From positions 2,491 through 66,490 of the forward strand of contig CAZVMH010000005.1 of the NCBI GenBank assembly GCA_964628585.1: a DNA stretch of 64,000 bases. Direction: 5' to 3'. The position numbers and the translations under genes are program-made. How positions within the stretch are numbered: the first letter of the stretch is position 1; each line of letters starts with the position of its first letter. Below the pieces are notes generated by a model that was not told the origin of the DNA, ran no database searches, and saw only the letters and a list, made by a program, of their open reading frames with translations. Origin of the DNA: an uncultured Candidatus Saccharibacteria bacterium. Its GTDB lineage: Bacteria; Patescibacteriota; UBA1384; XYA2-FULL-43-10; 1-14-0-10-43-13. This document shows, piece by piece, positions 1 to 64,000 of this stretch.

Positions 1-170
1 ATTTAATTTGTGATTGCGAAGTGGCGTTTGCGACAAAATCACTGGGGGCTGCTGGTGCTACGGCATGAGCGACTAATATTTTTGTAAGAATTAACGAAAC
101 AAAAATAACCAAACCAATAATTTTACCAACAAACCAATACTTATTTTTGTATTTAATAAATTTTTTCATT
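1..170 (-). CDS. N-terminal fragment (about 57 aa) of a further paralogous giant surface protein that runs off the window edge. It has a signal anchor (MKKFIKYKNKYWFVGKIIGLVIFVSLIL) followed by APSDFVANATSQSQI, which resembles the first Fn3 repeat of the downstream paralogs.
   Basis: Manual translation of the reverse complement of 1-170. ATG at 168-170. Hydrophobic anchor plus an Fn3-like start similar to paralog C (SAPSGLTATAVSPSQINLTW). Not in the ORF track because it is truncated. Confidence 0.45.
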
Positions 171-227
171 TATATAACTTTTAATTATGTAATTGAACCA
201 CTCTTTTTCTTATTATATCAATAAATA

Positions 228-3032
228 TCAGTCAACCTCAACTTTAAAGGTGACTTCGCGGGTGTCGTTGGGGTTTACCTGGCCGAGGTTCCAGGTGATT
301 TTACCGTTACTGTATTGTCCCTCGCCGGTGGCGGAATTGGTAACATATGTCGTCCCGTCAGGAATTTCATTGGATAAGATATTATTGCTTCCCGTGAAGG
401 TGTAAGGTGTGGGGTTGGTGATCTTTAAAGTATAGGTGATCTCCTGGCCGTGATTGGCGCTTGTACAACCTTCTGTCCCCCCACAACTTGATGTCTGCTC
501 GACTTTTAGATAGTCGTAGTAGAGGTCGGCAACTGCTAATAATGGATCAAGACCCGAAAAGTATATACTATCATCTAAAATGGCAATTCCTTTTTCACTC
601 TGATCTGATGAAGGTAAATAACCAATTTCAGTTGACTGAGAAGGATTGGTGACATCAATAATTTGTATACCGTTATAGTCTGCTGATGAACTAAAATTAT
701 TAACATATGCTTTATTTTGAACAATTGTGATATTTCTGCAAGAGCTAACTTTTGGGACAATAGTTTTAATTAATTGGGGATTGTTAGGCACATTAATATC
801 AACAACAAGTGTACCGTTAGCATCAGCTGTTAAAAAAGCAAATGTACCTTGAATCGCAACATCTCTTATATAATTATTAACACTAGGGGTGATGACATTG
901 GGATATAAATAAGGAGCAGATAGATTAGCAACATTAGCAACTCGCATATTTTCAGTGTTAGCGATATAAGCATAGATACCACTTACAGCTACTGCTGACG
1001 GGCTTCCGTTAGTGTTTAAAGTCGATTTTTTAATTGGATTTTGGGGATTATTTATATCGTAAATTAGTAAACCTTCACTTGTATTAGCGATAAATAATAA
1101 ATTATTTTTTACTGTGACACCACGTGGATAGTGAGAAGCATCTATTGTCGACAACAGAGACGGATTAAGAGGATTTCTAATATCAATTATTTTTATTGAT
1201 GAATAGGTGGAAGAAGATGAAGGTGGTGTATCGGCTAACACAATATAATCATTACCATAAAACGTGGAATCAAGAACCTTATTAGTATTTATTGCACCTA
1301 CTTGATAAGATTGTTTTTGGTTAATTATTTTATAAATATATAATTTTGATTGATAAGCGCTGTAGGTAGCAACATATAAATATTCACCTTTAATATTAAT
1401 TGAGCTAATATAATCTGTACTAGATATAAGAGACGTTACTATTGGGGCAAGTGGATTATTTACATCCGTTAATACTAAACCGCCGTACATTTCAGCAATA
1501 CCGAGAATATTATGGCAACTAATATCGATACTGTTATAATACGTATGACCGTGATGATTCTGAAAATTTTTGTATTTTGGGTAAAAAGGGTCCGATATAT
1601 CGTAAACAGCAAATCCATTATAATCATAACTATAAGCAAAACTGCCAATATATAAATAATTATTTAATATTTTAATACTCATGTTTACTTCACCCTCAGT
1701 TAAGTCATGGGTGTAAAATTTAATATCATCTGGATTATTAATTTCAAATATATACATATTTTCATTAGTTATTACATAAGCATAATTATTTTGGATCGCA
1801 ACATCAATGACAGAACCTTCAGTTTCGATTGTTTTAATAATAATAGGTAATTTTACATCGCTTATATTTAGTAACAAAATCCCAGTTCCGTCTGCGATTA
1901 CTGCTTTACCGTTATTAACTACTATTGACCTAGAAACTCCTGGGGTATCAAATATGCTAATTACTACAGGCATAATAGGATATGTTATATCATAAGTTAT
2001 TAAGCCAGCATCATAGCACGCTATAAATAATTTATTGTCTGATATATATAAACCGTAACTATAATCTGGGGTTTCCATAACCTTTACAATTTCGGGTTTA
2101 AATTTATCTGTGATATTTATTATAGATATATTTTTACCATTGCTAACGTAAACATAATTTTTATCATCCTCGATGATATCATATGCTTTATCTTCAAGCT
2201 TTACAGAACTTATTATGAGTGGATTATTGGGATTATGAACATCAGCAATTTGCATATTTTTATCAGATCCAATGTATAGATAATTACCATCTTTTGAGAA
2301 TTTGGGTACATATACGTTTTCGCCAACCATTGGCAACTCTCTCACTATTTTTGGGTTGACGCCGGTATACTTGTAGGTCGGGGTGGCGGAGGCGGTGTTG
2401 GTGTATTCGGTAAATGTTGTGTCGTTGAGTTTGCCTCTAACCTTGTAGTAGTAGGTGGTGTCGGCGACAAGGTCGGTGGTATCCGTGTAGGTGACGGTGT
2501 TGGCCGGCAGTGTGGCAAGAACGCTGAAGTGTTGGTCGTCGCCCTGGCTTTTCTCAACAATGTAGTTGGTCTCAATACCGGTGTGGTCTTGCCAGGCAAG
2601 ATTGATTTTAAGCGAGTCGGTCGCGGCTGTGGCGGTCAGGTTGGTGGGCGGATTGATGGGGATGGTGGCAGAGACGGTTGGGGTTGGTGGCGAAGGATTA
2701 TACGACGAATCGCGAGCTACGAGGTTAAAGTAGCGAGTATCGCCTTCGGTCAGTGGATTAGGCAAGGTATAGTTTGTCGTATCAGCTGGTCGAGTGGTCA
2801 GGTAATATAAGTTTGCGGCAGTTGTCCCCCATCTTATTTGATAATCTGTCTCACCGGCAACATCATCCCAGGTCAGTTTGATCTTGTTTGTCTCAACGAT
2901 AGTGGCTTTAAAATTTGTTGGTGTTGCCGGAACAGCCAAAACTGGCATTGCTCCCAAACTGAAAGTATACGCCAAAAAGATAATCGTTAAGACAACATTA
3001 GTAATACGTTTTAGTTTTGCATGCTTTAGCAT
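228..3032 (-). CDS. Giant secreted/cell-surface protein, paralog A (934 aa). Domains: signal peptide, Fn3 repeats, LVIVD-like beta-propeller repeats, C-terminal DUF11-like module with a CGGTEGC motif.
   Basis: N-terminal hydrophobic signal (VVLTIIFLAYTFSLGAMPVLA). Fn3-like segments (KIKLTWDDVAGETDYQIRWGTT; LTATAATDSLKINLAWQDHTGIETNYIVEKS). Repeated YAYV/LYIA...GLLIYDI blocks typical of LVIVD propellers. C-terminus ADLYYDYLKVEQTSSCGGTEGCTS...ITYTLKITNPTPYTFTG...KITWNLGQVNPNDTREVTFKVEVD is shared with the next two genes. SD-like AAGGAAAtttATG upstream. Confidence 0.85.
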   Translation of the reverse strand: MLKHAKLKRITNVVLTIIFLAYTFSLGAMPVLAVPATPTNFKATIVETNKIKLTWDDVAGETDYQIRWGTTAANLYYLTTRPADTTNYTLPNPLTEGDTRYFNLVARDSSYNPSPPTPTVSATIPINPPTNLTATAATDSLKINLAWQDHTGIETNYIVEKSQGDDQHFSVLATLPANTVTYTDTTDLVADTTYYYKVRGKLNDTTFTEYTNTASATPTYKYTGVNPKIVRELPMVGENVYVPKFSKDGNYLYIGSDKNMQIADVHNPNNPLIISSVKLEDKAYDIIEDDKNYVYVSNGKNISIINITDKFKPEIVKVMETPDYSYGLYISDNKLFIACYDAGLITYDITYPIMPVVISIFDTPGVSRSIVVNNGKAVIADGTGILLLNISDVKLPIIIKTIETEGSVIDVAIQNNYAYVITNENMYIFEINNPDDIKFYTHDLTEGEVNMSIKILNNYLYIGSFAYSYDYNGFAVYDISDPFYPKYKNFQNHHGHTYYNSIDISCHNILGIAEMYGGLVLTDVNNPLAPIVTSLISSTDYISSINIKGEYLYVATYSAYQSKLYIYKIINQKQSYQVGAINTNKVLDSTFYGNDYIVLADTPPSSSSTYSSIKIIDIRNPLNPSLLSTIDASHYPRGVTVKNNLLFIANTSEGLLIYDINNPQNPIKKSTLNTNGSPSAVAVSGIYAYIANTENMRVANVANLSAPYLYPNVITPSVNNYIRDVAIQGTFAFLTADANGTLVVDINVPNNPQLIKTIVPKVSSCRNITIVQNKAYVNNFSSSADYNGIQIIDVTNPSQSTEIGYLPSSDQSEKGIAILDDSIYFSGLDPLLAVADLYYDYLKVEQTSSCGGTEGCTSANHGQEITYTLKITNPTPYTFTGSNNILSNEIPDGTTYVTNSATGEGQYSNGKITWNLGQVNPNDTREVTFKVEVD

Positions 3033-3052
3033 AAATTTCCTTGTATACTTTT

Positions 3053-6000
3053 TTAATCTACCTTGACCTTGAAAGTGACTTCGCGTGTGTCGTTGGGGTT
3101 TACTTGACCGAGGTTCCAGGTGACTTTGCCATTACCAAATGTTCCCCCACCGGTGGCTGAATTGGCAACATATGTTGTGTTGGCGGGAATGGGGTTAGAT
3201 AAAATATTATTGTTGCCAGTAAATGTATACGGCGTCGGGTTGGTGATCTTTAAGGTATAGGTAATCTCTTGGTTATGCGTAGCGCTTGTGCACCCCTCTG
3301 TCCCCCCACAACTTGATGTCTGCTCGACTTTCATATAGTCGTAGTAGAGGTCGGCAACCATAGTTAATTCTGCGTCATTTGCCAAATAGACGTAACGTCC
3401 GTCAACTGAGAGAGCTTGAGTACGCCTTCCCCCGTCTGATAAAAAAGCCAGATCAGTAAGTATTGACGGCGTCGAAATATCAAAAAACTTAAAACCGTTC
3501 TCAGCGCTTAAGTAGCTAAAGCACGATGCGAACAACTTGTTTCCGGAGACAGTTATAGATGTGGCAGAGCTTGATATAGGTAACGATCCTGTACCGCCTT
3601 TTACGGGGCTCTGCGGTACTGTGACATTGATAATTTGAATAGTATTGACAATGCCGACATAGGCATAGCTATCTTTGGCGTCAACACTCACTAGTGTACC
3701 GGTTAATGTCAGCGTACCAATAAAACTAGCGCTAAGAGGATTGGCAATACTTAAAACCTTAAAAGTATCTTCACCGACAGTATAGGCGTAAGTACCTGAT
3801 ATGGCAATGTCACGAATCAACTTTTGCGAGCCCAATGTTTTTACGACCTTTGCTTGAGTAATATCAATAATAAGTAGGTTATTTATATCGCCGAGAGTGC
3901 GACCACCTATATACGCATAATTGCCGGCTGTCGCAACAGCTTGCAAATATTTATAATCACCAAAGGTCATGGTATTTATTAAATTTGGACTGGCCGGATT
4001 ACGAATGTCAATGATGGCTAATTTGTTGTTTTCGCAAATAACCAAGGCGTGGTGATTATTATCAAGGGCTATTTTTAACGGTTCACTAATATTGAAACTT
4101 TTAACATGAAGTGGCTTTTCGGGAGTTCCGCGCTGTTTAATATCATAGATGTATATTTTGTCCTGGACACCGGACTCGGGTATAACATAGAGATAATTGC
4201 CGTCTGTGACGTTATCTTTTGCTGTCATTGATTGTGGCATGACTGATAATATTGTTGAACTTTCTGGTGTAGCAACATCGACAATTGAAATGCCTCCGTA
4301 CGATTCAGCTAAAATAGCGATATTTTCCTTAACATCAATACCGCCATAATACGGTTGACCAGTAATTTGTACAAATTTTATTTCTTGAGGTACGGGCGAG
4401 GATATGTTAAATATTTGCAAGCCGTTAGACGTACTTAAGCCGGATCTGGTATTAACATAAGCAAAATTATTTTGAATTTTAACACCATTAATAGCACCGT
4501 ATAAAATTGGTCTACCGTTACCTAAGTACTGTGGTTGACTCGGGTCTTGAATATTTAGGGCAACAAGGCCGACATCACTACCAACACACAGATAGGCATT
4601 GCCGTTAGGGGCAATATCGATATCGAGAATCGGATTTCCGGCGTCGTAGATACCAAAAGAAGGTATTTGACCATTTCTGGCTGCTAATTCAAAATTAGCC
4701 GGTGTCGTTGTTAGTACTTGTTTATTTGAGTTGTTTCCTATTAAAACAATATTGTCATTGGCGGCAATAGTAGTAATAGCACCATTAATATTAATAGTAC
4801 CGATAGTTGTAGCAAGATACGGGTTTGTAATATCAACTAGAGCGGCGCCGCTGGTGTAAACGGCAAGATAGACATGATTGTTGTTGATTGCTATATCTTG
4901 TAAATAATTTGGAAAATCGATTGTTTTAATAACACGCGGTTTGAGGGGGTCAAAGACATTAACGATTTTTAAGGAATGATCGTCAATAACATATAAATAA
5001 CCGTTGTTGTCTAATTCTAAATCGGAAGGGCCAGCCATTTCCAAACTAGATAATATCAAAGGTTGATTTGGGACGCTAATATCAACGATACGTAGACTTT
5101 TAATATTACCATCAGTAACATACGCATATTGTTTATCTTGAGATATTATTACTTTGCTAGCATCGCCTATTGTCGGTGTCTTGCCAATCCACCCCGGGTT
5201 AATGCCGGTGTATTTGTAGGTTGGGGTGACAAAGACGGTGTTGGTGTATTCGGTAAATGTTGTATCGTTGAGTTTGCCTCTGACCTTGTAATAGTAGGTG
5301 GTGTCGGCAACAAGGTCGGTGGTATCTTCAAAGATTACGGTGTTGGCCGGCAGTGTGGCAAGAACGGTAAAGTTGCTCTCATCATTAGGGCTTCGTTCTA
5401 AGATGTAGTTGGTCTCAATAGTGGTGTGGTCTTGCCAGGCAAGGTTGATTTTAAGCGAGTCGGTAGCCGGTGTGGCGGTCAGGTTGGTGGGCGGATTGAT
5501 GGGGATGGTGGCAGAGACGGTTTCGGTGGGGGCCGAGCAACCGTAAACGTCGTGGCAGGCCTTTAGAGAAAAGTATCTGGTGTCGCCTTCGTTTAATGTA
5601 TAAGTGTAGATATAGCTGGTGGTGTTGGCGGAAGGATAAAAGAGATAGACAAGATTGTTTGGTGTTGTGCCGTAGTCCAGGCGATATTTGCTTTCACCAG
5701 CCACATCATCCCAGGTCAGTTTAATCTTGTTTGTCTCATAGACGGAGGCCGTAAAGTTGGCAGGCGTTGGCGGTGGCGGCGGGGTAGCCAAAGTTGTTGC
5801 CGTAACTTGTTGGTCGGCGCAGATTTCTTTACCGGCGTAGTAGTTAAAAGCGCATAAACGATAGGTGTAGGTTGTTGAGGGCAATAAGGAGGTATTGTCT
5901 GAATATGACCCTGGCGAGGCATCTGCTGATTGATTGTAGTCGCCGCTGCCACCGGTGCGGTAGAGCTTAATTTGGCTGTAATTGCCGCTATTGGTATTGG

Positions 6001-6481
6001 CCTGATTAGACCAGGTGAGGTTGATTCTGTCATAGGCAACGCCTTGGGCTGACAGGTTGTAGGGCGGGCCGTCTAAAGTGGTGGTAAATGCATAGGACGA
6101 AGAAGTTGACTCACCGTATATATTGTAGGGTAAGACCTTGTAATAGTAGGCGGTATAGCCCTTAAGGCCTGTGTCTTGGTAACTGGTTGCATCAACACCG
6201 GCTTCGCCAACCTGCTCCCAGGGACCGCCGTCCGACAAAGATCGTTTAATGTGGAAGCCCTGTTCGTCGGTAGCAGGACATGTCCACGTAAGATTTATTT
6301 GACTGTATGATATGGCTTTGGCGTTTAGACTGTAAACCTGTGTTGGCACACCGGCTCTGACAATTAAAATACCCAAAAACAAGACCGCCAAAGCCACACC
6401 GACACCGATTAAAACGCCGGTGAGAGTAAATTTACGCTTGGGTTTGGTTGGGGTTTGAGGTGATGATTGTTGCGTGTTCAT
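3053..6481 (-). CDS. Giant cell-surface protein, paralog B (1142 aa). Domains: N-terminal Lys/Pro-rich segment plus TM anchor, multiple Fn3 repeats, LVIVD-like beta-propeller, C-terminal DUF11-like module.
   Basis: N-terminus KPKRKFTLTGVLIGVGVALAVLFLGILIV (signal anchor). Several Fn3 units (INLTWTCPATDEQGFHIKRS; RINLTWSNQANTNSGNYSQIKLYR; KIKLTWDDVAGESKYRLDYGTT). The C-terminal 75 aa is nearly identical to paralogs A and C. RBS cAGGAGGgcaaaATG. Confidence 0.85.
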   Translation of the reverse strand: MNTQQSSPQTPTKPKRKFTLTGVLIGVGVALAVLFLGILIVRAGVPTQVYSLNAKAISYSQINLTWTCPATDEQGFHIKRSLSDGGPWEQVGEAGVDATSYQDTGLKGYTAYYYKVLPYNIYGESTSSSYAFTTTLDGPPYNLSAQGVAYDRINLTWSNQANTNSGNYSQIKLYRTGGSGDYNQSADASPGSYSDNTSLLPSTTYTYRLCAFNYYAGKEICADQQVTATTLATPPPPPTPANFTASVYETNKIKLTWDDVAGESKYRLDYGTTPNNLVYLFYPSANTTSYIYTYTLNEGDTRYFSLKACHDVYGCSAPTETVSATIPINPPTNLTATPATDSLKINLAWQDHTTIETNYILERSPNDESNFTVLATLPANTVIFEDTTDLVADTTYYYKVRGKLNDTTFTEYTNTVFVTPTYKYTGINPGWIGKTPTIGDASKVIISQDKQYAYVTDGNIKSLRIVDISVPNQPLILSSLEMAGPSDLELDNNGYLYVIDDHSLKIVNVFDPLKPRVIKTIDFPNYLQDIAINNNHVYLAVYTSGAALVDITNPYLATTIGTININGAITTIAANDNIVLIGNNSNKQVLTTTPANFELAARNGQIPSFGIYDAGNPILDIDIAPNGNAYLCVGSDVGLVALNIQDPSQPQYLGNGRPILYGAINGVKIQNNFAYVNTRSGLSTSNGLQIFNISSPVPQEIKFVQITGQPYYGGIDVKENIAILAESYGGISIVDVATPESSTILSVMPQSMTAKDNVTDGNYLYVIPESGVQDKIYIYDIKQRGTPEKPLHVKSFNISEPLKIALDNNHHALVICENNKLAIIDIRNPASPNLINTMTFGDYKYLQAVATAGNYAYIGGRTLGDINNLLIIDITQAKVVKTLGSQKLIRDIAISGTYAYTVGEDTFKVLSIANPLSASFIGTLTLTGTLVSVDAKDSYAYVGIVNTIQIINVTVPQSPVKGGTGSLPISSSATSITVSGNKLFASCFSYLSAENGFKFFDISTPSILTDLAFLSDGGRRTQALSVDGRYVYLANDAELTMVADLYYDYMKVEQTSSCGGTEGCTSATHNQEITYTLKITNPTPYTFTGNNNILSNPIPANTTYVANSATGGGTFGNGKVTWNLGQVNPNDTREVTFKVKVD

Positions 6482-6515
6482 TTTGCCCTCCTGATATTAC
6501 CCAACTACCACCTCC

Positions 6516-6532
6516 GGGGTGGAAGTTTGTCG
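6516..6532 (-). other. Short GC hairpin (CCACC-TCCGG-GGTGG) in the 61-bp spacer between paralog C stop and paralog B RBS. Possible attenuator or RNA-processing site within a polycistronic surface-protein transcript.
   Basis: Inverted repeat ccacctccggggtgg read directly. No T-run follows on the minus strand, so it is not a classic terminator. Confidence 0.3.
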
Positions 6533-6542
6533 GTTAAATTAG

Positions 6543-9500
6543 TTAATTGACCGTTACCTTAAAGCTCACTTCCCTTTCCTCGTTGGGGTTTACTTGACCG
6601 AGGTTCCAGGTGATTTTACCGCTACCGTATTGTCCCCCGCCGGTGACAGAACCCTGAACATATGTTGTTCCGTCAGGAATTTCATTGCTTAAAATATTAT
6701 TGTTGCCAGTAAATGTATACGGTGTGGGGTTGGTAATCTTTAAAGTATAGGTAATCTCTTGGCCGTGATTGGCGCTTGTGCACCCCTCTGTCCCCCCACA
6801 ACTTGATGTCTGCTCGACTTTTAAATAGTCGTAGTAGAGGTCGGCAACCTCGACAAGGTACTTTTCGTCTGTGATATATGCATAACGTCCGTTGGCGGTT
6901 GCTGCCATGGCATGGAAAGATGATTGTAAAAAAGCTTTTTCAGTAGCCATCGTTGGATTAGAAATATCGATTATTTGTAAACCATTATTGAAAAAATTCC
7001 AACTATAGTTGGCAATATAAACTAAGTTATTTTGTAAAAATACACTATAAGCCATATCGCGTGGTATGACTTCTCTAACAATAGAGGCATTAAATGGGTT
7101 GGTAGTTAAATTAACAATAAGCGTGCCTTGATTGAAAGCGGCAACATAGGCATAATTATTTGCCCCTACAGCAACATCGTGTGTTGTCTGTGTTGTCGCG
7201 ATGGTTTTAATCCACGTTAACGCATTAGCGTTGCTAACATTTAAGAGAGTTATACCAGCCGTGCCATCGGCGATAACGGCCGTTGTGCCGTTTAAAGCTA
7301 CGCCAAATACTTGTCCTGGCGTGTTGTATGACCCCAGTTTTTTAAGTGATAAAACATTATTCATATCAACAATGACTAATCCCGCTTCATAACAGGCGGC
7401 ATATATTTTATTGTCTTTAATAGAAACATCAAGTACATAATCGGGCATCTCGATACCGGAAATAATTGTCGGTATTCGTGGGTTACTGACGTCAACGAGA
7501 CGAATATATTTATCGTCGCTAACTACAACATAATTGCCGGTTATTTCTAACGCAATTGGTGAAGTAAGTTTTAATGCTCCCACCTGTTCCGGATATTTTG
7601 GGTCGCTAATATCGTAAATGTATAAATAATCTTGTATGCCAGAGTTGCTAAAAGTGTATAAATGATTACCACTAGTGACAATTTTTCCTGATGGTATATT
7701 AATCGTTGGTATATAAGCAATGGCCCAAGTATTTGTAAGATCGTTAGTGTCAAATATCGCCAAGCCATATAAATTGCCACTGGCGACGCTGACAATACCA
7801 CCAAAACTAGACACACCGCCATAATTATTACCAGCGTTAAGCATAAAAGCGATTTCTTTTAAGCTATTGTCAGGGTTGCGCTGGGTAACATCAAATATCT
7901 GAAGACCGTTATGGGTGTTAGCACGACTCAAATTAGCCACGTATATACGGTTACCGGAAGTAGAAACCCCGATTGCATAATCTCTTTGTAAAGAGGTCGA
8001 AATAAGGATGGGAATAGATGGCGTTGAAAAGTCAATTTCCAATAAACCAGCATATCCGGCGGGAATATAAGCACGACCGTTTTCGGCAATTGTCACATTT
8101 CTCACAATAGAAGCTGTATCTGTAATCGGTATTGATGATAAGTGTTGCGCAGATTTTAGATCAATAATTGCCACACCCTCTGTGCCATCGGCGACAACGG
8201 CCGTATCACCTAATACGGCCACCGATGATGCCTGACCCGGGGTGTCAATAGTTGTATCGAGCAAACGGGGTATAGACCGATTACTGACATCAACAATTCT
8301 AAGACCGACAGAATAGTTAGCAATGTATATTTTCTCGTCAAGATAGAACAATCCATTAACATAGTCCGTCAGCTCAAGCTCTGAAACAGCAATCGGTCGT
8401 TTTGGGTCATTAATGTTGGCAATTTTTAATTTTTTATTTTCACCATAATAAATGTAGCCCTTTTCATCAACTTTAATATCAAAAATTTCTTTACCTGTAT
8501 CGACATTTATTCTGCTCGTCAACAACGGATTCGTTGGATCAGAAATATCAACAATTTGAAGACCAGTAGACGATCCAACATATGTGTAATGACCGTCATT
8601 AGACATAGCTGTATATTTGGTGCTTCCCATTGACGGAGTTTTACCGATCCATCCCGGGTTGACGCCTGTGTATTTGTAGGTTGGGGTGGCAAAGACGGTG
8701 TTGGTGTAATCGGTGAAGGTGGTGTCGTTGAGTTTGCCTCTGACCTTGTAGTAGTAGGTGGTGTCGGCAACAAGGTCGGTGGTATCCGTGTAGGTTACAG
8801 TGTTAGCGGGCAGTGTGGCAAGAATGGTGAAGTGTTGGTCGTCGCCCGGGCTTTTCTCAACAATGTAGTTGGTTTCAATAGTGGTGTGGTCTTGCCAGGC
8901 AAGATTGATTTTAAGCGAGTCGGTCGCGGCTGTGGCGGTCAGGTTGGTGGGCGGAAAGGTATTTGTTGTTGCTTGGGCAATTGTTGGCGAATCGGAACAA
9001 CCATCAGCATTACAGGCCTTGATGTTAAAGTAGTAGGTCTTGTTTTCTGTAAGATTATTTGTTGTATAGGTGGTAGCATTAGCCGGTAGAGCCGGTAGTA
9101 AGTTTAGAGTGTTGGGGTCTTCGCCTTGACGCAGTTCAAAGCGGGTTTCGTTGTCGGAATTGTCTTGCCAGGTTAGTTTGATCTTTGTTACTTCTTGTAT
9201 ATTAGCTTCAAGGTTGGTGGGCATAGCCGGTGGTGGATCTGGTGGTGGCGGAGAAAAAGTTGTTGCCGAGGCCGTCTCGGTTGAGCAGGTCTCGCCGTAC
9301 GAGTTTGTGGCGCAAATGCTAAAAGTATAAGTAGTATTGGGCAAAAGATTCGTTTCAGTATATGACGTTCTCGGAGAAGGTATCCATGTTTTAATATCCG
9401 AATAAGGGCCACCGCTTCTGTTAATAATGAACCAGTCCACAACAGGGGCATTGTTAGTCCAAGAAACATTAATCTCGGTCTGGGAAACAGCTGTGGCTGT

Positions 9501-9950
9501 AAGATTACTGGGGGCAGCAGGAGGGCCACTAAGAGTTGTGGCGTAAGCCAGATTAGAATAGAAGGAATAGACCATATCAGCATTGAAAGCTCTGACACGA
9601 TAGAAATACCTAGTGTAATTTGCTAAGCCAGTGTCTTGAAAAGCTGTTGTATTAGCGGGTTGGGTAAATGTTGTCCAGGGGCCGTAGCTAGATGTTCCCC
9701 TTGCAACCTCAAAACCGGCTTCATCATTAGCATTATCAGTCCAAGTGAGATTAATTTGGCTGGGAGAAACGGCTGTAGCCGTCAGACCAGATGGAGCAGA
9801 GGGCGCTTGGGCCCTGACAATTAAGATACCAATAAACAAGACCGCCAAAGCCACACCGACACCGATTAAAACGCCGGTGAGAGTAAACCTGCGTTTGGGT
9901 TTAGGCGGGGTTTGGGGTTTGCTGGCAGTATTATTTAGAGCACTAGCCAC
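6543..9950 (-). CDS. Giant cell-surface protein, paralog C (1135 aa). Domains: TM signal anchor, four or more Fn3 repeats, LVIVD-like beta-propeller, C-terminal DUF11-like module.
   Basis: N-terminus KPKRRFTLTGVLIGVGVALAVLFIGILIV is almost identical to paralog B. Fn3 motifs (QINLTWTDNANDEAGFEVARG; EINVSWTNNAPVVDWFIINRSGG; KIKLTWQDNSDNETRFELRQG). Shared conserved C-terminus. Confidence 0.85.
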   Translation of the reverse strand: MASALNNTASKPQTPPKPKRRFTLTGVLIGVGVALAVLFIGILIVRAQAPSAPSGLTATAVSPSQINLTWTDNANDEAGFEVARGTSSYGPWTTFTQPANTTAFQDTGLANYTRYFYRVRAFNADMVYSFYSNLAYATTLSGPPAAPSNLTATAVSQTEINVSWTNNAPVVDWFIINRSGGPYSDIKTWIPSPRTSYTETNLLPNTTYTFSICATNSYGETCSTETASATTFSPPPPDPPPAMPTNLEANIQEVTKIKLTWQDNSDNETRFELRQGEDPNTLNLLPALPANATTYTTNNLTENKTYYFNIKACNADGCSDSPTIAQATTNTFPPTNLTATAATDSLKINLAWQDHTTIETNYIVEKSPGDDQHFTILATLPANTVTYTDTTDLVADTTYYYKVRGKLNDTTFTDYTNTVFATPTYKYTGVNPGWIGKTPSMGSTKYTAMSNDGHYTYVGSSTGLQIVDISDPTNPLLTSRINVDTGKEIFDIKVDEKGYIYYGENKKLKIANINDPKRPIAVSELELTDYVNGLFYLDEKIYIANYSVGLRIVDVSNRSIPRLLDTTIDTPGQASSVAVLGDTAVVADGTEGVAIIDLKSAQHLSSIPITDTASIVRNVTIAENGRAYIPAGYAGLLEIDFSTPSIPILISTSLQRDYAIGVSTSGNRIYVANLSRANTHNGLQIFDVTQRNPDNSLKEIAFMLNAGNNYGGVSSFGGIVSVASGNLYGLAIFDTNDLTNTWAIAYIPTINIPSGKIVTSGNHLYTFSNSGIQDYLYIYDISDPKYPEQVGALKLTSPIALEITGNYVVVSDDKYIRLVDVSNPRIPTIISGIEMPDYVLDVSIKDNKIYAACYEAGLVIVDMNNVLSLKKLGSYNTPGQVFGVALNGTTAVIADGTAGITLLNVSNANALTWIKTIATTQTTHDVAVGANNYAYVAAFNQGTLIVNLTTNPFNASIVREVIPRDMAYSVFLQNNLVYIANYSWNFFNNGLQIIDISNPTMATEKAFLQSSFHAMAATANGRYAYITDEKYLVEVADLYYDYLKVEQTSSCGGTEGCTSANHGQEITYTLKITNPTPYTFTGNNNILSNEIPDGTTYVQGSVTGGGQYGSGKITWNLGQVNPNEEREVSFKVTVN

Positions 9951-10260
9951 ATATCCTCCTTATTTATATAATAAGCCAATAAATATTAATAAATATGTTA
10001 ATATTTTCCTTAATTTAATTATAAACTAAATTCAATTTTATTAAAAATATAAATTTTTTAATCTAACCATGATTTATTAAAAAATAAAATCACACAATAG
10101 ATGCCGATAAACAAAAAAGTTTTAGGATGACCCATTAATAAAATCATTCACTTTATAAATGTCTTTTTTGTATAATGGTGATATAATAGTACAAATGAAG
10201 GTAGTATGAGCGAAAAATTATTGTTAATAGTCTTAATTTGTAAATTATTAAGGAGATTAA

Positions 10261-10479
10261 ATGTTCCCAAAAAATCCAAAGGAGGTCTCTTTTTATGGCG
10301 TAGGCGTTGTTATTATTTTGATCGGAGCTGTAATTTTTGCTTATGGAGGAGTAACTTGGCTTTTTAACGTCTTCCGAGATACCAACTTCTCTATGCCATC
10401 TGGAAAAATAATTGGTGGTTTGGTTGTAATAGCTCTTGGCTATATTCAGATCGAGCTAGAACTAATGCGACGAGGATAA
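10261..10479 (+). CDS. Small membrane protein (72 aa, two predicted TM helices).
   Basis: Strong SD (ttAAGGAGAttaaATG) 8 nt upstream. Hydrophobic segments VGVVIILIGAVIFAYGG and IIGGLVVIALGYI. Extended -10 (TGtATAAT) at about 10160-10168. Confidence 0.5.
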   Translation: MFPKNPKEVSFYGVGVVIILIGAVIFAYGGVTWLFNVFRDTNFSMPSGKIIGGLVVIALGYIQIELELMRRG

Positions 10480-10507
10480 TATCTTAAATCAGTCTCGATA
10501 AAAAAAT

Positions 10508-10530
10508 CGTCGCCCCCTAGTGGGGCGACG
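10508..10530 (-). terminator. Rho-independent terminator for the minus-strand gene 10555-11052. It has a 9-bp GC stem (cgtcgcccc/ggggcgacg) and a 5-nt loop, followed by a T7 run on the minus strand. On the plus strand it is a hairpin without a T-run.
   Basis: Sequence aaaaaaaTCGTCGCCCCctagtGGGGCGACGgcg read directly. The A7 on the plus strand equals a T7 immediately 3' of the stem on the minus strand. Confidence 0.7.
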
Positions 10531-10554
10531 GCGATTGTCGAGTTGGGCCAACGA

Positions 10555-11052
10555 CTATGATGATAATGCAGTAAGCGCCGGTTTGTTGGAGAGCGAACAA
10601 ACCGCTTCAGAGAGAAGCCCTCCGCAATTGCTTCTCTCTAGATAAATCTCGAACAGTACTTTGTCGAAGCTACCATAACGACGCATCAATGTCTCAATCT
10701 GAGCCATCAACATGCTCAGCTCTTCAAGCCCGACATAGTCTGTAGATATCACGCCGTCACAGTCTAGGCCAGACCCACATGCTGCAAACGTTATGACCTT
10801 GGTGAAACGTTTGCAAAACTCGACTGACCATCTCTCCCCCCCTGAAGAAAGGAGTATGATCCATGGCCTGTGCATCTTGAGAGCCCTTTGTGTCTCAAAT
10901 TCGTTATCGCAGATTACAACCTTGAAGAGTGGGGCGTTTAGACTTTCTTCTGCCCAACCAAGCTGGTGTAGCCAATTGATATTCTCCCCCACAATCAACA
11001 GTGAGGGTCGAATAGTTCGACTAGCCAACATTCCCTTCATCCAATCGCTCAT
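10555..11052 (-). CDS. Hypothetical protein (165 aa) with compositionally atypical, higher-GC coding DNA. No confident family assignment; possibly a receiver-like or Rossmann-like fold.
   Basis: ORF is bounded by two strong intrinsic terminators. GC is about 45-47% versus about 33% in the surroundings. Motifs LLIVGENINW and PWIILLSSGGERW are only weakly reminiscent of CheY-like folds. Confidence 0.45.
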   Translation of the reverse strand: MSDWMKGMLASRTIRPSLLIVGENINWLHQLGWAEESLNAPLFKVVICDNEFETQRALKMHRPWIILLSSGGERWSVEFCKRFTKVITFAACGSGLDCDGVISTDYVGLEELSMLMAQIETLMRRYGSFDKVLFEIYLERSNCGGLLSEAVCSLSNKPALTALSS

Positions 11053-11152
11053 TCCTAACCTCCCACGAAGTATGACTTAGTCATAAGATACCACTTTTAT
11101 ACACTTATGTCTAATGTAAAATTTCTGTTTGTTGACAAAATTAAAAATAAAA

Positions 11153-11176
11153 CAGCCCGCGAGTCGGGACTGTTTT
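11153..11176 (-). terminator. Rho-independent terminator (stem acag-cccg/cggg-a-ctgt with a 1-nt bulge, loop cgagt) flanked by A-runs and T-runs on both strands. It serves the minus-strand gene 11192-11683.
   Basis: aaaataaaACAGCCCGcgagtCGGGACTGTtttattttt read directly. Symmetric A/T flanks. Confidence 0.65.
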
Positions 11177-11191
11177 ATTTTTAATTAATAT

Positions 11192-11683
11192 TTAGTTATC
11201 GCAACAATCGCCCGGACCAGGCCCACGGCCTCTTGCTTCACCTTTTCCGCCAAAACCCACTCCTCCCACTCCATAACTTTTCAATTTTGAAAAATCTATT
11301 CCACTTTCATCCTGCCATTTTTGATCCGCAGTGCGCTCTTCTTGCTCCCGTTTTTGAATTTCCTCTCTTTTTTGAACTAAGGTTTGTTTTTGTTCGGCAG
11401 TTATTGCTCCTTCACTGACTGCTTTATCTAAATTTGCATTAACTTGTTCTTGAGCTTGTGTTCGCTTCTCTTCACGGACTTGATTCATGGCTGTTGTTAT
11501 CTGCTCCTCTGAAACATTTAACTTTTTGGCCAAGTTCTGTGCCATCTCACCCTTACCATTTTCATACCCTGCCTTTACAATTCTGCTATTCCATAAAACT
11601 GCTCCACCAGCCATCAATCCTAAAACAATTAATGGGTATATTAAAAATTTAATTTTTTTATTCATTTCCTCACCTCCTTTCAA
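11192..11683 (-). CDS. Secreted or membrane-anchored coiled-coil protein (163 aa) with a Gln/Glu/Lys-rich helical region and a Gly-rich C-terminus ending GPGPGDCCDN.
   Basis: N-terminal signal/TM (KIKFLIYPLIVLGLMAGGAVLW). Long charged helical segment (EEQITTAMNQVREEKRTQAQEQVNANLDKA...). Gly-rich tail GVGGVGFGGKGEARGRGPGPGDCC. SD GGAGGtgaggaaATGa. Located immediately downstream of the two-component system. Confidence 0.55.
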   Translation of the reverse strand: MKGGEEMNKKIKFLIYPLIVLGLMAGGAVLWNSRIVKAGYENGKGEMAQNLAKKLNVSEEQITTAMNQVREEKRTQAQEQVNANLDKAVSEGAITAEQKQTLVQKREEIQKREQEERTADQKWQDESGIDFSKLKSYGVGGVGFGGKGEARGRGPGPGDCCDN

Positions 11684-11750
11684 ATTAATTAAGATATTTC
11701 TATCCTAACTAGTTGAGCTGAGAAAATGCTTAATGAAATAATTTGATTAT

Positions 11751-12761
11751 TTAATTCATGGGAAAATGAATTATAAATTCGCTTCCTTTTCCCGGTTTTG
11801 AGTCAACTGATATTTGACCCCTATGAAGTTCAACAATACTTTTAGCAATTGAGAGTCCCAAACCGTAACCATCAATTTTCTCCTTAGAACGAGAAGTATC
11901 TGCTCTGTAGAAACGATTAAAAACGAAAGGAAGATCAGAGGATTTTATGCCGAGACCATTATCTTTAATTTTTACAATTATATCTTTCTTTTCTTCTGAC
12001 ATATTTATCCATATTCTTGAATTACTCGGACTATATTTAATAGCATTATCCAAAAGTATCACGAATAGTTCAACTAGACTCTGATAATCTCCTTTGATTG
12101 AGATGTTTTTAAATTCATTTTTAAATTCAATTGATTTTTTTTCTGCCAGACATGCAACTTTTTCATAGGAGTCAATAATAATGTCTTCCAAAGCGACCGT
12201 CTTGAAAATAACAGTTTTGTCATCATCGAATTTAGCTAATTTAAGAAGAGCGCTGGCAAGTGATTCCAATTTTGAAACCTCCTCTAGGTTACTATTTAGA
12301 AGTTTTTTAGCTTCACTCAAATTTAAATTTTTATCCTTTAAATTAACTTCTATTTCAGTACGAAGCGCGGTAAGGGGAGTACGAAGTTCATGCGAAGCGT
12401 CTGCTGTAAATCTGTTTTGAGCGTCCATTGTTTCCTCAATCGGTTTAAGAGTTTTTCGGGCCAAAAAATATCCCGCTACAGATGAAAGAATTAATATCAG
12501 TAAATTATAATAGATCAAATTGTTACGAAGGTTGTTGTTACTCTCATTAATTTGGTCTGTTCTTAACTGTTCCAAAATAGACGCCCTATCGGAAAAGCCC
12601 TGAATATTAATATCACGTAATGCACCAGCCTGTCTTCCCAAACCTCTTCCAAGCTCATTAGATGAAATCTGAAAAATTGCAATACTAAAAATTATACTAA
12701 TCGACATCGCAATCAGAACATAGAATAACGTCAATTTTAGGTGAGCAGTTTTAAAATGCAT
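11751..12761 (-). CDS. Sensor histidine kinase (HisKA plus HATPase_c) with an N-terminal two-TM sensor region.
   Basis: H-box ADASHELRTPLTALRTEIEV. N/G boxes ILLDNAIKYS, KDNGLGIKSSDLPFVFNRFYRAD, GYGLGLSIAKSIVELHRGQISV. Two N-terminal hydrophobic helices. Confidence 0.9.
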   Translation of the reverse strand: MHFKTAHLKLTLFYVLIAMSISIIFSIAIFQISSNELGRGLGRQAGALRDINIQGFSDRASILEQLRTDQINESNNNLRNNLIYYNLLILILSSVAGYFLARKTLKPIEETMDAQNRFTADASHELRTPLTALRTEIEVNLKDKNLNLSEAKKLLNSNLEEVSKLESLASALLKLAKFDDDKTVIFKTVALEDIIIDSYEKVACLAEKKSIEFKNEFKNISIKGDYQSLVELFVILLDNAIKYSPSNSRIWINMSEEKKDIIVKIKDNGLGIKSSDLPFVFNRFYRADTSRSKEKIDGYGLGLSIAKSIVELHRGQISVDSKPGKGSEFIIHFPMN

Positions 12762-12833
12762 TGTTTGATTGAAATTAAGAAATATAAATTATGGACTATA
12801 CAATACTTCTGTGATTCTTATATTATTTATGAT

Positions 12834-13526
12834 TCATTCGGATATTTTGTACCCGAAACCTCTTATTGTCTTGATTATCTCTGGTTTCCCTTTAAACCTA
12901 TCGATTTTTTTGCGCAGATAACCGATATAAACCTCGACTGTGTTAGGAAGAATATCTGCATCGTAATCCCAAACATGAGAAATAATGTTATCTTTGGTCA
13001 GTATACGGCGGGGATTGCGCATTAAATATTCTAACAACGAAAACTCTTTATTTGAAAGTAGAATTTTCTTATTACCCCTGTAGACTTCAAATGTTAAGCT
13101 ATTTAGACTTAAATCTCCATATTTCAAAATATTGTCCATTGCTTTAGATGGCCTTCGCAGAAGAGCTCTTATCCGAGCCAAGAGCTCCTCAAAAGCAAAT
13201 GGCTTAACTAAGTAATCATCGGCTCCTGCATTTAAGCCCTCAACTCGATCCCTAATTTTATCTTTTGCAGTTAAAATTATAACCGGAATATTTATCTTTT
13301 TATTTCTTAAGACACCGCATATTTTAATACCATCAATCCCAGGCAACATTCTATCAAGTATGATAAGATCATACTCACAGGTCAGGGCAAACCCTATTCC
13401 GTCTTGACCGTCATATGACACATCAACAGCAAAAGATTCCTGTTCTAAGCCCTTTTTGATTGCATTTGCAATCTTGTGATCGTCTTCTACTATAAGGATT
13501 CTCATGGCATTCACCCTTATTAACAA
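12834..13526 (-). CDS. OmpR/PhoB-family response regulator (receiver plus winged-helix DNA-binding domain).
   Basis: MRILIVEDDHKIANAIKKGL...LILDRMLPGIDGIKIC (receiver, Asp pocket). C-terminal LTFEVYRGNKKILLSNKEFSLLEYLMRNPRRILTKDNIISHVWDYD...TVEVYIGYLRKKI (trans_reg_C). Confidence 0.92.
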   Translation of the reverse strand: MLIRVNAMRILIVEDDHKIANAIKKGLEQESFAVDVSYDGQDGIGFALTCEYDLIILDRMLPGIDGIKICGVLRNKKINIPVIILTAKDKIRDRVEGLNAGADDYLVKPFAFEELLARIRALLRRPSKAMDNILKYGDLSLNSLTFEVYRGNKKILLSNKEFSLLEYLMRNPRRILTKDNIISHVWDYDADILPNTVEVYIGYLRKKIDRFKGKPEIIKTIRGFGYKISE

Positions 13527-13696
13527 ACAATATTTAGCAGATCCTTGTCCCGCCCCTAACGAAGCTTTAGCGAAGTGGGGTGATCGTCTTCGATTATAAG
13601 TATTCTCATAGTTTATAGATTATAGCATAAAACTTAAAACAAACTGAGAATATTTATGTTCTTATTTCTAGAGAATATTTTTTAACTTAATGGTGT

Positions 13697-14644
13697 TTAT
13701 TTTTTTGCTTCTAGGTAACCCAATGTAAGTACGCTCGAAGAAAAGGCCTGATAAGCACCACTCAAGACAATTAGGACGGCAATTAATACTAATGCTAAAA
13801 GTCCACCAATGATATAGCCAATAACAGGAGTTACTAAGTAAAATAGATATCCAATTAAGAAAATTATTAATCCTGGAACGACCAGCAAGATCATCATCGC
13901 AAAAGCAAAAGCCAAATTAAAGCCAAAAATTATTAAGAACAAAATGACAAAATTTGACCAATTTGCATTAAAAATTTTATAACCTGCCTTTAATGCTTCG
14001 TATGGTTTGTGTTGGTTCAAAAAGAGTGCTCTTTCGGCTACTGGCACTATTAAACACAGATAAATAATACCGACAATGAATATCAAAAAGGCCAATACCC
14101 CAAAAATAATTGCTGGAATTATCAATCCTGCAATTCCAAATATTATTGTGGGCAGAGCCAATACGAAGATTGAAAGCATTACAAAAATAAACAGCAAAAG
14201 TCCAAAGCTTAATCGGCGCCAAAAGAATCGGTGGCCCTTGCCCCATGCATCCTTAAAGTTACTTTCTTTCCCTGCTGCTAAATCGGCCACTGATAAAACA
14301 ATAGCCCCCATAGCTGTAACTGAAACATAAATTAAAGCTAGAACAATCAACACTACAAAAAGAATAATTAAACCTAAAGTAACAAGCTCAGGAATGGAAG
14401 GAGGTGTTTTTACAGGAGAAAGAGCTTGTGCTTTTGATGTGAAAAAGTTTAATGCTGATTCTGAAGTTGCTGGCAAATGAAACATTTCTTTGGCCTTGTC
14501 CATATCAAAATCATCCGAATTTGAACTGTAGCTCATAGCATTACTGCCAAAACTGGCACCGCCAATAAAAAGACCGAGTAACCACAAAAATTTGTGTCTA
14601 ATCGTTATTCTGAATGAGTCTTTAATAATCCTTGAAAAATTCAT
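13697..14644 (-). CDS. Polytopic integral membrane protein (315 aa, about 6-7 TM) of unknown function.
   Basis: Multiple long hydrophobic helices (LVTLGLIILFVVLIVLALIYV; LLLFIFVMLSIFVLALPTIIFGIAGLIIPAIIFGVLAFLIF; LFLIIFGFNLAFAFAMMILLVVPGLIIFLIGYLFYLV). Confidence 0.65.
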   Translation of the reverse strand: MNFSRIIKDSFRITIRHKFLWLLGLFIGGASFGSNAMSYSSNSDDFDMDKAKEMFHLPATSESALNFFTSKAQALSPVKTPPSIPELVTLGLIILFVVLIVLALIYVSVTAMGAIVLSVADLAAGKESNFKDAWGKGHRFFWRRLSFGLLLFIFVMLSIFVLALPTIIFGIAGLIIPAIIFGVLAFLIFIVGIIYLCLIVPVAERALFLNQHKPYEALKAGYKIFNANWSNFVILFLIIFGFNLAFAFAMMILLVVPGLIIFLIGYLFYLVTPVIGYIIGGLLALVLIAVLIVLSGAYQAFSSSVLTLGYLEAKK

Positions 14645-14769
14645 CTTCCCTGAAAATTATTTTCTTGTCTTTGAGGTTGATTTGCGGTTTTATTTTCTAA
14701 AGCAAAGACGCCATATACAGCAAAACCGATTGCCAAGACTGCGAGAATAGAAATGATTATTTTTTTCAT
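14641..14769 (-). CDS. Small ORF (about 42 aa) encoding a signal-peptide-like hydrophobic peptide (MKKIIISILAVLAIGFAVYGVFA...). Its TGA overlaps the ATG of the downstream membrane-protein gene (ATGA).
   Basis: Manual translation of the reverse complement. The stop/start overlap suggests translational coupling. Too short for the ORF track. The exact frame at the 3' end is uncertain by hand. Confidence 0.3.
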   Translation of the reverse strand: MKKIIISILAVLAIGFAVYGVFALENKTANQPQRQENNFQGR

Positions 14770-14783
14770 TTCAAGATGTTTAG

Positions 14784-15794
14784 CTATTTAACAAATTTAA
14801 TGATTAAGCTATCCTTTTTAAGGCCGGCAAGCCAATCAGTAAAGTTATTGTCAATTTTGCCCGTGCGTTCTTCAACTTTGATTATATGCCAACCAAAACT
14901 TGTTTTGACTGGATCTGAAACTTTTCCTACTTCGGCCGAAAAAGCAACATTAGAAAATTCTTCTACCATTTCACCCTTAGCGAAAGATTCTAGCAATCCA
15001 CCATTTTCAGCGCTACCGGTGTCCTCTGAATACTTTTTGGCTGCTTCTGAAAAATCTAAACCATTCTGAATTTCTGTTTTTATACCTTCAATTTTTGTCT
15101 TTGTTTCGGCAACTTTTTCTGGCACAACATTTTCATCTGCCCGGACTAAAATGTGTCTGGCTGTGACTCGCATTATCAATTTTTTATTAATATTGTCTCT
15201 TAATATTTGAGTCCTAATTAATTTCTTAAATTGTTCAATATTCAGACCGTAAAGATCACTCAGAACTTTTTCTACCTGATCCTGACCACCGTTTTGTTCA
15301 ATAATTTGATCAAGTGTCGAATTAACCTCAACTTTGCTTACTTTTTCGCCATATAGAAATGCCTGCAACGAAAGAAGCTTATTTTCTGCTAATTGATTAA
15401 TTATTTCAGCATCGATTGCTTTGTAATCTAGATCGGCCTGACCTGTTGAGTTGTAAAAATGATGGATATAATCCCGCTCTCTTAAGTATTCATTATATGA
15501 GATAAAGCTCTGATTCACTACCGCGGCTGGATAGGGGACAACCTTGGCCGCAATTCTAGTGACTTTATCAGTTGAGTGAAAACCATAAATTAGAACGGCA
15601 AAAACCAGCTCAATAATTCCAATAATAAAACCGACAAAAACAATTACTTTTATCCCTTTAGACGAAACAAGAAATCGTGATACGGGATTCCCTTTTAAAA
15701 ATTTTAGGGTGGCGTTTAATGCAATGCCGATTTTATTTCCAATCAGAATTAAGAATTTTTTGATTGCGATTAAAATTTCGATTACTTTTTTCAT
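14784..15794 (-). CDS. Membrane-anchored parvulin-type peptidyl-prolyl cis-trans isomerase (PpiC/PrsA/SurA-like foldase).
   Basis: N-terminal TM (VIVFVGFIIGIIELVFAVLIYGF). Rotamase domain ARHILVRADE...IQNGLDFSEAAKKYSEDTGSAENGGLLESFAKGEMVEEFSNVAFSAEVGKVSDPVKTSFGWHIIKVEE. Confidence 0.8.
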   Translation of the reverse strand: MKKVIEILIAIKKFLILIGNKIGIALNATLKFLKGNPVSRFLVSSKGIKVIVFVGFIIGIIELVFAVLIYGFHSTDKVTRIAAKVVPYPAAVVNQSFISYNEYLRERDYIHHFYNSTGQADLDYKAIDAEIINQLAENKLLSLQAFLYGEKVSKVEVNSTLDQIIEQNGGQDQVEKVLSDLYGLNIEQFKKLIRTQILRDNINKKLIMRVTARHILVRADENVVPEKVAETKTKIEGIKTEIQNGLDFSEAAKKYSEDTGSAENGGLLESFAKGEMVEEFSNVAFSAEVGKVSDPVKTSFGWHIIKVEERTGKIDNNFTDWLAGLKKDSLIIKFVK

Positions 15795-15850
15795 GTTTTC
15801 CTATTATTAAATGTTATTACATTTCACTATATATATAAATTATAAAAAAT

Positions 15851-16414
15851 TCAAATTCCCCAGATTGAAGTTGAAAAAATTATCAAAATGGTTGCACTAA
15901 AAAGAATGATGTAGCTCAAAAAATTTTTATCTTCATGCTTTGCTAGCACAGTATAACAGAAACCAATAAAAATGTAAGAGACAGCCGCTATTATCATACT
16001 TTTGCTTATTGGGCTAATTAAAAAATAATTAAGCGCTAAAAATACTTCAAGTGTAATTATACTAAATAATAAAAGATAAATAAGGCGCTGATTCCCTAAA
16101 ATTCCAATTTTTTGTTCAGTATAGACGAAAAGATAACCAAAGATAACCAAAATAATCAACATTACAAACCAAAGCGGTAGCCCAAATTGGAAGAGAAAAC
16201 CAAAAAGGCTATAGGAGACTAAAAAAGAGGAAATTATTAGTAAAATTATTGGAGCAACTTCGTAAATTATCAAAAAAAAACAAACTAGTGCCAAAACAGA
16301 GATAGCTATTTTAGAATATATGGCCTGATTAATAAGCCAAAAAGAAATGATACCCCAGGCAATAATTAAGGAAAGAAGTAGTTTTCTATTAAGTTTATTA
16401 TACAAAAAAGCCAT
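15851..16414 (-). CDS. Integral membrane protein (187 aa, about 6 TM), unknown function.
   Basis: Almost entirely hydrophobic helices. No recognisable catalytic motif. Confidence 0.55.
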   Translation of the reverse strand: MAFLYNKLNRKLLLSLIIAWGIISFWLINQAIYSKIAISVLALVCFFLIIYEVAPIILLIISSFLVSYSLFGFLFQFGLPLWFVMLIILVIFGYLFVYTEQKIGILGNQRLIYLLLFSIITLEVFLALNYFLISPISKSMIIAAVSYIFIGFCYTVLAKHEDKNFLSYIILFSATILIIFSTSIWGI

Positions 16415-16526
16415 ATTGGGTTATTTGTCATTTACCATATTTTCCCGAAGGGACCACCTTGAGGCATATCTCATTTATATATCAAATGATTAAATATATG
16501 ACATATGATATATGAGCTATGAACTA

Positions 16527-17885
16527 TTATTCGATACCCTTATAATCATCGCCCACAATGATCTTTATTTGTGCAGTCTGATTTTCAGACGGTTTTTTAC
16601 TCACAACTAAACAATTAAGCTTTAATTTTAATTCATCGACTAAGTCATTCTCACTTGTTTCAAGATAACTGTAAAGAATGGTTTGTTTATATTTTTCGGT
16701 ACTTGTGGTAACACTGACCACGTTATAACCTAATTTTTTGAGCGAAACAGACAATTTCTCACCTAAACCGGCTGTTTTAGAACCATTCTCTATTGCGATT
16801 TTGATATCAACTGTATTTGCTGTGCTAAAAATATTTTTGGCGATCTGACGTAATACCGAAAAATTGCTAACTTTCGCCATTAAATAAAAAGTCCCGGAAG
16901 ACGAATCGGAGTATAGATGTCCGTCAGGACCGTTGTCTAGCACTTTGTTAATAATATTTGCAGAATCAACTTCTTTTACAGTATCGGCCAAGCTTTTAAT
17001 ATCGGATGCACTCATATCGGTACGAACATGATTCCCCACAATAGCTACAATATCTAATATCTTTTTTGGATTTGCAAAAACCCCTGCTTTCATCGCTTTT
17101 TCTTTTGTCGCCCTAAGAATCAGTTGTTGCCTTCTAGCTCTATCAAAATCAGAAGTAGATTCTCTGGAACGAGCATATTTTAGGGCCGTTTTCCCGTCTA
17201 AGTGTTGTTGCCCTGCCTTTATAGAGAAAGTTGAATAACCCACCATTCTTTCATCGGGATAAGATGGATCATAAATTGCTTTTTCGACATAGACATCCAC
17301 TCCGCCCAATTCATCAATTAGTTTTTGAAAACCAACAAAGTCTACTGAAACATAGAAATGAATTGGTATTTCAAAAACATTTGAGACTGTTTGACGTGTT
17401 AAATTAGCACCAGCCGCCATTGCACTGTCTAGACATTGTGATTGGACCTTTTTCTTGCAATCTTTCTGTAAATAATCGTTATAACCATCTGCAAAAGCAG
17501 AATTAATTTTCCCAGATCCATGATTATTGATTGGCACATATAAATCCCGAGGGATAGAGATCATCGCCATTTTCTTTTCTTTTGGTTTTATCGAAAAAAT
17601 CATTAGTGAATCTGTTAAAAGTCCGCCAGGATGATTTTCGCCGCCTCTACCCATAACCAATATATTGACTCTATCCTGTTTAAAAATATCGCTCTGTTCG
17701 CCTTTAATAATACTAAAAAGACCAGAATCACCGCTCAAACCTTTATCAAAGACTCTTGATCCCGTGGCATAAAGATACGAAACATAAGACAAAATTATAA
17801 CAAGAATGGAGCCAAAAACTACTAGCCCAATTTTTCTTTTTTTCTTTTTTGGTTTATCTTTGTTTGTAGCGCTAAAAAACTTCAT
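16527..17885 (-). CDS. LCP (LytR-CpsA-Psr) family cell-wall glycopolymer transferase with a C-terminal LytR_C-like domain.
   Basis: N-terminal TM, then VNILVMGRGGENHPGGLLTDSLMIFSIKPKEKKMAMISIPRDLYVPI (LCP core), and ...ARSRESTSDFDRARRQQ (conserved Arg-rich region). Confidence 0.85.
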   Translation of the reverse strand: MKFFSATNKDKPKKKKRKIGLVVFGSILVIILSYVSYLYATGSRVFDKGLSGDSGLFSIIKGEQSDIFKQDRVNILVMGRGGENHPGGLLTDSLMIFSIKPKEKKMAMISIPRDLYVPINNHGSGKINSAFADGYNDYLQKDCKKKVQSQCLDSAMAAGANLTRQTVSNVFEIPIHFYVSVDFVGFQKLIDELGGVDVYVEKAIYDPSYPDERMVGYSTFSIKAGQQHLDGKTALKYARSRESTSDFDRARRQQLILRATKEKAMKAGVFANPKKILDIVAIVGNHVRTDMSASDIKSLADTVKEVDSANIINKVLDNGPDGHLYSDSSSGTFYLMAKVSNFSVLRQIAKNIFSTANTVDIKIAIENGSKTAGLGEKLSVSLKKLGYNVVSVTTSTEKYKQTILYSYLETSENDLVDELKLKLNCLVVSKKPSENQTAQIKIIVGDDYKGIE

Positions 17886-17935
17886 TGTATGTTAAACCTT
17901 TATCTTATACTAATAAGTATTATACGAAAAAAAAG

Positions 17936-18346
17936 TTACTTAAGTCTAGACTTTGGTCTGGTAATATTCGGCATATGATCATATTTAGGCATTACAGGAC
18001 CTGAGTATTCATCTTTAATAATATTGGATTTATCTGAAATATTATTGACTGGTATATTCAAACCAAAAGCTAAAATATTTGCAGTCGTTACACCAACACG
18101 AAGTGAAGTATATAGACCAGGCCCAGGGTTTACTTCAATTGCACCAATATCCTTTTTGCTTAGGTTATGTTTTTTAAGAAATCGGTCGATATTAACAAGC
18201 AAAGTGTCAGTCAATTTCATTCCTTCGATTTTCATAGTACCTGTCATTTCACGATCACAAACTAATCCGATTGTTGGGGTCTCTGAAGCTGAATCAATTT
18301 GCAACACATATTCATTTTTCATGTTCAATCTTTCTTGAGTTTTCAT
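17936..18346 (-). CDS. tsaB: Minimal TsaB/YeaZ-like tRNA t6A biosynthesis protein (136 aa).
   Basis: LVCDREMTGTMKIEGMKLTDTLLVNIDRFLKKHNLSKKDIGAIEVNPGPGLYTSLRVGVTTANILAFGLNIPV matches the TsaB N-lobe. Adjacent to tsaE. Confidence 0.7.
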   Translation of the reverse strand: MKTQERLNMKNEYVLQIDSASETPTIGLVCDREMTGTMKIEGMKLTDTLLVNIDRFLKKHNLSKKDIGAIEVNPGPGLYTSLRVGVTTANILAFGLNIPVNNISDKSNIIKDEYSGPVMPKYDHMPNITRPKSRLK

Positions 18347-18743
18347 TAATATATGAGAATTTTATCTTTTTGATCTGTTTTGTAAAAAGTGACTCAATTT
18401 TTTTTGGCCATTCAATTATCAAAACTGTGTCTTCTTTGCCAATAAGTTCCAATAAACCAATTGCCTCTGCATCAGCTGTATTATTAAGGCGATAACAATC
18501 CAAATGTGCAATGTTTTTTATATTATTGATTGATTCTGGCAACTGGTATTGCTTCATTATGACGAATGTTGGACTATTAATGATTCGCTCTACACCCAAT
18601 GCTTTAGCGAAATAGCGAGCAAAGGTCGTTTTACCACTTCCCAAGTCTCCGTACAGAGCAAAAACGTCACCGCCTTTTGCATTTTTTGCAATTTTTTGGG
18701 CAATTTCTAAAGTTTCTTTTTCAGAATGAGAGATATATTCCAT
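18312..18743 (-). CDS. tsaE: tRNA t6A ATPase TsaE/YjeE.
   Basis: Walker A LYGDLGSGKTTFARYFAKALGV. Conserved INSPTFVIMKQY motif. Confidence 0.85.
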   Translation of the reverse strand: MEYISHSEKETLEIAQKIAKNAKGGDVFALYGDLGSGKTTFARYFAKALGVERIINSPTFVIMKQYQLPESINNIKNIAHLDCYRLNNTADAEAIGLLELIGKEDTVLIIEWPKKIESLFTKQIKKIKFSYINENSRKIEHEK

Positions 18744-19957
18744 AAAAAAGTGAGCATTAATCCAAAAATTGGATATATAAATGGTGGTACGCCTGTCTTT
18801 GGCAAGGTCACTTTTGCAACAGAGACAATTTTAACATCTTCCTGCTTGAATGGCAATATCCTTAAAATTCCATTGTAAGTTGATAAGACTCCGGCAATTT
18901 GAAAAGTATCACCTTTTTTCATTGCTGGCTTTTCAATATTCGTTCCTTCTTTAATGATAACTTTTATCTCTTTGCCTTTCGAATCAGCGATTGAAAAAGT
19001 ATCACCAGAGGTTGAAACCACCACTCCAGTTGTTTGAATATACTCACCAACCTGATCGTTTGTGATATCGCTGATTATTCTTTCCATGGGAGGATCAATT
19101 TCTTTGTGGTTTATCATAGTAATGTCCAATGGGTCAACTATTTTAATTCTTCTCTCTCCTGAAATTGAGGAAATTTCGCCCATAACCGATATTAAGTCTC
19201 CTTCTGTTAAGGTTGGAAAATCTTTATCATAATTATAGATTTGAATTCCACCGGTTTCATCCTGAATATAAAAATAATTTGATGATAGTTGCCCCGGTAT
19301 TGCTGTTACTATACCCTGAACCAAAACTTCTTCTCCGTTTTCTTTTCCTTCGGCTGATGCAATTGAAATAATTTCTTGTCCGCCCGTGTCTTCATCTATG
19401 ATGCTCGGAACTTCATATTTAATATTTGTTTCTCCTGGCGTTGGAATTGATATCAACAAATCACTAGCACTATCTGTATCAACACCATTTGGCAATCGAG
19501 ATATGGATTTACCTCGATAATTATCGAGATTTAAAGTGACAGAATCGACAGGAGTATCTGCTCCAAATATTAAAGTTAGAATATCTTCGCTAGCATAATT
19601 GATTCTGAATGTTAAAACATTGTTAGGCGCCATTTCTGTATCTGTAGATCTATAAAGTATAAAGTATTGCTCACTCCCAATTTCATCGAACAATGATAGA
19701 TCAATAGTATTGCCAGTTTTTCTACTAATAAAATAGCCTTTTAATGAAATCGGATCAGCGGTTGGATTATATAATTCGATGAATTGATCCGAATAATTTA
19801 GAACATCTGTCCCAGTAAAAATTTCATTTATAAGAAGATGATCTGCCCTTGCCGCCGCATTTTCTGCTCTACAATGAGAAAAATTAAATAAAAAAATTGC
19901 ACCCAATACAAATGTGCAACAATATAATAACTTTTTAATTGCCCCAACCTTTTTCAT
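18707..19957 (-). CDS. Cell-wall-anchored surface protein with a lamin-tail domain (LTD) and a C-terminal LPXTG sortase sorting signal.
   Basis: Signal peptide. LTD HLLINEIFTGTDVLNYSDQFIELYNPTADPISLKGYFIS. C-terminus VTLPKTGVPPFIYPIFGLMLTFLWNISLILKKKL, i.e. an LPKTG motif plus hydrophobic helix plus positively charged tail. Confidence 0.75.
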   Translation of the reverse strand: MKKVGAIKKLLYCCTFVLGAIFLFNFSHCRAENAAARADHLLINEIFTGTDVLNYSDQFIELYNPTADPISLKGYFISRKTGNTIDLSLFDEIGSEQYFILYRSTDTEMAPNNVLTFRINYASEDILTLIFGADTPVDSVTLNLDNYRGKSISRLPNGVDTDSASDLLISIPTPGETNIKYEVPSIIDEDTGGQEIISIASAEGKENGEEVLVQGIVTAIPGQLSSNYFYIQDETGGIQIYNYDKDFPTLTEGDLISVMGEISSISGERRIKIVDPLDITMINHKEIDPPMERIISDITNDQVGEYIQTTGVVVSTSGDTFSIADSKGKEIKVIIKEGTNIEKPAMKKGDTFQIAGVLSTYNGILRILPFKQEDVKIVSVAKVTLPKTGVPPFIYPIFGLMLTFLWNISLILKKKL

Positions 19958-19989
19958 AATTATATTATACTATTAATTACAAATTGTAA

Positions 19990-21018
19990 TCAAAGAATTA
20001 ACATCGCGTCGCCGTAGGAGTAGAAACGATATTTTTTTGAGATTGCTTCAGCGTATGCTCTTTTAATATTTTTTTTGCCAGCGAAAGCTGAAACCAACAG
20101 CAAAAGACTTGATTTAGGCAGATGAAAATTTGTTATCAGCCCATCAATAACTTTAAATTCATAGCCCGGATAAATATAAATATTGGTTTGACCGATCAAG
20201 TCGTCAGTTGTAAGTTGTAAGTTGTAAGTTGAGAACAAATGTTCCAAAACTCTAGTCGTGGTTGTGCCAACGGCAATTACTCGTCCTCCGTTTTTCTTTG
20301 TCTGTAATATTTTTTCGACAGTTTCTTCTGGAACCTCGTAAAACTCTGAGTGGATTTTATGATCCTCAATTTCTTTTGTTTTAATTGATGACCAAGTCCC
20401 CATCCCAACATGCAAAGTCAGTTTGGCAAGGATTATTCCCTTGCGTTCGATCTTTTTTAATAGTCCTTTAGTAAAATGCAGGCCAGCTGTTGGAGCGGCG
20501 ACACTTCCAGTTTTATCAGCATATACAGTTTGATAATTTTTTATATCTGATGAAGTTTCTCTTTTGTCGATATATGGAGGAAGAGGAGTGTGGCCAATTT
20601 TTTCTATCGCTTTCCAAAAATTTTTTCCATCAATATTAAATTGTATGATAAATATTTCATTCTTTCTACCTAGAATCTTAGCGCTGATATTATTGCTAAA
20701 AATAATTGTCGAATTTAATTTTAAATTTTTCCCGACTACTTCCCAAGTGCCATCTTTCAACTGATGATTAAGAAGTGTTTCAATCTTTCCTCCTGTATCT
20801 TTTCTATGGCCAAAAAGACGAGCTGGAAAAACTTTTGAGTCATTTAGAACAAGTAGATCACCTTCTTTCAAGAAATCAACAACTTCATAAAAAGTATGAT
20901 GGATAAGTTTGCCACTTTTTTTGTCTAATACTAAAAGACGCGAATGATCTCTTGGATCCATTTGCGTTTTGGCGATTAGTATTTTTGGCAAAACATATTC
21001 GAAATCACTTAATTTCAT
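19990..21018 (-). CDS. queA: S-adenosylmethionine:tRNA ribosyltransferase-isomerase.
   Basis: MKLSDFEYVLPKILIAKTQMDPRDHSRLLVL...TAGLHFTKGLLKKIERKGI...GTTTTRVLE are hallmark QueA motifs. Confidence 0.93.
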   Translation of the reverse strand: MKLSDFEYVLPKILIAKTQMDPRDHSRLLVLDKKSGKLIHHTFYEVVDFLKEGDLLVLNDSKVFPARLFGHRKDTGGKIETLLNHQLKDGTWEVVGKNLKLNSTIIFSNNISAKILGRKNEIFIIQFNIDGKNFWKAIEKIGHTPLPPYIDKRETSSDIKNYQTVYADKTGSVAAPTAGLHFTKGLLKKIERKGIILAKLTLHVGMGTWSSIKTKEIEDHKIHSEFYEVPEETVEKILQTKKNGGRVIAVGTTTTRVLEHLFSTYNLQLTTDDLIGQTNIYIYPGYEFKVIDGLITNFHLPKSSLLLLVSAFAGKKNIKRAYAEAISKKYRFYSYGDAMLIL

Positions 21019-21908
21019 TTTAAATCGACTTCTTGACCTTCTTCTAGTCTTCCTTCTTCATTTTCTTGCTTCTCATCTGAAATTTTCGTGAAATAGATTC
21101 TATCAATATTATTTTTTTTGGTTTTATTATTTTTAGAATCCTGCTTTGTTATTACCCTGTTTTCAGAAATAATTTTTGTAGTCTTAATGACTGATTCTTT
21201 ACTCTTAATATTTTCTCCCTGATTTGATTCTACTTGCGGTGTAACAATTGTTTTATTCTGTTCTTTTTTGATTTTATCAATGTTTTTTAAAAGTAAATTA
21301 TCACATGAATCTTTTGAATAGCATTCCTCGCTTCCAAAATCTTCCAGTATCGTTGACTTAATGGTCTTATTATCTGGCTTGCTTCGTTTTGTGTAGGCTT
21401 CATGAAGATCTAAAATTTTTTTAGAAATTTCGTAAGGATGAGGAATATTTTTAAATGCAAAATTGGGTGTCTCAGCAGCAGTTTGGACATTAATATTACC
21501 ATAATGAAGAAGAGTAGGAAAAATTCCATCAACATGGGCGCTTACATCTTGAATCATACGCAAATTTAATTCGCTAATTTCTCTTTTGAAAAGACCATTT
21601 TGAACGATATCAACAATCCTCCGATCTGTAATAATGTAAACGTCTAAATAGAAATCAATAAAACCATTAATAAGCAATGCAAAAAGAAAGAGGACATATA
21701 TTGAACATGTCAAAATCGCAACATTCCCGACTAATTGAGTCATAAAATCTTGGTTGTTGATTGCATATGAAAAAAAGATTATCAAGGGAATTATTAGGAG
21801 GGTGGTTACAAACCAAAAAATTGCATAGGTAAACCAATGTCGTCGCAAGATAAGCAAAATTCTTTCATCTTTTTCCTGTGCTGGAAAAAGTCTTTTTTCA
21901 ATATTCAT
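21015..21908 (-). CDS. Membrane protein with a bacterial PH (bPH_2/YdbS-like) domain and a charged C-terminal tail.
   Basis: ILLILRRHWFTYAIFWFVTTLLIIPLIIFF then FIDFYLDVYIITDRRIVDIVQNGLFKREISELNLRMIQDV is a DUF304/bPH pattern. Lys/Glu-rich tail. Confidence 0.55.
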   Translation of the reverse strand: MNIEKRLFPAQEKDERILLILRRHWFTYAIFWFVTTLLIIPLIIFFSYAINNQDFMTQLVGNVAILTCSIYVLFLFALLINGFIDFYLDVYIITDRRIVDIVQNGLFKREISELNLRMIQDVSAHVDGIFPTLLHYGNINVQTAAETPNFAFKNIPHPYEISKKILDLHEAYTKRSKPDNKTIKSTILEDFGSEECYSKDSCDNLLLKNIDKIKKEQNKTIVTPQVESNQGENIKSKESVIKTTKIISENRVITKQDSKNNKTKKNNIDRIYFTKISDEKQENEEGRLEEGQEVDLK

Positions 21909-22114
21909 AAACTAAAATCCGAAGGCCAACTTCTTGTCGCGATTAAGACAAAAGTTACCGCAATTACAATAGCACTTAATACAATATATATAGCTATTAC
22001 TGGACGGGTTAAATCCCCCACGTAACCAAAACGATTTAGATGGTAAATAGCAGCCACACTAAAAATAATGAAGATGATTAATAAGATAAAGTAAATAAAC
22101 AACAAAGTTAACAT
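21905..22114 (-). CDS. Small two-TM membrane protein (69 aa).
   Basis: Hydrophobic helices LLFIYFILLIIFIIFSVAAIY and VIAIYIVLSAIVIAVTFVLIA. Overlapping start/stop with neighbours. Confidence 0.45.
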   Translation of the reverse strand: MLTLLFIYFILLIIFIIFSVAAIYHLNRFGYVGDLTRPVIAIYIVLSAIVIAVTFVLIATRSWPSDFSL

Positions 22115-22698
22115 TATTCCAATCTTCCTTCATCGGCCGATTCGTTGCAGCCACAATACTTAGGTATCATTATATCATGATTACGGGCATAATTTCTACC
22201 CTTCCAGTAACCTTTTCGAAAATCTTTATAAAATAAATTTATTTTATTTTGAGTTGCTAGTTCGAGCGCTTTGTCCCAAATTTCTTCATGATCTCTGTAG
22301 GGAGAACAGAGCATTGTTGTAGTAAAATATTTTAGTCGCAATTTTTTTGTTTGTCTGACTAAATTGTTGATTAATAAAGAGACACAAATTTGACAACGGT
22401 TCCTTCTGTATCTCTTTTTATCAGAGATATATTTTATCGAATGTTGATCTTGATACGGCATCAAAATTGAAAAAAAGTCTTGAATATCATAAGGAGGAAT
22501 AATAAGTTTAATCTCACTTGCTTCACAAAGTTTTTTTACATCGGAAAGCCTTCTTAGGTATTCCGCCCTGCCATGAACTTCTGGATGATAGAAGTAAGCA
22601 ATAATTTTAAAATTATTTTCTTCCAATATTGAAAAAACATTACTGGCGCAAGCAGCACAGCATACATGAACTAAAATTTTTCGGTGCGTAGCTACCAT
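22114..22698 (-). CDS. queH: Epoxyqueuosine reductase QueH (DUF208 family).
   Basis: ILVHVCCAACAS is the signature HxCCxxC cysteine cluster of QueH. Further Cys residues (RCQIC, CGC). Genomic context is next to queA. Confidence 0.75.
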   Translation of the reverse strand: MVATHRKILVHVCCAACASNVFSILEENNFKIIAYFYHPEVHGRAEYLRRLSDVKKLCEASEIKLIIPPYDIQDFFSILMPYQDQHSIKYISDKKRYRRNRCQICVSLLINNLVRQTKKLRLKYFTTTMLCSPYRDHEEIWDKALELATQNKINLFYKDFRKGYWKGRNYARNHDIMIPKYCGCNESADEGRLE

Positions 22699-22713
22699 TG
22701 AGTTATAAATTTA

Positions 22714-23736
22714 TTAAAATAATTTTTGTTTGTTGATATCTGACTTTATCTCCAAATGATTAGATGCGGCTATGGTTGCAATTCTTCCCTTTGGTGTACG
22801 ATCAATAAAACCCAGTTGCAACAGATACGGCTCAATTACATCCTCGACCGTATCTCGATCTTCTGAAATGGCAGCACAAATTGTATCGAGTCCGACCGGC
22901 CCGCCACTAAATTTGCCAATAATACAATTTAGATATTCCCTGTCATTTCTGTCTAACCCTAACTCATCAATATCAATTTTTTTTAGCGCCTCAGCTGCAA
23001 TGCGCTTGTCAACGCTACCCTTGTGTTTAACTTCAGCATAATCTCTAACTCGTTTTAATATACGGTTGGCAATTCTAGGAGTCTTTCTGCTCCTTTTAGC
23101 AATCTCTAAAATCCCATCTTCATCAATTTCTACTCTTAATATTTTGGCTGCCCTCCTAATAATCTCTGCCACCTCTTCTATTGTATAGAATTCGAGTCTA
23201 TGGACTGCACCAAATCGATCACGTAAAGGAGAAGAAAGGGAACCAATTTTGGTAGTAGCACCGACCAAAGTGAACCGAGGTAAGTTTAAACGCATAGTTT
23301 TAGCGGATGGGCCTTTGCCTAAAATCAAATCTATGGCATAATCCTCCATTGCAGGGTAGAGAACTTCTTCAATGTTTCGATTAAGTCTGTGTATCTCATC
23401 TATAAATAAAATATCGCCGTTCTTTAAGTTAGTCAGAATTGAGGCCAAATCTCCAGCTCTCTCGATGGCTGGTCCGGAGGTAACCTTTATCCCGACCCCG
23501 GTTTCACCAGCAATGATATGGGCAAGAGTTGTTTTTCCGAGACCTGGAGGCCCATAAAGCATGACATGTTCAATTGCCTCACCCCGCTTTTGAGCTGCCT
23601 CAATAAAAATTAAAAGATTTTCTTTGATTTGAGATTGTCCGACATAATCAGCAAAACGTTTAGGACGCAAAGTGTTTTCAAATTCCTCTTCAGAATTTAA
23701 CTCAAATTCTCCTTCAATATCAAATTCTTCATTCAT
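22714..23736 (-). CDS. ruvB: Holliday-junction branch-migration ATPase RuvB.
   Basis: [19 protein letters not shown]...[22 protein letters not shown]...[10 protein letters not shown]...RFG. Confidence 0.96.
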
Positions 23737-23794
23737 TATTGTTAAATGGTTAAGTGGTTGCTTGTTTTGTGGTAAACTTTATAAACTTTATGAA

Positions 23795-24346
23795 CTACTT
23801 AATGTTTTTCAGACACCAACGTATTTGCTCTTCGCTCTCTAATAATCCCTTTGGAATTCGACTTAACACTCGTGCTACTTCTACCTTTTTATACCCCAAA
23901 GAAAGAAGTGCGTCCATTATTTCATCGGATTGATCCATTTTTTCTAAAATACCTGAATCTTCTAAACCAGATAATTTTGATTTTAACTCAAGTATAATTT
24001 TGGCTGCTGCTTTTTTACCTATTCCTGAAATTGGTAGAAAGAAATCAACATTTCCAATAACAATGGCATTCTGAATTTCGCCTATACTTGCTGATGACAT
24101 AATATTAAGACCAGCTTTTGGACCGATTCCATTTACTGAGATAAGTTTTTCAAAAAGTATGAGTTCTTCATACTTTTCAAAACCGTATAGATCATGACAA
24201 TCTTCACGGATTACTTCATGAATATATAGTTCCTTCTCGCCACCATAATTCTTTGTGCAAAATATTTTATACCCAACTCCACCCGCTTCTAAAATAAGTG
24301 AGCTACCTCCCGATAAAATTATTTTGCCTTTTAGATATGCGATCAT
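23795..24346 (-). CDS. ruvA: Holliday-junction DNA helicase subunit RuvA.
   Basis: MIAYLKGKI...GVGYKIF...LISVNGIGPKAGLNIMS (HhH motifs). Confidence 0.9.
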   Translation of the reverse strand: MIAYLKGKIILSGGSSLILEAGGVGYKIFCTKNYGGEKELYIHEVIREDCHDLYGFEKYEELILFEKLISVNGIGPKAGLNIMSSASIGEIQNAIVIGNVDFFLPISGIGKKAAAKIILELKSKLSGLEDSGILEKMDQSDEIMDALLSLGYKKVEVARVLSRIPKGLLESEEQIRWCLKNIK

Positions 24347-25704
24347 TGCAAACTTTTTATTAGTTTGTCCAATTCTTCTTCTTTTTCATTTTTTAAAGAC
24401 TCAGACTTAGCTTCAAGATTAAGGCGTAAAAATTTTTCTCCAGTGTTAGAAGTCCGCATATTGAAGCGCCAATCAGTAAATTCTATAGATAGGATATCCG
24501 TTCTATCAATAATCCCTGATTTGTATTTTTCTTCTGCTACTTTGAGGATATTATCAGCATTTGGAGTTTTATAATTAATCTCTCCAGAAATAAAATATTT
24601 CCGACGAACTGGTTCGATAATTTTTGAGAGCTTTTTTGCCTCCTTTGAAACGATCTCAATAACCTGCAGAAGCGGGAGCATGCCACAATCAGCGTACCAA
24701 AATTCTCGGTAGTATGTATGACCGCTCGATTCCCCAGAAAAGATTGCATTCTCTTTTCGCATACGAGCTTTGATGAAGGAATGGCCAACTCTTTCCATGA
24801 CAGCAACACTACCAGCTTCCTTCGTTGCCTCAATTAGAGCCCAAGTATACCTCGGATCATAAACGATTTTTTGTCCAGGAAATTTCTTTAAGATATCGCT
24901 GATTAGAATTGAATTGATAAAATAGGAATCCACAAAAAGACCATTGTCGTCAACAAAGAAAACTCTGTCGGCGTCAGCATCCCACATTACACCAAAATCG
25001 GCCTTTTCTTTTTTGACCAAATCAATAGTCTCCGTACGATTTTCTGGCACAAAAGGATCTGGTCTCCCTTTTGGAAAAGTGCCGTCAGGCTCAGCATTTA
25101 TGGAAATTATTTCAAACGGAAGGCTTCCCATTTCTATAAGTTTTTTCAATATTCTTCCTTCAAAACCAAAGTTTGGGTTAGCAACAATTTTTAAAGATTT
25201 AATTGATTTTTTATCAATAAAGTTTAAAAGGTAATTACAGTAGTCAATTAGAATTTCTTTTATCTCAACTTTACCCTTATTATCAGAAACAATTTTTTTA
25301 TCTGATAGAACAAAATCTTTTATATCTTCTATCCCAGAAACTCCCGAAATAGGAATGACATTCTCACGGACTAATTTAAATCCGTGGTATTCAGAGCTAT
25401 CATGAGAAGCGGTTACTTGGATGCCTCCACCATAACCGTAGTTGCCAGTAGCAAAATAAATCATTTCTGTTGAAATTAAACCGATGTCAACAACATCTAT
25501 CCCTGCGTCTGTAAGTCCAGAAATCATTGATTTCTTCAACTCTTCCGAATGGGTTCTAACATCATGACCGATTACAATAGGTTTCTTGGGTTTCACTAGA
25601 TCAACATAACCTTGAGCGATTTTATAGGCAATCTCTTCATTGATATTATCGGGATAGATTCCTCGTATGTCGTACGCTTTAAAAATTGATGGATCGATTT
25701 TCAT
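24343..25704 (-). CDS. Alpha-D-phosphohexomutase (phosphomanno-/phosphoglucomutase, possibly archaeal-type phosphoglucosamine mutase).
   Basis: Active-site serine loop GGGIQVTASHDSSEYHGFK. Metal-binding MWDADADR. Sugar-binding GESSGH. Four-domain length (453 aa). Confidence 0.85.
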   Translation of the reverse strand: MKIDPSIFKAYDIRGIYPDNINEEIAYKIAQGYVDLVKPKKPIVIGHDVRTHSEELKKSMISGLTDAGIDVVDIGLISTEMIYFATGNYGYGGGIQVTASHDSSEYHGFKLVRENVIPISGVSGIEDIKDFVLSDKKIVSDNKGKVEIKEILIDYCNYLLNFIDKKSIKSLKIVANPNFGFEGRILKKLIEMGSLPFEIISINAEPDGTFPKGRPDPFVPENRTETIDLVKKEKADFGVMWDADADRVFFVDDNGLFVDSYFINSILISDILKKFPGQKIVYDPRYTWALIEATKEAGSVAVMERVGHSFIKARMRKENAIFSGESSGHTYYREFWYADCGMLPLLQVIEIVSKEAKKLSKIIEPVRRKYFISGEINYKTPNADNILKVAEEKYKSGIIDRTDILSIEFTDWRFNMRTSNTGEKFLRLNLEAKSESLKNEKEEELDKLIKSLQ

Positions 25705-25706
25705 AT

Positions 25707-26666
25707 TCAGACCTCATTAATATTAAGAATATCATCTACTGATTTTGAGGCAGCCATTAAATATTTTACAAATATATGATTTTTCAGGTCTTCAATTCTT
25801 TTTTCTTTATGTTTGGTATGCTCAAGCACAAAATCAAATGAATGTATTGTCAGCCTGATAATGCTACATCTAAAAAATTCTTTTTCTTCCTTTGTTTTTA
25901 GAAATACATTCAATTTTTCTTGCCAATTTGGGTTTTTCCATAAGTATAACCAAAGAAAAGTAAAATCGACCATATAATTATCGGCACAAAACCACTCCAA
26001 ATCAGAAAAACTTATTTGATCATCTGGAGTGACAATAATATTTGAAGGAGTAAGATCTCCGTCACAGCTACTTCGGAAGGAACTTTTAAAATAATTATTT
26101 GCTTTTGATTTATAATAATTTACAGGTGTTGAAAGAGAAATACCGAGATCATTTTCAATAGCTTTTAGATCATATTCTTCGATTTGCTCGTAAAATCTTT
26201 TTGGGATTGAATACAACCTGGCATCTTTAATTTGTCGTAATATTTTTAAATTGCTCACTATCCCGTCGATTATTTTTTTACTCTTAGGCAAAAGTTCCTG
26301 CTTGATAGGATTGTTATATAAGGGATCGTCCGGTTGGGTTTCTCCTCCTAGGGGTGTTCCTGAAATGTAATCCTTTAACATCCAAAAATATTGCCCTATT
26401 TCTCCACTTTTTACTACCCTTGCCATCGCAGTTTTCTTGTTGAATTTGCTTTCAAAATCCTGCGTTATTTTATCAATGAGAATTTCTTTTAGTAACCTGT
26501 CGACTCTCGCCTGATTTTTTTTAGTAGAAATTTTCAATATTGCTTTTTTATTAAGAAACTTTCCCTTGCTCACAATATAATTTTCAGTCTCACTGAATTT
26601 TAATACTTGATCTTCTTGGAAACCTATTTCTTCTATTATTCTTATGAGGTCTTCTTTAAAACTCAT
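25707..26666 (-). CDS. Aminoglycoside-phosphotransferase-fold (APH/choline-kinase-like) putative sugar kinase.
   Basis: Brenner-like catalytic motif CDGDLTPSNIIV (cf. HGDLHPGNIL) and downstream ISFSDLEW..ADNYMVD (DxD-like). No other family signal. Confidence 0.45.
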   Translation of the reverse strand: MSFKEDLIRIIEEIGFQEDQVLKFSETENYIVSKGKFLNKKAILKISTKKNQARVDRLLKEILIDKITQDFESKFNKKTAMARVVKSGEIGQYFWMLKDYISGTPLGGETQPDDPLYNNPIKQELLPKSKKIIDGIVSNLKILRQIKDARLYSIPKRFYEQIEEYDLKAIENDLGISLSTPVNYYKSKANNYFKSSFRSSCDGDLTPSNIIVTPDDQISFSDLEWFCADNYMVDFTFLWLYLWKNPNWQEKLNVFLKTKEEKEFFRCSIIRLTIHSFDFVLEHTKHKEKRIEDLKNHIFVKYLMAASKSVDDILNINEV

Positions 26667-26678
26667 TTTAGTCTGTCT

Positions 26679-27725
26679 TTAATGTTTTAATTGATTATAC
26701 AAATCTTCATATTGGTCAGTCATTTTTTCAATATTAAATCGTTTCTCGGCCGATTGTCTACAGAATGACCTCTTGATCTTTTCAATTTTTTCTGAAGATT
26801 TTACTAAGGCATTAATATCGCCCCTCTTAACCACGAAACCATTTTTACCATCTTTAATAATCTCTTTTACAGGTTCCACATCGTATGCGATAACAGGTGT
26901 ACCACAGGTAAGAGATTCGATCATTACTAAACCGAACGCTTCATCAATTTTTGAAGTGAAAAGAACGGCTTTTGCTTTACCGTAATATTTATTTTTTTCT
27001 TCTAACCCCAATTGACCAACAAATTGAATGTTTTTAGTTAAGTTAGGTTTAATTGTCTGTTCAAAAAACTTTGGGTCGCTTTTTGTTCCAGCAATTAGTA
27101 GTTTTTTGCCACTCTTTTGGGCAAACTTTATGGCATCACCTGCTCCCTTCTTGTCACACATACCCCCGATCCAAAGATAATAATCTTCAGAATGGTCAGA
27201 ATAATCAAAACTGTTTATTTCGATTCCATGATATATCACTTTTGACCTCTTCGGATTGGGCCAATGATGCAAAAAAGCATGTGATGGAAACACATAATAT
27301 GGAGAATCATATTTCCTGAATATCATTTTTATATCATCTGTGTCATAATCACTATATCCGTGCACTGTAACAACAACTGGCTTATCTATAAATTTGAGTA
27401 TTGGCAAAAAATAATAAAAAGAAAATAGACTGACATGAAACACATCGAACTCATCTTTTCTCAATAGTACCTGTGTTAATTCTTCTATAGTAAATAAAGA
27501 TATTTTTCTCTTAGAAAAATCTTTGAGGCTTTTTGAAAACAGATCATTTGGTTCGCAAATATTGACAACCTTGCCAGAAACTTTGCTTCCTGCGCAGGCG
27601 AACAAGGTAATGTCATGACCTCTTTTAGCCAAAGACTCTGAATAACCATAAGTCCAAGATTCCGTTCCAGCGGAAGAATTTATATTGATTGGCCTGCTAA
27701 TATCACCTATTATTGCGATCTTCAT
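26679..27725 (-). CDS. GT4-family glycosyltransferase (348 aa).
   Basis: C-terminal GT-B motif SKIDEAFGLVMIESLTCGTPVIAYDVEPVKEIIKDGKNGFVV (E-x7-E). Confidence 0.85.
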   Translation of the reverse strand: MKIAIIGDISRPININSSAGTESWTYGYSESLAKRGHDITLFACAGSKVSGKVVNICEPNDLFSKSLKDFSKRKISLFTIEELTQVLLRKDEFDVFHVSLFSFYYFLPILKFIDKPVVVTVHGYSDYDTDDIKMIFRKYDSPYYVFPSHAFLHHWPNPKRSKVIYHGIEINSFDYSDHSEDYYLWIGGMCDKKGAGDAIKFAQKSGKKLLIAGTKSDPKFFEQTIKPNLTKNIQFVGQLGLEEKNKYYGKAKAVLFTSKIDEAFGLVMIESLTCGTPVIAYDVEPVKEIIKDGKNGFVVKRGDINALVKSSEKIEKIKRSFCRQSAEKRFNIEKMTDQYEDLYNQLKH

Positions 27726-28908
27726 ATTTCCCTCGAATACTCTTACTAAATAAATCTATAAATTTTTGACCAATCTTGGGCCATTCAATTTGTCTTCCTA
27801 GCACCTTTGCATTTGCTGAATACTTTTTAATTAGATCCGGATTCTGAATTAATTTATTGATTGCCAATGAAATTGATTTTGAATCTTTAAATTTTACCAA
27901 TTCTCCAACTTTATAATTCTTCACTACATCCTGAGCAAAAACGTAAGGCGTAGAAACTATGCACTTGCCTGCTTCGATTGCATAGCTCAATGTGCCAGAA
28001 CTGGCCTGTTCCTTAGAATAATATGGAGTAATATATATGTTGGTATTGGCTAGGTATCTATAGATTGCGTCGAATTTTAAATAGTAAGGATAAAAAAAGA
28101 CGTTATTTTCTAATTTCAATTTTTTAGAGAGTTTTACTAGATAGTGCATATATTTCCTGGATTTTTTAGGATGAGTTTTACCTAAAATTGCATATTTTAT
28201 GCTTAATTTGGGATTGTTTTTTATGATTTCCGGTAAAGCCATTATCATATATTCTAACCCCTTCTTGGGGGTAATAAGACCAAAAGTAGAAATTACAAAA
28301 TCATTTTTTTTGAATCCTAAAGTCTCTTTCTTTTTTTGGTCTTTTTCTATTTGGACCGAAGAAACTCTTTCAGCACCATGTGGTACCACATAGGTCTTAT
28401 TTAAAGAATTTTTTACATTTTTTTCAAGATAAGACTTAGCCGTTTCCGTCATGACAGAGATACCATCAACATAAGCAAACATTTTGCCCGATAATTTGTT
28501 TCTACTTTTATATCTTTTTGCTCTGATTCTGACTGGTTCATCTAAATTAATCGAAACGGTATGGAGTGTAATTACAACCGGTTTCTTCAAATGTTTTAAA
28601 AGAAACAAGAGTTTGTTTCCATTAAAACCACCGTAAATTCCGAATTCATGTTGAACGGAAACGACATCACAATCTGAGTTGTTGATTAACTCTGCAGCTT
28701 TAAGATAGTCCCCATCATTGTTCTGTGAGATCGAGGCAATGACCTCTTTTGGATAATTATACTTGTCATCGTTCATAGCTATAACAGAAGCTCTGACGTT
28801 TGGATCAGCAGATTTTATTGCCTTAATTAAATTATTTGTATAAGTTGCAATCCCGCATTCTCTTGGAATATAACTTGATATAAAGATAATCTTGAGACCA
28901 GTACTCAT
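27703..28908 (-). CDS. GT4-like glycosyltransferase (401 aa), paralog of 28911-30119.
   Basis: N-terminal CGIATYT motif. C-terminal YYSKEQASSGTLSYAIEAGKCIVSTPY (variant of the EX7E region). Overlaps neighbours. Confidence 0.8.
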   Translation of the reverse strand: MSTGLKIIFISSYIPRECGIATYTNNLIKAIKSADPNVRASVIAMNDDKYNYPKEVIASISQNNDGDYLKAAELINNSDCDVVSVQHEFGIYGGFNGNKLLFLLKHLKKPVVITLHTVSINLDEPVRIRAKRYKSRNKLSGKMFAYVDGISVMTETAKSYLEKNVKNSLNKTYVVPHGAERVSSVQIEKDQKKKETLGFKKNDFVISTFGLITPKKGLEYMIMALPEIIKNNPKLSIKYAILGKTHPKKSRKYMHYLVKLSKKLKLENNVFFYPYYLKFDAIYRYLANTNIYITPYYSKEQASSGTLSYAIEAGKCIVSTPYVFAQDVVKNYKVGELVKFKDSKSISLAINKLIQNPDLIKKYSANAKVLGRQIEWPKIGQKFIDLFSKSIRGKYEDRNNR

Positions 28909-28910
28909 TA

Positions 28911-30119
28911 TTATTTTTCCTTATTACTTTCTTTTTTAGTTTTTTTTTGATCTTCTTTATAACATTCAAGAAACAGGTTCAGATAGTTTCTAGCGGTTTT
29001 TGACCAAATTTGTTGTCGAACATACTTATAAGATAAATTTTGCATTCTATGTCTGGCTTTTGGATGTTCAATTAAGAAATTAATTTCTTCAGCAATGGCA
29101 TGACTATTTGCCGGTGGTACCAACAGACCCCTATGATCGGCTAAAACCTCTTTGGCATAATCGAATGGAGTGGAAACACAGGCTCTTCCGCAAGCCATAG
29201 CATATGTAAGAGTACCAGAAGAAACCTGATCTAAGACCAGAAAAGGTGCGACAAAGACATTCGAGGCCATTAGGTAATTAAGCAGATCTGAATAACTTAC
29301 AAATTTATTGATGAATTTTACATTATCTGAAAGTTTTAGTTTTTTAACTCTGTCTTTTAGCCCCTGATAATATTCTGGATTTCTTTGCGGATGGTAACGA
29401 CCAATCAATAACAGCTTAGTGTTTGGATGCGCTTTAACAACATCTGCCATTGCTTCGATTAAGTATTCATAGCCTTTTTTTGGTCTCATTAAGCCAAAGG
29501 AAGAAATGATCGTGTCTTTTTTAGAGAATCCCATCATTTCTTTAAAAAATCCTGAGGAATATCTGGGCACATTTGGAGCACCATGCGGAATAACAATAAT
29601 TTTGTCAGGACTTATATTATATTTTTTGACTAGAATTTTTTTAGCAATATCGGCTAAAACAACAATACGGACGGATCTTTCACAAATCTCTCTAACAACT
29701 TCGAGATGATGAGGTGCCGGTTTTTTATAGACCATATGAAGAGTCGTAACAGCTGGTTTTTTTAAGGCGCGAAGAAAAATTAAAAAGTTTTTACCATCAT
29801 CTTGTCCCAAAGTTTCAGGGTTAACTTTGGCCCCATACAGCCCAAACTCATGTTGTATGTTTACTACCTGTGCATCACTTTTATTGATAAATTCAGCCGC
29901 TTTTTTATAGCCCTCATGATCTTTATCGTTGAAATGGAACTTTACAGATGAAGAATATTTGTAACCCTTATCGTTGTCTTCTACTGCCACAATAAAATCA
30001 TCCATGTCTGGGTTTTTTTCTTTCATCACTTTTCGTAGCGCAAATGCATAGGTGGCAATTCCACATGCTTTTGGCAAAAATGCGGTGAAATGAGCAATTT
30101 TGGTTATTTTATCTGCCAT
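28911..30119 (-). CDS. GT4-like glycosyltransferase (402 aa), paralog of 27703-28908.
   Basis: CGIATYAF N-terminal motif. LDQVSSGTLTYAMACGRACVSTPF. Same architecture as the upstream paralog. Confidence 0.8.
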   Translation of the reverse strand: MADKITKIAHFTAFLPKACGIATYAFALRKVMKEKNPDMDDFIVAVEDNDKGYKYSSSVKFHFNDKDHEGYKKAAEFINKSDAQVVNIQHEFGLYGAKVNPETLGQDDGKNFLIFLRALKKPAVTTLHMVYKKPAPHHLEVVREICERSVRIVVLADIAKKILVKKYNISPDKIIVIPHGAPNVPRYSSGFFKEMMGFSKKDTIISSFGLMRPKKGYEYLIEAMADVVKAHPNTKLLLIGRYHPQRNPEYYQGLKDRVKKLKLSDNVKFINKFVSYSDLLNYLMASNVFVAPFLVLDQVSSGTLTYAMACGRACVSTPFDYAKEVLADHRGLLVPPANSHAIAEEINFLIEHPKARHRMQNLSYKYVRQQIWSKTARNYLNLFLECYKEDQKKTKKESNKEK

Positions 30120-30121
30120 TT

Positions 30122-31129
30122 TTATCCTTTTTCACTCTTTCTTAAATACTCTGCCGCCTCTTCAGGCGACATAACATCAATAATTACTTCGCTTCCTAAT
30201 TCGAACCCGCCAAAATTTGAAACACGAGGAATTATCTCTAAATGCCAGTGAAATGACTCCGAATCTTGTTCTATAGTGGGCAGTGTATGAATATACAGAT
30301 TAAAAGGCGGATTTTCAAGTGTTTTGTCAAGTTTTCGAAGTGTTTCCATAAGACAATCAACAAAGTCCTGCATGCTTTCTTTTGAAATTTTTTGAAACTC
30401 ACTTTCATGGTGTTTGGGATAAATCCATGTTTCAAAAGGGAATCTAGCAGCGTAAAAAGTTGCCACTAAGAAGTTTTTGTTTTCATAAACTACTCTTACT
30501 TTTTCCTTTAATTCGTGCTGGACCATATCGCAAAAAACACAGTGACCATTAATACCATAATATCGGTTAGCTCCAGTCATCTCTTTTCCGACTGTATTGG
30601 CGATTACCCCTGAAGCAAAAATTTGGGCATGAGGGTGATTAATAGATGCTCCTGATTCAGCACCATGATTGTAAATTGGCATTATTGATGCAATATTTTC
30701 TTTTTTATGAATCGAGATATAACGATCTCTTATAACTTCAAAAAATTCAACGGCAATTTCATTTGTTATACAAGGCAGAGAAGTGTCATGATCTTTTAGA
30801 ACAACAACTTCATGTTTTCCAACGGATATCCTCTGGCGATAAAAACCTTTTTCTGGATAAAAACTTCGCAATGATGACTCATCGTCTGTGTCGACAAAAG
30901 CAGGATATTTATTTTCAATAACATAGACATTTTTTGTAGCAGACCCACGAATTTTTTCATTGGAGTTATACCCCTCTGAATTTATGCAGAATGGACACTT
31001 TTTTTTATCCGATACGGTCACGCTTTTAGGAATAACGAAATCTTGCGGACGTTTGGATCGCTCGGGAGCAATTACGACCCAATCACCAGTAATAATATTT
31101 TGTCTAAGTTGTGGCACGGTTCCCTCCAT
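30122..31129 (-). CDS. galT: GalT-family (HIT-superfamily) hexose-1-phosphate uridylyltransferase or related nucleotidyl-sugar phosphorylase.
   Basis: Zn-site CPFC near the N-terminus. Catalytic INHPHAQIF (HxHxQ) motif. Second half-domain with HWHLE. Confidence 0.75.
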   Translation of the reverse strand: MEGTVPQLRQNIITGDWVVIAPERSKRPQDFVIPKSVTVSDKKKCPFCINSEGYNSNEKIRGSATKNVYVIENKYPAFVDTDDESSLRSFYPEKGFYRQRISVGKHEVVVLKDHDTSLPCITNEIAVEFFEVIRDRYISIHKKENIASIMPIYNHGAESGASINHPHAQIFASGVIANTVGKEMTGANRYYGINGHCVFCDMVQHELKEKVRVVYENKNFLVATFYAARFPFETWIYPKHHESEFQKISKESMQDFVDCLMETLRKLDKTLENPPFNLYIHTLPTIEQDSESFHWHLEIIPRVSNFGGFELGSEVIIDVMSPEEAAEYLRKSEKG

Positions 31130-31139
31130 TTTCTTACTA

Positions 31140-31631
31140 TCAGTTGTTTGTTTTTACTGTCTGAGCATGACAGATCGCAATTGCCAAAGCATCTGCAGCA
31201 TCATCTGGCTTGGGACAGTTTTTCAGTTTGCAAGTGATGCGAACCATTTCCTGCATTTGAGCTTTGTCTGCCCGGCCATACCCAGTGATCGCTTGCTTCA
31301 CTTGCAACGGTGTATATTCCACAACCGCTAGATTGTGTTTCATAGCACAGACGATTGCTACCCCTCGCGCTTGAGCTACACTCATAACCGTCTTTTGATT
31401 TTTAAAGAAAAATAATTCCTCAACTGCCATACAATCGAGCTTCTCTCTCTCAATTATATCACATAAAGAACTATAAATATGGAACAAACGGGTGGGCAAA
31501 TTCTGCTTTGCTGGCGTTCTTATACAACCATATTTTTTAGGGATAATATTTGCCCCATATTTCTCAATGATTCCCCAACCAAGAATAGCTGTTCCAGGAT
31601 CAATGCCAAGAATTTTTAGATTATTTACCAT
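31140..31631 (-). CDS. ruvC: Crossover junction endodeoxyribonuclease RuvC.
   Basis: ILGIDPGTAILGWGII...MAVEELFF...DAADALAIAICH (catalytic D/E/D/D residues). Confidence 0.93.
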   Translation of the reverse strand: MVNNLKILGIDPGTAILGWGIIEKYGANIIPKKYGCIRTPAKQNLPTRLFHIYSSLCDIIEREKLDCMAVEELFFFKNQKTVMSVAQARGVAIVCAMKHNLAVVEYTPLQVKQAITGYGRADKAQMQEMVRITCKLKNCPKPDDAADALAIAICHAQTVKTNN

Positions 31632-31643
31632 ATAGAATAAATA

Positions 31644-32372
31644 TTAAATGCTTAGATTGGCATAAATGTTACTTACATCGTCTATTTCTTCCAATTTTTC
31701 GATGATTGAAATCAAAGAGGATTGCTTATCCTCCGGAAGTTCGATCAGAGTACTTGGCTGCTGAATAAATTCAGAAGATTCTATGATCACGCCAGCATCT
31801 TCTAGAGCCTTTCTGACTTGATGCATTGAATTGAAAGAGCAGGTAATTATATAGAGCCCATCATTTTTTTCAAAATCATCCGCTCCAGAATCAATTATAG
31901 CCAGCTCTAAATCATCTCCCTTAAATGAGTTTTTTGATTCGTCAATGATAATTTGGCCAACTTTTTTAAACAGATAAGAAACGCTTCCTGGACCAGCCAG
32001 TGATCCATTACATTTATTTAAAATTGCTTTGATATCTCCTGACGTTCGGTTTTTATTATCAGTTAAACATTCGATCAGTAAGGCGACACCATTTGGTCCA
32101 TATGCCTCGTAGGTAATTTCTTCAATGGCTGCTCCGCCACCCTCGCCTAAACCTTTTTTAATCGCTCTATCGATATTTTCCTTTGGCATTGAAACAGACT
32201 TGGCATTTTCGATTGCCATTCGAAGAGAGGGGTTCATGGTTGGATCGCCACTTTTGCCGTCTCGCGCTGCAATAGTGACCAATTTGGCCATTTTAGTAAA
32301 GACCTTGCCGCGCTTGGCATCTATAATTGCTTTTTTATGTTTAGTTGTAGCCCATTTGGAATGTCCGCTCAT
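31644..32372 (-). CDS. yebC: YebC/PmpR-family transcriptional regulator.
   Basis: MSGHSKWATTKHKKAIIDAKRGKVFTKMAKLVTIAAR is the canonical YebC N-terminus. Conserved synteny upstream of ruvC. Confidence 0.95.
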   Translation of the reverse strand: MSGHSKWATTKHKKAIIDAKRGKVFTKMAKLVTIAARDGKSGDPTMNPSLRMAIENAKSVSMPKENIDRAIKKGLGEGGGAAIEEITYEAYGPNGVALLIECLTDNKNRTSGDIKAILNKCNGSLAGPGSVSYLFKKVGQIIIDESKNSFKGDDLELAIIDSGADDFEKNDGLYIITCSFNSMHQVRKALEDAGVIIESSEFIQQPSTLIELPEDKQSSLISIIEKLEEIDDVSNIYANLSI

Positions 32373-32445
32373 ATTTTTTCCTTTATAACTGTTTGCGACT
32401 TTAGTCTATCCTCAATCGGCCTTTTTTTCAAGATCAAAAAGACCA

Positions 32446-33303
32446 TTACTTTTTCGACAGACCAGCCTCATCGATTATGAATCTGATTGTACCATCGCGA
32501 TCAGTTCGATAATATTTGATAGAATTTTGAACTAATAGATCAAGAACTGCCGTATGAGGGTGGCCAAATTTGTTATTGGCGCCAACTTCTATGACTCCAA
32601 TTTGTGGTTTCACAGCATCTATCAGATTTTGGTTTGTACCATTGGTCGAGCCATGATGAGAAAGTTTCATAATTTCTGATTGGATATTGCTAATGCTTAT
32701 AAATTTTACCTGTTCGTCTGTTTCAATGTCTCCTGTAAAAAGTACACAATGAGTAAAATAGCAAAATCTTGTCACTTCTGAAGTATTATTGGCGTTTTCG
32801 TTCGTTTTTTGTTCGTACAACTTTCCTGGCCAAAGAAAAGTTAATTCTCCATTCTGGAACGGCAAAATTTGTTCGCCAATGTCTGGGACAGGGCTTACGA
32901 TATTTTTTTTCTTGATCTTAGCCAGAAATTCAGTATAGGCGTTGGAATCATACAGTGTTCCAGAGTAATATATTTTCTCGACCTGATACCGATCCAGAAT
33001 TTGATTGATACCGATGAGGTGATCTGCGTGAGGATGAGTTAAAATTACTACTTCAATTCTTCGATCCGTCAGGGGCATCACTTTACCCAATTCTGATAGA
33101 ACTTTGTCGTCTCCCCCACCATCAATTAAGATTTGATAGTCCCCTTTTTGGATTAGTTCGCTGTCTCCCTGGCCTAAATCAAAAAAGTAAACTGATGCTT
33201 CGCTTTTATTCTCGTTGGCCGAAGGACTCCTGGCAATATTTGCCCAAACAAAAAATGCCCCCAAAGCAAGAAGCACAAGAATAATTTTAGTCCATTTTTT
33301 CAT
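32446..33303 (-). CDS. Stand-alone secreted MBL-fold (metallo-beta-lactamase) protein corresponding to the C-terminal domain of ComEC.
   Basis: Own signal peptide MKKWTKIILVLLALGAFFVWA. VVILTHPHADHLIG (HxHxDH). ...LSHHGS. The start ATG overlaps the comEC stop (ATGA). Confidence 0.8.
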   Translation of the reverse strand: MKKWTKIILVLLALGAFFVWANIARSPSANENKSEASVYFFDLGQGDSELIQKGDYQILIDGGGDDKVLSELGKVMPLTDRRIEVVILTHPHADHLIGINQILDRYQVEKIYYSGTLYDSNAYTEFLAKIKKKNIVSPVPDIGEQILPFQNGELTFLWPGKLYEQKTNENANNTSEVTRFCYFTHCVLFTGDIETDEQVKFISISNIQSEIMKLSHHGSTNGTNQNLIDAVKPQIGVIEVGANNKFGHPHTAVLDLLVQNSIKYYRTDRDGTIRFIIDEAGLSKK

Positions 33304-34820
33304 ATACTTAACTTATATTTACGATAAAGAAAAAACGTTGCCACAATCAAAATTGTATAGCAAACTGGCAAAACTAGCCAAGAATTTGTACTCCAAGTAA
33401 AAGATGCTCCTGGAATGCGAGCCATCCGCTCAACCATTATAATAATAAATTGCAAAGCCGGCCAAGCAAAAAATGAAGCCGATTTCCCAAGTGGATACCA
33501 AACTATTGTTAATAATCCTGTGATTGCGACAAGCCCCATTGCCCAGGGTACGATCCAAAGCACAAGCACATTTGATAATGGCGCAATAAGCGAAACGCGA
33601 CCAAAAACGACTAAAATGAGTGGGAACACGGCAATTTGGGCTCCCAATGTCGCCGTTAGTGTTGTTTTTAGCCAGTCTGGCATCTTTGATAAGAATTTTT
33701 TACTTTCAATATATTTCTCAATAATCGGCGAAAGATAAATTAAACCACAAAAAGCCAGAAATGAAAGCTGAAATCCAATATCGTTGTAAAGAACGAATGG
33801 ATTAACCAAAACCATAATGATCGCTGCCAAAAGCATGATATTTGTAAAGTCACCTCGCCGACCTAAAGTTTTACCAAACAATATCAGAAGCGAAAAGATT
33901 TCCGCTCTTACTACACTTGAAGCAGCACCGGTCAAAATAACAAAACCACCAATAAGAAGCACGCCTAAGATAAAAACTTTCTTCCGCCCCAGATATATGA
34001 CAAAAGAATCGGCAAAAATGGTCACGAGTATTGTAACGTTAAAACCAGACAGTGCAATTATGTGAGTTAAACCAGTAGTGCCCAGGGCATCTTTAAAATT
34101 TTGAGGAATGTTGCGCTTAATGCCGAGAATCAGGCCCGAAGCCAAACTTGCATGCGGTTCGGATAAAACAGAGTTTAGCGTTTCCTCTATGCGGGTTGAA
34201 ACGTAATACAAATTCCCGAGAATCTTTTGACCGATATTTAGATTCTGACCCTGGTCTTCTGCCTTTTCTGCCTGATTAATAACTCCAAAAATTAAATATC
34301 TTTTTAAGTATCGCCCGTAGTCAAATTCTTCTATCATCCCCGGTTTTTCAATCTTGCCAGAAAGAATGACGTTATCACCATAATGGACAGATGGGTAATG
34401 GGGCAAATTAACTAAAAGTAAACTGTTTGGAGTGAATTCTGCGCTCTGATTATCGCTTTCAATCTTTGAAATTTTGACCACAACCTGCTGGCGCTTGTAG
34501 TTAACATCGGGCTTTTTGACAATTCTGCCTTCGATTTGCATGTTCTGATCATACGGCAGGACAACTTGATGCTTAAAATCAAATAGAGAATAATATCCAG
34601 CCCCAAGGACAAAACAAAATAGCAAATAAGAGACTAGGACTATAAAATGATTCTTCAATACGAAATTAACAAGCGATGAGAAGAGTAGGGCTAATAGTAA
34701 AATTACAAATGAGACATAACTTTTTTCAAAATCAATTTTAATAAAATTGGACAAAAATACGCCAAACAAAAAAAATAGAGCAAAAAAAGTAAAGAGCCTA
34801 AATTTTGGCAAATTGGCCAT
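33300..34820 (-). CDS. comEC: ComEC/Rec2 DNA-uptake channel (DUF4131 plus competence domain) lacking the fused MBL domain.
   Basis: N-terminal TM helices plus OB-like region (NMQIEGRIVKKPDV...). Competence-domain core HIIALSGFNVTILV and multiple C-terminal TM helices. Confidence 0.85.
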   Translation of the reverse strand: MANLPKFRLFTFFALFFLFGVFLSNFIKIDFEKSYVSFVILLLALLFSSLVNFVLKNHFIVLVSYLLFCFVLGAGYYSLFDFKHQVVLPYDQNMQIEGRIVKKPDVNYKRQQVVVKISKIESDNQSAEFTPNSLLLVNLPHYPSVHYGDNVILSGKIEKPGMIEEFDYGRYLKRYLIFGVINQAEKAEDQGQNLNIGQKILGNLYYVSTRIEETLNSVLSEPHASLASGLILGIKRNIPQNFKDALGTTGLTHIIALSGFNVTILVTIFADSFVIYLGRKKVFILGVLLIGGFVILTGAASSVVRAEIFSLLILFGKTLGRRGDFTNIMLLAAIIMVLVNPFVLYNDIGFQLSFLAFCGLIYLSPIIEKYIESKKFLSKMPDWLKTTLTATLGAQIAVFPLILVVFGRVSLIAPLSNVLVLWIVPWAMGLVAITGLLTIVWYPLGKSASFFAWPALQFIIIMVERMARIPGASFTWSTNSWLVLPVCYTILIVATFFLYRKYKLSI

Positions 34821-34926
34821 TGTTTGCCCTCACTATAGCATATTATAGTAGATAACAGGATAAAGATGTCAGATAACAGCAGCTCCATTGACCAGTTGAC
34901 GATTTATCCGATTTGATGTACAATTC

Positions 34927-35406
34927 TTGAAGATGAAAAAAGAAAAAACAAACCCAAAACTTAGGGAATTAGAAGACAAGATAACTGAATTAACGGTTGG
35001 CTGGCAGAGAAGTCAAGCCGATTTTGAGAACTATAAAAAACGAACCGCCCAAGAAAAAATTGATCTGTGTAATAATTCTAATGCAAATTTGATATATAAT
35101 ATTTTGCCAGTGCTCGATAATTTTCAACTAGCTGCAAAACATGTGCCGGAAAATTTAAAGGATGACAATTGGGCCATGGGAATTAAACAGATTGAAAAAC
35201 AACTTGAAGACGTACTCGTAAGCGAAGGCCTTGAGAAGATTGAGACTATCGGTACAAAATTTGACCCAAATTTTCATGAGGCAATGGAGCACGTGGCGTC
35301 TGATAAACCTGAAGATGAAATTGTCGAGGAGGTTTTATCTGGATACAAATTTAACGATACAATATTGCGTGCTGCCAAAGTCAAAGTCTCTAGCGGAAAA
35401 AAATAA
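34927..35406 (+). CDS. grpE: Nucleotide exchange factor GrpE.
   Basis: ADFENYKKRTAQEK...LPVLDNFQLA...GTKFDPNFHEAMEHV. Confidence 0.9.
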   Translation: MKMKKEKTNPKLRELEDKITELTVGWQRSQADFENYKKRTAQEKIDLCNNSNANLIYNILPVLDNFQLAAKHVPENLKDDNWAMGIKQIEKQLEDVLVSEGLEKIETIGTKFDPNFHEAMEHVASDKPEDEIVEEVLSGYKFNDTILRAAKVKVSSGKK

Positions 35407-35469
35407 TTTTGGTCTATAAAATGGAAGAGGCGGACAACTTTGTAGTGTCCGCCCAGCTTCCCCTCTTAC

Positions 35470-35880
35470 TTTGTGCCACATGACCGTGGCCAAAATTATT
35501 TTTTTCCGACATACCTCGCCGGAGGAGGCCGGAGCTGGCGACCGCGCCGCCGGCGCGGTATTCTTCTTCGCTGTGCTAAAAAGCCGATCCTGCCATGGTC
35601 GAGGATGCTCTTCAGCATACCGTCGTCGCGATCGCCGTCCGGTTTTTGTCAAGCCGCGTACTGCGTAGGGGTGCAAGACCCTTTTGGACGCGGCTTCTTG
35701 CAGGAAGCACTACCCCCTAGGACTGCCACGGGGCAGGCTCCTCTGCAAGTCTTAATGGGCTGGCTGGCTACGGACCAGTGATTGTGCATCATCCTTGTCA
35801 TCGTCTGACAAGAACGGCGACACTTTACTGGATGTGCCAGCCAACTACCTTGCCCGCATCTTTCGATGCGAAGCGAAATA
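35470..35880. other. GC-rich (about 55-60% GC) non-coding island of about 400 bp in the grpE-dnaK spacer. Candidate structured ncRNA or remnant of foreign DNA. The strand is undetermined.
   Basis: Abrupt composition shift relative to flanks of about 33% GC. Many short GC hairpins (ccgcgccg/cggcgcgg, gcttcttgcaggaagc, cgcatctttcgatgcg). The ORFs called here are Arg-rich, overlap grpE antisense, and look non-coding. Confidence 0.3.
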
Positions 35881-36236
35881 GCGAACCGATGCGTAAAAAT
35901 ATAGCATAATGCTAAACATATGTCAATACTTCATTAGTTAAAAGTCAAAAAGTTTATAAAGTCAACAAAAAAGAGCTTGATCTATTCGACGAAGTTTATA
36001 TTGAGCTTGTCGAATATGCTCTAATTCAAAAGCTGACAAAAACAACTCTTGACAACGATATAAATGTAAAGTACACTTTACATTATAAGTAGTTTGAATT
36101 TACCATTTCCCATTGGTCATTTGCCATCAATTTATCAATTATCATTTAATGATTTAGAACAAATGTAAAATGTACAATGGGAAATTAATGAAAATTGAGA
36201 ATTGATAAATGAAAAATATTTTAAGAAAGGAATAGT

Positions 36237-38138
36237 ATGAGCAAAATCATCGGTATCGATTTGGGTACAACCAACTCCGCCGTAGCCGTAATGGAGGGTG
36301 GTGAGGCAAAAATTATTAACACAGCTGAGGGCGGAAGAACCTGTCCTTCCATTGTGGCTGAAACTAAAAAAGGCGACCGACTTGTTGGTCAACTTGCAAA
36401 AAGACAAGCCGTAACCAATCCAGAGAACACTGTTTTCTCGGTTAAACGTTTCATCGGACGAGATTTCGATGACAAAGAAGTACAGGCCGATCTTAAAAAG
36501 ATGCCTTACAAAACTAAAAAAGCATCTGATGGTTCTGTAAAAATAGTTTTGCAGGATAAAGAATATAGCCCACAAGAAATCTCTGCTGCCATTTTAGGCA
36601 AACTTAAAACTGATGCAGAAACTTTTCTTGGTGAGAAAATTACCGACGCTGTTATTACCGTGCCTGCATATTTTAATGATTCACAAAGACAAGCAACCAA
36701 AGACGCTGGTGAAATTGCGGGCTTGACTGTAAAGAGAATTATCAATGAACCAACTGCAGCTGCTCTTGCTTATGGCTTAGACAAGAAAAAGAGCGAAAAG
36801 ATCGCTGTATATGACTTTGGTGGTGGTACCTTTGATATTACAATTTTGGAGCTCGGCGAGGGTGTATTTGAAGTTCTTTCAACCAATGGTGACACTCACC
36901 TCGGTGGTGACGATGTTGACCAAGATATAATGGACCATATTATCGACGAGTTTAAGAAAGATCAAGGAATCGATCTGCATGAAGATAAAGCGGCCATTCA
37001 GAGAGTAAAGGAAGCTGCTGAAAAAGCTAAAATTGAGCTTTCAACTACAACTGAATCGGAGATCAACTTACCTTTCGTAACTGCAGATGCATCTGGACCA
37101 AAACATTTGCAAATAACCCTGACTCGCGCTAAGCTCGAGCAGTTGACTGCACCTTTCATTGAACGATCACTTAAACCTTGTGAAACCGTTCTTAAAGACG
37201 CAAAGCTTAAAACAACTGATATCGACGAGGTAATTTTGGTTGGTGGCATGACTCGAATGCCAGCCGTACGAGAAGCGGTAAAGAAATTCTTCGGCAAAGA
37301 GCCAAATCACTCCGTTAACCCAGACGAAGCCGTCGCCGTTGGCGCTGCTATCCAAGGCGGTGTACTCGGTGGCGAGGTCAAAGATCTATTGCTTTTGGAT
37401 GTAACTCCCCTTTCTCTTGGAATTGAGACTTTGGGTGGCGTTTCGACTAAATTGATAGAGAAAAACGCTACTATTCCAACCTCAAAATCACAGGTATTCT
37501 CGACTGCAGACGACAATCAAACCAGAGTGGAGATTCACGTTCTTCAAGGTGAACGTGAAATGGCTGCTGACAACAAAACTTTAGGCAGATTTATTCTAGA
37601 TGGTATCCCTCCAGCACCCCGTGGAATCCCTCAGGTTGAAGTTACATTTGATATCGATGCAAACGGCATCGTCAATGTTAAAGCGACCGATAAGGCTACT
37701 GGCAAGGAACAGAGAATTACTATTACTGCTTCTTCTGGCCTCTCCAAAGAGGAAATTGAGCGTATGAAACAAGATGCAGAAGCTCACGCCGATGAAGACA
37801 AGAAAAAGCGCGAACTTATCGATCTTAAAAACCAAGCAGACACGATCATTTATACCGCCGAAAAGACTATTTCTGATGCCGGAGACAAGATCGATTCCAA
37901 CCTAAAGAGCGACGTTGAGGCTAAGATTACTTCGCTCAAAGGCGTAAAAGATTCCGATAACGCTGAGGAAATTAAAACTCAGGTTGAGACCTTGAGCAAA
38001 TCCCTTCAGGAAGTTGGTACTCAAATGTATCAGAACGCCCAGAAGGAAGCCGACAAAGCGTCCGAAGCTAAGACAGAAGAGCCAAAAGAGGAAGAAGCTA
38101 AACCAGAAGAAGAGAAAACGGCCGAAGAGACAAAATAA
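36237..38138 (+). CDS. dnaK: Molecular chaperone DnaK (Hsp70).
   Basis: [10 protein letters not shown]...DLGGGTFD...[11 protein letters not shown]. Length 633 aa. SD AAGGAAtagtATG. Confidence 0.97.
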
Positions 38139-38302
38139 TTCCTTTTTGATAAGACGCCTCGAGTAATATCGGGGCGTTTATCGGGAATTATTAAAATTAA
38201 CCTAATTGCACTAATTGATCTAAACCAGTACAATTATTTATTGGTGCTTGGATCTTAGGATTTGATTAGAATAATTAAAAATTAGAATAATTAGAGCAAT
38301 TA

Positions 38303-38947
38303 ATGAGTAAAAACTATTACGATATTCTGGGCCTCTCTAAATCCGCCACTGCGGATGAGATTAAGCGTGCTTATAGAAAACTTGCTCACCAATATCACCC
38401 TGATAAGGGCGGCTCTGCTGAAGATGAAAGGAAATTTAAAGAAGTTTCCGAAGCCTATCAGGTCCTTTCCAATACAGAGAAGCGCCAGCAATATGATCAG
38501 TACGGTCAAGCTTTTGATCAAAGGTCTCGATCTGGTGGTCAAGCAGGCGGGTTTGATGGCTTTGACTTTTCTGATTTTACCGGCCCCGAAGGGGCCCCCT
38601 TTGGGGGCTTTGGTGGTTTTGGCGATATCTTTGAGGATTTTTTTGGTCAAGCTTTTTCTCAAGTTCAAGCAGAAGTCTCTGTCTCTCCCGCCCAAGCAGT
38701 TTTGGGCGATAAATTGTCCCTAAGCATTGGAGGCGAGAAAGTTGAGATCAATCTTCCAGCTGGAATTCAAACCGGAACAACTTTTCGTATTCCTGGTAAA
38801 GGCAAATCCTACAAAGGCGGACAAAAGGGCGATTTGCTCTTGACAGTTAAGATTGAAATGCCTAAACGGTTATCAAATCAACAAAAAGAACTCTGGGAAC
38901 AGCTCCGCAATCTCGATAAAAACGGAAAACGAAGCTGGTGGGGATAA
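38303..38947 (+). CDS. J-domain co-chaperone (DnaJ-like, 214 aa) with a G/F-rich region but no Cys-rich zinc-finger domain.
   Basis: [31 protein letters not shown] (HPD motif). [34 protein letters not shown]. No CxxCxGxG repeats. Confidence 0.85.
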
Positions 38948-39203
38948 GTTTTCTATTTGACACCACTACCCTCTTTGCGAGATAATGATCTTAAGAAAAT
39001 TAAGGTCGAAGGGCATGGGAGCCTGTTTTATAACTGCTCTTGAAACGAGAACGAGATTATTTCGAGCGAAAAATTCAAAGCGTGAGAAGGGATAGCCAAA
39101 GCTATATCGACGAGCGATTTGTGTTTTGCAGCCAAAATAAGCCGTTAGCAGTTATCGGATGTAGTTATTAAACAGGCTCTGATACCGCGACCGTGGAGGG
39201 AAC

Positions 39204-39707
39204 GTGCAACAGCTACCCAGCGTTGACATTTTTATTGGGTTGGCCTATATTCTTGGAATTACTTATGGCTTCGTCTTAAAACGAGACAAGACCATAACTA
39301 CTTTGTGCTCCGTTTATGTTGGCTTAGTTATCGCCTCCTCTTTTTCTGAAACTGTATATAAATTTTTTAATGGCAATGCCACGATTGCTAATCAAATATG
39401 GATTCGCTCAAACGCTTCTCTCTCAACAATATCGATAGTTTTACTATTGCTTTCGATAGTTTTCGTATCTGGTGCCATTAATTCGACCACCAATCGCTCT
39501 TCCGATATTTCTGCCATCGAAGTAGTTATTTATAGCGCCTTCACAATCTCGTTAATAATTTCTTCCGTTTTGTATTTCCTCCCTCTCGAAACCAGAAATC
39601 ATTTCGTCGAGATATCAAAGGCAGCAAAATATCTTTATAACTATCGCACCCTCATCGTCATCGGTGCACCGTTAATGATTATTTTATTAGGATTAAGGAA
39701 GAAATAA
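39204..39707 (+). CDS. Membrane protein (about 4 TM), unknown function. The annotated GTG start is doubtful.
   Basis: Hydrophobic helices. A near-consensus sigma70-like promoter (TTGACA-N17-TATATT, 39224-39252) lies inside the 5' end of the predicted ORF. Confidence 0.45.
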   Translation: MQQLPSVDIFIGLAYILGITYGFVLKRDKTITTLCSVYVGLVIASSFSETVYKFFNGNATIANQIWIRSNASLSTISIVLLLLSIVFVSGAINSTTNRSSDISAIEVVIYSAFTISLIISSVLYFLPLETRNHFVEISKAAKYLYNYRTLIVIGAPLMIILLGLRKK

Positions 39708-39715
39708 GGAGAACA

Positions 39716-41872
39716 ATGAAGATTGAATGGGGAAACTATAAGTTAACAAAGTTATCAAAGTGGTTGCTCCTAGCTCTTCTTGTTGTCATTATTGCCTCAG
39801 CTGCATACTGCTATTTCTTTATATATAAGAAGACAAGTACTCCTGGTCCTCAAAATTCCGACAAAAAATATAGTTTGTCTCTATATACATACATTCAAAA
39901 TGATAAAGCTCATATTTCAGCATACGACCCAATCACTAGTAAACACTATGATATTCTAACCATTGATTGGAAAGATAAAGATGGTTATTACGGTTTTAAT
40001 GCCTCTTACTCTTCCGCTCGAGACCAAATTGTTTTTAATACAATGAGCGGACTTTCTGTTTATGATTTAAAAACAAAAGAGCAGAAAGAGTTAGTTAAGA
40101 ACTATAAAGGAGCGAAAGATATCGACGTATCCAACTATCGTTCACCTGTTTGGTCTAACAATAGTAAAAAGATAGTTTATTTTAAAGCTGGCTATGAAGG
40201 TGGAAATTATGGCATGATGGATCCCGACGGAAGTAATGCTAAAGATATCGAAGGCGAAGGTGGCTATAATTTCATTTGGAAACCAGACTCGACTGAATAT
40301 GCAATTGGAAGTTCAGGAGGAATGGCCACTGGACCAGGGATAAATGTCAGTTTGGCTGATCCCATTACTAAAACTAAACAGATCTTATCGACGAAGGAAT
40401 TAAGAGACGTTGATAGCCTGGTTTGGCTAGATAAAATATATTTTTCTGGGACTAAGCAAAATGTGAACGCTGGTGACAACAATTTATATCAGATTCTTTC
40501 AGTTAATGCCGACGGTACAGATGTTAAAGTCATCGATAAGGATGAATACAATAATCAAAATTTAATTTCTGACGGCGACGAAACATTGTATTACACGAAG
40601 TATTTGGCTAAATCAGTTGATAATCAGAGAAAATCCGCCGGGGTTCATATGATTAAAAAAGATGGCACAGGAAAAGAACCTGTCTATCAAGACGGCGATA
40701 AACAAATTTTTGTTCAGGCTGTAGATAGCGATTATCTGGCGATGAAGAGCTCGACAAACGACTGGTCAAATGAAGCAATTAAAACATTGGTATTGTATGA
40801 CAAAACCACCAAAAAGGCCTCCATGGTTGGCGAAGGAACAAGAATCGAATTCTTTGACTGGATAAAAAGCAATAAATTGCCATCAGAATTGGTCGAAGCT
40901 ACAGCTCCCAAGCCAACAGAGGCGGAACTAAAAGCCTATTCTGACAGCATGAAGTCTCATGGTTACTTATCTAGAACTTACTATGATTACTGCTGGGATT
41001 ACGATTGTCAGTCTGCTACTTATCCTTATGCCAAAAAGGCTAAAAGCGAGACACCAGAAATTATTTCTCTTTCTGAAAAACCCCAACTTCTAACAGGCAA
41101 GGTGACTATACCTGTTATATATTTTTATACAGACACCCCGCTTACAGATGAACATATGAACATTCTCAATAATGATGCTACGGCTCTTGATTCATTCGCA
41201 AGAGTTTCAAAATGGATAAACGAACAGGGCAAAGCAGCCGGAAAAACGCTTGAATTTAGTTTCGACCTCAAAGGTCAGAGCGCAATTGATGCAGGCTGTG
41301 TGACATATAGTGGCACGGATAAAACCTTTGATACAAAATGTATAAGTGATACCGTTTCAAAACTTTACCCAGGTCTTGCCAATGCTCCAGTTGTAATAAC
41401 CGTAATGGCCAATATGAACGCTTATGCTGCCTCAACTAACTTTGAAATTTCTACGGGCAAAAATCTGTTTCTAATTGGTTTTTCTTTCGCGTCATCAATC
41501 GAGTATATTAAAACCAGCACTTATTATGCCACTGAGGAACAAAAGGCAGCAGAAATTAAGAAGAGGATGTATGATAGCAACTATATGGGATGGGATTATC
41601 GAATCAAGAATTTGCTCGCACTATTTGGAGCTAAAGATAAAAATGCTACATACAAAACACCTGCTAAATCTGATTCGCCCGGCTGTTTTGTTGGCAACAG
41701 CGATAGCGTTATGTGCGACCGTAATGTCAATTCCAGCAATGTAGTAAAGAAATTTAACGAGAAAGTAATTGATGAAATTACATGGAAGGAGCTTGGCTGG
41801 TACGACGCAGACGGCGATGGAATAATGGAAGTAAATGACAAATGTCCATTTGATAAAACAAATAAGTGTTAA
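39716..41872 (+). CDS. Large secreted/membrane-anchored protein (718 aa). Domains: N-terminal TM, TolB/PD40-like beta-propeller region, Cys-containing C-terminal region ending with a dockerin/TSP3-like Ca-binding loop.
   Basis: N-terminal anchor LLLALLVVIIASAAYCYFFIY. Propeller-like repeats (IVFNTMSGLSVYDLKT; KIVYFKAGYEGGNYGMMDPDGSNAKDI). C-terminal WYDADGDGIMEVNDKC. Confidence 0.6.
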   Translation: MKIEWGNYKLTKLSKWLLLALLVVIIASAAYCYFFIYKKTSTPGPQNSDKKYSLSLYTYIQNDKAHISAYDPITSKHYDILTIDWKDKDGYYGFNASYSSARDQIVFNTMSGLSVYDLKTKEQKELVKNYKGAKDIDVSNYRSPVWSNNSKKIVYFKAGYEGGNYGMMDPDGSNAKDIEGEGGYNFIWKPDSTEYAIGSSGGMATGPGINVSLADPITKTKQILSTKELRDVDSLVWLDKIYFSGTKQNVNAGDNNLYQILSVNADGTDVKVIDKDEYNNQNLISDGDETLYYTKYLAKSVDNQRKSAGVHMIKKDGTGKEPVYQDGDKQIFVQAVDSDYLAMKSSTNDWSNEAIKTLVLYDKTTKKASMVGEGTRIEFFDWIKSNKLPSELVEATAPKPTEAELKAYSDSMKSHGYLSRTYYDYCWDYDCQSATYPYAKKAKSETPEIISLSEKPQLLTGKVTIPVIYFYTDTPLTDEHMNILNNDATALDSFARVSKWINEQGKAAGKTLEFSFDLKGQSAIDAGCVTYSGTDKTFDTKCISDTVSKLYPGLANAPVVITVMANMNAYAASTNFEISTGKNLFLIGFSFASSIEYIKTSTYYATEEQKAAEIKKRMYDSNYMGWDYRIKNLLALFGAKDKNATYKTPAKSDSPGCFVGNSDSVMCDRNVNSSNVVKKFNEKVIDEITWKELGWYDADGDGIMEVNDKCPFDKTNKC

Positions 41873-41889
41873 TAAATAGGAATTAATAT

Positions 41890-42231
41890 ATGTATCTAAT
41901 TTTAAGATGGATTTTAAATGCTCTAATACTGCTCTTGGTTTCTTATATTGTACCGGGAGTAAAATTCGCGGGGAACTGGGCCCTATTCTGGACTGTGATT
42001 GTATTTGGGTTAGTTAATGCCTTGATCCGACCATTGATATTGCTTTTGACTTTGCCCGTCAATATTTTAACTCTTGGACTTTTTACTCTCATAATAAACG
42101 CGCTGATGTTCTGGCTCACTTCTTCGATCGTTAAAGGATTTGAGGTTCAGGGTTTCTGGTCCGCCTTCTGGGGTGCCCTTGTCTACTGGCTTTTAGTAAT
42201 GTTTGTAAACTATATATCGAGCAAGAAATAG
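41890..42231 (+). CDS. DUF360-family (YvlD-like, phage-holin-IV-like) small membrane protein.
   Basis: MYLILRWILNALILLLVSYIVPGVKF...LVNALIRPLILLLTLPVNILTLGLFTLIINALMFWLTSSIV is the characteristic DUF360 pattern. Confidence 0.7.
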   Translation: MYLILRWILNALILLLVSYIVPGVKFAGNWALFWTVIVFGLVNALIRPLILLLTLPVNILTLGLFTLIINALMFWLTSSIVKGFEVQGFWSAFWGALVYWLLVMFVNYISSKK

Positions 42232-42241
42232 GTTCTAATAA

Positions 42242-42271
42242 AAAAATACCAACTGATAGTTGGTATTTTTT
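42242..42271. terminator. Bidirectional rho-independent terminator (7-bp stem taccaac/gttggta, A6 upstream and T7 downstream). It serves the + strand DUF360 gene and the - strand tRNA-Lys.
   Basis: aaaaaaTACCAACtgataGTTGGTAttttttt read directly. Confidence 0.75.
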
Positions 42272-42346
42272 TGGTGGGCCGCCTGGGACTCGAACCCAGA
42301 ACCAATGGCTTAAAAGGCCACTGCTCTACCATTGAGCTAACAGCCC
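42272..42346 (-). tRNA. tRNA-Lys (anticodon UUU), CCA encoded.
   Basis: Reverse complement GGGCTGTTAGCTCAATGGTAGAGCAGTGGCCTTTTAAGCCATTGGTTCTGGGTTCGAGTCCCAGGCGGCCCACCA. It folds as a cloverleaf with a 7-bp acceptor stem (two G-U), D-arm GCTC/GAGC, anticodon loop CTTTTAA, and T-arm CTGGG-TTCGAGT-CCCAG. Confidence 0.9.
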
Positions 42347-42416
42347 AAAAAATAATTTACTCTATATTTATATCAAAAAATTGCTCTTTTGGCAAGAATC
42401 GAGATTAGCGTTAATA

Positions 42417-42758
42417 TTACTTTTTTGCTAGTTCAAGTTTGTGAAGTCTATTTTGTAGTAATTTGATTTGTTTTTTAACATCAAGAATATCTTCGGCAAA
42501 GGCATCGCCATCTTCCATTGTTCGTTTTTCGATCTTATCAAGCCTTTCATTTATTTCTGCAATTTCTTTTTTGATATAGAAAATACCTTCTGACATTCGG
42601 TCAACTTTTGCTTCAAGGCCATCGAACCTCTGGTCAACTTGATCAAAACGTTTGTCAATCTGTTCAAATCGTTTGTCAATTTTCCCAAATTTACCATCTT
42701 GATGGCTGAATTGTTTTTGGATCATTTGTGCTAGATCCTCGATTGTCATCTTCGCCAT
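42417..42758 (-). CDS. Small coiled-coil protein (113 aa) with a tandem degenerate heptad/undecad repeat (KIDKRFEQIDKRFDQVDQRFDGLEAKVDRM).
   Basis: Repeat read directly from the translation. No TM segment or signal peptide. Confidence 0.5.
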   Translation of the reverse strand: MAKMTIEDLAQMIQKQFSHQDGKFGKIDKRFEQIDKRFDQVDQRFDGLEAKVDRMSEGIFYIKKEIAEINERLDKIEKRTMEDGDAFAEDILDVKKQIKLLQNRLHKLELAKK

Positions 42759-42808
42759 TTTTTCTCCTTGTTTTCATTGTAGGAGTTGAAGATATATATT
42801 GTCAAATT

Positions 42809-44605
42809 TTATTCGTTCCTCAAAACTTTTATAAACACATCGGTTGGGAGTTCCACTCGGCCGATTGATTTCATTTTCTTCTTACCTTTTTTCTGCTTGT
42901 CTAGGAGCTTGTTTTTTCGTGTTACGTCGCCACCATAAAGGCCACTCGTAACATCTTTGCGAAAAGGGGAGAGCTTTTCCGAAGCAATTATTTTTGCCCC
43001 AATAGAGGCTTGAATTTTGATTTCGAAGTTTTGGCGGGGAATAAGAGTTTTTAGTTTTTCTACAATTCTTCGTGCTTCGCTCTGTGCCTTGCTAGTGTGG
43101 ACAATGAAGCTTAAGGCATCAACTTTTTCTTCAGCAATCAAAATATCAACTTTTTCTAAGTCAGCAATTTTATAGTCCAGTATTTCATAATTCATTGAAG
43201 CATAACCGGACGAAAGGCTTTTGAGCTGATCATACAAATCGATAATGACTTCAGAAAGGGGAATCTCATATTTAATAATTGCCCGTTGTTCATCTAGAAA
43301 TTCTGTATTTAAATAAACCGCTCTTCGTTTTTGGACCGCATCCATTAGGCCGCCAATATAATCTTTTGGTGTAAAGATCTCAAGCTTGACCCAAGGCTCC
43401 TTAGCTTCGCGATAGTCGCCTTTTGAGGGCATGTCTGAAGGCTTAGCCACTGTATCTCGCGTATTATCGTTTCTTAAAATTTCATACTTTACGGTAGGGC
43501 TAGAAATGACAAGTGAAAGGTTATATTCCCGCTCCAATCTTTCGCGAACGATGTCGAGGTGAAGAAGCCCTAAAAATCCACAACGGAAGCCAAAGCCCAA
43601 GGCGGGGGATTGTTCAGTCTCATAAGTTAGGGAAGCGTCATTTAATTTAAGTTTTTCAATCGCCACTTTCAAATCTGGATAATCTCCCCCATCTACGCAG
43701 TAAATTGAGGCAAAGACCATTGGGGCGACTTTTTTATAGCCGGGCAGGGGAGAGTCGCTTGGATTTTTCTTAAGTGTAACAGTGTCACCAACTCGAGCTT
43801 CGGAAACATCACGAAAACCGGTCACGATGTAGCCAATTTCGCCAGCCGAAAGGGGAGTGTGGGGAACAAATTTTGGTGAGAAATAACCAGTTTCTATTAC
43901 GTCTCCCCCACTTTTACTTTGGATTAAAACAATTTCGGAATTTTTTTCTATCTTGCCATCAAAGACACGGACGTAGGCCACCACTCCGCGATAGGAGTCA
44001 TAGATAGAATCAAAAATAAGGGCACGAGTTAGCCCGTCCGTGTTCTCCGATTTTGTGGTAGAGACCGGTGAAGGAATTTTTTTGACGATGATATCTAGCA
44101 GTTCTTTTACTCCATCGCCTGTCTTGCCAGATACTTCGAGAATATCTTCTCTTTTGCATCCCAAAATTTTGATGATCTCTTCGGCAACTTCGTCAGGCTT
44201 GGCGGCAGGAAGATCGATTTTATTTAGAACTGGGATGATCATGAGGTCATGTTCAATAGCCGCATAAAGGTTGGAGAGAGTTTGTGCTTCTACGCCCTGC
44301 GATGCATCCACAAGTAAAATAGCTCCTTCAACGGCTGCAAGAGATCGAGATACTTCATAAGAAAAATCGACATGGCCGGGAGTGTCAATGAGGTTGAGAA
44401 TTTTGTTATGCCAGAGCATTCGAACCGGTGCCAATTTGATTGTAATGCCTCGTTCGCGCTCCAAATCCATTTGATCGAGAAGTTGCGCCTGCATATTCCT
44501 TTTCTCAACCGTTCCGGTAATTTCAAGCATACGGTCAGCCAGAGTGGACTTACCATGATCAATATGAGCTATAATACAGAAATTTCTGATATTTTCCTGT
44601 TCCAT
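42809..44605 (-). CDS. lepA: Elongation factor 4 (LepA).
   Basis: IRNFCIIAHIDHGKSTLADR...DTPGHVDF...NKID. The C-terminal LepA-specific domain is present. Confidence 0.95.
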   Translation of the reverse strand: MEQENIRNFCIIAHIDHGKSTLADRMLEITGTVEKRNMQAQLLDQMDLERERGITIKLAPVRMLWHNKILNLIDTPGHVDFSYEVSRSLAAVEGAILLVDASQGVEAQTLSNLYAAIEHDLMIIPVLNKIDLPAAKPDEVAEEIIKILGCKREDILEVSGKTGDGVKELLDIIVKKIPSPVSTTKSENTDGLTRALIFDSIYDSYRGVVAYVRVFDGKIEKNSEIVLIQSKSGGDVIETGYFSPKFVPHTPLSAGEIGYIVTGFRDVSEARVGDTVTLKKNPSDSPLPGYKKVAPMVFASIYCVDGGDYPDLKVAIEKLKLNDASLTYETEQSPALGFGFRCGFLGLLHLDIVRERLEREYNLSLVISSPTVKYEILRNDNTRDTVAKPSDMPSKGDYREAKEPWVKLEIFTPKDYIGGLMDAVQKRRAVYLNTEFLDEQRAIIKYEIPLSEVIIDLYDQLKSLSSGYASMNYEILDYKIADLEKVDILIAEEKVDALSFIVHTSKAQSEARRIVEKLKTLIPRQNFEIKIQASIGAKIIASEKLSPFRKDVTSGLYGGDVTRKNKLLDKQKKGKKKMKSIGRVELPTDVFIKVLRNE

Positions 44606-44645
44606 AAGAGTAATTATATCAGAATTGAGCTCAAAAAACTAGCTA

Positions 44646-45476
44646 CTAAAAGCTTCGAAGTAGTTTCAACTGTTCCTCCCAAGAAGTTTCGTCTTGAGGA
44701 GTTTCAAGGATGCCGAATTTATCTTTAAGAAGAGGGTGTTTTAAGATATGCTCAAAAGCTTCTAGACCAATTTTGCCTTGTCCCAAGTCGGCATGGCGAT
44801 CTCTTTTGGAATTGATGTCAGTCTTAGAATCATTCAAGTGAAAACCAACTAATTTAGAAAGACCAATTTTTTGATCAAACGCATCAATAAAATCATCTAT
44901 ACAAGGAATGCAGGAAAAATCGGCCATGCCAGACTCAAAAGCGTGGGCAGTATCGATTAAGACTTTTACCCTGGGCGAGTTCACCGCTTTAATTATTGTT
45001 GCGATCTCATCGAGAGTATCTCCTATGACATTGCCTGCACCGGCAGAATTTTCAATTACAAAATCGACTGTTTCATCTGCGACCGCCAGTATTTCCTTTA
45101 TGGCTTTTTCGATTTTCTCTAATACTTCAGATAAATCGGCACCCTTGGTCGAGCCTAAGTGAACAGCCGTACCAATTGCTCCGATTTCTTTGGCCTTTTG
45201 CATATCATCGATAATAGATTTTTTGGAAGCTTCATAGAAAAACGGATTGTTTGAGGCAAGATTTATCAGGTAGATACTATGGATGATGATTGGACCGATA
45301 TTGTGTTCTTTTTTAAGTTTATTGAAACGGTCAATTTCTTCTTTTGCAATTGGAATAGGATTCCATCTTTGTGGCGGATTAACAAAAATTTGAATCGCTT
45401 CACAACTCAAAGTTGATGCCCGAATAATGGCATCTGAAAATGGCTTTGCGGTTGAAACATGTGCTCCAAATTTCAT
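44646..45476 (-). CDS. nfo: Endonuclease IV (AP endonuclease, Nfo family; TIM-barrel).
   Basis: KFGAHVS...IHSIYLINLAS...HLGS...DTAHAFESG...GFHLNDSK...RDRHADLGQGKIG matches the Nfo metal-binding motifs. Confidence 0.88.
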   Translation of the reverse strand: MKFGAHVSTAKPFSDAIIRASTLSCEAIQIFVNPPQRWNPIPIAKEEIDRFNKLKKEHNIGPIIIHSIYLINLASNNPFFYEASKKSIIDDMQKAKEIGAIGTAVHLGSTKGADLSEVLEKIEKAIKEILAVADETVDFVIENSAGAGNVIGDTLDEIATIIKAVNSPRVKVLIDTAHAFESGMADFSCIPCIDDFIDAFDQKIGLSKLVGFHLNDSKTDINSKRDRHADLGQGKIGLEAFEHILKHPLLKDKFGILETPQDETSWEEQLKLLRSF

Positions 45477-45817
45477 TATTTCTCCGAAGTAAAGTACTTA
45501 TTATTCATATCAATAAATTCTATTAAATTACCATCCAAATCTTTTACAAAAAACTGATATTCAGTTTTCTCGACCTGAACATCTTTTTTCTTGAGATTGT
45601 TAATATATTCAGGTAGATTATCAACAGCAACGCAAAAATGCTGGAAAGAATCTTTTGTAGGCGAACCAGAGCCGACCGCTAAATGAATATGTATTTCACC
45701 AACTTTAGCCCAACAATGCTTGTCGACAATTATTTTTTCAAAACCAAGTTTGTCAGCATAAAAATCTAATGCCTTATAATTATCCTTCACCAATACGGTT
45801 ATGTGATTAATTTTCAT
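45476..45817 (-). CDS. VOC-family (glyoxalase/bleomycin-resistance fold) protein.
   Basis: MKINHITVLVKDNYKALDFYADKLGFEKI...HFCVAVDN.... Confidence 0.7.
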   Translation of the reverse strand: MKINHITVLVKDNYKALDFYADKLGFEKIIVDKHCWAKVGEIHIHLAVGSGSPTKDSFQHFCVAVDNLPEYINNLKKKDVQVEKTEYQFFVKDLDGNLIEFIDMNNKYFTSEK

Positions 45818-46221
45818 TTGATTTCTTTCAAATATCTTAACATTGCATCTTTTACTGATTGATATTCCATCTCCATCGTTTCTATTTCCTCTAATCCCAC
45901 AAATTTATATCCCGAATGTTCCTCACTGGGTTTAATATTATCTAGCTCTTTTACGTCGAGCACGCAATATACACAATACTTTACCTGATATGGATCTTCG
46001 ATAATATTTATATCAACTGGTCTTGCATCTATGACATCAAGACCCACTTCCTCTTTTATTTCTCTCTCTAAAGCCTTCTTCCAATCTCTCTCATCGGTAC
46101 TCAAACGACCTCCAGGCAGAGACCATGATTTTGATCTTGCTCTTTGCAATATTAAAATTTGATCCTTCTCATTGAGAATGAGCCCATATTGTCCAATTTT
46201 AGCCAATAAGTGGTCTTGCAT
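45814..46221 (-). CDS. NUDIX hydrolase.
   Basis: Nudix box GGRLSTDERDWKKALEREIKEEVGLDV (GX5EX7REUXEEXGU). Confidence 0.8.
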   Translation of the reverse strand: MQDHLLAKIGQYGLILNEKDQILILQRARSKSWSLPGGRLSTDERDWKKALEREIKEEVGLDVIDARPVDINIIEDPYQVKYCVYCVLDVKELDNIKPSEEHSGYKFVGLEEIETMEMEYQSVKDAMLRYLKEIK

Positions 46222-46879
46222 TTGCCTTTCCGAATTCTACATGTAATGTGTCTAAATCCATAATAGCATAATGTCCAAAGAAAAATGGTGCCAATTTAAC
46301 TATTTTTGTTTCTCCTAAATATCCGACACCCCATCTGTCGTGGACATGACCGCAGATATGGACAAGGGGAGAATCGCTTAACTTTTTTACTGTCGATTTT
46401 TCAGTTTTCTGATCTTTCTCACGATCAAATTTCTCAAGATTTATTGCCACCGGTGGCGGAGCATGAGTGATAAATATTGAATCAGCAACAAACTTTGAAT
46501 CAACTGGGCTTTCCCCGGCATAGTGCCCAGCCCAAGATTCTGGAGAACCACCAACTCCAGTAAATTTACGTCCAAGCATTTCAACAACTCTGCCTTCGAG
46601 TGTTGGATATCTGGCCGAAACCAATTCGTAACTTCGTCCAAAGTCGTTGTTGCCTGGTATCCAAAGAAAGGATAGTCCGATCTTTTCGATCGTTTTTAAA
46701 AAGTCTTCGGCAAATGAAATGGGTTCGCCCTGGTTAACAATATCTCCCGCAAACAAAATAAGACTACACCCTTCATGTATGACAAGTTCATACATTGAAT
46801 AGAGTGCTTTCTTTGAGTCATGTAAATCAGAGAACAGAAATGCTTTATTGTTCTTTATTTTGCTTTGTAGACTGGCCAT
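46199..46879 (-). CDS. Calcineurin-like metallophosphoesterase.
   Basis: ILFAGDIVNQGE (GDxV), GNNDF (GNHD/E), ICGHVHDRWG (GHxH). Confidence 0.75.
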   Translation of the reverse strand: MASLQSKIKNNKAFLFSDLHDSKKALYSMYELVIHEGCSLILFAGDIVNQGEPISFAEDFLKTIEKIGLSFLWIPGNNDFGRSYELVSARYPTLEGRVVEMLGRKFTGVGGSPESWAGHYAGESPVDSKFVADSIFITHAPPPVAINLEKFDREKDQKTEKSTVKKLSDSPLVHICGHVHDRWGVGYLGETKIVKLAPFFFGHYAIMDLDTLHVEFGKANARPLIG

Positions 46880-48437
46880 TTATTTTTCTTGTTAAGGCCC
46901 ATTTCATTTCATCACAACCACACCAATGGCTTAATCCAAAGAATACAATTCCTCCAACTACAAGGGAAACGAGTGTTTGAGTCAAAACTCCATGAAATCT
47001 ATTCATATCGACTCTAGGAGCCACAAAGTGAGCCATAAAGTATAGAACTATGCCCATAACGAGTGAGATGAGAGTAATTTTTAATAATGATCCGAATAAC
47101 CCCTTATTTAGATAACCATTATATTTTTCATTTAAGAAATAATAGAGAATAGCAGCGTTTAGAAAACTACCAATTGAAAAAGAAAGTGCCAAACCAGCTA
47201 CACCCATACTTTGGGCTAGAGGATAAGCTAAGACGATGCTAATCGTGGTAGAAACTATCGAAATATACATTGGGGTCCTTGTATTTTTTAGAGCATAAAA
47301 AGCTCGAGAAAGAAGGGGGATAAGGCCCTGAAACAAAAGCGAAATAGAGAAAAAACCTAAAGTTAAAGCTGTTTTTTTGGTATCTTCCCAATCAAATTTT
47401 CCTGATCCCAAAATTAAACGAATTATTTGTGCTCTAAAACTGATGAATACCACCGTGGAGGGAATTAGAAAAAAGGCAATTGAACGGATTGCTCTATTTA
47501 AATAGAAAGCGAAGCTTTTGTTGTCAGACAAGGCAATCTTTGCAGTTAAAGTTGGGAAAACAGCTGTAGCAAAGGACGTACCAAAAACAACCGAGGGCAT
47601 TGTTTGAATGTTGTTTGATAAATTTAAAGCGGCAATTGAGCCTACTGTCAGAGCAGAAGCAATAGCAGTATAGACAACCAGCATAAGTTGCCCCATGCCC
47701 ATGCCAATTGTGCGAGGAATCATTAAGCGAATTATTTTTTTTATTGGAGCTGAAGTCCAATCAAAAATCAATTTATATGAAAAACCGAGCCGAATTGCAC
47801 TCGGGACTTGAACCATCATATGTAAAAAAGCGCCCACAATTACGGTGTAAATAACAGAAGTTAAACCGTAACGGGGCGCAAAATAGGCCGCTCCAACAAT
47901 AATTGAAGCATTATAAACCAAAGGAGCAAAAGCATAAGCCAAAAATCTTTTGTGAGAGTTTAGAACTCCGCCAATAATGTATGAAATTGCAAAAAATATT
48001 GGAGTGATCATTAAGAGACGGGCATAAAAAATTGACTGCGACATTCGTTCTAAGCTAAACTTTGGGACAACTAGAGGCATCAAAAGGGGCATCAAAAAAT
48101 ACAAAATTACCGCCATCACAATCATGGCAAGAGCGGCTAGATTAATTAATGAGTTGGTAACTCTATAACCACCTTTCTCGTCCTTTTTAGTAATGAATTC
48201 AGAAAATACTGGAATAAAAGCAGCTGTGATTGCCCCAAGAATCAGAAAGTTGAAAACAAGATCGGGTATTCTAAAAGCGGCGTAATAGATGTCCAGATCA
48301 AAAGTAGAAATATTTTTGGTTAGAAAACGATCTCGAAAAAGACCGAGTATGTTGCTCAAAGTCAGGGTAATCATTAAAATAAGGCTAGCGCCTCGAACAG
48401 AGTTTTCTTTACCAAAAAATCCAAAAATTCTTTTCAT
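46845..48437 (-). CDS. murJ: Lipid II flippase MurJ (MviN).
   Basis: N-terminal SLILMITLTLSNILGLFRDRFL and FRIPDLVFNFLILGAITAAFIPVFSE are conserved MurJ motifs. About 14 TM over 530 aa. Confidence 0.85.
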   Translation of the reverse strand: MKRIFGFFGKENSVRGASLILMITLTLSNILGLFRDRFLTKNISTFDLDIYYAAFRIPDLVFNFLILGAITAAFIPVFSEFITKKDEKGGYRVTNSLINLAALAMIVMAVILYFLMPLLMPLVVPKFSLERMSQSIFYARLLMITPIFFAISYIIGGVLNSHKRFLAYAFAPLVYNASIIVGAAYFAPRYGLTSVIYTVIVGAFLHMMVQVPSAIRLGFSYKLIFDWTSAPIKKIIRLMIPRTIGMGMGQLMLVVYTAIASALTVGSIAALNLSNNIQTMPSVVFGTSFATAVFPTLTAKIALSDNKSFAFYLNRAIRSIAFFLIPSTVVFISFRAQIIRLILGSGKFDWEDTKKTALTLGFFSISLLFQGLIPLLSRAFYALKNTRTPMYISIVSTTISIVLAYPLAQSMGVAGLALSFSIGSFLNAAILYYFLNEKYNGYLNKGLFGSLLKITLISLVMGIVLYFMAHFVAPRVDMNRFHGVLTQTLVSLVVGGIVFFGLSHWCGCDEMKWALTRKINGQSTKQNKEQ

Positions 48438-50251
48438 TTTTTAGCACTTTTCTTTTCTACTTTTTCACCAAAAAAAGCCAAGAACTCATCTGCATCAAGA
48501 GTTTCTTTCTTTAGAAGAGTATCTGCTATTTTTTTAATTATAACCCTATGACTATCAATTAGTTTTTTGGCCTCAATATGTCCTTCGTCTATCAAGCTAG
48601 AAACTTCGTCATCAATTAGATTGGCAATCTTTTCGCTGTAATTTCTATGTTCAGTATATTCTTTGCCCAAAAATGGCATTTCCTCTTTGTGACCATATGT
48701 TTGTGGTCCAAGTTTATCGCTCATACCATATTCAGTTATCATTTTTCGAGCTAAAACAGTCGCCCTTTTTAAATCGTTTTGAGCACCAGTTGTAATATTT
48801 TCTTTACCAAAAAATTCTTCTTCTGCAACACGACCACCCAATAGCGAGGCAATTTCGTCTTTGAAGCGTGCTTTTGTCTCAAGTCTTCTGTCTTCACCGG
48901 GCATGCTCCATGTATAACCAAGAGCCATGCCTCGAGAAACAATTGAAATTTTATGTACCGGATCACCGTTCTTTGTTAAATGTCCCACAACAGCATGACC
49001 AGCTTCGTGAATTGCCGTAATATTTTTTTCTTCTTCTGACATAACTTTTGATTTTCGTTCTGGGCCCAAAATTACTTTTTCTGTGGCTTGATCAAGATAA
49101 TTTTGAGAGATAGTTTTCTGTCCATGTCGAGCCGAAAGTATTGCTGCCTCGTTTGTTAAATTACGCAAATCTGCGCCAGAAAAACCCGGAGTAGATGAAG
49201 CAATTTTGTCTAATTTGACATTTGATTCAAGGGGTTTGTTTTTCGTATGTACTTTTAAGATATCTGTACGTTCGTTTTTATCAGGAAGATCAATGATAAC
49301 TTGACGGTCAAATCTACCTGGTCTAAGAAGGGCAGGGTCAAGAACATCTGGTCTGTTTGTGGCTGCCAAAATGATTACGTTATCATTGGCTTCAAAACCA
49401 TCCATTTCAACTAGAATTTGATTTAAAGTTTGTTCTCTTTCGTCATGAGACCCACCGAGACCACTACCACGTTGACGACCAATTGCATCCAATTCATCAA
49501 TAAAGATAATCGCGGGGGCATTCCTCTTGGCTTTCATAAACAAATCTCTTACTCTGGAAGCACCAACACCAACGAACATCTCAACAAATTCTGAAGCAGA
49601 AATTGAAAAGAAAGGAACTCCTGCTTCTCCGGCTACTGCCCTGGCAAGCAAAGTCTTACCAGTCCCTGGAGGACCAACCAACAAAACACCTCTTGGAATC
49701 TCAGCGCCAAGATCACGATATTTTTTTGGAGTCTTTAGAAAATCGACTACTTCATATAATTCTTGTTTTGGCTCGACTAGTCCGGCCACATCTTCAAAAG
49801 TTACTTTGGCATTCCCCATAAAAAGTTTGGCTGTAGATTTTCCAAAACCCATTGCTTTTGAATTGGCACCCTGAGCAGATCGCATCATAAAGAAAATAAA
49901 ACCACCGATTAGTAAAATCGGCAAAAATATCGATAATATTGAATAAGCAGTGCTGGACCCAGTTGTATCTTGAACTTTAATATTTACTTTATCAGGAGTA
50001 ATACCGTAATCTTTTAAACCTCCAACTGTTGTTTCTTTAAATGCTTTAATCTGGCTATCATCTTGAAGTGTTGCGGTTACAAGATTGTCTTTAACTAAAA
50101 TCTGTTTGACTTCGCCTTTTTCAACTTTTTGAGCAATTTCTGAGATTTGTACGTCTTTAGCTGCAGGACTTTTTGGTAAAAACGAATAGATTGCAAAGAT
50201 GGCTATAATTATAAAAATTGGCCATAAATATGATTTCGATTGCTTTTTCAT
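48434..50251 (-). CDS. ftsH: ATP-dependent zinc metalloprotease FtsH.
   Basis: N-terminal [42 protein letters not shown], second-region of homology, and the zinc-site HEAGHA. Confidence 0.96.
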
Positions 50252-50268
50252 TTTCTCCTTACTATATA

Positions 50269-51246
50269 TTAAACAGACAGTACAATTTTACCAGATATGA
50301 GCTCTGCGCGCAATGAACGGGGGAGTATTTTATGTTTTTTTCCGATACTCTTAATAAATAGCTCACATATTGCCTGAATTTGGACTGAAGTAATATCTTT
50401 GAGACCAATTAATTTTTCGATCGCTCGACGTAAGATTATTTTCTGTATTGCATGATCTTGAGCTAACCATTTTTTATAATCGATTTCAATTATTGTGTTG
50501 CCCACTACCTTACTAATTTGTCTTAACTTTTCGTCAGCAATTTTTTCTAAAAAATTTGTGTCATCTTCAATAAGACCAATGGTCGATGATAGGGAATTGC
50601 TAAATCTAGGATTTAGTTTTTCAAATAATGGCAAAATTTGGTGACGGACATAGTTACGATCAAAATTAAGGTTTTTATTGGTAGAATCGGTTTTATGCTT
50701 GAGTCTGCGATCTTTGAGATATTGTTCAATTTCTGTTCTGTTAATTGGAAGTAGGGGACGGATAATTTTTTCTCTTTGAGAGGGGATAGATTTAAGTCCG
50801 TAAATACCGCTCCCTCGAGCTAGCCGTAGGAGGAAAGTTTCCACTTGGTCATTTTGATTGTGCGCTGTGGCTAGCGTGTCTCCCCTGCCCTCTTTTAAAA
50901 TTTTTTTGAAGAAACCATAGCGTGCATCTCTCGCCTTTTCTTCGCTTTTATATTGATTTTTATTTTCCGCTCGGTCAACAATACATTCGATGTCACGCAT
51001 TTTGCAAAATTCTCGGACGAATTTTTCGTCGCCATCACTCTCTACTCCCCTTAGCCGATGATTGAAATGACAAACTGAAATTTTAATATTCAATTTTTCT
51101 TGCAAAGTCAGTAAAATATCCAAAAGTGCAATCGAATCTGCTCCTCCACTAACGGCTACAATAACTTTCTGGCCAGACTGAATCAGATTATTTTTTTGAA
51201 TGAATTTATATGTTCTATGAGGAATAGATTTTTGAGATAGTTTCAT
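50269..51246 (-). CDS. tilS: tRNA(Ile)-lysidine synthetase.
   Basis: PP-loop VIVAVSGGADSIALLDIL. Conserved tilS-ftsH synteny. Confidence 0.9.
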   Translation of the reverse strand: MKLSQKSIPHRTYKFIQKNNLIQSGQKVIVAVSGGADSIALLDILLTLQEKLNIKISVCHFNHRLRGVESDGDEKFVREFCKMRDIECIVDRAENKNQYKSEEKARDARYGFFKKILKEGRGDTLATAHNQNDQVETFLLRLARGSGIYGLKSIPSQREKIIRPLLPINRTEIEQYLKDRRLKHKTDSTNKNLNFDRNYVRHQILPLFEKLNPRFSNSLSSTIGLIEDDTNFLEKIADEKLRQISKVVGNTIIEIDYKKWLAQDHAIQKIILRRAIEKLIGLKDITSVQIQAICELFIKSIGKKHKILPRSLRAELISGKIVLSV

Positions 51247-51375
51247 AAATTAAAAAAATGCTTATTGAATGTCGCTCATAGCCCATAGTTTATGTAAACA
51301 ATCTATAAGCTATAAACCACAAGCAATAAACAAATCGCAAAATTAATTACCCCCATGCTTACTCGCCCTGTTAAA

Positions 51376-51452
51376 TGGTAGCGGCGGGAGGACTTGAACC
51401 TCCGACCTCGGGCTTATGAGTCCCACGCTCTAACCAGCTGAGCTACGCCGCC
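51376..51452 (-). tRNA. tRNA-Met (CAU), elongator type, CCA encoded.
   Basis: Reverse complement GGCGGCGTAGCTCAGCTGGTTAGAGCGTGGGACTCATAAGCCCGAGGTCGGAGGTTCAAGTCCTCCCGCCGCTACCA. Paired 1:72 (G-C). D-arm and T-arm are canonical. Anticodon loop CTCATAA. Resembles bacterial elongator tRNA-Met. Confidence 0.82.
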
Positions 51453-51453
51453 A

Positions 51454-51716
51454 CTTATTTAACAGGGTAGATCCTGTGCCCTGCCTGCCAGCAGGCAGGT
51501 CTACCTCGACCAGAAGCCGATCGTCCTTTGGATGAAACTGAGGGCCGAAGGCCACCCTTCGGGTCTACCCTGCCATGTCAGTTAAAGCTACTGGATTACA
51601 AAGATTGCTAAAGCAACTTTTTCATCCTTTCGCTTCGCTTCCTTTAAGCCAAAACAGAGTTTTGGCTTGTTTGCCTAGTACCTAGAACAACCCATCAATA
51701 AATTGATGGACAATCC
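51454..51716 (-). other. Structured GC-rich spacer between tRNA-fMet and tRNA-Met. The same inverted-repeat word recurs three times (gggtagatc ... ggtctacc ... gggtctaccc), with nested GC hairpins. Candidate small RNA, processing element or attachment-site remnant.
   Basis: Read directly: acagggtagatcctgtgCCCTGCCTGccagCAGGCAGGtctacc...gagggCCGAAGGccacCCTTCGGgtctaccctg. The words allow mutually exclusive pairings. Confidence 0.3.
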
Positions 51717-51717
51717 T

Positions 51718-51735
51718 TGGTAGCGGGGGTTGGAT
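51718..51735 (-). repeat. 18-bp direct duplicate of the 3' end of the tRNA-fMet gene (tggtagcgggggttggat), located 142 bp downstream of the intact tRNA.
   Basis: Exact match between 51718-51735 and 51877-51894. The flanks diverge immediately after. Confidence 0.6.
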
Positions 51736-51876
51736 ATTTCACCGCGCTCCGCTTACAAAAACCCTCGGTTTTTGTTGTTTTTCTCCAGCGGGAAACTACC
51801 GTTTCCCGACCCTTTCTCCTGGTTCAAATCAACATATATACCAGGAACCAGCCGTCGATTCTCGACGCCTCGTTAC

Positions 51877-51953
51877 TGGTAGCGGGGGTTGGATTTGAAC
51901 CAACGACCTTCTGGTTATGAGCCAGACGAGCTACCGGACTGCTCCACCCCGCA
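51877..51953 (-). tRNA. Initiator-like tRNA-fMet (CAU), CCA encoded.
   Basis: Reverse complement TGCGGGGTGGAGCAGTCCGGTAGCTCGTCTGGCTCATAACCAGAAGGTCGTTGGTTCAAATCCAACCCCCGCTACCA. Near-identical to the E. coli initiator tRNA through the acceptor, D and T arms. Unpaired 1:72 (U.U), as in bacterial initiators. The anticodon stem has two rather than three G-C pairs. Confidence 0.8.
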
Positions 51954-52011
51954 TCAACAAGAACTATTGTACCAAGAAACTAGCTCAAATTCAATAGAAA
52001 TGAGAATTTGG

Positions 52012-52413
52012 TTACCGCTCAAAAAAATATTTCCACCACAAAACATAGTTTGGCGTTTTGATGCTCACTTCACCCAACCCAACATCTGCCACTTTTTCTT
52101 CTTCAGTATCTAAAGGTAAGATCATAATGTTCTCGCCAGGCGCTCTATAGCCCAACTTAGCTCTTGCCTCCTTTTCACGGAAAGATTGTGTTTGGTAGTA
52201 AGCAATCTGATTTTCTAATTCAGTAATATTATCTCGAAGCAATTCTATTTTTGCCACTTCATCTTCTAGACTTTTATTTGAATTATAATTAACCCAAATT
52301 GAACGACCAACCACAAAAAACATATATAAAACAACCAGAAAAATTACAAAATTACCCAGAGTCATTGGAATAATTTTCTCGATCCCCTCTTTAATTTTAC
52401 GGAAGAAGTTCAT
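52012..52413 (-). CDS. FtsB/DivIC-like septum-formation initiator (single TM plus coiled coil).
   Basis: N-terminal TM LGNFVIFLVVLYMFFVV then a coiled-coil LEDEVAKIELLRDNITELENQIAYYQTQSFREKEARAKLGY, typical of the FtsB family. Confidence 0.6.
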   Translation of the reverse strand: MNFFRKIKEGIEKIIPMTLGNFVIFLVVLYMFFVVGRSIWVNYNSNKSLEDEVAKIELLRDNITELENQIAYYQTQSFREKEARAKLGYRAPGENIMILPLDTEEEKVADVGLGEVSIKTPNYVLWWKYFFER

Positions 52414-52482
52414 ATTAAAATTATATTACAAAAAGCTCCCCGTCGCTAGACAGAGAGCTTTTTTCTCACTAGATTCTTGTTC

Positions 52483-54336
52483 TTACCACCTTTTTGATTT
52501 GCGGTTTGGATCCTTAGAAGCACTTTTTTTAATTGCTTTTTTCTCAATCTTTTTTTCTTCTTTCACAATCGGTTTATTGTCTTCTTCACTTCCAGCGAAC
52601 CAGTAAAAATATCCTCCGGTAGCTGCACCTGCTAACAGGATCAGAACGAATAATACGATCCATGGAGTCCAGTTGATATCCTCCGTCTCGCTCGAAGTTT
52701 CCTCACTTTTTATCTGACCATTATCGTCAGATGGAGTCTCAACTTTTTGTTCTGCCGGAGGAGCAGCTTGAACCGTAGCAACTAACCCGGTTGAAACAGG
52801 ATCCTCTGTCGCTACTTCTTCTGTTATCACAACTGGGGCAACTGGTGCGATCGGAGTGATCGAAGATACCAAATCAATATTCTTCTGGTTTATACCCCCT
52901 AAAAAACCTCCTTCATCTGTTCCGAACATTGCAGTAACTCTGACCACGAATGAACCAAAATCGCCAAAAGTCTGTAAATAGGTCAGATCAGTTGTTTGTA
53001 AACCATTAATAATCCAGTTATCTGAGGATTTGCCGACATATACTTTGTAACCAGTTGCCTTCGGAACCTTATTCCAACTAAGAGTAACTATTTTTCCGTT
53101 TATGGATATTGTAACAGTTGGAATCGATATTGTTTCAATTCCAGCCATTCCAGCAGTTGCAGTTTGAAGCGCTAGTGTCAACTCATGAAGAGTTGTGGCA
53201 TCATCTATCGCAATGTCTCCTTCTGTCTTGAACTGGTTCAAAATTGCTAAGTTCTCTGAAGAATAATCTCCATCATTGTATAAGGTACGAGCTTCATTAA
53301 GATCAGTATGGGCTTTTATCTTTGCTTCCATCAAATCAACAACTGTCAGAGTGAAATTTGTTTTAACATTCGCATTTCGTGCTAAATCTTCTACGGAATC
53401 AGGATCAACCGTGAAAACAAAAGTTCCGATCATCCCAGCCACACCGTTTGATCCAAACGGTTTGATAATTAATGTTTTATTTTCAGCATCTAAAGGATCT
53501 AGAGCTATTGATCCATATGCATAATCAGCTCCATTAATATTTATCATTACAATCGGAGCACTTCTTAGCACTACTGGTTCACTCATTTCAACTATTATTG
53601 AGGATGTAATTGAGTTCTGTGTAACTGTAAGTGTTCCATCTGTTGAGATAATATCAACTCCGTCAACCGTCGCCGTTAAGCCGACCATTGTAGGTGCAAT
53701 CGTGTCAATAACAAATGAAGAATTTCTTGGATCCGGTGTATTTAATAGTATGAAATCATTTGCATTGTTGTCCGTATCCAAACCATTACCAATACCAGAT
53801 AAATCAGTTTTTCTTTCGATGCTCACGTCTGTAACAAGCCCAATATTTACCCCCATTGTTTCGACTGCTAGACTAGGCTGATCTGTTTCTCCCCAACCAA
53901 CTTTATCAATAATATTATTTAAGGATCCTTCAATTATAATTCCGCTTCTCCCAGTCAGTTTGGCAGATGAATATGTAGCATCTGCAACTACACCTACGTT
54001 ACCGGAAGCGATCAAAAAATAACCCTTAGGTGGTATTGTGTGATTTATCCATGTCAATGCTCTTGGCGAAGAAACGTTGTTACTGTCAACTGTTAGTATT
54101 TTAAAATTAGCATCACTCAGAACGATAGCTGTCGATGTTGGATTGTAAAATTCAACAAATTCATTTGAAGCTGTATTAATACCAACAGCGACTTGTGAAA
54201 TCACCACGTTAGATCCATCTACTGCCGCCTTTACTCTTGTTGCGCTAAACATTCCATTTACTAGCCATGCTGGTGCAACCATTGCCACAGCAAGCAAGTA
54301 AATGAGCGCCTTTCGATAAAGCTTTTTCATAAACAC
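52483..54336 (-). CDS. Large surface protein (617 aa) with an N-terminal signal, a lamin-tail domain, Ig/Fn-like beta regions, and a C-terminal TM anchor with a Lys-rich cytoplasmic tail.
   Basis: Signal MFMKKLYRKALIYLLAVAMVAPAW. LTD VVISQVAVGINTASNEFVEFYNPTSTAIVLSDANFKIL. C-terminal WTPWIVLFVLILLAGAATGGYFYWF followed by KKIEKKAIKKSASKDPNRKSKRW. Confidence 0.7.
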   Translation of the reverse strand: MFMKKLYRKALIYLLAVAMVAPAWLVNGMFSATRVKAAVDGSNVVISQVAVGINTASNEFVEFYNPTSTAIVLSDANFKILTVDSNNVSSPRALTWINHTIPPKGYFLIASGNVGVVADATYSSAKLTGRSGIIIEGSLNNIIDKVGWGETDQPSLAVETMGVNIGLVTDVSIERKTDLSGIGNGLDTDNNANDFILLNTPDPRNSSFVIDTIAPTMVGLTATVDGVDIISTDGTLTVTQNSITSSIIVEMSEPVVLRSAPIVMININGADYAYGSIALDPLDAENKTLIIKPFGSNGVAGMIGTFVFTVDPDSVEDLARNANVKTNFTLTVVDLMEAKIKAHTDLNEARTLYNDGDYSSENLAILNQFKTEGDIAIDDATTLHELTLALQTATAGMAGIETISIPTVTISINGKIVTLSWNKVPKATGYKVYVGKSSDNWIINGLQTTDLTYLQTFGDFGSFVVRVTAMFGTDEGGFLGGINQKNIDLVSSITPIAPVAPVVITEEVATEDPVSTGLVATVQAAPPAEQKVETPSDDNGQIKSEETSSETEDINWTPWIVLFVLILLAGAATGGYFYWFAGSEEDNKPIVKEEKKIEKKAIKKSASKDPNRKSKRW

Positions 54337-54670
54337 TCCTAATTAATTATTATATATTAACATGTTCCCTCACACTAGAAAGATAAGATTTTTGCAATTA
54401 CAAAAAACGACCAAAAGTCCTTATTTCCCTCGTGACAAGAAACTTTCGCTCACAATACTTTAGTTTTATAACCCCCTAATTGTCCCAAACCATGAGGCTT
54501 AGAATATGCAAACACTTTTTTGATATTCCCATAGCTTTTTCATACTTTTTCATACTTTATGGCCATAAGAGGATTGTGTCTAAAAGAAGACTATATGTAG
54601 TAGAACTTATTGTCAACAAATAAAAAAATGAGCTTTTTAAGCTCATTTTTGTTAGTTATCCACAGGTTTG

Positions 54671-55225
54671 CTAAAAAGAACTAAAAATATTCTTAGCAAT
54701 ATAATTATATATTCTTACAATTGCAGGTTTTTTGTGACCAAACATATTTGTTACCATTATGGTTTGACGAGTTTTCCCATTGTCATTGTATTCCCCTTTA
54801 ACAATGCCAATTCCAATATCTGCGTAGTCGGGATTTAATATATTTTCACGATGTTTTGGAGAATTCATCCAAGCCTTAACCATTCCTTCAGAGGTTACAA
54901 AATCCATGGCAAGATTTTCGCCCGCGTAAAGATAGTCATAATCAGCTATGCGAAAAAAGTCCCAAGGAGTTAGACCATTTGCATAGTGATCAAAGTAATC
55001 TCGGTTAAGCATATCTTTAGTTTTAAGAGTAGAGGCAAAATCAAGGTTTGAATCTTCTTTCAGACTAGAAAGGCCTCTGTTGGTTCTCTCAGTATTAATA
55101 CTCTTTAAAACATTTTTCGGATTAATTTCGCTAGCAAATGCAAGCCCAACAAAAGCAAGGTTGAGAGTGATTGCTACTCCAACTGCGAGGTAAATATGTT
55201 TAATTTTAAGATTGGTTTTGTTCAT
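54671..55225 (-). CDS. CAP/SCP/PR-1 domain secreted protein.
   Basis: Signal/TM. HYANGLTPWDF...YAGENLAMDF...GMVKAWMNSPKHRENILNPDYADIGIGIV (CAP signature). Confidence 0.8.
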   Translation of the reverse strand: MNKTNLKIKHIYLAVGVAITLNLAFVGLAFASEINPKNVLKSINTERTNRGLSSLKEDSNLDFASTLKTKDMLNRDYFDHYANGLTPWDFFRIADYDYLYAGENLAMDFVTSEGMVKAWMNSPKHRENILNPDYADIGIGIVKGEYNDNGKTRQTIMVTNMFGHKKPAIVRIYNYIAKNIFSSF

Positions 55226-55396
55226 AGTGTGATTTAGTATGATTTTTACTTAGATTCAAGTAAATTAGACCATTATATCAATTAAACAACCTTTTGTCAA
55301 TAGCTAAAGTAAAAATAATGTGTTTTAATATTAAAACTGGAGAACACTTAGATTGAAAAGATCGGCTTGATTTGATAAGATACTATTAATTAGTTC

Positions 55397-55472
55397 GGGC
55401 CCGTAGCTCAGTGGTTAGAGCAGCCGGCTCATAACCGGTCGGTCGCAGGTTCGATCCCTGCCAGGCCCACCA
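55397..55472 (+). tRNA. tRNA with CAU anticodon, most similar to tRNA-Ile2 (lysidine-modified, the TilS substrate). Elongator Met is the alternative.
   Basis: GGGCCCGTAGCTCAGTGGTTAGAGCAGCCGGCTCATAACCGGTCGGTCGCAGGTTCGATCCCTGCCAGGCCCACCA. The D-arm and variable/T regions match E. coli tRNA-Ile2 (LAU) closely. One C.A mismatch in the acceptor stem. Confidence 0.75.
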
Positions 55473-55564
55473 TTTTCCCGACTTACAGTATCAATATATC
55501 GACAATGATAAATTCGTTGCAATTTACTATTTGTTTTAAAAAGTTTTTGTAATATAATAGTGTT

Positions 55565-56977
55565 GTGACTAAAACAAAAAGAGCAATCGAGATAGGAGCT
55601 TTTTCTTTCTTGGGGCTATGTGTAATTGTAGCCTTTCTTTTGTTCGGCTACCAAGTTGCGTATGCGAATAAGATTTATCATAATATTGAAGTGGCTGGCA
55701 TAGATTTATCTGGAAAGACTAAAGAAGAAGCAAAAAATTTAATTACTGAAAAATACGCCCAGGTTTTAGATGATGAATTTGCTCTAAAAGCCAATGAAAA
55801 AGAAATTAAAGCTAAGCTTTCTGATACAGGTCTAAATATTAATATTGATCAAACAATTGACGAAGCTTATAATACTGGCCGTGGAAATAAGTTTTTTAGA
55901 CAGCTTATTTCGTCTGCAAACACTCTATTCGTAAAACAGAAACTTCCCATAGCTCCAATAATTGAGCAAGAAAAATATGATAATTTTATAAAAATTGCCG
56001 TATTACAGTTTAATTCCGAACCACAAAATGCCAGTTTAACAGTCGAGCAGGGTCAAATTAAGGAAGTTCCCGAAAAGGCAGGAGTTGCTGTCAATATTCT
56101 AAGCCTCGATCAACAAATTCTTGGGCTTATTAATGAAAATGAGATCAAAGAAATTGCACTTAACGCCGAAACTATTGTTCCAGCCATCAAAGTAGCCGAT
56201 TTTTCTGTAGCGAAGGATTATGCCAACAACATTCTAGCCAAGACCTTTACTTTCACATATGAAGATAAAAAATATTCTCCAACAAAGAATGAAATCGGAA
56301 ACTGGATTAAATTTACGACCGTGGATGGAAAAACTTCTGGCAGTCTAAGTCGTGACGCTGTTAGCGCCTATATTAATAAAATTGCCCAAAATTTTGAAAT
56401 AATTAAAAAAGATCGAAAAATAAATTCTGCTGATAATTCAGTTATAGAAGAAGGGCAAGAGGGTAAATTATGTGATAAGAATGCTGCTCTTGCTTCAGTT
56501 TTCAGTCAAGTGAATAATTCAGATAATATTTCTGTATCGCTTGCAACTTATGCCGTTACTATAAATGAAATACGGGTAATGCCAAATGAGGGATTTGTTC
56601 CTGGCAGATTTCCTGGAAGATATATTGATATTGATTTAGCTACTCAAAGACTTTGCCAGATTGAAGGCAATAGTGTTGGAACTTGCTATACCATATCTTC
56701 CGGTAAAGCCAGCATGCCCACCCCGACTGGTACTTTTTCCATTACAGGCAAAGACCCTCGTGCTTTTTCAAGTAAATATGGTCTCTATATGCCCTGGTGG
56801 CAACAGTTCAACGGCCCCTATGGTATTCATGAGCTACCAGAGACCAACACATGGAAAGAAGTGCCAGATCACCTAGGAACACCAGTTTCTCACGGTTGTG
56901 TTCGTCTTGGTGTTGGACCAGCTCAGGATGTTTATAACTGGACATCTATTGGGACGCCAGTTTACATACACAAATAA
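55565..56977 (+). CDS. L,D-transpeptidase (YkuD domain) protein with an N-terminal TM anchor and a large extracytoplasmic region.
   Basis: C-terminal catalytic domain ISSGKASMPTPTGTFSITGKDPRAFSSKYGLYMPWWQQFNGPYGIHE...SHGCVRL (His/Cys catalytic pair). Confidence 0.85.
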   Translation: MTKTKRAIEIGAFSFLGLCVIVAFLLFGYQVAYANKIYHNIEVAGIDLSGKTKEEAKNLITEKYAQVLDDEFALKANEKEIKAKLSDTGLNINIDQTIDEAYNTGRGNKFFRQLISSANTLFVKQKLPIAPIIEQEKYDNFIKIAVLQFNSEPQNASLTVEQGQIKEVPEKAGVAVNILSLDQQILGLINENEIKEIALNAETIVPAIKVADFSVAKDYANNILAKTFTFTYEDKKYSPTKNEIGNWIKFTTVDGKTSGSLSRDAVSAYINKIAQNFEIIKKDRKINSADNSVIEEGQEGKLCDKNAALASVFSQVNNSDNISVSLATYAVTINEIRVMPNEGFVPGRFPGRYIDIDLATQRLCQIEGNSVGTCYTISSGKASMPTPTGTFSITGKDPRAFSSKYGLYMPWWQQFNGPYGIHELPETNTWKEVPDHLGTPVSHGCVRLGVGPAQDVYNWTSIGTPVYIHK

Positions 56978-57058
56978 TCATAATTATAGGGCAGTATTTA
57001 GTACAAAACAAAAAACACTCCATGGCTTGAGTGTTTTTTAGATCATATTATTAAAAAT

Positions 57059-59632
57059 TTAGACGATATCGTTTGCAGTAATGGTGATTGAATCACCTTT
57101 TTTTAATTCGTTGGATAAGATTTTACTCGCGAGTAGATTTTCAACTTTGTCTTGGATTGCTCGCTCCATTGGTCTAGCCCCCATTTGTGGATCATATCCA
57201 ATCTTGGCCAGCTTAGCTACGGCAGGTGCATCAATAGCAATCGTAATGCCTTTGTTCTCAATCATTGTTTTTTTCAAGCGATTTATCATTAGACCGGCAA
57301 CTTGAACAATTTCCGGTTCCGAAAGTGGTGAAAAAACAATTACGGAAGTAAATCGGTTTAAAAATTCAGATCGATAAATACTTTCTTGTTGTAAATATTC
57401 AAGGAGTGCTTTTTTGACACTTTCGTAATCTTGACTACTTCTGACCGCTTCACGAATTAAATTCGAACCCGCGTTTGAGGTCGCAATTACGATATTATTT
57501 GTAAAAGAAACTTTTCGACCAAAACCGTCTGTTATAAACCCTTCATCTAAAAGTTGCAGGAACAAATCAAGAATATCTTTATGGGCTTTTTCTATTTCAT
57601 CAAACAATAATAACGAAAATGGATTTTCGCGAATAGCAGTTGTAAGTGAACCTTGTAGCTCTTCTCCCAAAACATTGCCACCAATTAACCTGTAGATATC
57701 TTCTTTATTCTGATACTCCGACATATCAAGACGAACCATTGAACCCTCAGAACCAAAATATGCTCGCGATAGTGCTTTAGCTGTTTCTGTTTTACCAACA
57801 CCGGTTGGACCCAAGAAAAGAAATGTACCTATCGGTTTTTTACCGCCTGATACGCCTGCTCTGGCTCGACGTAAAGCATTAGACACTGCCAAAATTGCTT
57901 CATTCTGACCAATTACGCTCTCATGTAAATATTTATCAAGATTAATTAATTTTTCTTTCTCAACATCACTCGCTTCACCGGCCGGAACCTGATATTTTGC
58001 CGTGATGTATGAATCAACATCTTTTGGCATAATTATGGTTTTGCCTCGCTCTATTACGGCATGAGTAGCAACGCTGTCTAAAAGATTGATTGATTTTTCG
58101 GGGTTTGGAATATTTTGAATATATTTTTCGGCATCCGCTACAATTTGCTTTATCGCCTCATATGAAACAACTGATTTTGTCTTTTGTTCGATATGCGGGA
58201 TTACATCTTCAAGAATACGAATCATTTCATCTCCGCTAGGCTCTTCAACATTTACCCTGGTAAATCTCTGCATTAAAGCAGTATTAGAAACAATATAGCG
58301 GTTAAAGTTTGCCATGTCACAACTTGCTAATACATGAATATTCTCCATGTCTAAAAATGGTATTAATACTTCCGTAGCGTCAATCTTGCCAGCATCACCA
58401 GAAGAAAGAAGATTTTGAATATTTTCTATATACATGATAATGTTTCCAGCAGCTGCCACTTCGCTCAAAACTCCAGAAATACGCTCTGTCACCTCTGACG
58501 GGTTAGAAACACCAGCCATTAGATAATCAATATCAATTTGGACGATGTGTTCAAAATCAAGTTGAGAAAAAGTTTGACCCTCAAGTACTTTCTTGGCGAA
58601 ACCTAAAACAGCGGTTCTTTTGCCCACACCTGGCTCACCAACGAGGATGGCATTTCCACCGTTCTGACGCAAAAGCGATTCTTTAATTTCATTAATTTCT
58701 TTTTCGTGACCAATTATTTCTAGATTTAATCCATGTTCATTAATTTGCCGTGTAATATCAACTGAAAATTGTTTTAAAAATGGAGTCCAACCAAAAGCCC
58801 AATCTCTCCCAATTCCTCCTGTTAAACGAAGACGAGAAGGATCAATAAACTGTTTTTCTTTTTGAATTTTTCTCTCAATATATGTTTGCCAATATATTAA
58901 ATTTCCTAAATCATTCAGATCTAATTTTAGATCAATTAAGAATTTTCCAACGCTTTTGTCACTTTCTGCTAAGGCATAAAGGATATCACCAATTTCAATT
59001 TGATGATGATTTTCAGCAATCGCACTATTTAGCGCGCTGATCATAATTTCAGATAGTCCCTGTTTTCCTTCACCATTTTTAATATAATTTTCGATCGTTT
59101 CTCTCCCAATACCTAAACGAAAGAGAATAAAATTCATATCGGGCGAAGATAAAATAGCAAGTGCTAAATCAGTAGTGGTTGAATCGAGCCCCTCTGGCAG
59201 ATAGGTAAAAGCCTTAGCTGACTCAAATGATAAAACTTGAAAAAGATTAAATTTCTTGCCATCTTTAATGGTTTTTAATATTTCTTCTAATGAATAAGGC
59301 TCTGGTCGTTTTGCTTTCGAAAAATAAAAACTACGATCAGCTAAATAAAATAGAAAAAACGCAACTGTGACAAGTGATAGACCAAAAAGTCTTGTAGAGT
59401 CTAGGTTATGAAGTAGATAGTAATCAATTATGACAGCAATGGAGGCAACTCCAACAAGCCAAATAATAAATGAAATAAAACGAAAAATTGGATTACGAAA
59501 ACGACGATCAAGCATTACCGCTTCGCCAATAATTGTTCCCTCCATTTTCATTTCAACATTATTCATCCTGTGACAATTAATTGAATGCCCCAGATTGCAA
59601 TTCCTAATAAAACAATTGGGTATAATAACCAA
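57059..59632 (-). CDS. Membrane-anchored Clp/Hsp100-family double-ring AAA+ ATPase (ClpC/ClpB-like, no long M-domain). Two N-terminal TM helices precede Clp_N repeats.
   Basis: TMs (IFRFISFIIWLVGVASIAVIIDYYLL; LFGLSLVTVAFFLFYL). Clp_N-like repeats. D1 Walker A GEPGVGKRTAV with an atypical Walker B IIMYIENIQ (EN instead of DE). D2 Walker A GPTGVGKTETAKAL, Walker B LLLFDEIEKAH, and sensor TDGFGRKVSFTNNIVIATSN. Confidence 0.85.
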   Translation of the reverse strand: MVIIPNCFIRNCNLGHSINCHRMNNVEMKMEGTIIGEAVMLDRRFRNPIFRFISFIIWLVGVASIAVIIDYYLLHNLDSTRLFGLSLVTVAFFLFYLADRSFYFSKAKRPEPYSLEEILKTIKDGKKFNLFQVLSFESAKAFTYLPEGLDSTTTDLALAILSSPDMNFILFRLGIGRETIENYIKNGEGKQGLSEIMISALNSAIAENHHQIEIGDILYALAESDKSVGKFLIDLKLDLNDLGNLIYWQTYIERKIQKEKQFIDPSRLRLTGGIGRDWAFGWTPFLKQFSVDITRQINEHGLNLEIIGHEKEINEIKESLLRQNGGNAILVGEPGVGKRTAVLGFAKKVLEGQTFSQLDFEHIVQIDIDYLMAGVSNPSEVTERISGVLSEVAAAGNIIMYIENIQNLLSSGDAGKIDATEVLIPFLDMENIHVLASCDMANFNRYIVSNTALMQRFTRVNVEEPSGDEMIRILEDVIPHIEQKTKSVVSYEAIKQIVADAEKYIQNIPNPEKSINLLDSVATHAVIERGKTIIMPKDVDSYITAKYQVPAGEASDVEKEKLINLDKYLHESVIGQNEAILAVSNALRRARAGVSGGKKPIGTFLFLGPTGVGKTETAKALSRAYFGSEGSMVRLDMSEYQNKEDIYRLIGGNVLGEELQGSLTTAIRENPFSLLLFDEIEKAHKDILDLFLQLLDEGFITDGFGRKVSFTNNIVIATSNAGSNLIREAVRSSQDYESVKKALLEYLQQESIYRSEFLNRFTSVIVFSPLSEPEIVQVAGLMINRLKKTMIENKGITIAIDAPAVAKLAKIGYDPQMGARPMERAIQDKVENLLASKILSNELKKGDSITITANDIV

Positions 59633-59967
59633 ATTATAAAAACTATCGAAATTATTACTAATGTACTAAAAAAAGCCACCGCAAAAGTGATCACTGTAAA
59701 TATTTTTATTAATGCACCAATAATACGAGAGCTTAAATTTAGAGTCCAAACTTCAAACTTTTCCCTGAGAGAAAGTCCTTCATAACTGACCCTGTCTCTC
59801 TTCCATGGCGCAAACAGGGTGGTTAGGCAAATTTTGACTGAAAAAAGATCGGCTAAATAGATTAAAAATTGCCGAAAGAACTTAATAAGACGATGGTAGA
59901 GTTCAAAGTACCACCAGCTAAAAAATGCTGAGCTTAAAATTGCACTCCCCTCCATAAAGTACCTCAA
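59563..59967 (-). CDS. Small integral membrane protein (134 aa, about 3-4 TM) immediately upstream of, and overlapping, the Clp ATPase gene.
   Basis: Hydrophobic helices. 70-bp overlap with the 5' end of 57059-59632. The true Clp start may be the downstream Met (MKMEG...). Confidence 0.45.
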   Translation of the reverse strand: MRYFMEGSAILSSAFFSWWYFELYHRLIKFFRQFLIYLADLFSVKICLTTLFAPWKRDRVSYEGLSLREKFEVWTLNLSSRIIGALIKIFTVITFAVAFFSTLVIISIVFIIWLLYPIVLLGIAIWGIQLIVTG

Positions 59968-60002
59968 TAAATTGATCGATTACTATTTTGTCAGACCGAT
60001 GA

Positions 60003-60224
60003 TTATTTTTTCTCTTCTTCTTCGATTTTTATTGCTCCAGCTGGACAACTATTAACAGCATCATCAATTTCATCTTTTCTAGTTTCGTCATACGGAGCAA
60101 TTACTTTTGAACGATTGGAATCGTTCATTTTGAAAAAATCTGGATGATTTTGAGCACAAGCACCACAACCAATACAAAGATCGACGTCAACAACTAGCTT
60201 ATTTGACATACCTGGTTTCCTCAC
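60003..60224 (-). CDS. Small [4Fe-4S]/[3Fe-4S] ferredoxin (73 aa).
   Basis: CIGCGACAQ...CP cluster-binding motif (DVDLCIGCGACAQNHPDFF ... AVNSCPAGAIKIEEE). Confidence 0.8.
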   Translation of the reverse strand: MRKPGMSNKLVVDVDLCIGCGACAQNHPDFFKMNDSNRSKVIAPYDETRKDEIDDAVNSCPAGAIKIEEEEKK

Positions 60225-60233
60225 TTAATTTAA

Positions 60234-60572
60234 TTATATCTTTACGGCGTATTGACCAATAACAGGGAGGGGCACCATTTTACCACCCAAAGCGTTTACA
60301 AGGCCCATAACGAAAAGAATAAAAATCAAAATTCCACCGATTGGGCCGATAATCCAGCCGATAATAGGGATGGCACTTACTATGCTTATCGCTACTGCGG
60401 CAACACAAAGTGCGATGCCCTGTCTTGCATGATACTGAGCAAATGGTGAATTTGGTTTTGCAAGAAGCGGAACCAAGAATAAAATACCTAAATATCCGAT
60501 TGCAGCGATCGCTTTGTTTTCCTCAACATCACTACCACCCGATGTTGGTGCTTTTTTCTCTTCTTCATTCAT
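60234..60572 (-). CDS. DUF4870/TM2-like small membrane protein.
   Basis: KAIAAIGYLGILFLVPLLAKPNSPFAQYHARQGIALCVAAVAISIV is the characteristic DUF4870 pattern. Confidence 0.6.
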   Translation of the reverse strand: MNEEEKKAPTSGGSDVEENKAIAAIGYLGILFLVPLLAKPNSPFAQYHARQGIALCVAAVAISIVSAIPIIGWIIGPIGGILIFILFVMGLVNALGGKMVPLPVIGQYAVKI

Positions 60573-60734
60573 GTGTCTCCTTTAATTAGTCTAATAGTTA
60601 ATTCAATTATAACAACATTTTTCGCTTTTTGAAAATATCAAATACAAATACTTGATTTAATATGATATAATTATGGTGTAATATCCTTAATTAATCCGTC
60701 TCCGCCGATTGGCGGCTGACGAGAAGGAGATTGT

Positions 60735-60941
60735 ATGAAAATGAGTGCAATGGGCTGGATTACCTTTGTGCTAGTTATCATTGGTGCACTTAACTGGGGC
60801 TTAGTCGGTTTTTTTGATTGGGATTTGGTCAAAGCCATTTTTGGCGACATGACTACGGCTTCTAGAGTAGTTTATGATATTGTTGGCCTTTCTGCTCTCT
60901 GGATGATTGTCAGTGCTATGATGAAGGGTAGCGAAGAATAA
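60735..60941 (+). CDS. DUF378-family small membrane protein.
   Basis: MSAMGWITFVLVIIGALNWGLVGFFDWDLV is the DUF378 signature (GALNWG). SD GAAGGAGAttgtATG. Confidence 0.75.
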   Translation: MKMSAMGWITFVLVIIGALNWGLVGFFDWDLVKAIFGDMTTASRVVYDIVGLSALWMIVSAMMKGSEE

Positions 60942-60961
60942 AGTTCAATAGAAAAACCGCC

Positions 60962-62073
60962 TTGAACAGTAAGGTGGTTTTTCTATTACTAACAACAAAA
61001 TGGTATAATTATAAAGTGATAAAAGAAAAGATAATAGCTCTCAAAGAATATTTTGCTTCTTGGTCTAAGTTTCAAATTTGGCTTGGGATTATTTTTGTGG
61101 TTACGCTTTTTACTGGAAGCACTCTTGCATTTTACAACAACCAACAGAAAAAAAGGCTTTTCAAATTGAAGAAACTAGTATACTTGATACAAGTTCAGGC
61201 AATAATACTGTAGGCAGTACGAATCCCAGTATTCAACCGGATTCTTCAGTCTCAAGCTCAACTTCTAATAATGGTTCGGCATCAACACAAAGTTCGTCCC
61301 CCAAAAACAATATCTCTTCTGGAAATAGTGACAATGAAAACAGTAGCACCAGTGGTGATAATAGCGAAAGCACACCTGTTAACAATCCAACTCCACCCGA
61401 AGTTCTTTCGGCTACTGTTGCCTTTTATGCTGATTCACAAACTGACAATAATCCAGTAGGAGAAGAAGAAAATCATCAAAGAGTTGTTAACTATATTCTC
61501 GGCACAAGCGCTAATCCGATTTTCCATGTCGGAGACTTAATGGAAGATGGAACTCAAGCAAGTCTAGATTCTTTTAATGCTGTTACAACAACATTGCGAG
61601 CAAGTCGGTCCTTTTATAGTGCTATTGGCAATAATGAACGTAACTCCTCTCTCTATTTCAATAATTTTATTTTTCCCAACAACGAAAAATGGTATTCGGT
61701 TAATATTGGCAATCTTCACATGATTATTTTAGATAGCGTCTATTCAGCATCCGATCCAAGTCAACTTTCATGGTTACAGTCAGATCTTCAAAGTGCCGCT
61801 TCACAAAACAGAATAACCGGAGTAATGTATCATTATCCAACTTACTCCAATACAATCGGAAGTATCCTCACGAATAATAATGTTGACTTTGTTGTGGCTG
61901 GTCATAACCATTTCTACGCCCATACAACATCAAACGGAGTTCATTATTTCGTTTGTAGTGGTCAACAATCAATTGGCTACCTACTAGCTAAAGTTTATTC
62001 TAGTACTATTTCAATTAGCGCCTATAATAGTTCTAATGGCTTGATTGAAACGATTAGTATCCCAAACCGATAA
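60962..62073 (+). pseudogene. Metallophosphoesterase (purple-acid-phosphatase-like), apparently interrupted by a +1/-2 frameshift at an A7 homopolymer (61148-61154). The upstream frame encodes an N-terminal signal anchor. The downstream frame (61078-62073) encodes an S/N-rich linker plus the catalytic domain.
   Basis: Frame A: ...IWLGIIFVVTLFTGSTLAFYNNQQKKRL.. (TM anchor), stopping at 61213. Frame B: ...SSGNNTVGSTNPSIQPDSSVSSS... then FHVGDLMEDG, AIGNNERN, VAGHNHFYAH (phosphoesterase motifs). One extra A in the run would fuse the frames in the correct order. Confidence 0.55.
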
Positions 62074-62074
62074 T

Positions 62075-62503
62075 TTATTTTTCATCTAGTGTTTTTGCCC
62101 AGGTGGAGGCACGCTCTAATTCGCCATCGAAAAGTGGGCCATCTTTGCCTTTGACATAGAATGCTTCTGGCTTAATAACGATGTCAGCTCCAGCTCGTTC
62201 TAAGTTTTTGGCGATTTTTTCTTTAGCGTCTCCGTGAATGAAAAGCTTGACTCGAGTATCAAAAGCAGTTGCTTTTAGGGCCTTTAAATCATCACTCCCA
62301 AAAGAGTTAAGAAAAGCCATAACAGAAGGTAGTGGCATCCAACCATTAATGGGAGAACCAACAACAAGCAATTCGATACCTTTTAGATCGGATTTTTGAA
62401 AATCACCCACCAATTTGGCTTCACCATCAAGTGTCTTTGCAATTGCTTCAGCAATTTTTTTAGTATTGCCAAAAGCTGAATCGTAAATAACCAATGTTTT
62501 CAT
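62075..62503 (-). CDS. Flavodoxin-like fold protein.
   Basis: MKTLVIYDSAFGNTKKIAEAIAKTL is the flavodoxin FMN-binding N-terminal motif. About 140 aa. Confidence 0.75.
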   Translation of the reverse strand: MKTLVIYDSAFGNTKKIAEAIAKTLDGEAKLVGDFQKSDLKGIELLVVGSPINGWMPLPSVMAFLNSFGSDDLKALKATAFDTRVKLFIHGDAKEKIAKNLERAGADIVIKPEAFYVKGKDGPLFDGELERASTWAKTLDEK

Positions 62504-62512
62504 ATTTTTTCT

Positions 62513-62884
62513 TTAATCGTAATATTTCTTGTCATGAATACAAAATGTGCCTTGATCCGACTGCCATTTTTTACATTCAATCTTAACAAACTTTTCAATT
62601 CCTTTGTCTCGAATATTTTCTAAATTTTCAATTTCACTCATACCATATTTTAATTTATACCTTTTGTCCAGACGTTTTAGTCGTTCACAGGGAAATTGAA
62701 TACACTCAAAACAAAACTCTCCTTTTCTGTGTTTACACAATCTAATTCCACACTTTATCGGGCGGTTATTGACTTTTCTGCCAGAGAAACAACCTGGGCA
62801 TTTGTTTTCTGCTCTTAAGTAGTGAAGACAAAGCCCGCAATTCATACCACATGTTGCAATAAGTTTTTTATTTATTTTTTCCAT
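62513..62884 (-). CDS. Cysteine-rich small protein (DUF3795-like, putative Zn/Fe-S binding).
   Basis: CGMNCGLCLHY...CPGC...CGIRLC...CFECIQFPCERL. 14 Cys in 123 aa. Confidence 0.55.
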   Translation of the reverse strand: MEKINKKLIATCGMNCGLCLHYLRAENKCPGCFSGRKVNNRPIKCGIRLCKHRKGEFCFECIQFPCERLKRLDKRYKLKYGMSEIENLENIRDKGIEKFVKIECKKWQSDQGTFCIHDKKYYD

Positions 62885-62887
62885 CTT

Positions 62888-63421
62888 CTAGTTTTTTTTG
62901 AACCAGAAAGAAAATGCTAATAAGTAAACAATGACGCTAAGAGCGCTCCATACAAATGTATTTGGAGAAAAACTATTACTGATGAATAATTTCCAAAAAA
63001 CAAGGTAGCCTATAGCACCAATACTGTCACCAATTAAACAGTACTTCCAACTATATCCTGAAATGACTTTATCTTTTTGAGATATTCTATCCCAAATAAG
63101 ATAAATTGCAAATATAATAAAAAGCCAGAAAAAATAGCTTGGGTTATCTGCCGTAGAGGTATTTAAAAGTCTTGAAAAAGAGAACAAAACAGCAAAATCT
63201 AGAACCAGAACATTCCTGTTATATTTTTCATCTGAGTAAGTATGATGAGAATAAATCCAATCAATTACTAAAACGGCATAAGCAAAAAAGAATCGAAAAT
63301 AATCAAATGGTGTTTTGGCTATATCAAAAAAATTGAATCCGTAGGCAAAAACAACACCATACATAACATTAATTAGACTCAAATCCAGTTTAAAATTATT
63401 TACGCTTTTTGCTCGTTTCAA
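62888..63421 (-). CDS. Integral membrane protein (177 aa, about 5 TM), unknown function.
   Basis: Hydrophobic helices throughout. No recognisable motif. Confidence 0.5.
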   Translation of the reverse strand: MKRAKSVNNFKLDLSLINVMYGVVFAYGFNFFDIAKTPFDYFRFFFAYAVLVIDWIYSHHTYSDEKYNRNVLVLDFAVLFSFSRLLNTSTADNPSYFFWLFIIFAIYLIWDRISQKDKVISGYSWKYCLIGDSIGAIGYLVFWKLFISNSFSPNTFVWSALSVIVYLLAFSFWFKKN

Positions 63422-63442
63422 AATCCTCCTGTAAGATTGTCT

Positions 63443-64000
63443 TTATAATTTTCCTTTATAAGTTGCCATATATAGGTTTAGTGTTTCTCCACCTGTAGAA
63501 TATGCACCACTAGAGAGACCATAATACATAATATAGTTATCAGAAGAAATCTCAACTACGTCTGGATCAACCAAAGCATTTGCTTCGTCTAAAATTTTCC
63601 CAACTTTTGCCCAGACTAAACCATCTGTTGATGTGGCTTTATATAATGCGTTTTCATTTTGATTTAGAATCGAATAATACATAATCCATTTTCCATCTTT
63701 ATATAATACATCAGGATCGACTGCTCCATCGCCTAAACGATATCCTGAGTCACGTTTCCATGTTAGGCCTTTGTCAGATGAGACCGCAGAGCCAATAGCA
63801 TTTCCACCAGAAACATAGTACATTCGAATTTTCCCATCTGAAAGCAGTACTAAATCTGGTACGGAGGCGAAATAACCATCTTCTTTGCTACTATCTATGG
63901 CAATACCAACTTTTGTAAAAGTTTTACCATCGGTCGAAGTAGCTAGATAAAGGTTTCTTTGGTTAGCTGCACTTGGTGAGGTATTACCCTGTTGTTGCCC
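63443..64000 (-). CDS. Beta-propeller glycoside-hydrolase/BNR-like protein (GH43/GH32/sialidase-like fold). The 5' end lies beyond the window.
   Basis: Repeated DGKWIMYY / YIMYYG propeller-blade motifs and DPDV repeats. The ORF stays open upstream of the listed Met to the window edge. Confidence 0.45.
   Translation of the reverse strand, partial: GQQQGNTSPSAANQRNLYLATSTDGKTFTKVGIAIDSSKEDGYFASVPDLVLLSDGKIRMYYVSGGNAIGSAVSSDKGLTWKRDSGYRLGDGAVDPDVLYKDGKWIMYYSILNQNENALYKATSTDGLVWAKVGKILDEANALVDPDVVEISSDNYIMYYGLSSGAYSTGGETLNLYMATYKGKL

Follow-up and report, generated by a model that had tools for sequence, protein, structure and literature searches.

A 64-kb window (the whole stretch of DNA analyzed) begins with a tandem array of genes that, with a probability of about 0.6, codes for a family of cell-envelope proteins exported by Sec, with variable propeller heads carried on a common stalk and tail, the genes having become mosaic through gene conversion. 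Each protein would comprise an N-terminal signal/anchor, a stalk of two to four Fn3 domains, two tandem seven-bladed LVIVD propellers, and one Ig-like sandwich at the tail, the last being a degenerate, truncated CLIPPER (DUF11) β-sandwich. The array appears to be genuine, though fairly ordinary as adhesin-type gene families go.

Organization and Transcription of the Array

The minus strand carries three intact head-to-tail ORFs, referred to as genes C, B, and A, plus the 5′ fragment of a fourth gene, D. Gene C (6543–9950, minus strand, as are all array features below; 1135 aa) starts with a GTG located 4 nt downstream of an AGGAGG site and encodes, in order, an N-terminal hydrophobic segment, four Fn3 domains, a double LVIVD propeller, and a truncated CLIPPER/DUF11 tail. 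Gene B (3053–6481; 1142 aa) has the same architecture. Gene A (228–3032; 934 aa) encodes a signal segment, two Fn3 domains, a 14-blade (2 × 7) propeller, and a truncated CLIPPER tail. These assignments derive from the ORF list and Pfam, supplemented for gene A by an AF2 model. Gene D (1–169, from translation) starts at position 169 and runs for 56 codons before leaving the window; its visible sequence opens MKKFIKYKNKYWFVGKIIGLVIFVSLILTKILVAHAVAPAAPSDF and spans the signal/anchor segment and the start of one Fn3 domain (PAAPSDFVANATSQSQIK). The array comprises at least three, and probably four, genes for putatively exported surface-type proteins. An earlier note on this DNA described three complete tandem genes and a fourth 5′ fragment, with gaps of 20–61 bp and covering ~15% of the window. 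The ORF coordinates agree, giving intergenic gaps of 61 bp (C/B), 20 bp (B/A), and 58 bp (A/D) and a computed share of 15.5%. The proteins were also called “giant”, although 934–1142 aa is large rather than giant.

A promoter upstream of C probably drives all array genes as one transcription unit, judging from the arrangement of candidate signals. The AT-rich spacer of ~560 nt upstream of this gene contains a putative promoter (10217–10244, minus strand), the best sigma-70-like match in a consensus scan, with TTTACA, a 16-nt spacer, and AATAAT. A strong intrinsic terminator (10508–10530, minus strand) closes the upstream ORF at 10555–11052 and splits it from the array, and no terminator-like sites occur in the 20–61 bp gaps between C, B, A, and D. 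A phase-variable or invertible promoter was considered and rejected, as no inverted repeats flank the promoter and no simple-sequence tracts occur in positions 1–11,200.

Stalks and Propeller Heads

The presence of Fn3, LVIVD, and DUF11 modules, as proposed in the earlier note, is borne out in all three complete genes at Pfam thresholds. LVIVD (PF08309) scores 62.9, 69.3, and 113.4 bits in A–C (113.4 in C; gathering cut-off 20.2), fn3 (PF00041) scores 37.4, 48, and 108.5 bits (108.5 in C; cut-off 25), and DUF11 (PF01345) scores 30.7–37.4 bits (33 in C; cut-off 24.6). TIGR01451 is likewise matched in A–C at 27–32.4 bits, with a cut-off of 24. A has two Fn3 domains; Pfam scores four fn3 stretches in C and two in B, with four suggested in B by alignment to the paralogues. 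No catalytic family rises above cut-off in A–C in Pfam and NCBIfam scans.

The AF2 model of the gene A product has a mean pLDDT of 84.5, with values of ~90 across the Fn3 domains and propeller blades. Two domains with an Fn3-type strand pattern are modeled at approximately aa 40–123 and 128–217, followed by propeller strands at aa 228–836, where ~56 strands correspond to 14 blades. In Foldseek, the model matches tandem seven-bladed propellers (4nsx, TMt 0.70) as well as receptor ectodomains that combine Fn3 domains with a propeller. The LVIVD repeats of the array proteins are thus predicted to fold as β-propellers, in keeping with LVIVD repeats being known from β-propeller surface proteins (PF08309; Adindla et al. 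2004, PMC2447325). Structure prediction accordingly returns the expected modules: Fn3 domains and a double propeller in the gene A model, and a β-sandwich at the tail.

The shared architecture described earlier holds. Outside the last Fn3 and the tail, the proteins are deeply divergent. The double-propeller heads of C (6849–8654; ~602 aa), B (3359–5194; ~612 aa), and A (534–2351; ~606 aa; GC3 0.18–0.21) are only 25–29% identical pairwise (C versus A, 28.6%; C versus B, 28.8%), and the head of B has no DNA-level similarity to the others. The head of C is 45.9% identical over ~600 aa to P0004 (MBP6964486.1), a protein of an Armatimonadota metagenome-assembled genome. The heads would appear to have diverged anciently, and the closest known relative of at least one of them (C) comes from another phylum. 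A scan of genome contigs returned only distant Fn3/propeller proteins (Cloacimonadota and others, 25–36% identity), and a scan of JGI metagenomes with the whole protein yielded distant Fn3 matches only.

A Truncated C-Terminal Tail

Truncated CLIPPER/DUF11 modules end the proteins of C (6546–6854; 103 aa), B (3056–3364; DNA 81–83% identical to the other copies), and A (231–539). The near-invariant block runs from VADLYYDY to the protein end and is 84–86% identical to the copy in A; its length of ~101 aa exceeds the ~75 aa estimated previously. The Pfam DUF11 match covers profile positions 11–84 of 114, and alignment with complete repeats indicates that the tails of A–C end ~35–40 residues early, with the C-terminal strands missing. 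What is left is predicted to adopt a CnaA-like β-sandwich fold.

The isopeptide triad of CLIPPER (K715/D748/N806 in 9IFR) is incomplete in the array tails, which lack the Asn strand altogether. An invariant Asn (LSN[EP]IP) stands in place of the catalytic Asp, and the Lys position is uncertain: the aligned column has Gln, and three residues (seven alignment columns) upstream there is a Lys that is invariant. With neither the Asn strand nor the catalytic Asp, the tail cannot form the defining Lys–Asn bond. Some members of the CLIPPER family also lack an isopeptide bond (PMC12617251).

A profile search with the tail against 1.84 billion representative proteins gave 3192 matches, the best of which are giant proteins in which as many as 41 copies lie in tandem. 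Since its best matches carry so many copies, the tail is an ordinary stalk-type repeat. The DUF11 module is nothing special or new: each protein has just one copy of this widespread stalk domain, truncated and unable to form the isopeptide bond. With the 103-aa tail as query, a word-based search for homologues found no match, the query probably being too short; a PDB sequence search returned nothing significant, and a JGI metagenome scan gave no match.

Mosaic Structure of the Genes

DNA similarity among the genes is limited, in blastn comparisons, to the last Fn3, the tail, and the N-terminus of B and C. The last Fn3 is conserved as strongly as the tail, both being 84–93% identical among copies. 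It lies at 8656–8955 in C (blastn identity 92% to A and 85% to B; GC3 0.59), 5166–5495 in B (recognized by blastn, GC3, and incompatible sites), and 2353–2652 in A, where it forms a GC-rich tract (GC3 0.69) in an AT-rich gene. An exact run of 73 nt is common to the copies of A and C (2580–2652 and 8883–8955), and an exact 54-nt repeat is shared by the N-terminal hydrophobic segments of C (9834–9887) and B (6377–6430). The GC3 of the shared modules is 0.58–0.69, versus 0.30 ± 0.055 for 37 genes elsewhere in the window, and within gene A alone it leaps from 0.2 to 0.7. The mosaic nature of the genes was absent from the earlier note.

Differences among the tail copies are mainly synonymous. Across the shared modules, dS is 0.08–0.7 in most windows (0.08–0.6 in the last Fn3 of C), reaching up to 2.0 in the A–B tail, while in the heads, including that of C, it is mostly saturated, which makes dN/dS there unusable. 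Informative sites in the shared modules cluster in blocks that support A+B, A+C, or B+C. Such sites formed 20 runs where 32.5 were expected, and 26 where 46.8 were expected, fewer than in any of 10,000 shuffles, in a runs test somewhat inflated by multi-nucleotide codon changes. This block-wise phylogenetic incompatibility of the modules indicates gene conversion, and the genes appear to be mosaics in which divergent heads are bracketed by two GC-rich modules, the last Fn3 and the tail, that repeated short-tract conversion among the copies would keep alike. Alternatively, recent import, and not conversion, could underlie the high GC3 of the modules. With converted and non-converted segments so clearly set apart, the locus is a small natural test system for gene conversion, and possibly GC-biased conversion, in a reduced, AT-rich genome.

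The genes were also considered as targets of a DGR. This was rejected, since no reverse transcriptase is present among window ORFs of ≥300 aa (those at 25707–26666 and 39716–41872 being without any family hit) and the proteins are most conserved at their C-terminus.

Export, Host, and Genomic Setting

All four N-termini (A–D) contain a basic stretch, a hydrophobic segment of 17–24 residues, and an AxA-type (V/A-x-A) site, with plausible signal-peptidase I sites at VLA↓V, VRA↓G, VRA↓Q, and AHA↓V. These features make export plausible and are compatible both with an uncleaved signal anchor, as proposed earlier, and with a cleaved signal peptide. No retention signal was found in A–C among LPXTG, SLH, CWB2, LysM, and T9SS domains (Pfam and NCBIfam scans and inspection of C-termini). 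Sortase substrates were rejected, as the C-termini (...FKVEVD, ...FKVKVD, and ...FKVTVN) have no LPXTG motif, hydrophobic segment, or basic tail, and T9SS membership was rejected because the scans revealed no such domain. The proteins had further been called rich in N-x-S/T sequons. Their sequon density is indeed two to three times that of other window proteins, but this follows from A–C being rich in N, S, and T; the counts (14, 18, and 23) do not exceed those of composition-preserving shuffles (14.6, 15.8, and 18.0 ± 3.6). Enrichment for N-glycosylation was consequently rejected.

The best named relatives of the LepA encoded in the window are from Patescibacteria and Berkelbacteria (60–79% identity), suggesting a Berkelbacteria-like member of the Patescibacteria as host, in line with the reduced-genome context assumed in the earlier note. 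An LPKTG protein, an LCP ligase, and MurJ, all encoded in the window, are consistent with a walled, Gram-positive-like envelope. The array was said to lie next to cell-wall and glycosylation loci, which is loosely put: an LCP ligase and a GT4 cluster do occur in the window, but they are 6.6 kb and ~17 kb away, and the immediate neighbors are two orphan ORFs and a histidine kinase/response regulator pair. Only tRNAs were found in the window with Rfam.

Among the Patescibacteria, every cultivated member lives in attachment to another microbe (PMC12206443). For a different CPR bacterium, host attachment has been proposed to involve large surface proteins that contain DUF11 and fibronectin domains (bioRxiv 10.1101/2020.11.10.374967).

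Alternative Explanations

If the signal peptide is cleaved, proteins without a recognized retention signal could simply be released, and the array products might then be soluble extracellular proteins for binding or scavenging polymers, or enzymes. This reading, though unlikely, draws on the plausible signal-peptidase I site in each N-terminus, on the use of LPXTG by the same genome for another protein (18707–19957, ending in LPKTG, a TM segment, and KKK), and on a weak resemblance of the tail model to CBM2/CBM3 and to accessory β-sandwich domains of chitinases. Against it, the hydrophobic segments are long (~17–24 residues) and more like membrane anchors, catalytic families are wanting, as noted above, and DUF11/CLIPPER domains in combination with Fn3 stalks are typical of cell-attached fibrillar adhesins (PMC12617251). 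An S-layer or other lattice-forming envelope component, as the earlier note envisaged, would also be large, exported, β-rich, and encoded in several paralogous copies, and archaeal surface-layer proteins can, according to Jing et al. (2002), contain β-propeller and PKD domains. It is nonetheless very doubtful: Pfam and NCBIfam scans detected no SLH or other S-layer anchoring domain, no feature of an S-layer or lattice was found, the closest homologues are single-copy in 5-Mb genomes, and heads only 25–29% identical would not co-assemble into one shared lattice. Least probable of all are tip adhesins associated with type IV pili, such as PilY1 or the Saccharibacteria PilX2, the latter being a precedent from Patescibacteria (PMC12206443). 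The proteins of B and C begin ...KRRFTLTGVLIGVGVALAVLF, which is loosely pilin-like. Measured by a prepilin motif (G at −1, F/M at +1, and E at +5, or an N_methyl hit), however, their RR↓FTLTG has neither Gly at −1 nor Glu5, and no N_methyl/pilin Pfam hit was obtained; the N-termini of A and D are ordinary and signal-like, and no pilus genes adjoin the array.

The array, or the order or composition of its genes, might also be a chimera of reads joined across the shared modules, possibly from several populations; the exact repeats of 52–73 nt in the modules and the heterogeneous composition point that way. Only a single NCBI contig is recorded as a source of proteins A–C, and exact-sequence look-ups for contigs encoding them, or P0004, returned nothing. 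A Logan contig from an independent run ends at the first repeat (at 9861, inside the 54-nt repeat), although such a stop would be expected with both copies present in the sample. The three genes are nevertheless intact, with complete architectures and unique intergenic joins, and their heads differ too much to have been collapsed. In the independent run, the upstream flank and first 90 nt of C recur at 99.95% identity, and a switch within a module would still yield a gene of the same family. An assembly artefact is thus highly improbable.

Interpretation and Comparison with Known Systems

In the preferred reading, that of exported envelope proteins with variable heads, the propellers would be the ligand-binding part, most likely for surface structures of host or partner cells, or for polymers, and the last Fn3 and tail would be a structural or docking part common to all copies. 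We know of no LVIVD propeller with a demonstrated ligand, and “adhesin” is for this reason a term suggested by architecture. The array is a concrete candidate set of host- or substrate-binding proteins, in which a conserved stalk and tail are joined to very different heads. A bolder proposal, and a long shot, is that the GC-rich modules are recombination handles for swappable heads. A reduced-genome episymbiont might then exchange, import (even across phyla), and reshuffle its host-recognition heads, while a common envelope partner would complete the strand-deficient, invariant CLIPPER tail in trans and so dock every variant. If true, this would be cassette-based surface variation and docking not yet described in Patescibacteria. 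By itself, the array does not reveal a new kind of system, and the “undescribed system” suggested at the outset is too strong, as proteins combining Fn3 domains with a double LVIVD propeller exist in other phyla. Nor is it unusual for paralogous surface proteins with conserved modules to be encoded in clusters.

The Armatimonadota-like proteins P0004, P0008, and P0053 share with the array an N-terminal signal, an Fn3 stalk, and two seven-bladed LVIVD propellers. Unlike the array proteins, they end right after the propeller, without a CLIPPER tail. Their genomes have 60–64% GC, and in the two loci examined the gene has no same-family neighbor, whereas the array consists of tandem copies. Choice-of-anchor B proteins (TIGR04312) show weak similarity in the propeller region (46–53 bits; 53 and 46.4), but with a cut-off of 100 bits the array proteins are not members. 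In CLIPPER proteins (solved structure 9IFR, PMC12617251), tandem copies with a Lys–Asn isopeptide bond lie inside the stalk, whereas the array proteins have one bond-incompetent copy at the extreme C-terminus. PilX2 is, like the array products, a propeller protein of Patescibacteria, and its propeller has been proposed to recognize the host (PMC12206443). It is a minor pilin with RCC1 repeats, a seven-bladed propeller, and a non-canonical signal peptide, encoded in a T4P locus (PMC12206443); the array proteins differ in having LVIVD repeats and in lacking a pilin motif and pilus neighbors.

A broader parallel concerns how such families are built. In Gram-positive surface-protein families such as the Cwp/CWB2 cluster of Clostridioides difficile and the SLH proteins, paralogues share a wall-binding module and vary in their functional domains. 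The array resembles these families in its clustered paralogues, common conserved module, and variable exposed part, without homology to them and without a CWB2, SLH, or LysM domain. Wall binding by the tail is hypothetical, and, in contrast to the Cwp/CWB2 and SLH families, the variable part of the array proteins is bracketed by two conserved modules.

Gene Array and Domain Architecture

Three intact ORFs and the start of a fourth are arranged head to tail on the minus strand between positions 1 and 9950. Gene A (228–3032) encodes 934 aa, gene B (3053–6481) 1142 aa, and gene C (6543–9950) 1135 aa, whereas gene D starts at 169 and continues beyond the window edge. The 56 visible codons of D cover a basic stretch and a hydrophobic segment, then an AHA|V site, and run into the start of an Fn3 domain. 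Intergenic gaps are just 61, 20, and 58 bp. In an HMM check, all three complete proteins exceeded the Pfam gathering cut-offs for LVIVD (63–113 bits; cut-off 20.2), fn3 (37–108 bits; cut-off 25), and DUF11 (31–37 bits; cut-off 24.6), as well as the cut-off of TIGR01451. These scores confirm both the tandem array and the domain calls of the earlier note. The array is a real feature.

The number of Fn3 domains is four in C by Pfam and two in B, although alignment suggests four in the latter. Gene A, the one protein modeled with AlphaFold2 (14-sequence alignment, mean pLDDT 84.5), is predicted to have two Fn3 domains at approximately aa 40–217, followed by propeller strands at aa 228–836. The latter number ~56, equivalent to 14 blades. 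In a Foldseek comparison with the PDB, the model matched tandem seven-bladed propellers (Utp21, 4nsx; TMt 0.70) and the Fn3-plus-propeller receptor ectodomains of ROS1 and Sevenless. Such resemblances of a predicted fold are generic and carry no functional information.

Upstream of C is an AT-rich spacer, preceded by a strong intrinsic terminator (10508–10530) that closes ORF 10555–11052; the best promoter-like match in the spacer is at 10217–10244. No terminator-like sites were found in the gaps between array genes. Co-transcription of the array is plausible.

Mosaic Structure of the Array

What the analysis chiefly adds to the earlier note is the mosaic structure of these genes. DNA-level similarity among A, B, and C is confined to three segments: the last Fn3 (~300 bp; 85–92% identity among copies), the C-terminal tail (~300 bp; 81–86%), and the N-terminus of B and C (109 bp at 89%). 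The preceding Fn3 is also common to A and B, with 76% DNA identity overall. Values of dS are 0.08–0.7 in most 40-codon windows of the shared segments, reaching 2.0 in part of the A–B tail, and are mostly saturated in the propeller region. The heads, i.e., the double LVIVD propellers, share only 25–29% pairwise identity. Head C is 46% identical to P0004, an Armatimonadota MAG protein that clusters with MBP6964486.1, and 33–42% identical to other homologues from outside the CPR (Patescibacteria).

Composition follows the same boundaries. GC3 of the shared modules is 0.58–0.69, as compared to 0.30 ± 0.055 in the 37 other genes of the window, none of which has a 100-codon stretch above 0.55. Within gene A, for instance, GC3 climbs from 0.18–0.21 (~0.19) in the propeller (534–2351) to 0.66–0.69 in the segments at 2353–2652 and 231–539. 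Sites that group A with B, A with C, or B with C fall in blocks within the shared modules, giving 20 runs versus 32.5 expected in one runs test and 26 versus 46.8 in another (0 of 10,000 shuffles as low), although the test is somewhat inflated by multi-nucleotide codon changes.

These patterns are read as recurrent short-tract gene conversion that would homogenize the two modules flanking the heads, while the heads themselves appear anciently diverged and, in part, horizontally exchanged. The high GC3 of the shared modules could be due to GC-biased conversion or to recent import from a GC-rich donor. What stands out as unusual is that GC-rich, converted modules bracket heads that resemble proteins of another phylum as closely as they resemble one another.

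Truncated CLIPPER Tail

The conserved C-terminal block is ~101 aa long, and the other copies are 84–86% identical to that of A. A profile search of 1.84 billion representative proteins returned 3192 matches, the best of them to giant proteins that repeat the module up to 41 times in tandem; the tail is therefore an ordinary DUF11-type repeat. Among the best 150 of the 3192 matches, a single, terminal copy is seen only in the three window proteins. The DUF11 family was lately renamed CLIPPER, and its domain was shown to be CnaA-like and to carry a Lys-Asp-Asn isopeptide bond formed within the molecule; such domains are typically found in the stalks of fibrillar adhesins (PMC12617251).

When aligned with complete CLIPPER repeats from other proteins, A, B, and C end directly after “...FKVxV[DN]”, ~35–40 residues short of the full domain, so the strands bearing the isopeptide Asn (“xNxAxV”) are missing. 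The catalytic Asp position is occupied by an invariant Asn (LSN[EP]IP), and that of the isopeptide Lys is ambiguous in the alignment. The tail is thus a CLIPPER family member by sequence and fold, yet truncated, and its early end and Asp-to-Asn replacement predict that it cannot make the defining bond. A terminal, strand-deficient, isopeptide-less CLIPPER domain is a second detail that stands out.

Genomic Neighborhood and Envelope

The window is ordinary bacterial chromosome, encoding DnaK, DnaJ, LepA, FtsH, MurJ, TilS, RuvAB, QueA/QueH, ComEC, a Clp ATPase, and four tRNAs. The nearest named relatives of LepA are “Patescibacteria group bacterium” and “Candidatus Berkelbacteria” (60–79% identity), which bears out the reduced-genome context proposed earlier. 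Three tRNA-Met (CAT) genes occur within 4 kb (51376–51452 and 51877–51953, minus strand; 55397–55472, plus strand), presumably including initiator, elongator, and tRNA-Ile2-type species, and TilS (50269–51246) adjoins them.

The envelope looks Gram-positive-like from its gene content, which includes MurJ, an L,D-transpeptidase-like protein, and an LCP ligase (16527–17885). A 416-aa surface protein (18707–19957, minus strand) has a Lamin Tail Domain (LTD) and an OB-fold, and its C-terminus (LPKTG, a hydrophobic stretch, and KKK) is a sorting signal of the classical sortase type. Sortase anchoring would therefore be in use in this CPR bacterium, though not for the array proteins. In another likely surface protein (52483–54336, minus strand; 617 aa), a signal segment is combined with an Fn3-like region and an LTD-like domain that scores under the Pfam cut-off; its C-terminal transmembrane anchor carries a basic tail. 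The 718-aa product of 39716–41872 (plus strand) has an N-terminal transmembrane segment and no Pfam or NCBIfam match. The C-terminal motif of a 470-aa protein (55565–56977, plus strand), ...HGCVRL..., is one that typifies L,D-transpeptidases (YkuD), and a CAP/SCP-domain protein (54671–55225) is encoded next to it.

Directly upstream of the array are two orphan ORFs, followed by a histidine kinase and OmpR-type response regulator (11751–13526, minus strand; 1.8 kb upstream) that could be a candidate regulator of the array. The nearer orphan (10555–11052, minus strand; 165 aa) matches no family, has a GC3 of 0.52, and may belong with the array to one block of atypical composition, which was possibly imported. 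With these genes nearer and the GT4 glycosyltransferase cluster ~17 kb away, the description of the array as lying next to glycosylation loci was loose. Its reported sequon richness holds as density, 2–3 times that of other window proteins, but reflects an N/S/T-rich composition, since the counts (14, 18, and 23) match composition-preserving shuffles (14.6, 15.8, and 18.0 ± 3.6).

Function and Alternative Explanations

The reading with the best support (probability roughly 0.6) is that the array encodes a family of envelope proteins that are exported and bear variable double-propeller binding heads. The Fn3 stalk would present the head, while the last Fn3 and tail, common to all copies, would be structural or serve in docking. 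This architecture, the part that CLIPPER and Fn3 stalks typically play, and proposals for other CPR bacteria suggest adhesion to a host or partner. To our knowledge, a ligand has yet to be demonstrated for any LVIVD propeller.

Proteins released in soluble form are an unlikely alternative to such envelope proteins; the N-termini, with hydrophobic segments of ~17–24 residues followed by V/A-x-A, would fit a cleaved signal peptide or an uncleaved anchor. S-layer components are less probable again, and pilus tip adhesins least of all. Sortase, T9SS, and choice-of-anchor B readings of the proteins were tested and rejected, as were DGR and phase-variation readings of the array. It is also very improbable that the array is an assembly artefact. 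A template switch is possible within identical tracts of 52–73 nt, and proteins A–C are on record from one NCBI contig only. However, the genes are all intact and linked by unique spacers, their heads are too divergent for collapse, and an independent Logan contig (SRR29243451) matches window 22761–9861 at 99.95% identity. That contig stops at 9861, within a 54-nt exact B/C repeat (9834–9887 = 6377–6430), as expected of a short-k assembler if both repeat copies exist in the sample.

Comparison with Known Systems

The array can reasonably be considered a candidate for host recognition in the CPR. Non-CPR Fn3-LVIVD homologues differ in that the protein ends directly after the propeller, the DNA is of 60–64% GC, and, in the two loci seen, there is no adjoining family copy. 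At one of these loci, in a 5.4-Mb genome (that of P0053, a homologue from an Armatimonadota-like MAG), a separate 1753-aa CLIPPER/DUF11 protein (L027 16831–22092) is encoded on the opposite strand to the Fn3-LVIVD gene, 2.6 kb away. CLIPPER and Fn3-LVIVD are thus neighboring genes there, whereas they are fused in the CPR genes. The array does not provide evidence for the undescribed adhesion or S-layer-like system previously proposed; it is a further case of the known modular, paralogous surface or adhesin-like proteins of bacteria.

What the first reader, a model, noticed from the sequence alone, without database searches (positions are those of the whole stretch)
2340..9100. Mosaic near-identical DNA blocks among the paralogs indicate ongoing gene conversion
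Stretches of about 150-300 bp are almost identical at nucleotide level between paralogs, while the flanking propeller regions are highly diverged. Examples are 2520-2700 vs 5390-5530 vs 8820-8990, encoding PINPPTNLTATAATDSLKINLAWQDHT.IETNYIVEKS...TTYYYKVRGKLNDTTFTEYTNT, and the C-terminal blocks 420-540 / 3249-3360 / 6746-6850. The antisense shadow ORFs called in the track (2529-2810 and 8832-9089) are near-identical to each other for the same reason. This patchwork is what segmental gene conversion or recombinational shuffling between cassettes produces, and it is a possible antigenic or host-range variation mechanism.
Basis: seen in the sequence. Interest (0 to 1): 0.6.

Follow-up and report, generated by a model that had tools for sequence, protein, structure and literature searches.

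The report
Domain-sized gene conversion among tandem surface-protein genes
Three neighbouring surface-protein genes of an uncultured Patescibacteria (CPR) bacterium have very old, unrelated-looking propeller cores but share two much younger, GC-enriched domain-sized DNA blocks, which is the ordinary footprint of past gene conversion between paralogs and not an active variation machine.

Summary
Three tandem minus-strand genes are involved: A 228-3032, B 3053-6481 and C 6543-9950. Each encodes an N-terminal anchor, FN3 domains, an LVIVD double beta-propeller and a C-terminal DUF11 domain.

At DNA level the genes resemble each other only in a few blocks:
- the last FN3 domain (about 300-330 nt, 85-92% identity);
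- the C-terminal DUF11 module (about 300 nt, 81-86%);
- a B-C N-terminal patch (109 nt, 89%);
- an older A-B extension.

Elsewhere nucleotide identity is 35-50% and synonymous sites are saturated. Synonymous divergence inside the blocks is far lower (pS 0.25-0.54 against about 0.72). Outside homologs lie closer to each propeller than the genomic neighbours do, yet the blocks are 82-93% identical among the paralogs and at most 63% identical to any outside protein. That is concerted evolution by segmental recombination.

"Almost identical" and "ongoing" are overstated. The longest exact run is 73 nt, and block divergence of 8-19% compares with 0.05% between two independent samples of the organism.

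What is homogenised is the constant scaffold, not the variable propeller, and there are no silent cassettes, so an antigenic-variation mechanism is not supported.

The blocks are also GC3 islands (0.52-0.75 against a genome value of 0.30). This is compatible with GC-biased gene conversion but does not prove it.

Verdict: a new member of a known kind, of modest interest.

The parts
228..3032 (-). Paralog A (934 aa): signal/anchor, 2 FN3 domains, LVIVD double beta-propeller, C-terminal DUF11 domain
   Evidence: ORF list. Pfam LVIVD, fn3, DUF11 and Beta_propel above cut-off. NCBIfam DUF11-type repeat. AF2 model pLDDT 83.6.
3053..6481 (-). Paralog B (1142 aa): N-terminal TM anchor, FN3 stalk, LVIVD double propeller, DUF11 domain
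6543..9950 (-). Paralog C (1135 aa): N-terminal TM anchor, 4 FN3 domains, LVIVD double propeller, DUF11 domain. First gene of the probable C-B-A operon.
   Evidence: Upstream terminator at 10530-10508, promoter-like site at 10244-10217 and RBS AGGAGG.
2353..2679 (-). FN3 block, copy in A: the whole last FN3 domain plus the linker to the propeller
   Evidence: 92.3% identical to C and 86.7% to B. GC3 0.75. Abrupt boundaries.
5196..5522 (-). FN3 block, copy in B. It carries two divergent patches relative to A and C.
   Evidence: GC3 0.65.
8656..8955 (-). FN3 block, copy in C. It begins 27 nt later than the A-B tract.
   Evidence: GC3 0.68.
228..536 (-). C-terminal block, copy in A: VADLYYDY junction plus the whole DUF11 domain, through the stop codon
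   Evidence: GC3 0.56.
3053..3361 (-). C-terminal block, copy in B
   Evidence: GC3 0.53.
6543..6848 (-). C-terminal block, copy in C
   Evidence: GC3 0.52.
6353..6461 (-). N-terminal (TM anchor) block, copy in B, shared with C only
   Evidence: 89% over 109 nt. pS 0.28. Contains a 54-nt exact match.
9810..9918 (-). N-terminal (TM anchor) block, copy in C
   Evidence: An independent Logan contig ends at 9861, inside the 54-nt exact repeat.
2680..2930 (-). Older, weaker A-B tract upstream of the FN3 block. Its partner in B is 5523-5773.
   Evidence: A-B is 76% over 584 nt including the FN3 block. D5 repeat at 77%.
537..2352 (-). Propeller core of A (not homogenised). Closest relative is the outside protein P0344.
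   Evidence: 26-29% aa identity to B and C, 33% to P0344. NJ bootstrap A+P0344 0.89. GC3 0.20.
3362..5195 (-). Propeller core of B (not homogenised)
   Evidence: GC3 0.32.
6849..8655 (-). Propeller core of C (not homogenised). Closest relative is the outside protein P0247 (45%).
   Evidence: NJ bootstrap C+P0247 0.83.
2529..2810 (+). Antisense shadow ORF over the A block. It lies in the exact antisense codon register and is a by-product of GC-rich third positions.
8832..9089 (+). Antisense shadow ORF over the C block
   Evidence: B has no ORF of 80 aa or more at the equivalent place.

Best explanation
A, B and C are anciently diverged tandem paralogs of a membrane-anchored surface protein: FN3 stalk, LVIVD double beta-propeller and a distal DUF11 domain. 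They lie in a Patescibacteria chromosome.

Several separate non-reciprocal homologous recombination events (ectopic gene conversion between misaligned direct repeats, tracts of about 100-600 bp) copied whole-domain segments from one paralog into another. This repeatedly homogenised the last FN3 domain, the C-terminal DUF11 module and, for B and C, the N-terminal anchor.

The propellers and the upper FN3 stalk were not homogenised. They are now too diverged to supply the exact-match seeds that recombination needs. Selection for different binding specificities may also have removed converted variants.

What is shown: the mosaic, its low synonymous divergence, its discordant histories and its discordance with outside homologs.

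What is inferred:
- the RecA/RuvAB pathway;
- retention of tracts because the two domains serve a common scaffold or partner function;
- GC-biased repair as the cause of the high GC3 of the tracts. I put that last sub-claim at about 0.4.
For: **1. Mosaic.** DNA similarity between the genes exists only in the blocks. Transitions are abrupt.

**2. The blocks are young at silent sites.**
- pS is 0.25-0.36 in the FN3 block, 0.36-0.54 in the C-terminal block and 0.28 in the N-terminal B-C block. It is 0.70-0.73 in the propeller and 0.72-0.76 in the upstream FN3 region. Bootstrap CIs of the FN3 and N-terminal B-C blocks do not overlap those of the diverged regions; for the C-terminal block only the A-B interval touches the lower ends of the diverged-region intervals.
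- At identical amino acids the same codon is used 0.61-0.84 of the time in the blocks and 0.42-0.43 outside. Fisher p ranges from 8e-3 to 3e-11.
- The silent-site maximal-fragment permutation gives p <= 2e-4 for every pair.

**3. More than one event.**
- The closest pair is A-C in the FN3 block (72% of bootstraps) and B-C in the C-terminal block (76%). A-B pS is 0.29 in one block and 0.54 in the other.
- Odd-one-out sites are clustered inside each block (p = 1e-4).
- The tracts are nested: A-B 584 nt at 76%, overlain by A-C 300 nt at 92%.

**4. Concerted-evolution test against outside homologs.**
- In the propeller the paralogs are 26-29% identical to each other, but C-P0247 is 45%, A-P0344 33% and B-P0248 33%.
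- NJ bootstrap support for {A,B,C} is 0/300, with C+P0247 at 0.83 and A+P0344 at 0.89.
- In the FN3 block the paralogs are 83-93% identical against <=52% outside, and {A,B,C} has 0.78 support.
- In the C-terminal module the figures are 82-88% against 59-63% for P0344.

**5. Recombination substrates remain only in the blocks.** There are 5-9 exact runs of 24 nt or more per pair in the blocks, and nothing above 16 nt elsewhere. RuvA and RuvB are encoded in the window.

**6. The blocks are compositional islands.**
- GC3 is 0.52-0.75 and GC4 0.51-0.79, against 0.30 in 35 other genes of the window and 0.20-0.32 in the propellers.
- Synonymous singleton changes in the blocks run 25 S>W to 25 W>S. 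That implies a local equilibrium GC3 of about 0.63 and no decay towards 0.30.
- The single-copy outside relative P0004 has a flat GC3 profile.

**7. A second array.** Contig L093 starts in the DUF11 tail of one paralog, carries P0344, and ends at the start of a third paralog. The shared module there also has raised GC3.
Against: - No orthologous array from a sister genome could be recovered, so 'paralogs closer than orthologs' rests on distant outside homologs of uncertain orthology.
- The C-terminal NJ topology is unresolved ({A,B,C} support 0.26). Only the distances are clear.
- High GC3 is not confined to the shared blocks. B's upstream FN3 region (GC3 0.55) and ORF 10555-11052 (0.52) have no partner in the window or in the databases. 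This fits a GC-richer foreign source at least as well as biased conversion.
- Polarising singletons with three sequences and no outgroup is weak, and the counts are small.
- Block boundaries coincide with domain boundaries, so protein-level constraint contributes to what is seen.
- The sequence is a metagenome assembly and no reads were examined.
Confidence: 0.7

Rival explanations
1. Cassette replacement. The three genes descend from a fairly recent tandem triplication, and the blocks are what remains of it. The propeller, and separately the upper FN3 stalk, of each copy was later replaced by homologous recombination with diverged homologs taken up from other lineages. The conserved blocks served as crossover anchors. 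Under this reading the blocks are the old, stable part and the propellers are the imports.
For: - Each propeller has a closer relative outside the genome than inside it: C-P0247 45%, A-P0344 33%, B-P0248 33%.
- The propellers differ in composition: GC3 is 0.20 in A and 0.32 in B and C.
- The competence channel ComEC is encoded in the window.
- The variable cores are flanked on both sides by blocks that still hold exact runs long enough for recombination.
Against: - It needs at least two independent replacements per gene (stalk and propeller), each ending exactly at the block edges.
- It does not explain why block ages and closest pairs differ between blocks, or why odd-one-out sites are patchy inside the blocks.
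- No donor closer than 45% was found among 1.84 billion representatives.
- All three propellers have GC3 at or below the genome value, so they look long resident. The blocks are the compositionally foreign-looking part.
Confidence: 0.2
2. No recombination. The blocks are conserved because those two domains are under unusually strong constraint that also covers synonymous sites, through codon-usage selection, mRNA structure or an overlapping antisense gene.
For: - The blocks equal whole domains.
- dN/dS in the blocks is low, 0.13-0.37.
- The C-terminal core also keeps 70-80% DNA identity with the module in L093 over 56-135 nt.
Against: - Outside homologs share only <=52% (FN3) and 59-63% (DUF11) identity with the blocks, against 82-93% among the paralogs. 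Constraint alone therefore cannot give the within-genome identity.
- Conserved residues in the propeller show only background codon sharing, 0.42-0.43.
- The mRNA folds of the blocks are unremarkable (z -0.4 and -0.8), and there is no Rfam match.
- The antisense ORFs are absent in B, diverge outside the block and have no family match.
- The histories inside the blocks are discordant and patchy.
Confidence: 0.05
3. Assembly artefact. The mosaic is a chimera built by a short-read metagenome assembler from strain variants or collapsed repeats.
For: - The source is a metagenome-assembled contig.
- An independent k=31-type Logan contig breaks inside the B-C repeat at 9861.
- L093 is also broken at the shared modules.
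Against: - The copies are 81-92% identical, not identical, and the longest exact run is 73 nt, shorter than usual reads and large assembler k-mers.
- All three reading frames are intact over 2.8-3.4 kb.
- The 12.9 kb next to the array is reproduced at 99.95% in another sample.
- A chimera would not create graded, patchy divergence at silent sites.
Confidence: 0.03

Closest known systems
Helicobacter pylori babA/babB and homA/homB outer-membrane protein paralogs (segmental concerted evolution)
   Same: - These are paralogous surface-protein genes built of segments.
- An end segment of the paralogs from one strain groups together, which is attributed to intragenomic gene conversion.
- The middle segment is the diverse, allele-defining part.
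- Conservation of the converted segment is attributed to structural constraint (PMC2795765, citing Pride & Blaser 2002 and Santoyo & Romero 2005).
   Different: - Here the genes form a head-to-tail array in a Patescibacteria genome.
- Two to three domain-sized tracts are homogenised.
- The unconverted core is far more diverged (26-29% aa, silent sites saturated) and belongs to lineages with closer relatives in other organisms.
- No strain series is available, so conversion has not been watched happening.
Cassette-type antigenic variation by segmental gene conversion (Neisseria pilE/pilS, Borrelia vlsE, Anaplasma msp2, Mycoplasma genitalium MgPar; from my own knowledge)
   Same: Non-reciprocal recombination between paralogous surface-protein sequences, with conserved stretches that can serve as anchors around variable ones.
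   Different: - Those systems have one expressed gene plus truncated silent donors.
- It is the variable segments that are moved, at high frequency.
- Here all copies are complete genes, the variable propellers share no tracts, and the last events are old.
GC-biased gene conversion in bacteria (Lassalle et al. 2015, PMC4450053)
   Same: Recombining sequence has higher GC3 than the rest of the genome, independently of codon-usage selection. Here the shared tracts have GC3 0.52-0.75 in a genome with GC3 0.30.
   Different: - That work is a genome-wide statistical association for allelic recombination. This is a single locus with ectopic conversion.
- The elevation here is much larger.
- Part of the array without a partner is also GC-rich.
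- The W>S fixation bias could not be polarised properly.
Whole-gene concerted evolution of duplicated bacterial genes (tufA/tufB, rRNA operons; from my own knowledge, review PMC6002687 for rRNA)
   Same: RecA-type conversion keeps duplicated sequences alike within a genome.
   Different: Those cases homogenise the whole gene and preserve one function. Here only scaffold domains are homogenised while the presumed binding domains stay distinct.
LVIVD-repeat / DUF11 cell-surface proteins (Adindla et al. 2004, PMC2447325; Pfam PF08309, PF01345)
   Same: The domain families are the same and a cell-surface location is predicted.
   Different: That paper defines the repeats. It does not describe paralog arrays or conversion.

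Membership tests
Concerted evolution by segmental (ectopic) gene conversion | Localised tracts of high identity with sharp edges between otherwise diverged paralogs in one genome | tested here: met
Concerted evolution by segmental (ectopic) gene conversion | Synonymous divergence in the tracts well below that of the flanks | tested here: met
   pS is 0.25-0.54 against 0.70-0.76. Same-codon fraction is 0.61-0.84 against 0.42-0.43. Permutation p <= 2e-4.
Concerted evolution by segmental (ectopic) gene conversion | In the tracts, paralogs are closer to each other than to homologs from other genomes; in the flanks they are not | tested here: met
   Caveat: the outside proteins are distant homologs, not demonstrated orthologs, and the C-terminal tree topology is unresolved.
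Concerted evolution by segmental (ectopic) gene conversion | Different histories in adjacent segments (phylogenetic incongruence) | tested here: met
   The closest pair is A-C in the FN3 block and B-C in the C-terminal block. Site patterns are clustered.
Concerted evolution by segmental (ectopic) gene conversion | Conversion events seen between strains or in experiments (needed to call it 'ongoing') | not testable with these tools
   Only one assembly covers the array. Exact-protein look-ups of A, B and C found no other contig. The independent contig L088 stops at 9861.
Cassette-type antigenic variation (pilE/pilS, vlsE, msp2 type) | One expression site plus promoterless or truncated silent donor cassettes | tested here: not met
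   All three are complete ORFs with a start codon, an N-terminal anchor and a stop codon.
Cassette-type antigenic variation (pilE/pilS, vlsE, msp2 type) | The variable segments are the ones exchanged | tested here: not met
   No shared tract lies in the propellers or the upper stalk. One stray 16-mer is the only match outside the blocks.
Diversity-generating retroelement | A reverse transcriptase plus a template/variable repeat pair that differs at adenines | tested here: not met
   No RT was found among the 30 of the 41 flanking ORFs of 150 aa or more that were scanned. Differences between copies are of all types and include indels.
Shufflon / invertible-segment systems | Inverted repeats and a site-specific recombinase | tested here: not met
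   All copies are direct repeats on one strand. No recombinase was found among the ORFs scanned.
GC-biased gene conversion | Raised GC at silent sites specifically in the recombining tracts | tested here: met
   GC3 is 0.52-0.75 and GC4 0.51-0.79, against 0.30 for the genome and 0.20-0.32 for the propellers. The outside single-copy gene has a flat profile.
GC-biased gene conversion | Excess of AT-to-GC fixation relative to the mutational expectation, and independence from codon selection and from foreign origin | tested here: inconclusive
   25 S>W against 25 W>S synonymous singletons, where about 80:20 is expected for a GC3 = 0.30 equilibrium. Polarisation is weak, and B's partnerless stalk is also GC-rich.
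LVIVD beta-propeller / FN3 / DUF11 surface proteins | Matches above the curated cut-offs of PF08309, PF00041, PF01345 and TIGR01451 | tested here: met
   The model shows FN3 domains plus a double propeller.

The most novel reading that the evidence does not exclude
The two homogenised, GC-enriched blocks are kept alike because they act as recombination anchors. Under this reading they allow whole double-propeller cassettes to be exchanged between array members, and with homologous DNA taken up from the community through ComEC. That would give an episymbiotic Patescibacteria cell a modular, swappable host-attachment repertoire. The sharp GC3 islands would then be one of the clearest single-locus footprints of GC-biased conversion in a bacterium.
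Probability: 0.12. Interest if true: 0.6.

Novelty: new member of a known kind. Interest (0 to 1): 0.3.

Why it matters
Patescibacteria are mostly uncultured, and many are thought to live attached to other cells. Little is known about how their surface proteins evolve.

This locus shows the standard bacterial pattern of scaffold domains kept alike by conversion while binding cores stay distinct. It applies here to an array whose three propellers each belong to a different old lineage of the family.

There are practical consequences. The blocks break short-read assemblies. Similarity-based annotation will wrongly suggest that these are recent duplicates. Tests for selection on these genes must allow for conversion and for a GC bias.

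The GC3 islands offer a small, clean test case for biased gene conversion in an AT-rich, reduced genome, provided sister arrays can be recovered.

Tried and rejected
- **Related arrays.** The genome-contig scan and the metagenome-contig scan returned only distant FN3 matches (<=44%).
- **Exact-protein look-ups.** A, B, C and P0001 are not on record. The response regulator is not on record either. The histidine kinase look-up gave five contigs of the same organism, but none reaches past 9861.
- **Word-index protein search with A.** It missed relatives such as P0344 and P0247, which the exhaustive search found. My early inference that the DUF11 module is unique to the three paralogs was therefore wrong and was dropped. 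P0344 and P0363 carry it.
- **Donor for B's GC-rich FN3 stalk.** Nothing closer than 34-48% was found.
- **Other mechanisms.** DGR, shufflon and cassette antigenic variation each fail a defining feature (see membership test).
- **RNA-level constraint.** There are no Rfam hits and the folds are ordinary.
- **Antisense genes.** They are shadows.
- **Low complexity or tandem repeats.** None in the blocks.
- **Promoter and terminator scan.** Not above the shuffled expectation.
- **P0363 context.** It is single-copy, so it is not a second array. P0247's contig is not on record.
- **Structure.** The C-terminal domain was modelled poorly (pLDDT about 40-57). It has no significant PDB sequence match, so nothing is claimed about its function.
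Full report
**What is there**

The left 10 kb of the window holds three head-to-tail genes on the minus strand: A 228-3032 (934 aa), B 3053-6481 (1142 aa) and C 6543-9950 (1135 aa). The gaps between them are 20 and 61 nt. Upstream of C lie a strong terminator, a promoter-like site and an AGGAGG ribosome-binding site, so C-B-A is probably one operon.

All three proteins have the same plan:
- an N-terminal hydrophobic anchor;
- FN3 domains (two in A by the model, about four in B and C);
- about 610 residues of LVIVD repeats;
- a C-terminal DUF11-type domain (Pfam; NCBIfam; alignment).

An AlphaFold2 model of A (pLDDT 83.6) shows the FN3 domains followed by a double beta-propeller. The C-terminal domain is poorly modelled. 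Foldseek finds only generic tandem propellers (TM about 0.5) and FN3-plus-propeller receptor ectodomains.

The rest of the window is ordinary chromosome: RuvA/RuvB, DnaK/DnaJ, LepA, FtsH, MurJ, ComEC, QueA and tRNAs. Its GC is 37%. LepA's best named relatives are Patescibacteria and Candidatus Berkelbacteria MAGs at 62-79% identity.

**Check of the observation**

blastn of each gene against the window finds similarity between the paralogs only in a few places.
- FN3 block: A 2353-2679, B 5196-5522, C 8656-8955. A-C is 92.3% over 300 nt, A-B 86.7% over 327 nt, B-C 85.2% over 330 nt.
- C-terminal block: A 228-536, B 3053-3361, C 6543-6848, at 81.5-86.3% over about 300 nt.
- B-C patch over the membrane anchor: 6353-6461 and 9810-9918, 89%.
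- A weaker A-B continuation up to 2930/5773, giving 76% over 584 nt.

In 30-codon windows the remainder is 31-50% identical in DNA and 5-45% in protein. Transitions are abrupt. The C-terminal block starts at GTTGCCGACCTCTACTACGAC in all three genes, directly after unalignable sequence.

The blocks are not low-complexity or tandem-repeat sequence. Every exact match of 16 nt or more between two paralogs lies in a block, apart from one 16-mer.

'Almost identical' is generous, because the longest exact runs are 73, 54, 52 and 50 nt.

The two antisense ORFs are identical only where they lie under the block (28 of the first 31 codons). They have no counterpart in B and no family match. They sit in the exact antisense codon register of GC3-rich sequence, so they are shadows.

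**Are the blocks young, or only constrained?**

Nei-Gojobori synonymous differences separate the regions. The bootstrap intervals of the FN3 and N-terminal B-C blocks do not overlap those of the diverged regions; for the C-terminal block only the A-B interval touches the lower ends of the diverged-region intervals.

| Region | pS |
|---|---|
| FN3 block | 0.25-0.36 |
| C-terminal block | 0.36-0.54 |
| N-terminal block (B-C) | 0.28 |
| Propeller | 0.70-0.73 (saturated) |
| Upstream FN3 region | 0.72-0.76 (saturated) |

To control for protein conservation I looked only at aligned identical amino acids. They use the same codon 61-84% of the time in the blocks but 42-43% elsewhere (Fisher p from 8e-3 to 3e-11). 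A GENECONV-like maximal-fragment test on those silent comparisons gives p <= 2e-4 for each pair.

The block mRNAs do not fold unusually well (z -0.4 and -0.8) and there are no Rfam matches. Constraint at the RNA level is therefore not a good explanation.

**Comparison with proteins from elsewhere**

An exhaustive HMMER search with C's FN3 block plus propeller found outside proteins that score higher than the genomic neighbours. P0247 scores 629 bits, P0248 548, P0004 481, P0252 480 and P0259 441. A scores 418 and B 394, even though A and B contain the near-identical FN3 block.

Identity by region:

| Region | Among A, B, C | Best outside matches |
|---|---|---|
| Propeller | 26-29% | C-P0247 45%, A-P0344 33%, B-P0248 33% |
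| FN3 block | 83-93% | <=52% |
| C-terminal module | 82-88% | P0344 59-63% |

In neighbour-joining bootstraps of the propeller, {A,B,C} is never a group (0/300). C+P0247 has 0.83 support and A+P0344 has 0.89. In the FN3 block {A,B,C} has 0.78 support. The C-terminal topology is unresolved, because two long outside branches attach to a very short paralog subtree.

This is the classical signature of concerted evolution. The cores are older than the split from other organisms, and the blocks are much younger.

**More than one event**

The closest pair is A-C in the FN3 block (72% of bootstraps) and B-C in the C-terminal block (76%). A-B silent divergence is 0.29 in one block and 0.54 in the other.

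Inside each block the sites where one copy differs from the other two come in runs. C is the odd one at the 5' edge of the FN3 block, B in two internal patches, and A beyond the 3' edge. This clustering is significant (p = 1e-4). The 300-nt A-C tract at 92% sits inside a 584-nt A-B tract at 76%.

Several overlapping tracts of about 100-600 bp are what repeated ectopic conversion gives.

**Composition**

The blocks are also GC islands at silent sites.

| Sequence | GC3 |
|---|---|
| FN3 block | 0.65-0.75 (four-fold sites 0.70-0.79) |
| C-terminal block | 0.52-0.56 |
| 35 other genes of the window | 0.30 |
| Propeller of A | 0.20 |
| Propellers of B and C | 0.32 |

In gene A, GC3 falls from about 0.7 to about 0.2 within some 30 codons at the block edge.

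P0004 is a single-copy relative in a 52% GC contig, and its GC3 profile is flat. The effect is therefore not a property of the domains.

Synonymous singleton differences in the blocks are 25 GC-to-AT and 25 AT-to-GC. If the blocks were relaxing towards the genome's GC3 of 0.30, about 80:20 would be expected. The rates imply a local equilibrium near 0.63.

This fits GC-biased gene conversion as proposed for bacteria (PMC4450053). I hold it as a sub-hypothesis only, for three reasons:
- Three sequences cannot be polarised well.
- B's upper FN3 stalk (GC3 0.55) and ORF 10555-11052 (0.52) are GC-rich too, yet have no partner in the window.
- Neither has a close relative in the databases, so a GC-richer foreign source remains possible.

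**A second array**

P0344, the closest relative of A's propeller, sits on a 2.7-kb Logan contig, L093 (GC 38.6%). The contig comes from the same run series as samples that contain the window's organism.

L093 begins inside the DUF11 tail of an upstream paralog. It ends at the ribosome-binding site and start codon of a further paralog, which repeat those of P0344. Tandem arrays of this family with shared end modules therefore exist at least twice.

The contig is broken at the shared modules. In the same way, the independent contig L088 of the window's organism stops at 9861, inside the 54-nt exact B-C repeat.

GC3 in L093 is about 0.28 in the propeller, 0.40-0.45 in P0344's own DUF11 module and about 0.54 in the upstream paralog's tail (and a hand count).

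**Is it ongoing, and is it a variation mechanism?**

L088 matches the window at 99.95% over 12.9 kb. The block copies differ by 8-19%. The last conversions therefore long predate the diversity seen between samples, and 'ongoing' is not shown.

The blocks do still hold 5-9 exact runs of 24 nt or more per pair. From my own knowledge that is enough for RecA-type recombination, so further events, including deletions or duplications between direct repeats, remain possible.

What has been homogenised is the constant scaffold. The propellers, which are the presumed binding parts, share nothing. There are no silent cassettes, and no invertase or reverse transcriptase among the ORFs scanned. Cassette-type antigenic variation, shufflons and DGRs each fail a defining feature.

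**Rivals**

- **Cassette replacement (0.2).** The main rival is a recent triplication with the cores later replaced, using the blocks as anchors. It also involves recombination, and it would explain why each propeller has a closer outside relative. It needs more events, finds no close donor, and leaves the differing block histories unexplained. It also makes the native-looking AT-rich propellers the imports.
- **Pure constraint (0.05).** Contradicted by the outside-homolog comparison and the codon control.
- **Assembly artefact (0.03).** Unlikely given 81-92% identity, short exact runs and intact frames.

**Comparison with what is known**

The closest described cases are the H. pylori bab and hom paralogs. 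There, an end segment evolves in concert through intragenomic conversion while the middle segment is allelic and diverse, and the converted segment is thought to be structurally constrained (PMC2795765).

This locus works the same way. It differs in the host (Patescibacteria), the tandem arrangement, the domain-sized tracts, the much older cores and the marked GC3 islands. I found no paper describing this for Patescibacteria in the library searched.

**Verdict**

- Observation: confirmed.
- Interpretation: partly supported. Past segmental gene conversion is supported. 'Ongoing' and 'variation mechanism' are not.
- Novelty: a new member of a known kind.
- Interest: modest, at 0.3.

Noticed in passing
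window 5523-6340 (B, upstream FN3 stalk) and 10555-11052 (ORF, 165 aa): Both are GC3-rich (0.55 and 0.52, against 0.30 for the genome). Neither has a DNA partner in the window or a close relative in the protein databases, and the ORF has no Pfam match. Part of the array region may be of GC-richer foreign origin, or it may have conversion partners outside the contig.
   Followed up: partly
L093 1-128, 167-2656, 2657-2712 (Logan SRR29243430): A second tandem array of the same family. The contig starts in the DUF11 tail of one paralog, holds P0344 (the closest relative of A's propeller) and ends at the RBS and start of a third paralog. It could belong to a related organism or to another locus of the same genome.
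   Followed up: partly
window 9834-9887 / 6377-6430; L088 end = window 9861: An independent assembly of the same organism (99.95% identical over 12.9 kb) terminates inside the 54-nt exact B-C repeat. The shared blocks break k-mer assemblies, so such arrays will be under-represented in short-read MAGs.
   Followed up: yes
window 472-485, 3297-3310, 6787-6800 (minus strand): A G6 run (TGT GGG GGG ACA, Cys-Gly-Gly-Thr) is conserved in all three C-terminal blocks of an AT-rich genome. A slippage here would cut off the DUF11 domain. It is too short to call a phase-variation tract.
   Followed up: no
P0004, P0247, P0248, P0252, P0259 versus P0344, P0363: The outside homologs with alanine/glycine/proline-rich (GC-rich-looking) sequences end right after the propeller (...ADL, ...AKY, ...AAF). 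The AT-rich-type relatives carry the DUF11 module behind a YYDxLKVE junction. The module is thus an add-on restricted to part of the family.
   Followed up: partly
window 51376-51452 (-), 51877-51953 (-), 55397-55472 (+): Three tRNA genes with a CAT anticodon lie within 4 kb. They are presumably the initiator, the elongator Met and a tRNA-Ile that is read after lysidine modification.
   Followed up: no
window 18707-19957 and 52483-54336 (minus strand): Two secreted-looking proteins carry a lamin-tail domain, one of them with an OB fold. ComEC lies at 33300-34820. This may be a DNA-uptake-related set of the kind often seen in Patescibacteria.
   Followed up: no
window 39716-41872 (+): A 718-aa ORF with no Pfam family. 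The only hit is a sub-threshold thrombospondin type 3 repeat match.
   Followed up: no

Follow-up and report, generated by a model that had tools for sequence, protein, structure and literature searches.

Organization of the locus

The locus described here raises the question of why six sugar-handling genes stand between ruvC and ruvA, where the initial annotation had seen a cassette inserted into the yebC-ruvC...ruvA-ruvB operon. Genes of the window (the whole 64-kb stretch of DNA analyzed) were assigned to families using Pfam and NCBIfam, and the string from yebC to queH is composed as follows.

31644..32372, minus strand: yebC (YebC/PmpR family), conserved upstream frame; NF001030, 300.7 bits versus a cutoff of 243
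31140..31631, minus strand: ruvC, Holliday junction resolvase, conserved upstream frame; NF000711, 217 bits versus a cutoff of 163
30122..31129, minus strand: GalT-like HIT nucleotidyltransferase on the ADP-glucose phosphorylase branch, heading the interval as a conserved gene; both Pfam GalT half-domains
28911..30119, minus strand: GT4-A, atypical family 4 glycosyltransferase, cluster c8; PF00534, E 7e-28
27703..28908, minus strand: GT4-B, paralogue of GT4-A, cluster c8; 34% identity to GT4-A, E 2e-61
26679..27725, minus strand: GT4-C, canonical GT4 of the glucosylsucrose synthase/BGluT kind, cluster c3; TeGSS and BGluT matches
25707..26666, minus strand: small-molecule kinase of the APH/choline-kinase fold, 319 aa, cluster c14; exhaustive HMMER family and model fold
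24343..25704, minus strand: alpha-D-phosphohexomutase, PMM/PGM type; four PGM_PMM domains
23795..24346, minus strand: ruvA, conserved downstream frame; TIGR00084, 160 bits versus a cutoff of 85
22714..23736, minus strand: ruvB, conserved downstream frame; NF000868, 511 bits versus a cutoff of 282
22114-22698, minus strand: queH, after ruvB; PF02677, with phmmer matches in relatives

The coordinates and family calls previously given for the six genes all hold. The genes are tightly packed: junctions measure -23 to +12 bp, ruvC stands 10 bp from the GalT-like gene, and the PMM/PGM gene and ruvA share 4 bp. No transmembrane segment was found in the six products, all of which are soluble. Terminator-like sites occur in the string at chance frequency, and the whole unit appears to be co-transcribed with the flanking recombination genes. 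Long co-directional gene strings are a general trait of the window.

A split ruv operon throughout the lineage

In order to establish the usual arrangement, 80 metagenomic RuvC loci from unrelated bacteria were inspected. Among the 61 informative ones, ruvA directly follows ruvC in 42 (spacing of at most 300 bp), which bears out the earlier statement that these genes are normally contiguous. The relatives of the window genome are organized otherwise. Cargo separates ruvC from ruvA in all 36 complete loci, i.e. those containing both ends (35 relatives and the window); the interval holds 3-10 genes over 3.4-10.6 kb, mostly sugar genes, and is invariably opened by the GalT-like gene. The latter lies directly downstream of ruvC in 62 of the 79 Berkelbacteria-type species loci (median gap 76 bp), or 65 when three loci rescued from the raw ORF list are added, while in 10 loci ruvC is convergent and sugar genes lie in the 1.9-6.5 kb that separate it, on the downstream side, from the GalT-like gene. 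An upstream yebC accompanies ruvC in 72 related loci. None of the related species sampled lacks the split, even where the GalT-like protein is only 42-45% identical, and the linkage to recombination genes persists over the sublineages as ruvC...ruvA or ruvC...recG/comEA. One sister species (L088) displays the identical six-gene order and another (L089) a single additional GT2; in the relatives compared by synteny, the same genes were not encountered at a non-ruv site.

The interval genes have native codon usage and GC content, no repeats were found at their boundaries, neither an integrase nor a tRNA is present, and searches for phage and defence families returned nothing beyond generic GT and HIT matches. 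Since the split is universal in the lineage, codon usage is native and flanking repeats are absent, the interval is an old, native and ancestral trait of this Berkelbacteria-type lineage of Patescibacteria, and the term 'inserted' has to be abandoned.

Turnover of the cargo

The content of the interval changes rapidly. As many as 34 distinct cargo orders were counted among the 36 complete loci; at 60-80% identity of the GalT-like protein, the Jaccard index of the cargo is 0.13-0.26 versus 0.67-0.72 for the three genes following ruvA, the flanks remaining syntenic. The cargo totals 204 genes, of which 192 run in the same direction and a single one encodes a polytopic membrane protein; flippase, polymerase and polyprenyl-phosphate transferase families are absent from the cargo clusters scanned. 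The family of GT4-C (c3) is the commonest cargo (22/36 loci), PMM and the kinase being present in 14 and 13 loci, respectively, and kinase-PMM and GT4-GT4 modules recur. Glycosyltransferases immediately follow the GalT-like gene in 33 of the 36 loci. The cargo of L015, L018 and L019 consists of three ATP-grasp genes without any glycosyltransferase, and the GalT-like gene is still there. This gene belongs to the conserved frame and not to the variable cargo. The yebC-ruvC-GalT-like...ruvA-ruvB-queH frame encloses a fixed, apparently co-transcribed slot, where genes of cytoplasmic carbohydrate metabolism come and go and change their order. In these tiny bacteria, the sugar slot at the ruv locus extends over the whole lineage, its cargo changing from species to species. 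Cargo as variable as this is met more often with surface glycans than with compatible solutes, a point against the pathway preferred below.

The GalT-like enzyme

The best solved relative of the GalT-like protein is Arabidopsis At5g18200 (PDB 1z84; E 4.6e-50, 174 bits, end-to-end alignment), far above the true GalTs PaGalT (96 bits) and EcGalT (81 bits); the TIGR00209 galT cutoff is nevertheless exceeded (111.3 vs 102.1 bits). Its HPHAQIF sequence fits the HxHxQ-phi-phi motif, the CPFC zinc site is retained and the catalytic His of At5g18200 aligns to H167. No Ap4A phosphorylase structure appears among the matches at E<=0.01. By sequence, the protein is best placed on the ADP-glucose phosphorylase branch. 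The two enzymes share the HxHxQ motif, the CxxC zinc site and the two-half-domain architecture of the class I GalT branch of the HIT superfamily (1z84, 2h39), whereas the window protein comes from a bacterium, is a remote relative by sequence and may differ in nucleotide and sugar specificity. Orthologues with at least 58% identity make up more than 120 protein clusters; they are named GalT in their sources.

At5g18200 works as an ADP-glucose phosphorylase and not as a GalT, and such enzymes can use NDP to activate sugar (PMC6329318). The conserved place of the GalT-like gene at the head of a locus rich in glycosyltransferases suggests a biosynthetic (NDP-sugar-forming) role beside a degradative one. 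The equilibrium of ADP-glucose phosphorylase reportedly favours phosphorolysis, as McCoy et al. are said to have found in 2006. The gene may also be a housekeeping one, not dedicated to the adjacent glycosyltransferases, because it is kept in the three loci devoid of them.

Glycosyltransferases, kinase and mutase

GT4-A and GT4-B both carry CGIATY and SSGTL, and GT4-A also QHEFG. Members of the family share the first two motifs, C19 and G20 without exception and S301 and G302 with few exceptions at most, in agreement with the earlier description of an atypical paralogous pair. A nearly invariant Tyr replaces the second Glu of EX7E in GT4-A, for which about 40 clusters of orthologues were found (59-77% identity). 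GT4-B retains all family-invariant residues; a single-sequence search returned no solved structure for it at E<=1e-3. Since both proteins lack EX7E, the usual mode of NDP-sugar use may not apply to them. GT4-C matches TeGSS (7fg9/8x3q, E 2.3e-39) and BGluT (5ze7, E 1.7e-27), soluble GT4s of about 350 aa, the same size as GT4-C, with a nearly full-length alignment and EX7E intact. The essential Arg179 of TeGSS is however a Gly in GT4-C, Gly188 occupying a site at which Arg predominates in the family (43 of 49 members). These nearest characterized relatives take small soluble acceptors, namely sucrose (TeGSS, PMC9909042) and tetrahydrobiopterin (BGluT, a glucosyltransferase with UDP-glucose as donor).

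The kinase alone gives no Pfam match. Its family, about 110 representative clusters recovered only by exhaustive HMMER, includes 41 of 76 sampled members matching PF01636 (APH); a model built with the alignment (pLDDT 96) fits the APH and choline-kinase folds, as had been proposed, the top Foldseek matches being LicA, APH(3'), AmiN and homoserine kinase II (TM 0.5-0.6). All APH catalytic residues are present, and K45 (the Lys of the consensus VLLKI motif), E61, D204, N209 and D222 are conserved. NCBIfam matches are generic, with no special likeness to any known sugar kinase. PMM immediately follows the gene in the majority of its 13 carrier loci. The mutase displays the motifs TASHD, DADADR, GESSGH and RTSNTGEKFLR, its best NCBIfam matches being CpsG PMM (390 bits) and PMM/PGM (344 bits), both under the equivalog cutoffs.

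Proposed pathway and alternatives

In the relatives, the GalT-like gene adjoins ADP-glucose-type GlgA (GT5), GlgM-like GT4, GH94 and GH130 phosphorylase and GpgS genes, and GH130 adjoins c8-type GT4s. GpgS (394 bits versus an NCBIfam cutoff of 262) is found in L007, L014 and L045, each time with an MpgP-family phosphatase; a pair of the GT4-A/B type lies directly downstream in L007, and two c3-type GT4s upstream in L014. Sugar phosphatases also occur in sister cargo. ADP-glucose is the donor favoured by most GpgS enzymes tested (PMC3736172). This company of GpgS with an MpgP-like phosphatase, GlgA, GH130 and GH94 points to cytoplasmic metabolism of hexose-1-phosphate and NDP-hexose yielding soluble glycosides, rather than to a lipid-linked surface polysaccharide.

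Our preferred explanation, which we hold at about even chances, is a lineage-wide variable-cargo sugar locus feeding a soluble small-glycoside pathway. Established within it are the gene identities, catalytic motifs, solubility and operon packing, together with a frame conserved throughout the lineage and a cargo that turns over rapidly. For the window, the direction and nucleotide of the GalT-like reaction, the kinase substrate, the GT4 donors and acceptors and the product are given as we infer them. The APH-fold kinase would phosphorylate a scavenged hexose or glycoside, and the phosphohexomutase would connect hexose-6-phosphate with hexose-1-phosphate. The GalT-like HIT enzyme, most like ADP-glucose phosphorylase, would interconvert hexose-1-phosphate and NDP-hexose via a covalent nucleotidyl-His167 intermediate, either from NDP and hexose-1-phosphate with release of phosphate or by exchange among sugar phosphates. 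The three retaining GT4s, themselves soluble, would then attach the sugar(s) to an acceptor that is likewise soluble and cytoplasmic, giving a small glycoside or oligosaccharide with alpha linkages that would serve for storage or as a compatible solute. The initial annotation's self-contained pathway survives as a possible activation-plus-transfer route, although 'self-contained' is too strong for a set whose nucleotidyltransferase is part of the frame and present beside GT-free ATP-grasp cargo. Its compatible solute gains indirect support from the bona fide GpgS and MpgP-like phosphatase of sister loci, but the window has neither: no GpgS, sucrose-phosphate synthase or similar acceptor-forming enzyme was found in the six-gene string or the rest of the 64 kb, nor was the MpgP-like phosphatase.

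It is unlikely that the locus is instead a cytoplasmic protein O-glycosylation island of the flagellin, SRRP or Sdg type, in which Ser/Thr residues of pilins or of the giant LVIVD/fn3 surface proteins would receive a glycan built stepwise by soluble GT4s ahead of export, cargo variety reflecting diversifying selection on a surface epitope. Variable cargo at a fixed site, as in surface-glycan loci, soluble glycosyltransferases without lipid-carrier machinery, a partial match of GT4-C to the adhesin O-glycosyltransferase SdgA (6.5e-16, far under cutoff) and three giant S/T-rich surface proteins within the window would suit it. No target, chaperone or accessory Sec gene is linked, however, sister cargo (GpgS with the MpgP-like phosphatase, GlgA, GH130, GH94 and sugar phosphatases) falls under the metabolism of small molecules or polysaccharides, the nearest characterized relatives of GT4-C take small soluble acceptors, and sequon counts in the giant proteins equal the prediction from composition (z -0.2 to 1.4), which also leaves unsupported the surface-protein glycan formerly suggested for N-x-S/T-rich giant proteins. 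We likewise doubt that there is no single pathway, the GalT-like and PMM/PGM genes being housekeeping enzymes, e.g. for a Leloir-like salvage of galactose by kinase, GalT and PGM or for the turnover of glycogen and ADP-glucose, that share a co-directional string with unrelated glycosyltransferases. Such strings are general in the window, PMM and the kinase are sporadic, and the GalT-like gene passes the galT cutoff, bears that name in its orthologues and is retained whatever the cargo; yet its score is far higher against At5g18200, neither GalE nor a GHMP galactokinase was found among the family-scanned cargo clusters, glycosyltransferases nearly always follow it and the kinase-PMM and GT4-GT4 modules recur.

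A link to recombination or DNA metabolism, for instance with dinucleoside polyphosphates or adenylated nucleic acid ends as substrates of the HIT enzyme, or with DNA glycosylated by the glycosyltransferases, is very improbable. It would explain the lasting linkage with ruvC, ruvA and recG, HIT enzymes do include Ap4A phosphorylases (bioRxiv 10.64898/2026.09.13.751320) and a phage GT structurally similar to 7fg9 is among DNA-hypermodification candidate genes (PMC13326640). The end-to-end match is nevertheless to ADP-glucose phosphorylase, the cargo is plainly devoted to carbohydrate metabolism (PMM, GH130, GH94, GlgA, GpgS) and no nucleobase-modifying enzyme was found among the scanned clusters. 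As for a mobile or horizontal cassette recently acquired by the window genome within a once contiguous ruvC-ruvA operon, the adjacency seen in most other bacteria and the differing cargo of close relatives would fit, but the lineage-wide split, native composition and unremarkable boundaries largely refute it and leave it a negligible chance.

Comparison with known systems

The Thermoanaerobacter GDP-mannose salvage cluster comprises GH130 phosphorylases, a Man-1-P guanylyltransferase and a GT4 alpha-mannosyltransferase (PMC4264767). It shares with the small-glycoside pathway preferred here the succession from sugar-1-phosphate to NDP-sugar to soluble GT4, and GH130 is found in sister loci; the window, in contrast, is devoid of GH130, pyrophosphorylase and ABC transporter genes, would use a HIT-type transferase as nucleotidyltransferase and is embedded in ruv genes. 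The glucosylglycerate and mannosylglucosylglycerate pathways rely on GpgS, GpgP/MpgP and the GT4 MggA (PMC3736172, PMC3240985); they resemble the three GpgS-bearing sister loci, whereas the window lacks GpgS and the phosphatase, and GT4-A/B may not be homologues of MggA. O-antigen and capsule loci situated between housekeeping genes similarly combine conserved flanks with a glycosyltransferase content changing fast between related species, but here Wzx/Wzy, an ABC exporter and an initiating polyprenyl-phosphate transferase are absent, nearly all products are soluble and the flanks are recombination genes.

Gene organization of the split ruv region

The region under study consists of one tight string of co-directional genes, with the following features in the order of transcription:

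22114-32372, minus strand: string of 11 co-directional genes
yebC
ruvC
GalT-like HIT enzyme
GT4-A, glycosyltransferase
GT4-B, glycosyltransferase
GT4-C, glycosyltransferase
319-aa protein, APH-like kinase
phosphohexomutase (PMM/PGM)
ruvA
ruvB
queH

YebC, RuvC, RuvA and RuvB all exceed the curated cutoffs of Pfam and NCBIfam. The layout given in the initial annotation, with six genes lodged between ruvC and ruvA at 24343-31129, was recovered, and the families it had named for these six genes were assigned again from Pfam and NCBIfam. Junctions within the string measure -23 to +12 bp, including a 4-bp overlap of the mutase gene with ruvA, and the widest gap is the 58 bp from ruvA to ruvB. Terminator-like sites in the string are no more frequent than in shuffled sequences and every one of them lies inside a gene; upstream of ruvA, a candidate promoter-like sequence (24509-24480) came out of the promoter scan. 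None of the six cassette proteins displays a transmembrane segment. Downstream, the order ruvA-ruvB-queH-(69-aa ORF)-bPH_2 protein-queA (19990-24346, minus strand) is kept in relatives. The joining of queuosine genes to ruvAB is reminiscent of Bacillus but, unlike in Bacillus, the enzyme found here is QueH.

The GalT-like enzyme

The GalT-like protein (335 aa) combines the motif, the two half-domains and the structural zinc site of class I GalT-type HIT enzymes. The half-domains were located by Pfam at residues 5-173 (PF01087) and 189-318 (PF02744). The HPHAQIF core of its NHPHAQIFAS segment fits HxHxQ-phi-phi, the motif of the GalT-type HIT branch (bioRxiv 10.64898/2026.09.13.751320), and H165, P166, H167 and Q169 are invariant among 32 orthologues. 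H167 is aligned to the nucleophilic His186 of At5g18200, the Arabidopsis ADP-glucose phosphorylase (1z84, and 2h39, in which His186 is mutated); the zinc site C45-P-F-C48, also invariant, is aligned to the CPFC of the same enzyme. At5g18200 is by far the best relative of solved structure (E 4.6e-50, 174 bits, residues 2-331), as compared to 96 bits for the Pyrobaculum GalT (PaGalT) and 81 bits for the E. coli GalT (EcGalT), and no Ap4A phosphorylase was found among the solved-structure matches at E<=0.01. The protein also lies above the TIGR00209 galT cutoff (111.3 vs 102.1 bits). By these scores, At5g18200 is closer to the protein than either the true GalTs or the Ap4A phosphorylases. At5g18200 works as an ADP-glucose phosphorylase and not as a GalT, and enzymes of this kind are able to activate a sugar using NDP (PMC6329318). 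The resemblance suggests a putative ADP-glucose phosphorylase-like enzyme, which may convert ADP-glucose and phosphate into glucose-1-phosphate and ADP and may be devoid of GalT activity.

The three glycosyltransferases

GT4-A, GT4-B and GT4-C each match PF00534, PF13692 and PF13439 and share the two-domain layout of GT4 enzymes (retaining, GT-B), a Glyco_transf_4 N-domain followed by a Glycos_transf_1 C-domain. GT4-A and GT4-B are paralogues with 34% identity. In their family, C19-G20 (CGIATY), H128, P178-H179-G180, K215 and S301 are invariant and H90-E91 (QHEFG) nearly so. The canonical EX7E motif is absent from both GT4-A (DQVSSGTLTYAMA) and GT4-B (EQASSGTLSYAIE): a nearly invariant Tyr306 replaces its second Glu, at a spacing three residues longer. 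The best solved profile matches of the pair are sucrose-phosphate synthase (6kih), PimB', MshA and PimA, with E-values from 1e-20 to 1e-14.

GT4-C follows the canonical GT4 pattern, its EX7E being intact (E262 and E270 invariant in 49 members). It is clearly homologous to the glucosylsucrose synthase TeGSS (E 2.3e-39) and related to BGluT, a UDP-glucose:tetrahydrobiopterin glucosyltransferase (E 1.7e-27). The catalytic residues of TeGSS are Tyr18 and Arg179 (PMC9909042). In GT4-C, Gly188 occupies the position of Arg179, which is essential in TeGSS, and Tyr18 falls outside of the local alignment. An Arg is found at the position equivalent to Gly188 in 43 of the 49 relatives. The sister species (L088) has the Arg; the close relative L089 shares the Gly together with an adjacent Glu-to-Lys change (GGxCDKKG). 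Gly188 and the neighbouring Glu-to-Lys may represent a compensated active-site change.

Proteins of about 730 aa in which the GT4-A/B type is extended at its C-terminus by a fused (alpha/alpha)6 GH88-like domain were observed in six loci of related genomes (L011, L012:13088-15280, L013, L021, L048 and L054), five of which carry a GH130 phosphorylase gene directly before the fusion. Outside CPR, the GT4-A/B type adjoins GH130 and a protein of about 350 aa without a Pfam match (L090, L091).

The APH-like kinase and the phosphohexomutase

The 319-aa protein has no Pfam match and a word-index homology search returned only the protein itself; an exhaustive HMMER search was needed in order to find its family, made of 142 representative clusters. 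N209, D222 and D234 are invariant in this family, D204 and E61 are present at 90% or more, and K45, the Lys of a consensus VLLKI motif, is conserved. With the consensus GDLxPxN ... D-F/L-E-W, the catalytic set of APH and protein kinases is complete: the D-x-x-x-x-N loop, the metal Asp (DFE/DLE), the ATP-binding Lys and the helix-C Glu. PF01636 is matched by 41 of 76 kinase-family members, and the NCBIfam families matched by these 76 include no known sugar kinase and no specific name. AlphaFold produced a model with a pLDDT of 42 from the single sequence and of 96 from the alignment. The latter resembles LicA choline kinase, APH(3'), amicoumacin kinase and type II homoserine kinase (TM 0.5-0.6), with a Foldseek probability of 1.0 for APH(3') and LicA; maltokinase, NahK, MTR kinase and AmgK are all missing from its best 50 Foldseek matches. 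The label of sugar kinase is thus derived from gene context only.

The mutase contains the four phosphohexomutase domains (PF02878, PF02879, PF02880, PF00408) and the signature loops TASHD (phosphoserine), DADADR (metal), GESSGH (sugar) and RTSNTGEKFLR (phosphate-binding). It scores below every NCBIfam equivalog cutoff and is of the PMM/PGM type by family.

Conservation of the split operon

The GalT-like alignment was scanned against one genome per GTDB species, yielding 80 loci, of which 79 are of the Berkelbacteria/Patescibacteria type. In the loci of the relatives, we called the ORFs ourselves, labelled them with phmmer and clustered them. Many MAGs entitled 'uncultured Candidatus Saccharibacteria' (L009-L085) carry a Berkelbacteria-type locus, and this name was probably given generically by a pipeline.

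In 62 loci, the GalT-like gene is immediately preceded by a same-strand ruvC, with a median gap of 76 bp, and the raw ORF list adds two more (L032, L085). In L009, an overlong GalT-like ORF (530 aa) covers the place expected for ruvC, which is likely to be there. Ten loci of a more distant sublineage have a convergent ruvC 1.9-6.5 kb downstream, with sugar genes in between, and only two loci lack a nearby ruvC. Variable genes, referred to as cargo, separate the GalT-like gene from ruvA in 36/36 complete loci, counting the window, and amount to 3-10 genes or 3.4-10.6 kb; ruvC adjoins ruvA in 0 of these 36. In one sublineage, recG-comEA takes the place of ruvA as the downstream flank. The block formed by the GalT-like gene and its cargo is inverted relative to ruvC-yebC in nine loci forming a sublineage (L053, L059, L060, L062, L069, L073, L075, L078 and L086), where the other flank consists of GH94, recG and a comEA-like gene, not ruvA. 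In the outgroup, obtained by scanning metagenome contigs with the RuvC alignment, 42 of the 61 informative loci have ruvA no more than 300 bp behind ruvC, and a GalT-like gene is present only at the closest match (70% identity). Since cargo occurs in all complete loci and ruvC and ruvA are mostly adjacent in the outgroup, the split operon is a lineage trait.

The initial annotation had described a cassette inserted into the ruv operon. A recent horizontal insertion into these DNA-repair genes is the wrong reading, corrected by the lineage comparison, and can be considered as essentially refuted: besides the split being found in every complete locus, the six genes stay inside the range of the other window genes in both GC content and codon usage, and the cassette borders display no flanking repeats, integrase or tRNA, the repeat search having returned AT-rich chance matches only. 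Searches with PADLOC and PHROGs detected neither a defence nor a phage signal. No relative was encountered with ruvC and ruvA adjacent and the six genes elsewhere, which is the arrangement that had been expected to speak against the initial description of the locus.

Variable content of the cargo

The cargo follows 34 different orders among the 36 complete loci. At 60-80% GalT-like identity, its Jaccard index is 0.13-0.26, as compared to 0.67-0.72 for the three genes downstream of ruvA. Exactly the six genes of the window are found in the sister species L088, whose GT4-A is 77% identical, and L089 (GalT-like 89% identical) has one extra GT2.

Table. Cargo families, named by Pfam and NCBIfam, with locus counts over the 36 complete loci
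GT4 of the GT4-C type: 22 loci
GT2 of about 255 aa: 15 loci
PMM/PGM: 14 loci
APH-like kinase: 13 loci
GT4-A/B type: 10 loci
GlgM/BshA-like GT4: 8 loci
Histidine phosphatases
GH130, beta-1,2-mannobiose phosphorylase-like
GpgS (394 bits vs cutoff 262), adjoining an MpgP-family phosphatase
GpgS-like GT2-HAD fusions
GT28-type transferases
Other APH kinases
ATP-grasp enzymes
GT5 glycogen synthase
GH94: neighbouring sublineage

Throughout these 36 loci, 192 of 204 cargo genes are co-directional and a single one of the 204 proteins is a polytopic membrane protein. The cargo clusters scanned contain no Pfam family of initiating polyprenyl-phosphate transferases, flippases or transporters, or polymerases, and the features of a lipid-carrier-dependent surface polysaccharide locus (Wzx/Wzy or ABC type) are absent. 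Three loci (L015, L018, L019) have no glycosyltransferase and still keep the GalT-like gene, which is therefore part of the conserved frame and not of the variable cargo. The interval in these three, the smallest observed, holds three ATP-grasp genes, of which one runs in the opposite direction. In L007, L014 and L045, GpgS forms the C-terminal half of a 730-aa protein whose N-terminal 400 residues are without family assignment, followed by the MpgP-family HAD phosphatase. The whole window outside the cassette contains no GpgS, GH130, GH94, GlgA, phosphatase or extra glycosyltransferase.

Proposed pathway and alternative explanations

The most likely theme of the locus across the lineage is a cytoplasmic chemistry of hexose-1-phosphates and NDP-hexoses. 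Its components are GH130/GH94 phosphorylases, which release sugar-1-phosphate, the mutase, kinases, the HIT-type nucleotidyl transferase and soluble transferases, the closest characterised relatives of which use small, soluble acceptors. A Thermoanaerobacter cluster of GH130, Man-1-P guanylyltransferase and GT4 follows the same logic (PMC4264767). Glucosylglycerate enzymes, present in the loci of some species, mostly favour ADP-glucose as donor (PMC3736172).

From this theme, a four-step pathway can be proposed for the window. The enzyme classes and their motifs, the solubility of the proteins, the packing of the genes and the comparative pattern were observed directly; the substrates, nucleotide, direction and product we infer as follows. 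The kinase would produce a hexose phosphate, to be converted by the mutase into hexose-1-phosphate. The GalT-like enzyme would then form an NDP-hexose via a nucleotidyl-His167 intermediate, and three GT4 steps would lead to a soluble alpha-glycoside or a short oligosaccharide. Weak points are that no acceptor-forming enzyme was found in the window, that GT4-A/B and GT4-C are unusual in their active-site features and that such a variable cargo would be more in keeping with a surface-exposed glycan than with an osmolyte.

A cytoplasmic O-glycosylation of surface proteins is rather unlikely. The giant LVIVD/fn3/DUF11 proteins of the window, initially proposed as sequon-rich glycan carriers, contain N-x-S/T at the counts expected from composition, and the claim of enrichment is rejected. 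These are three tandem paralogues of 934, 1142 and 1135 aa (228-9950, minus strand), each of which has a membrane anchor at the N-terminus, a DUF11 at the C-terminus, and LVIVD repeats as well as fn3 domains. It is equally doubtful that the genes form no single pathway and serve housekeeping purposes: the GalT-like gene is indeed conserved whatever the cargo, but modules recur and glycosyltransferases behind it are near-universal. A functional tie to recombination is highly improbable, the persistent linkage to recombination genes being the sole point in its favour.

A broader reading of the sugar-phosphate theme, offered tentatively as one of low probability, places an NTP-sparing nucleotide-sugar hub in front of a diversifying slot for cytoplasmic glycan genes, running from ruvC and the GalT-like gene to ruvA or recG across Berkelbacteria. 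The invariant GalT-like enzyme may convert NDP and hexose-1-phosphate into NDP-hexose with no NTP spent; the hexose-1-phosphate may come from GH130/GH94 phosphorolysis or from the kinase-mutase pair, and the NDP-hexose may be used by whichever transferase set each species possesses. The GT4 pair lacking EX7E may bring a new donor or acceptor specificity to GT4.

Significance and additional observations

Berkelbacteria, like other Patescibacteria, have very small genomes and presumably live attached to hosts; to our knowledge, almost nothing is known of their sugar economy and glycans. Lineage- or host-specific glycosides can be sought concretely at a site that is kept by every species and filled in each with a different set of soluble glycosyltransferases, phosphorylases and kinases, and the conserved ADP-glucose-phosphorylase-like enzyme suggests a low-cost synthesis of nucleotide sugars in ATP-poor fermenters. 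Every enzyme family involved is already known, as are glycan loci of fixed site and variable content. The new elements are the site inside a ruv/recG string of recombination genes, the conservation, throughout the lineage, of a lead gene resembling ADP-glucose phosphorylase, the all-soluble composition of the locus and the GT4 pair devoid of EX7E. A full-text search of one literature collection on Berkelbacteria glycosyltransferases and ADP-glucose phosphorylase returned no description of the present locus.

Elsewhere in the window, an ORF of 718 aa at 39716-41872 (plus strand) contains a hydrophobic segment at its N-terminus and is unmatched in Pfam. Four tRNA genes were also observed, at 51376-51452, 51877-51953 (minus), 55397-55472 (plus) and 42272-42346 (minus), comprising three tRNA-Met within 4 kb and one tRNA-Lys.
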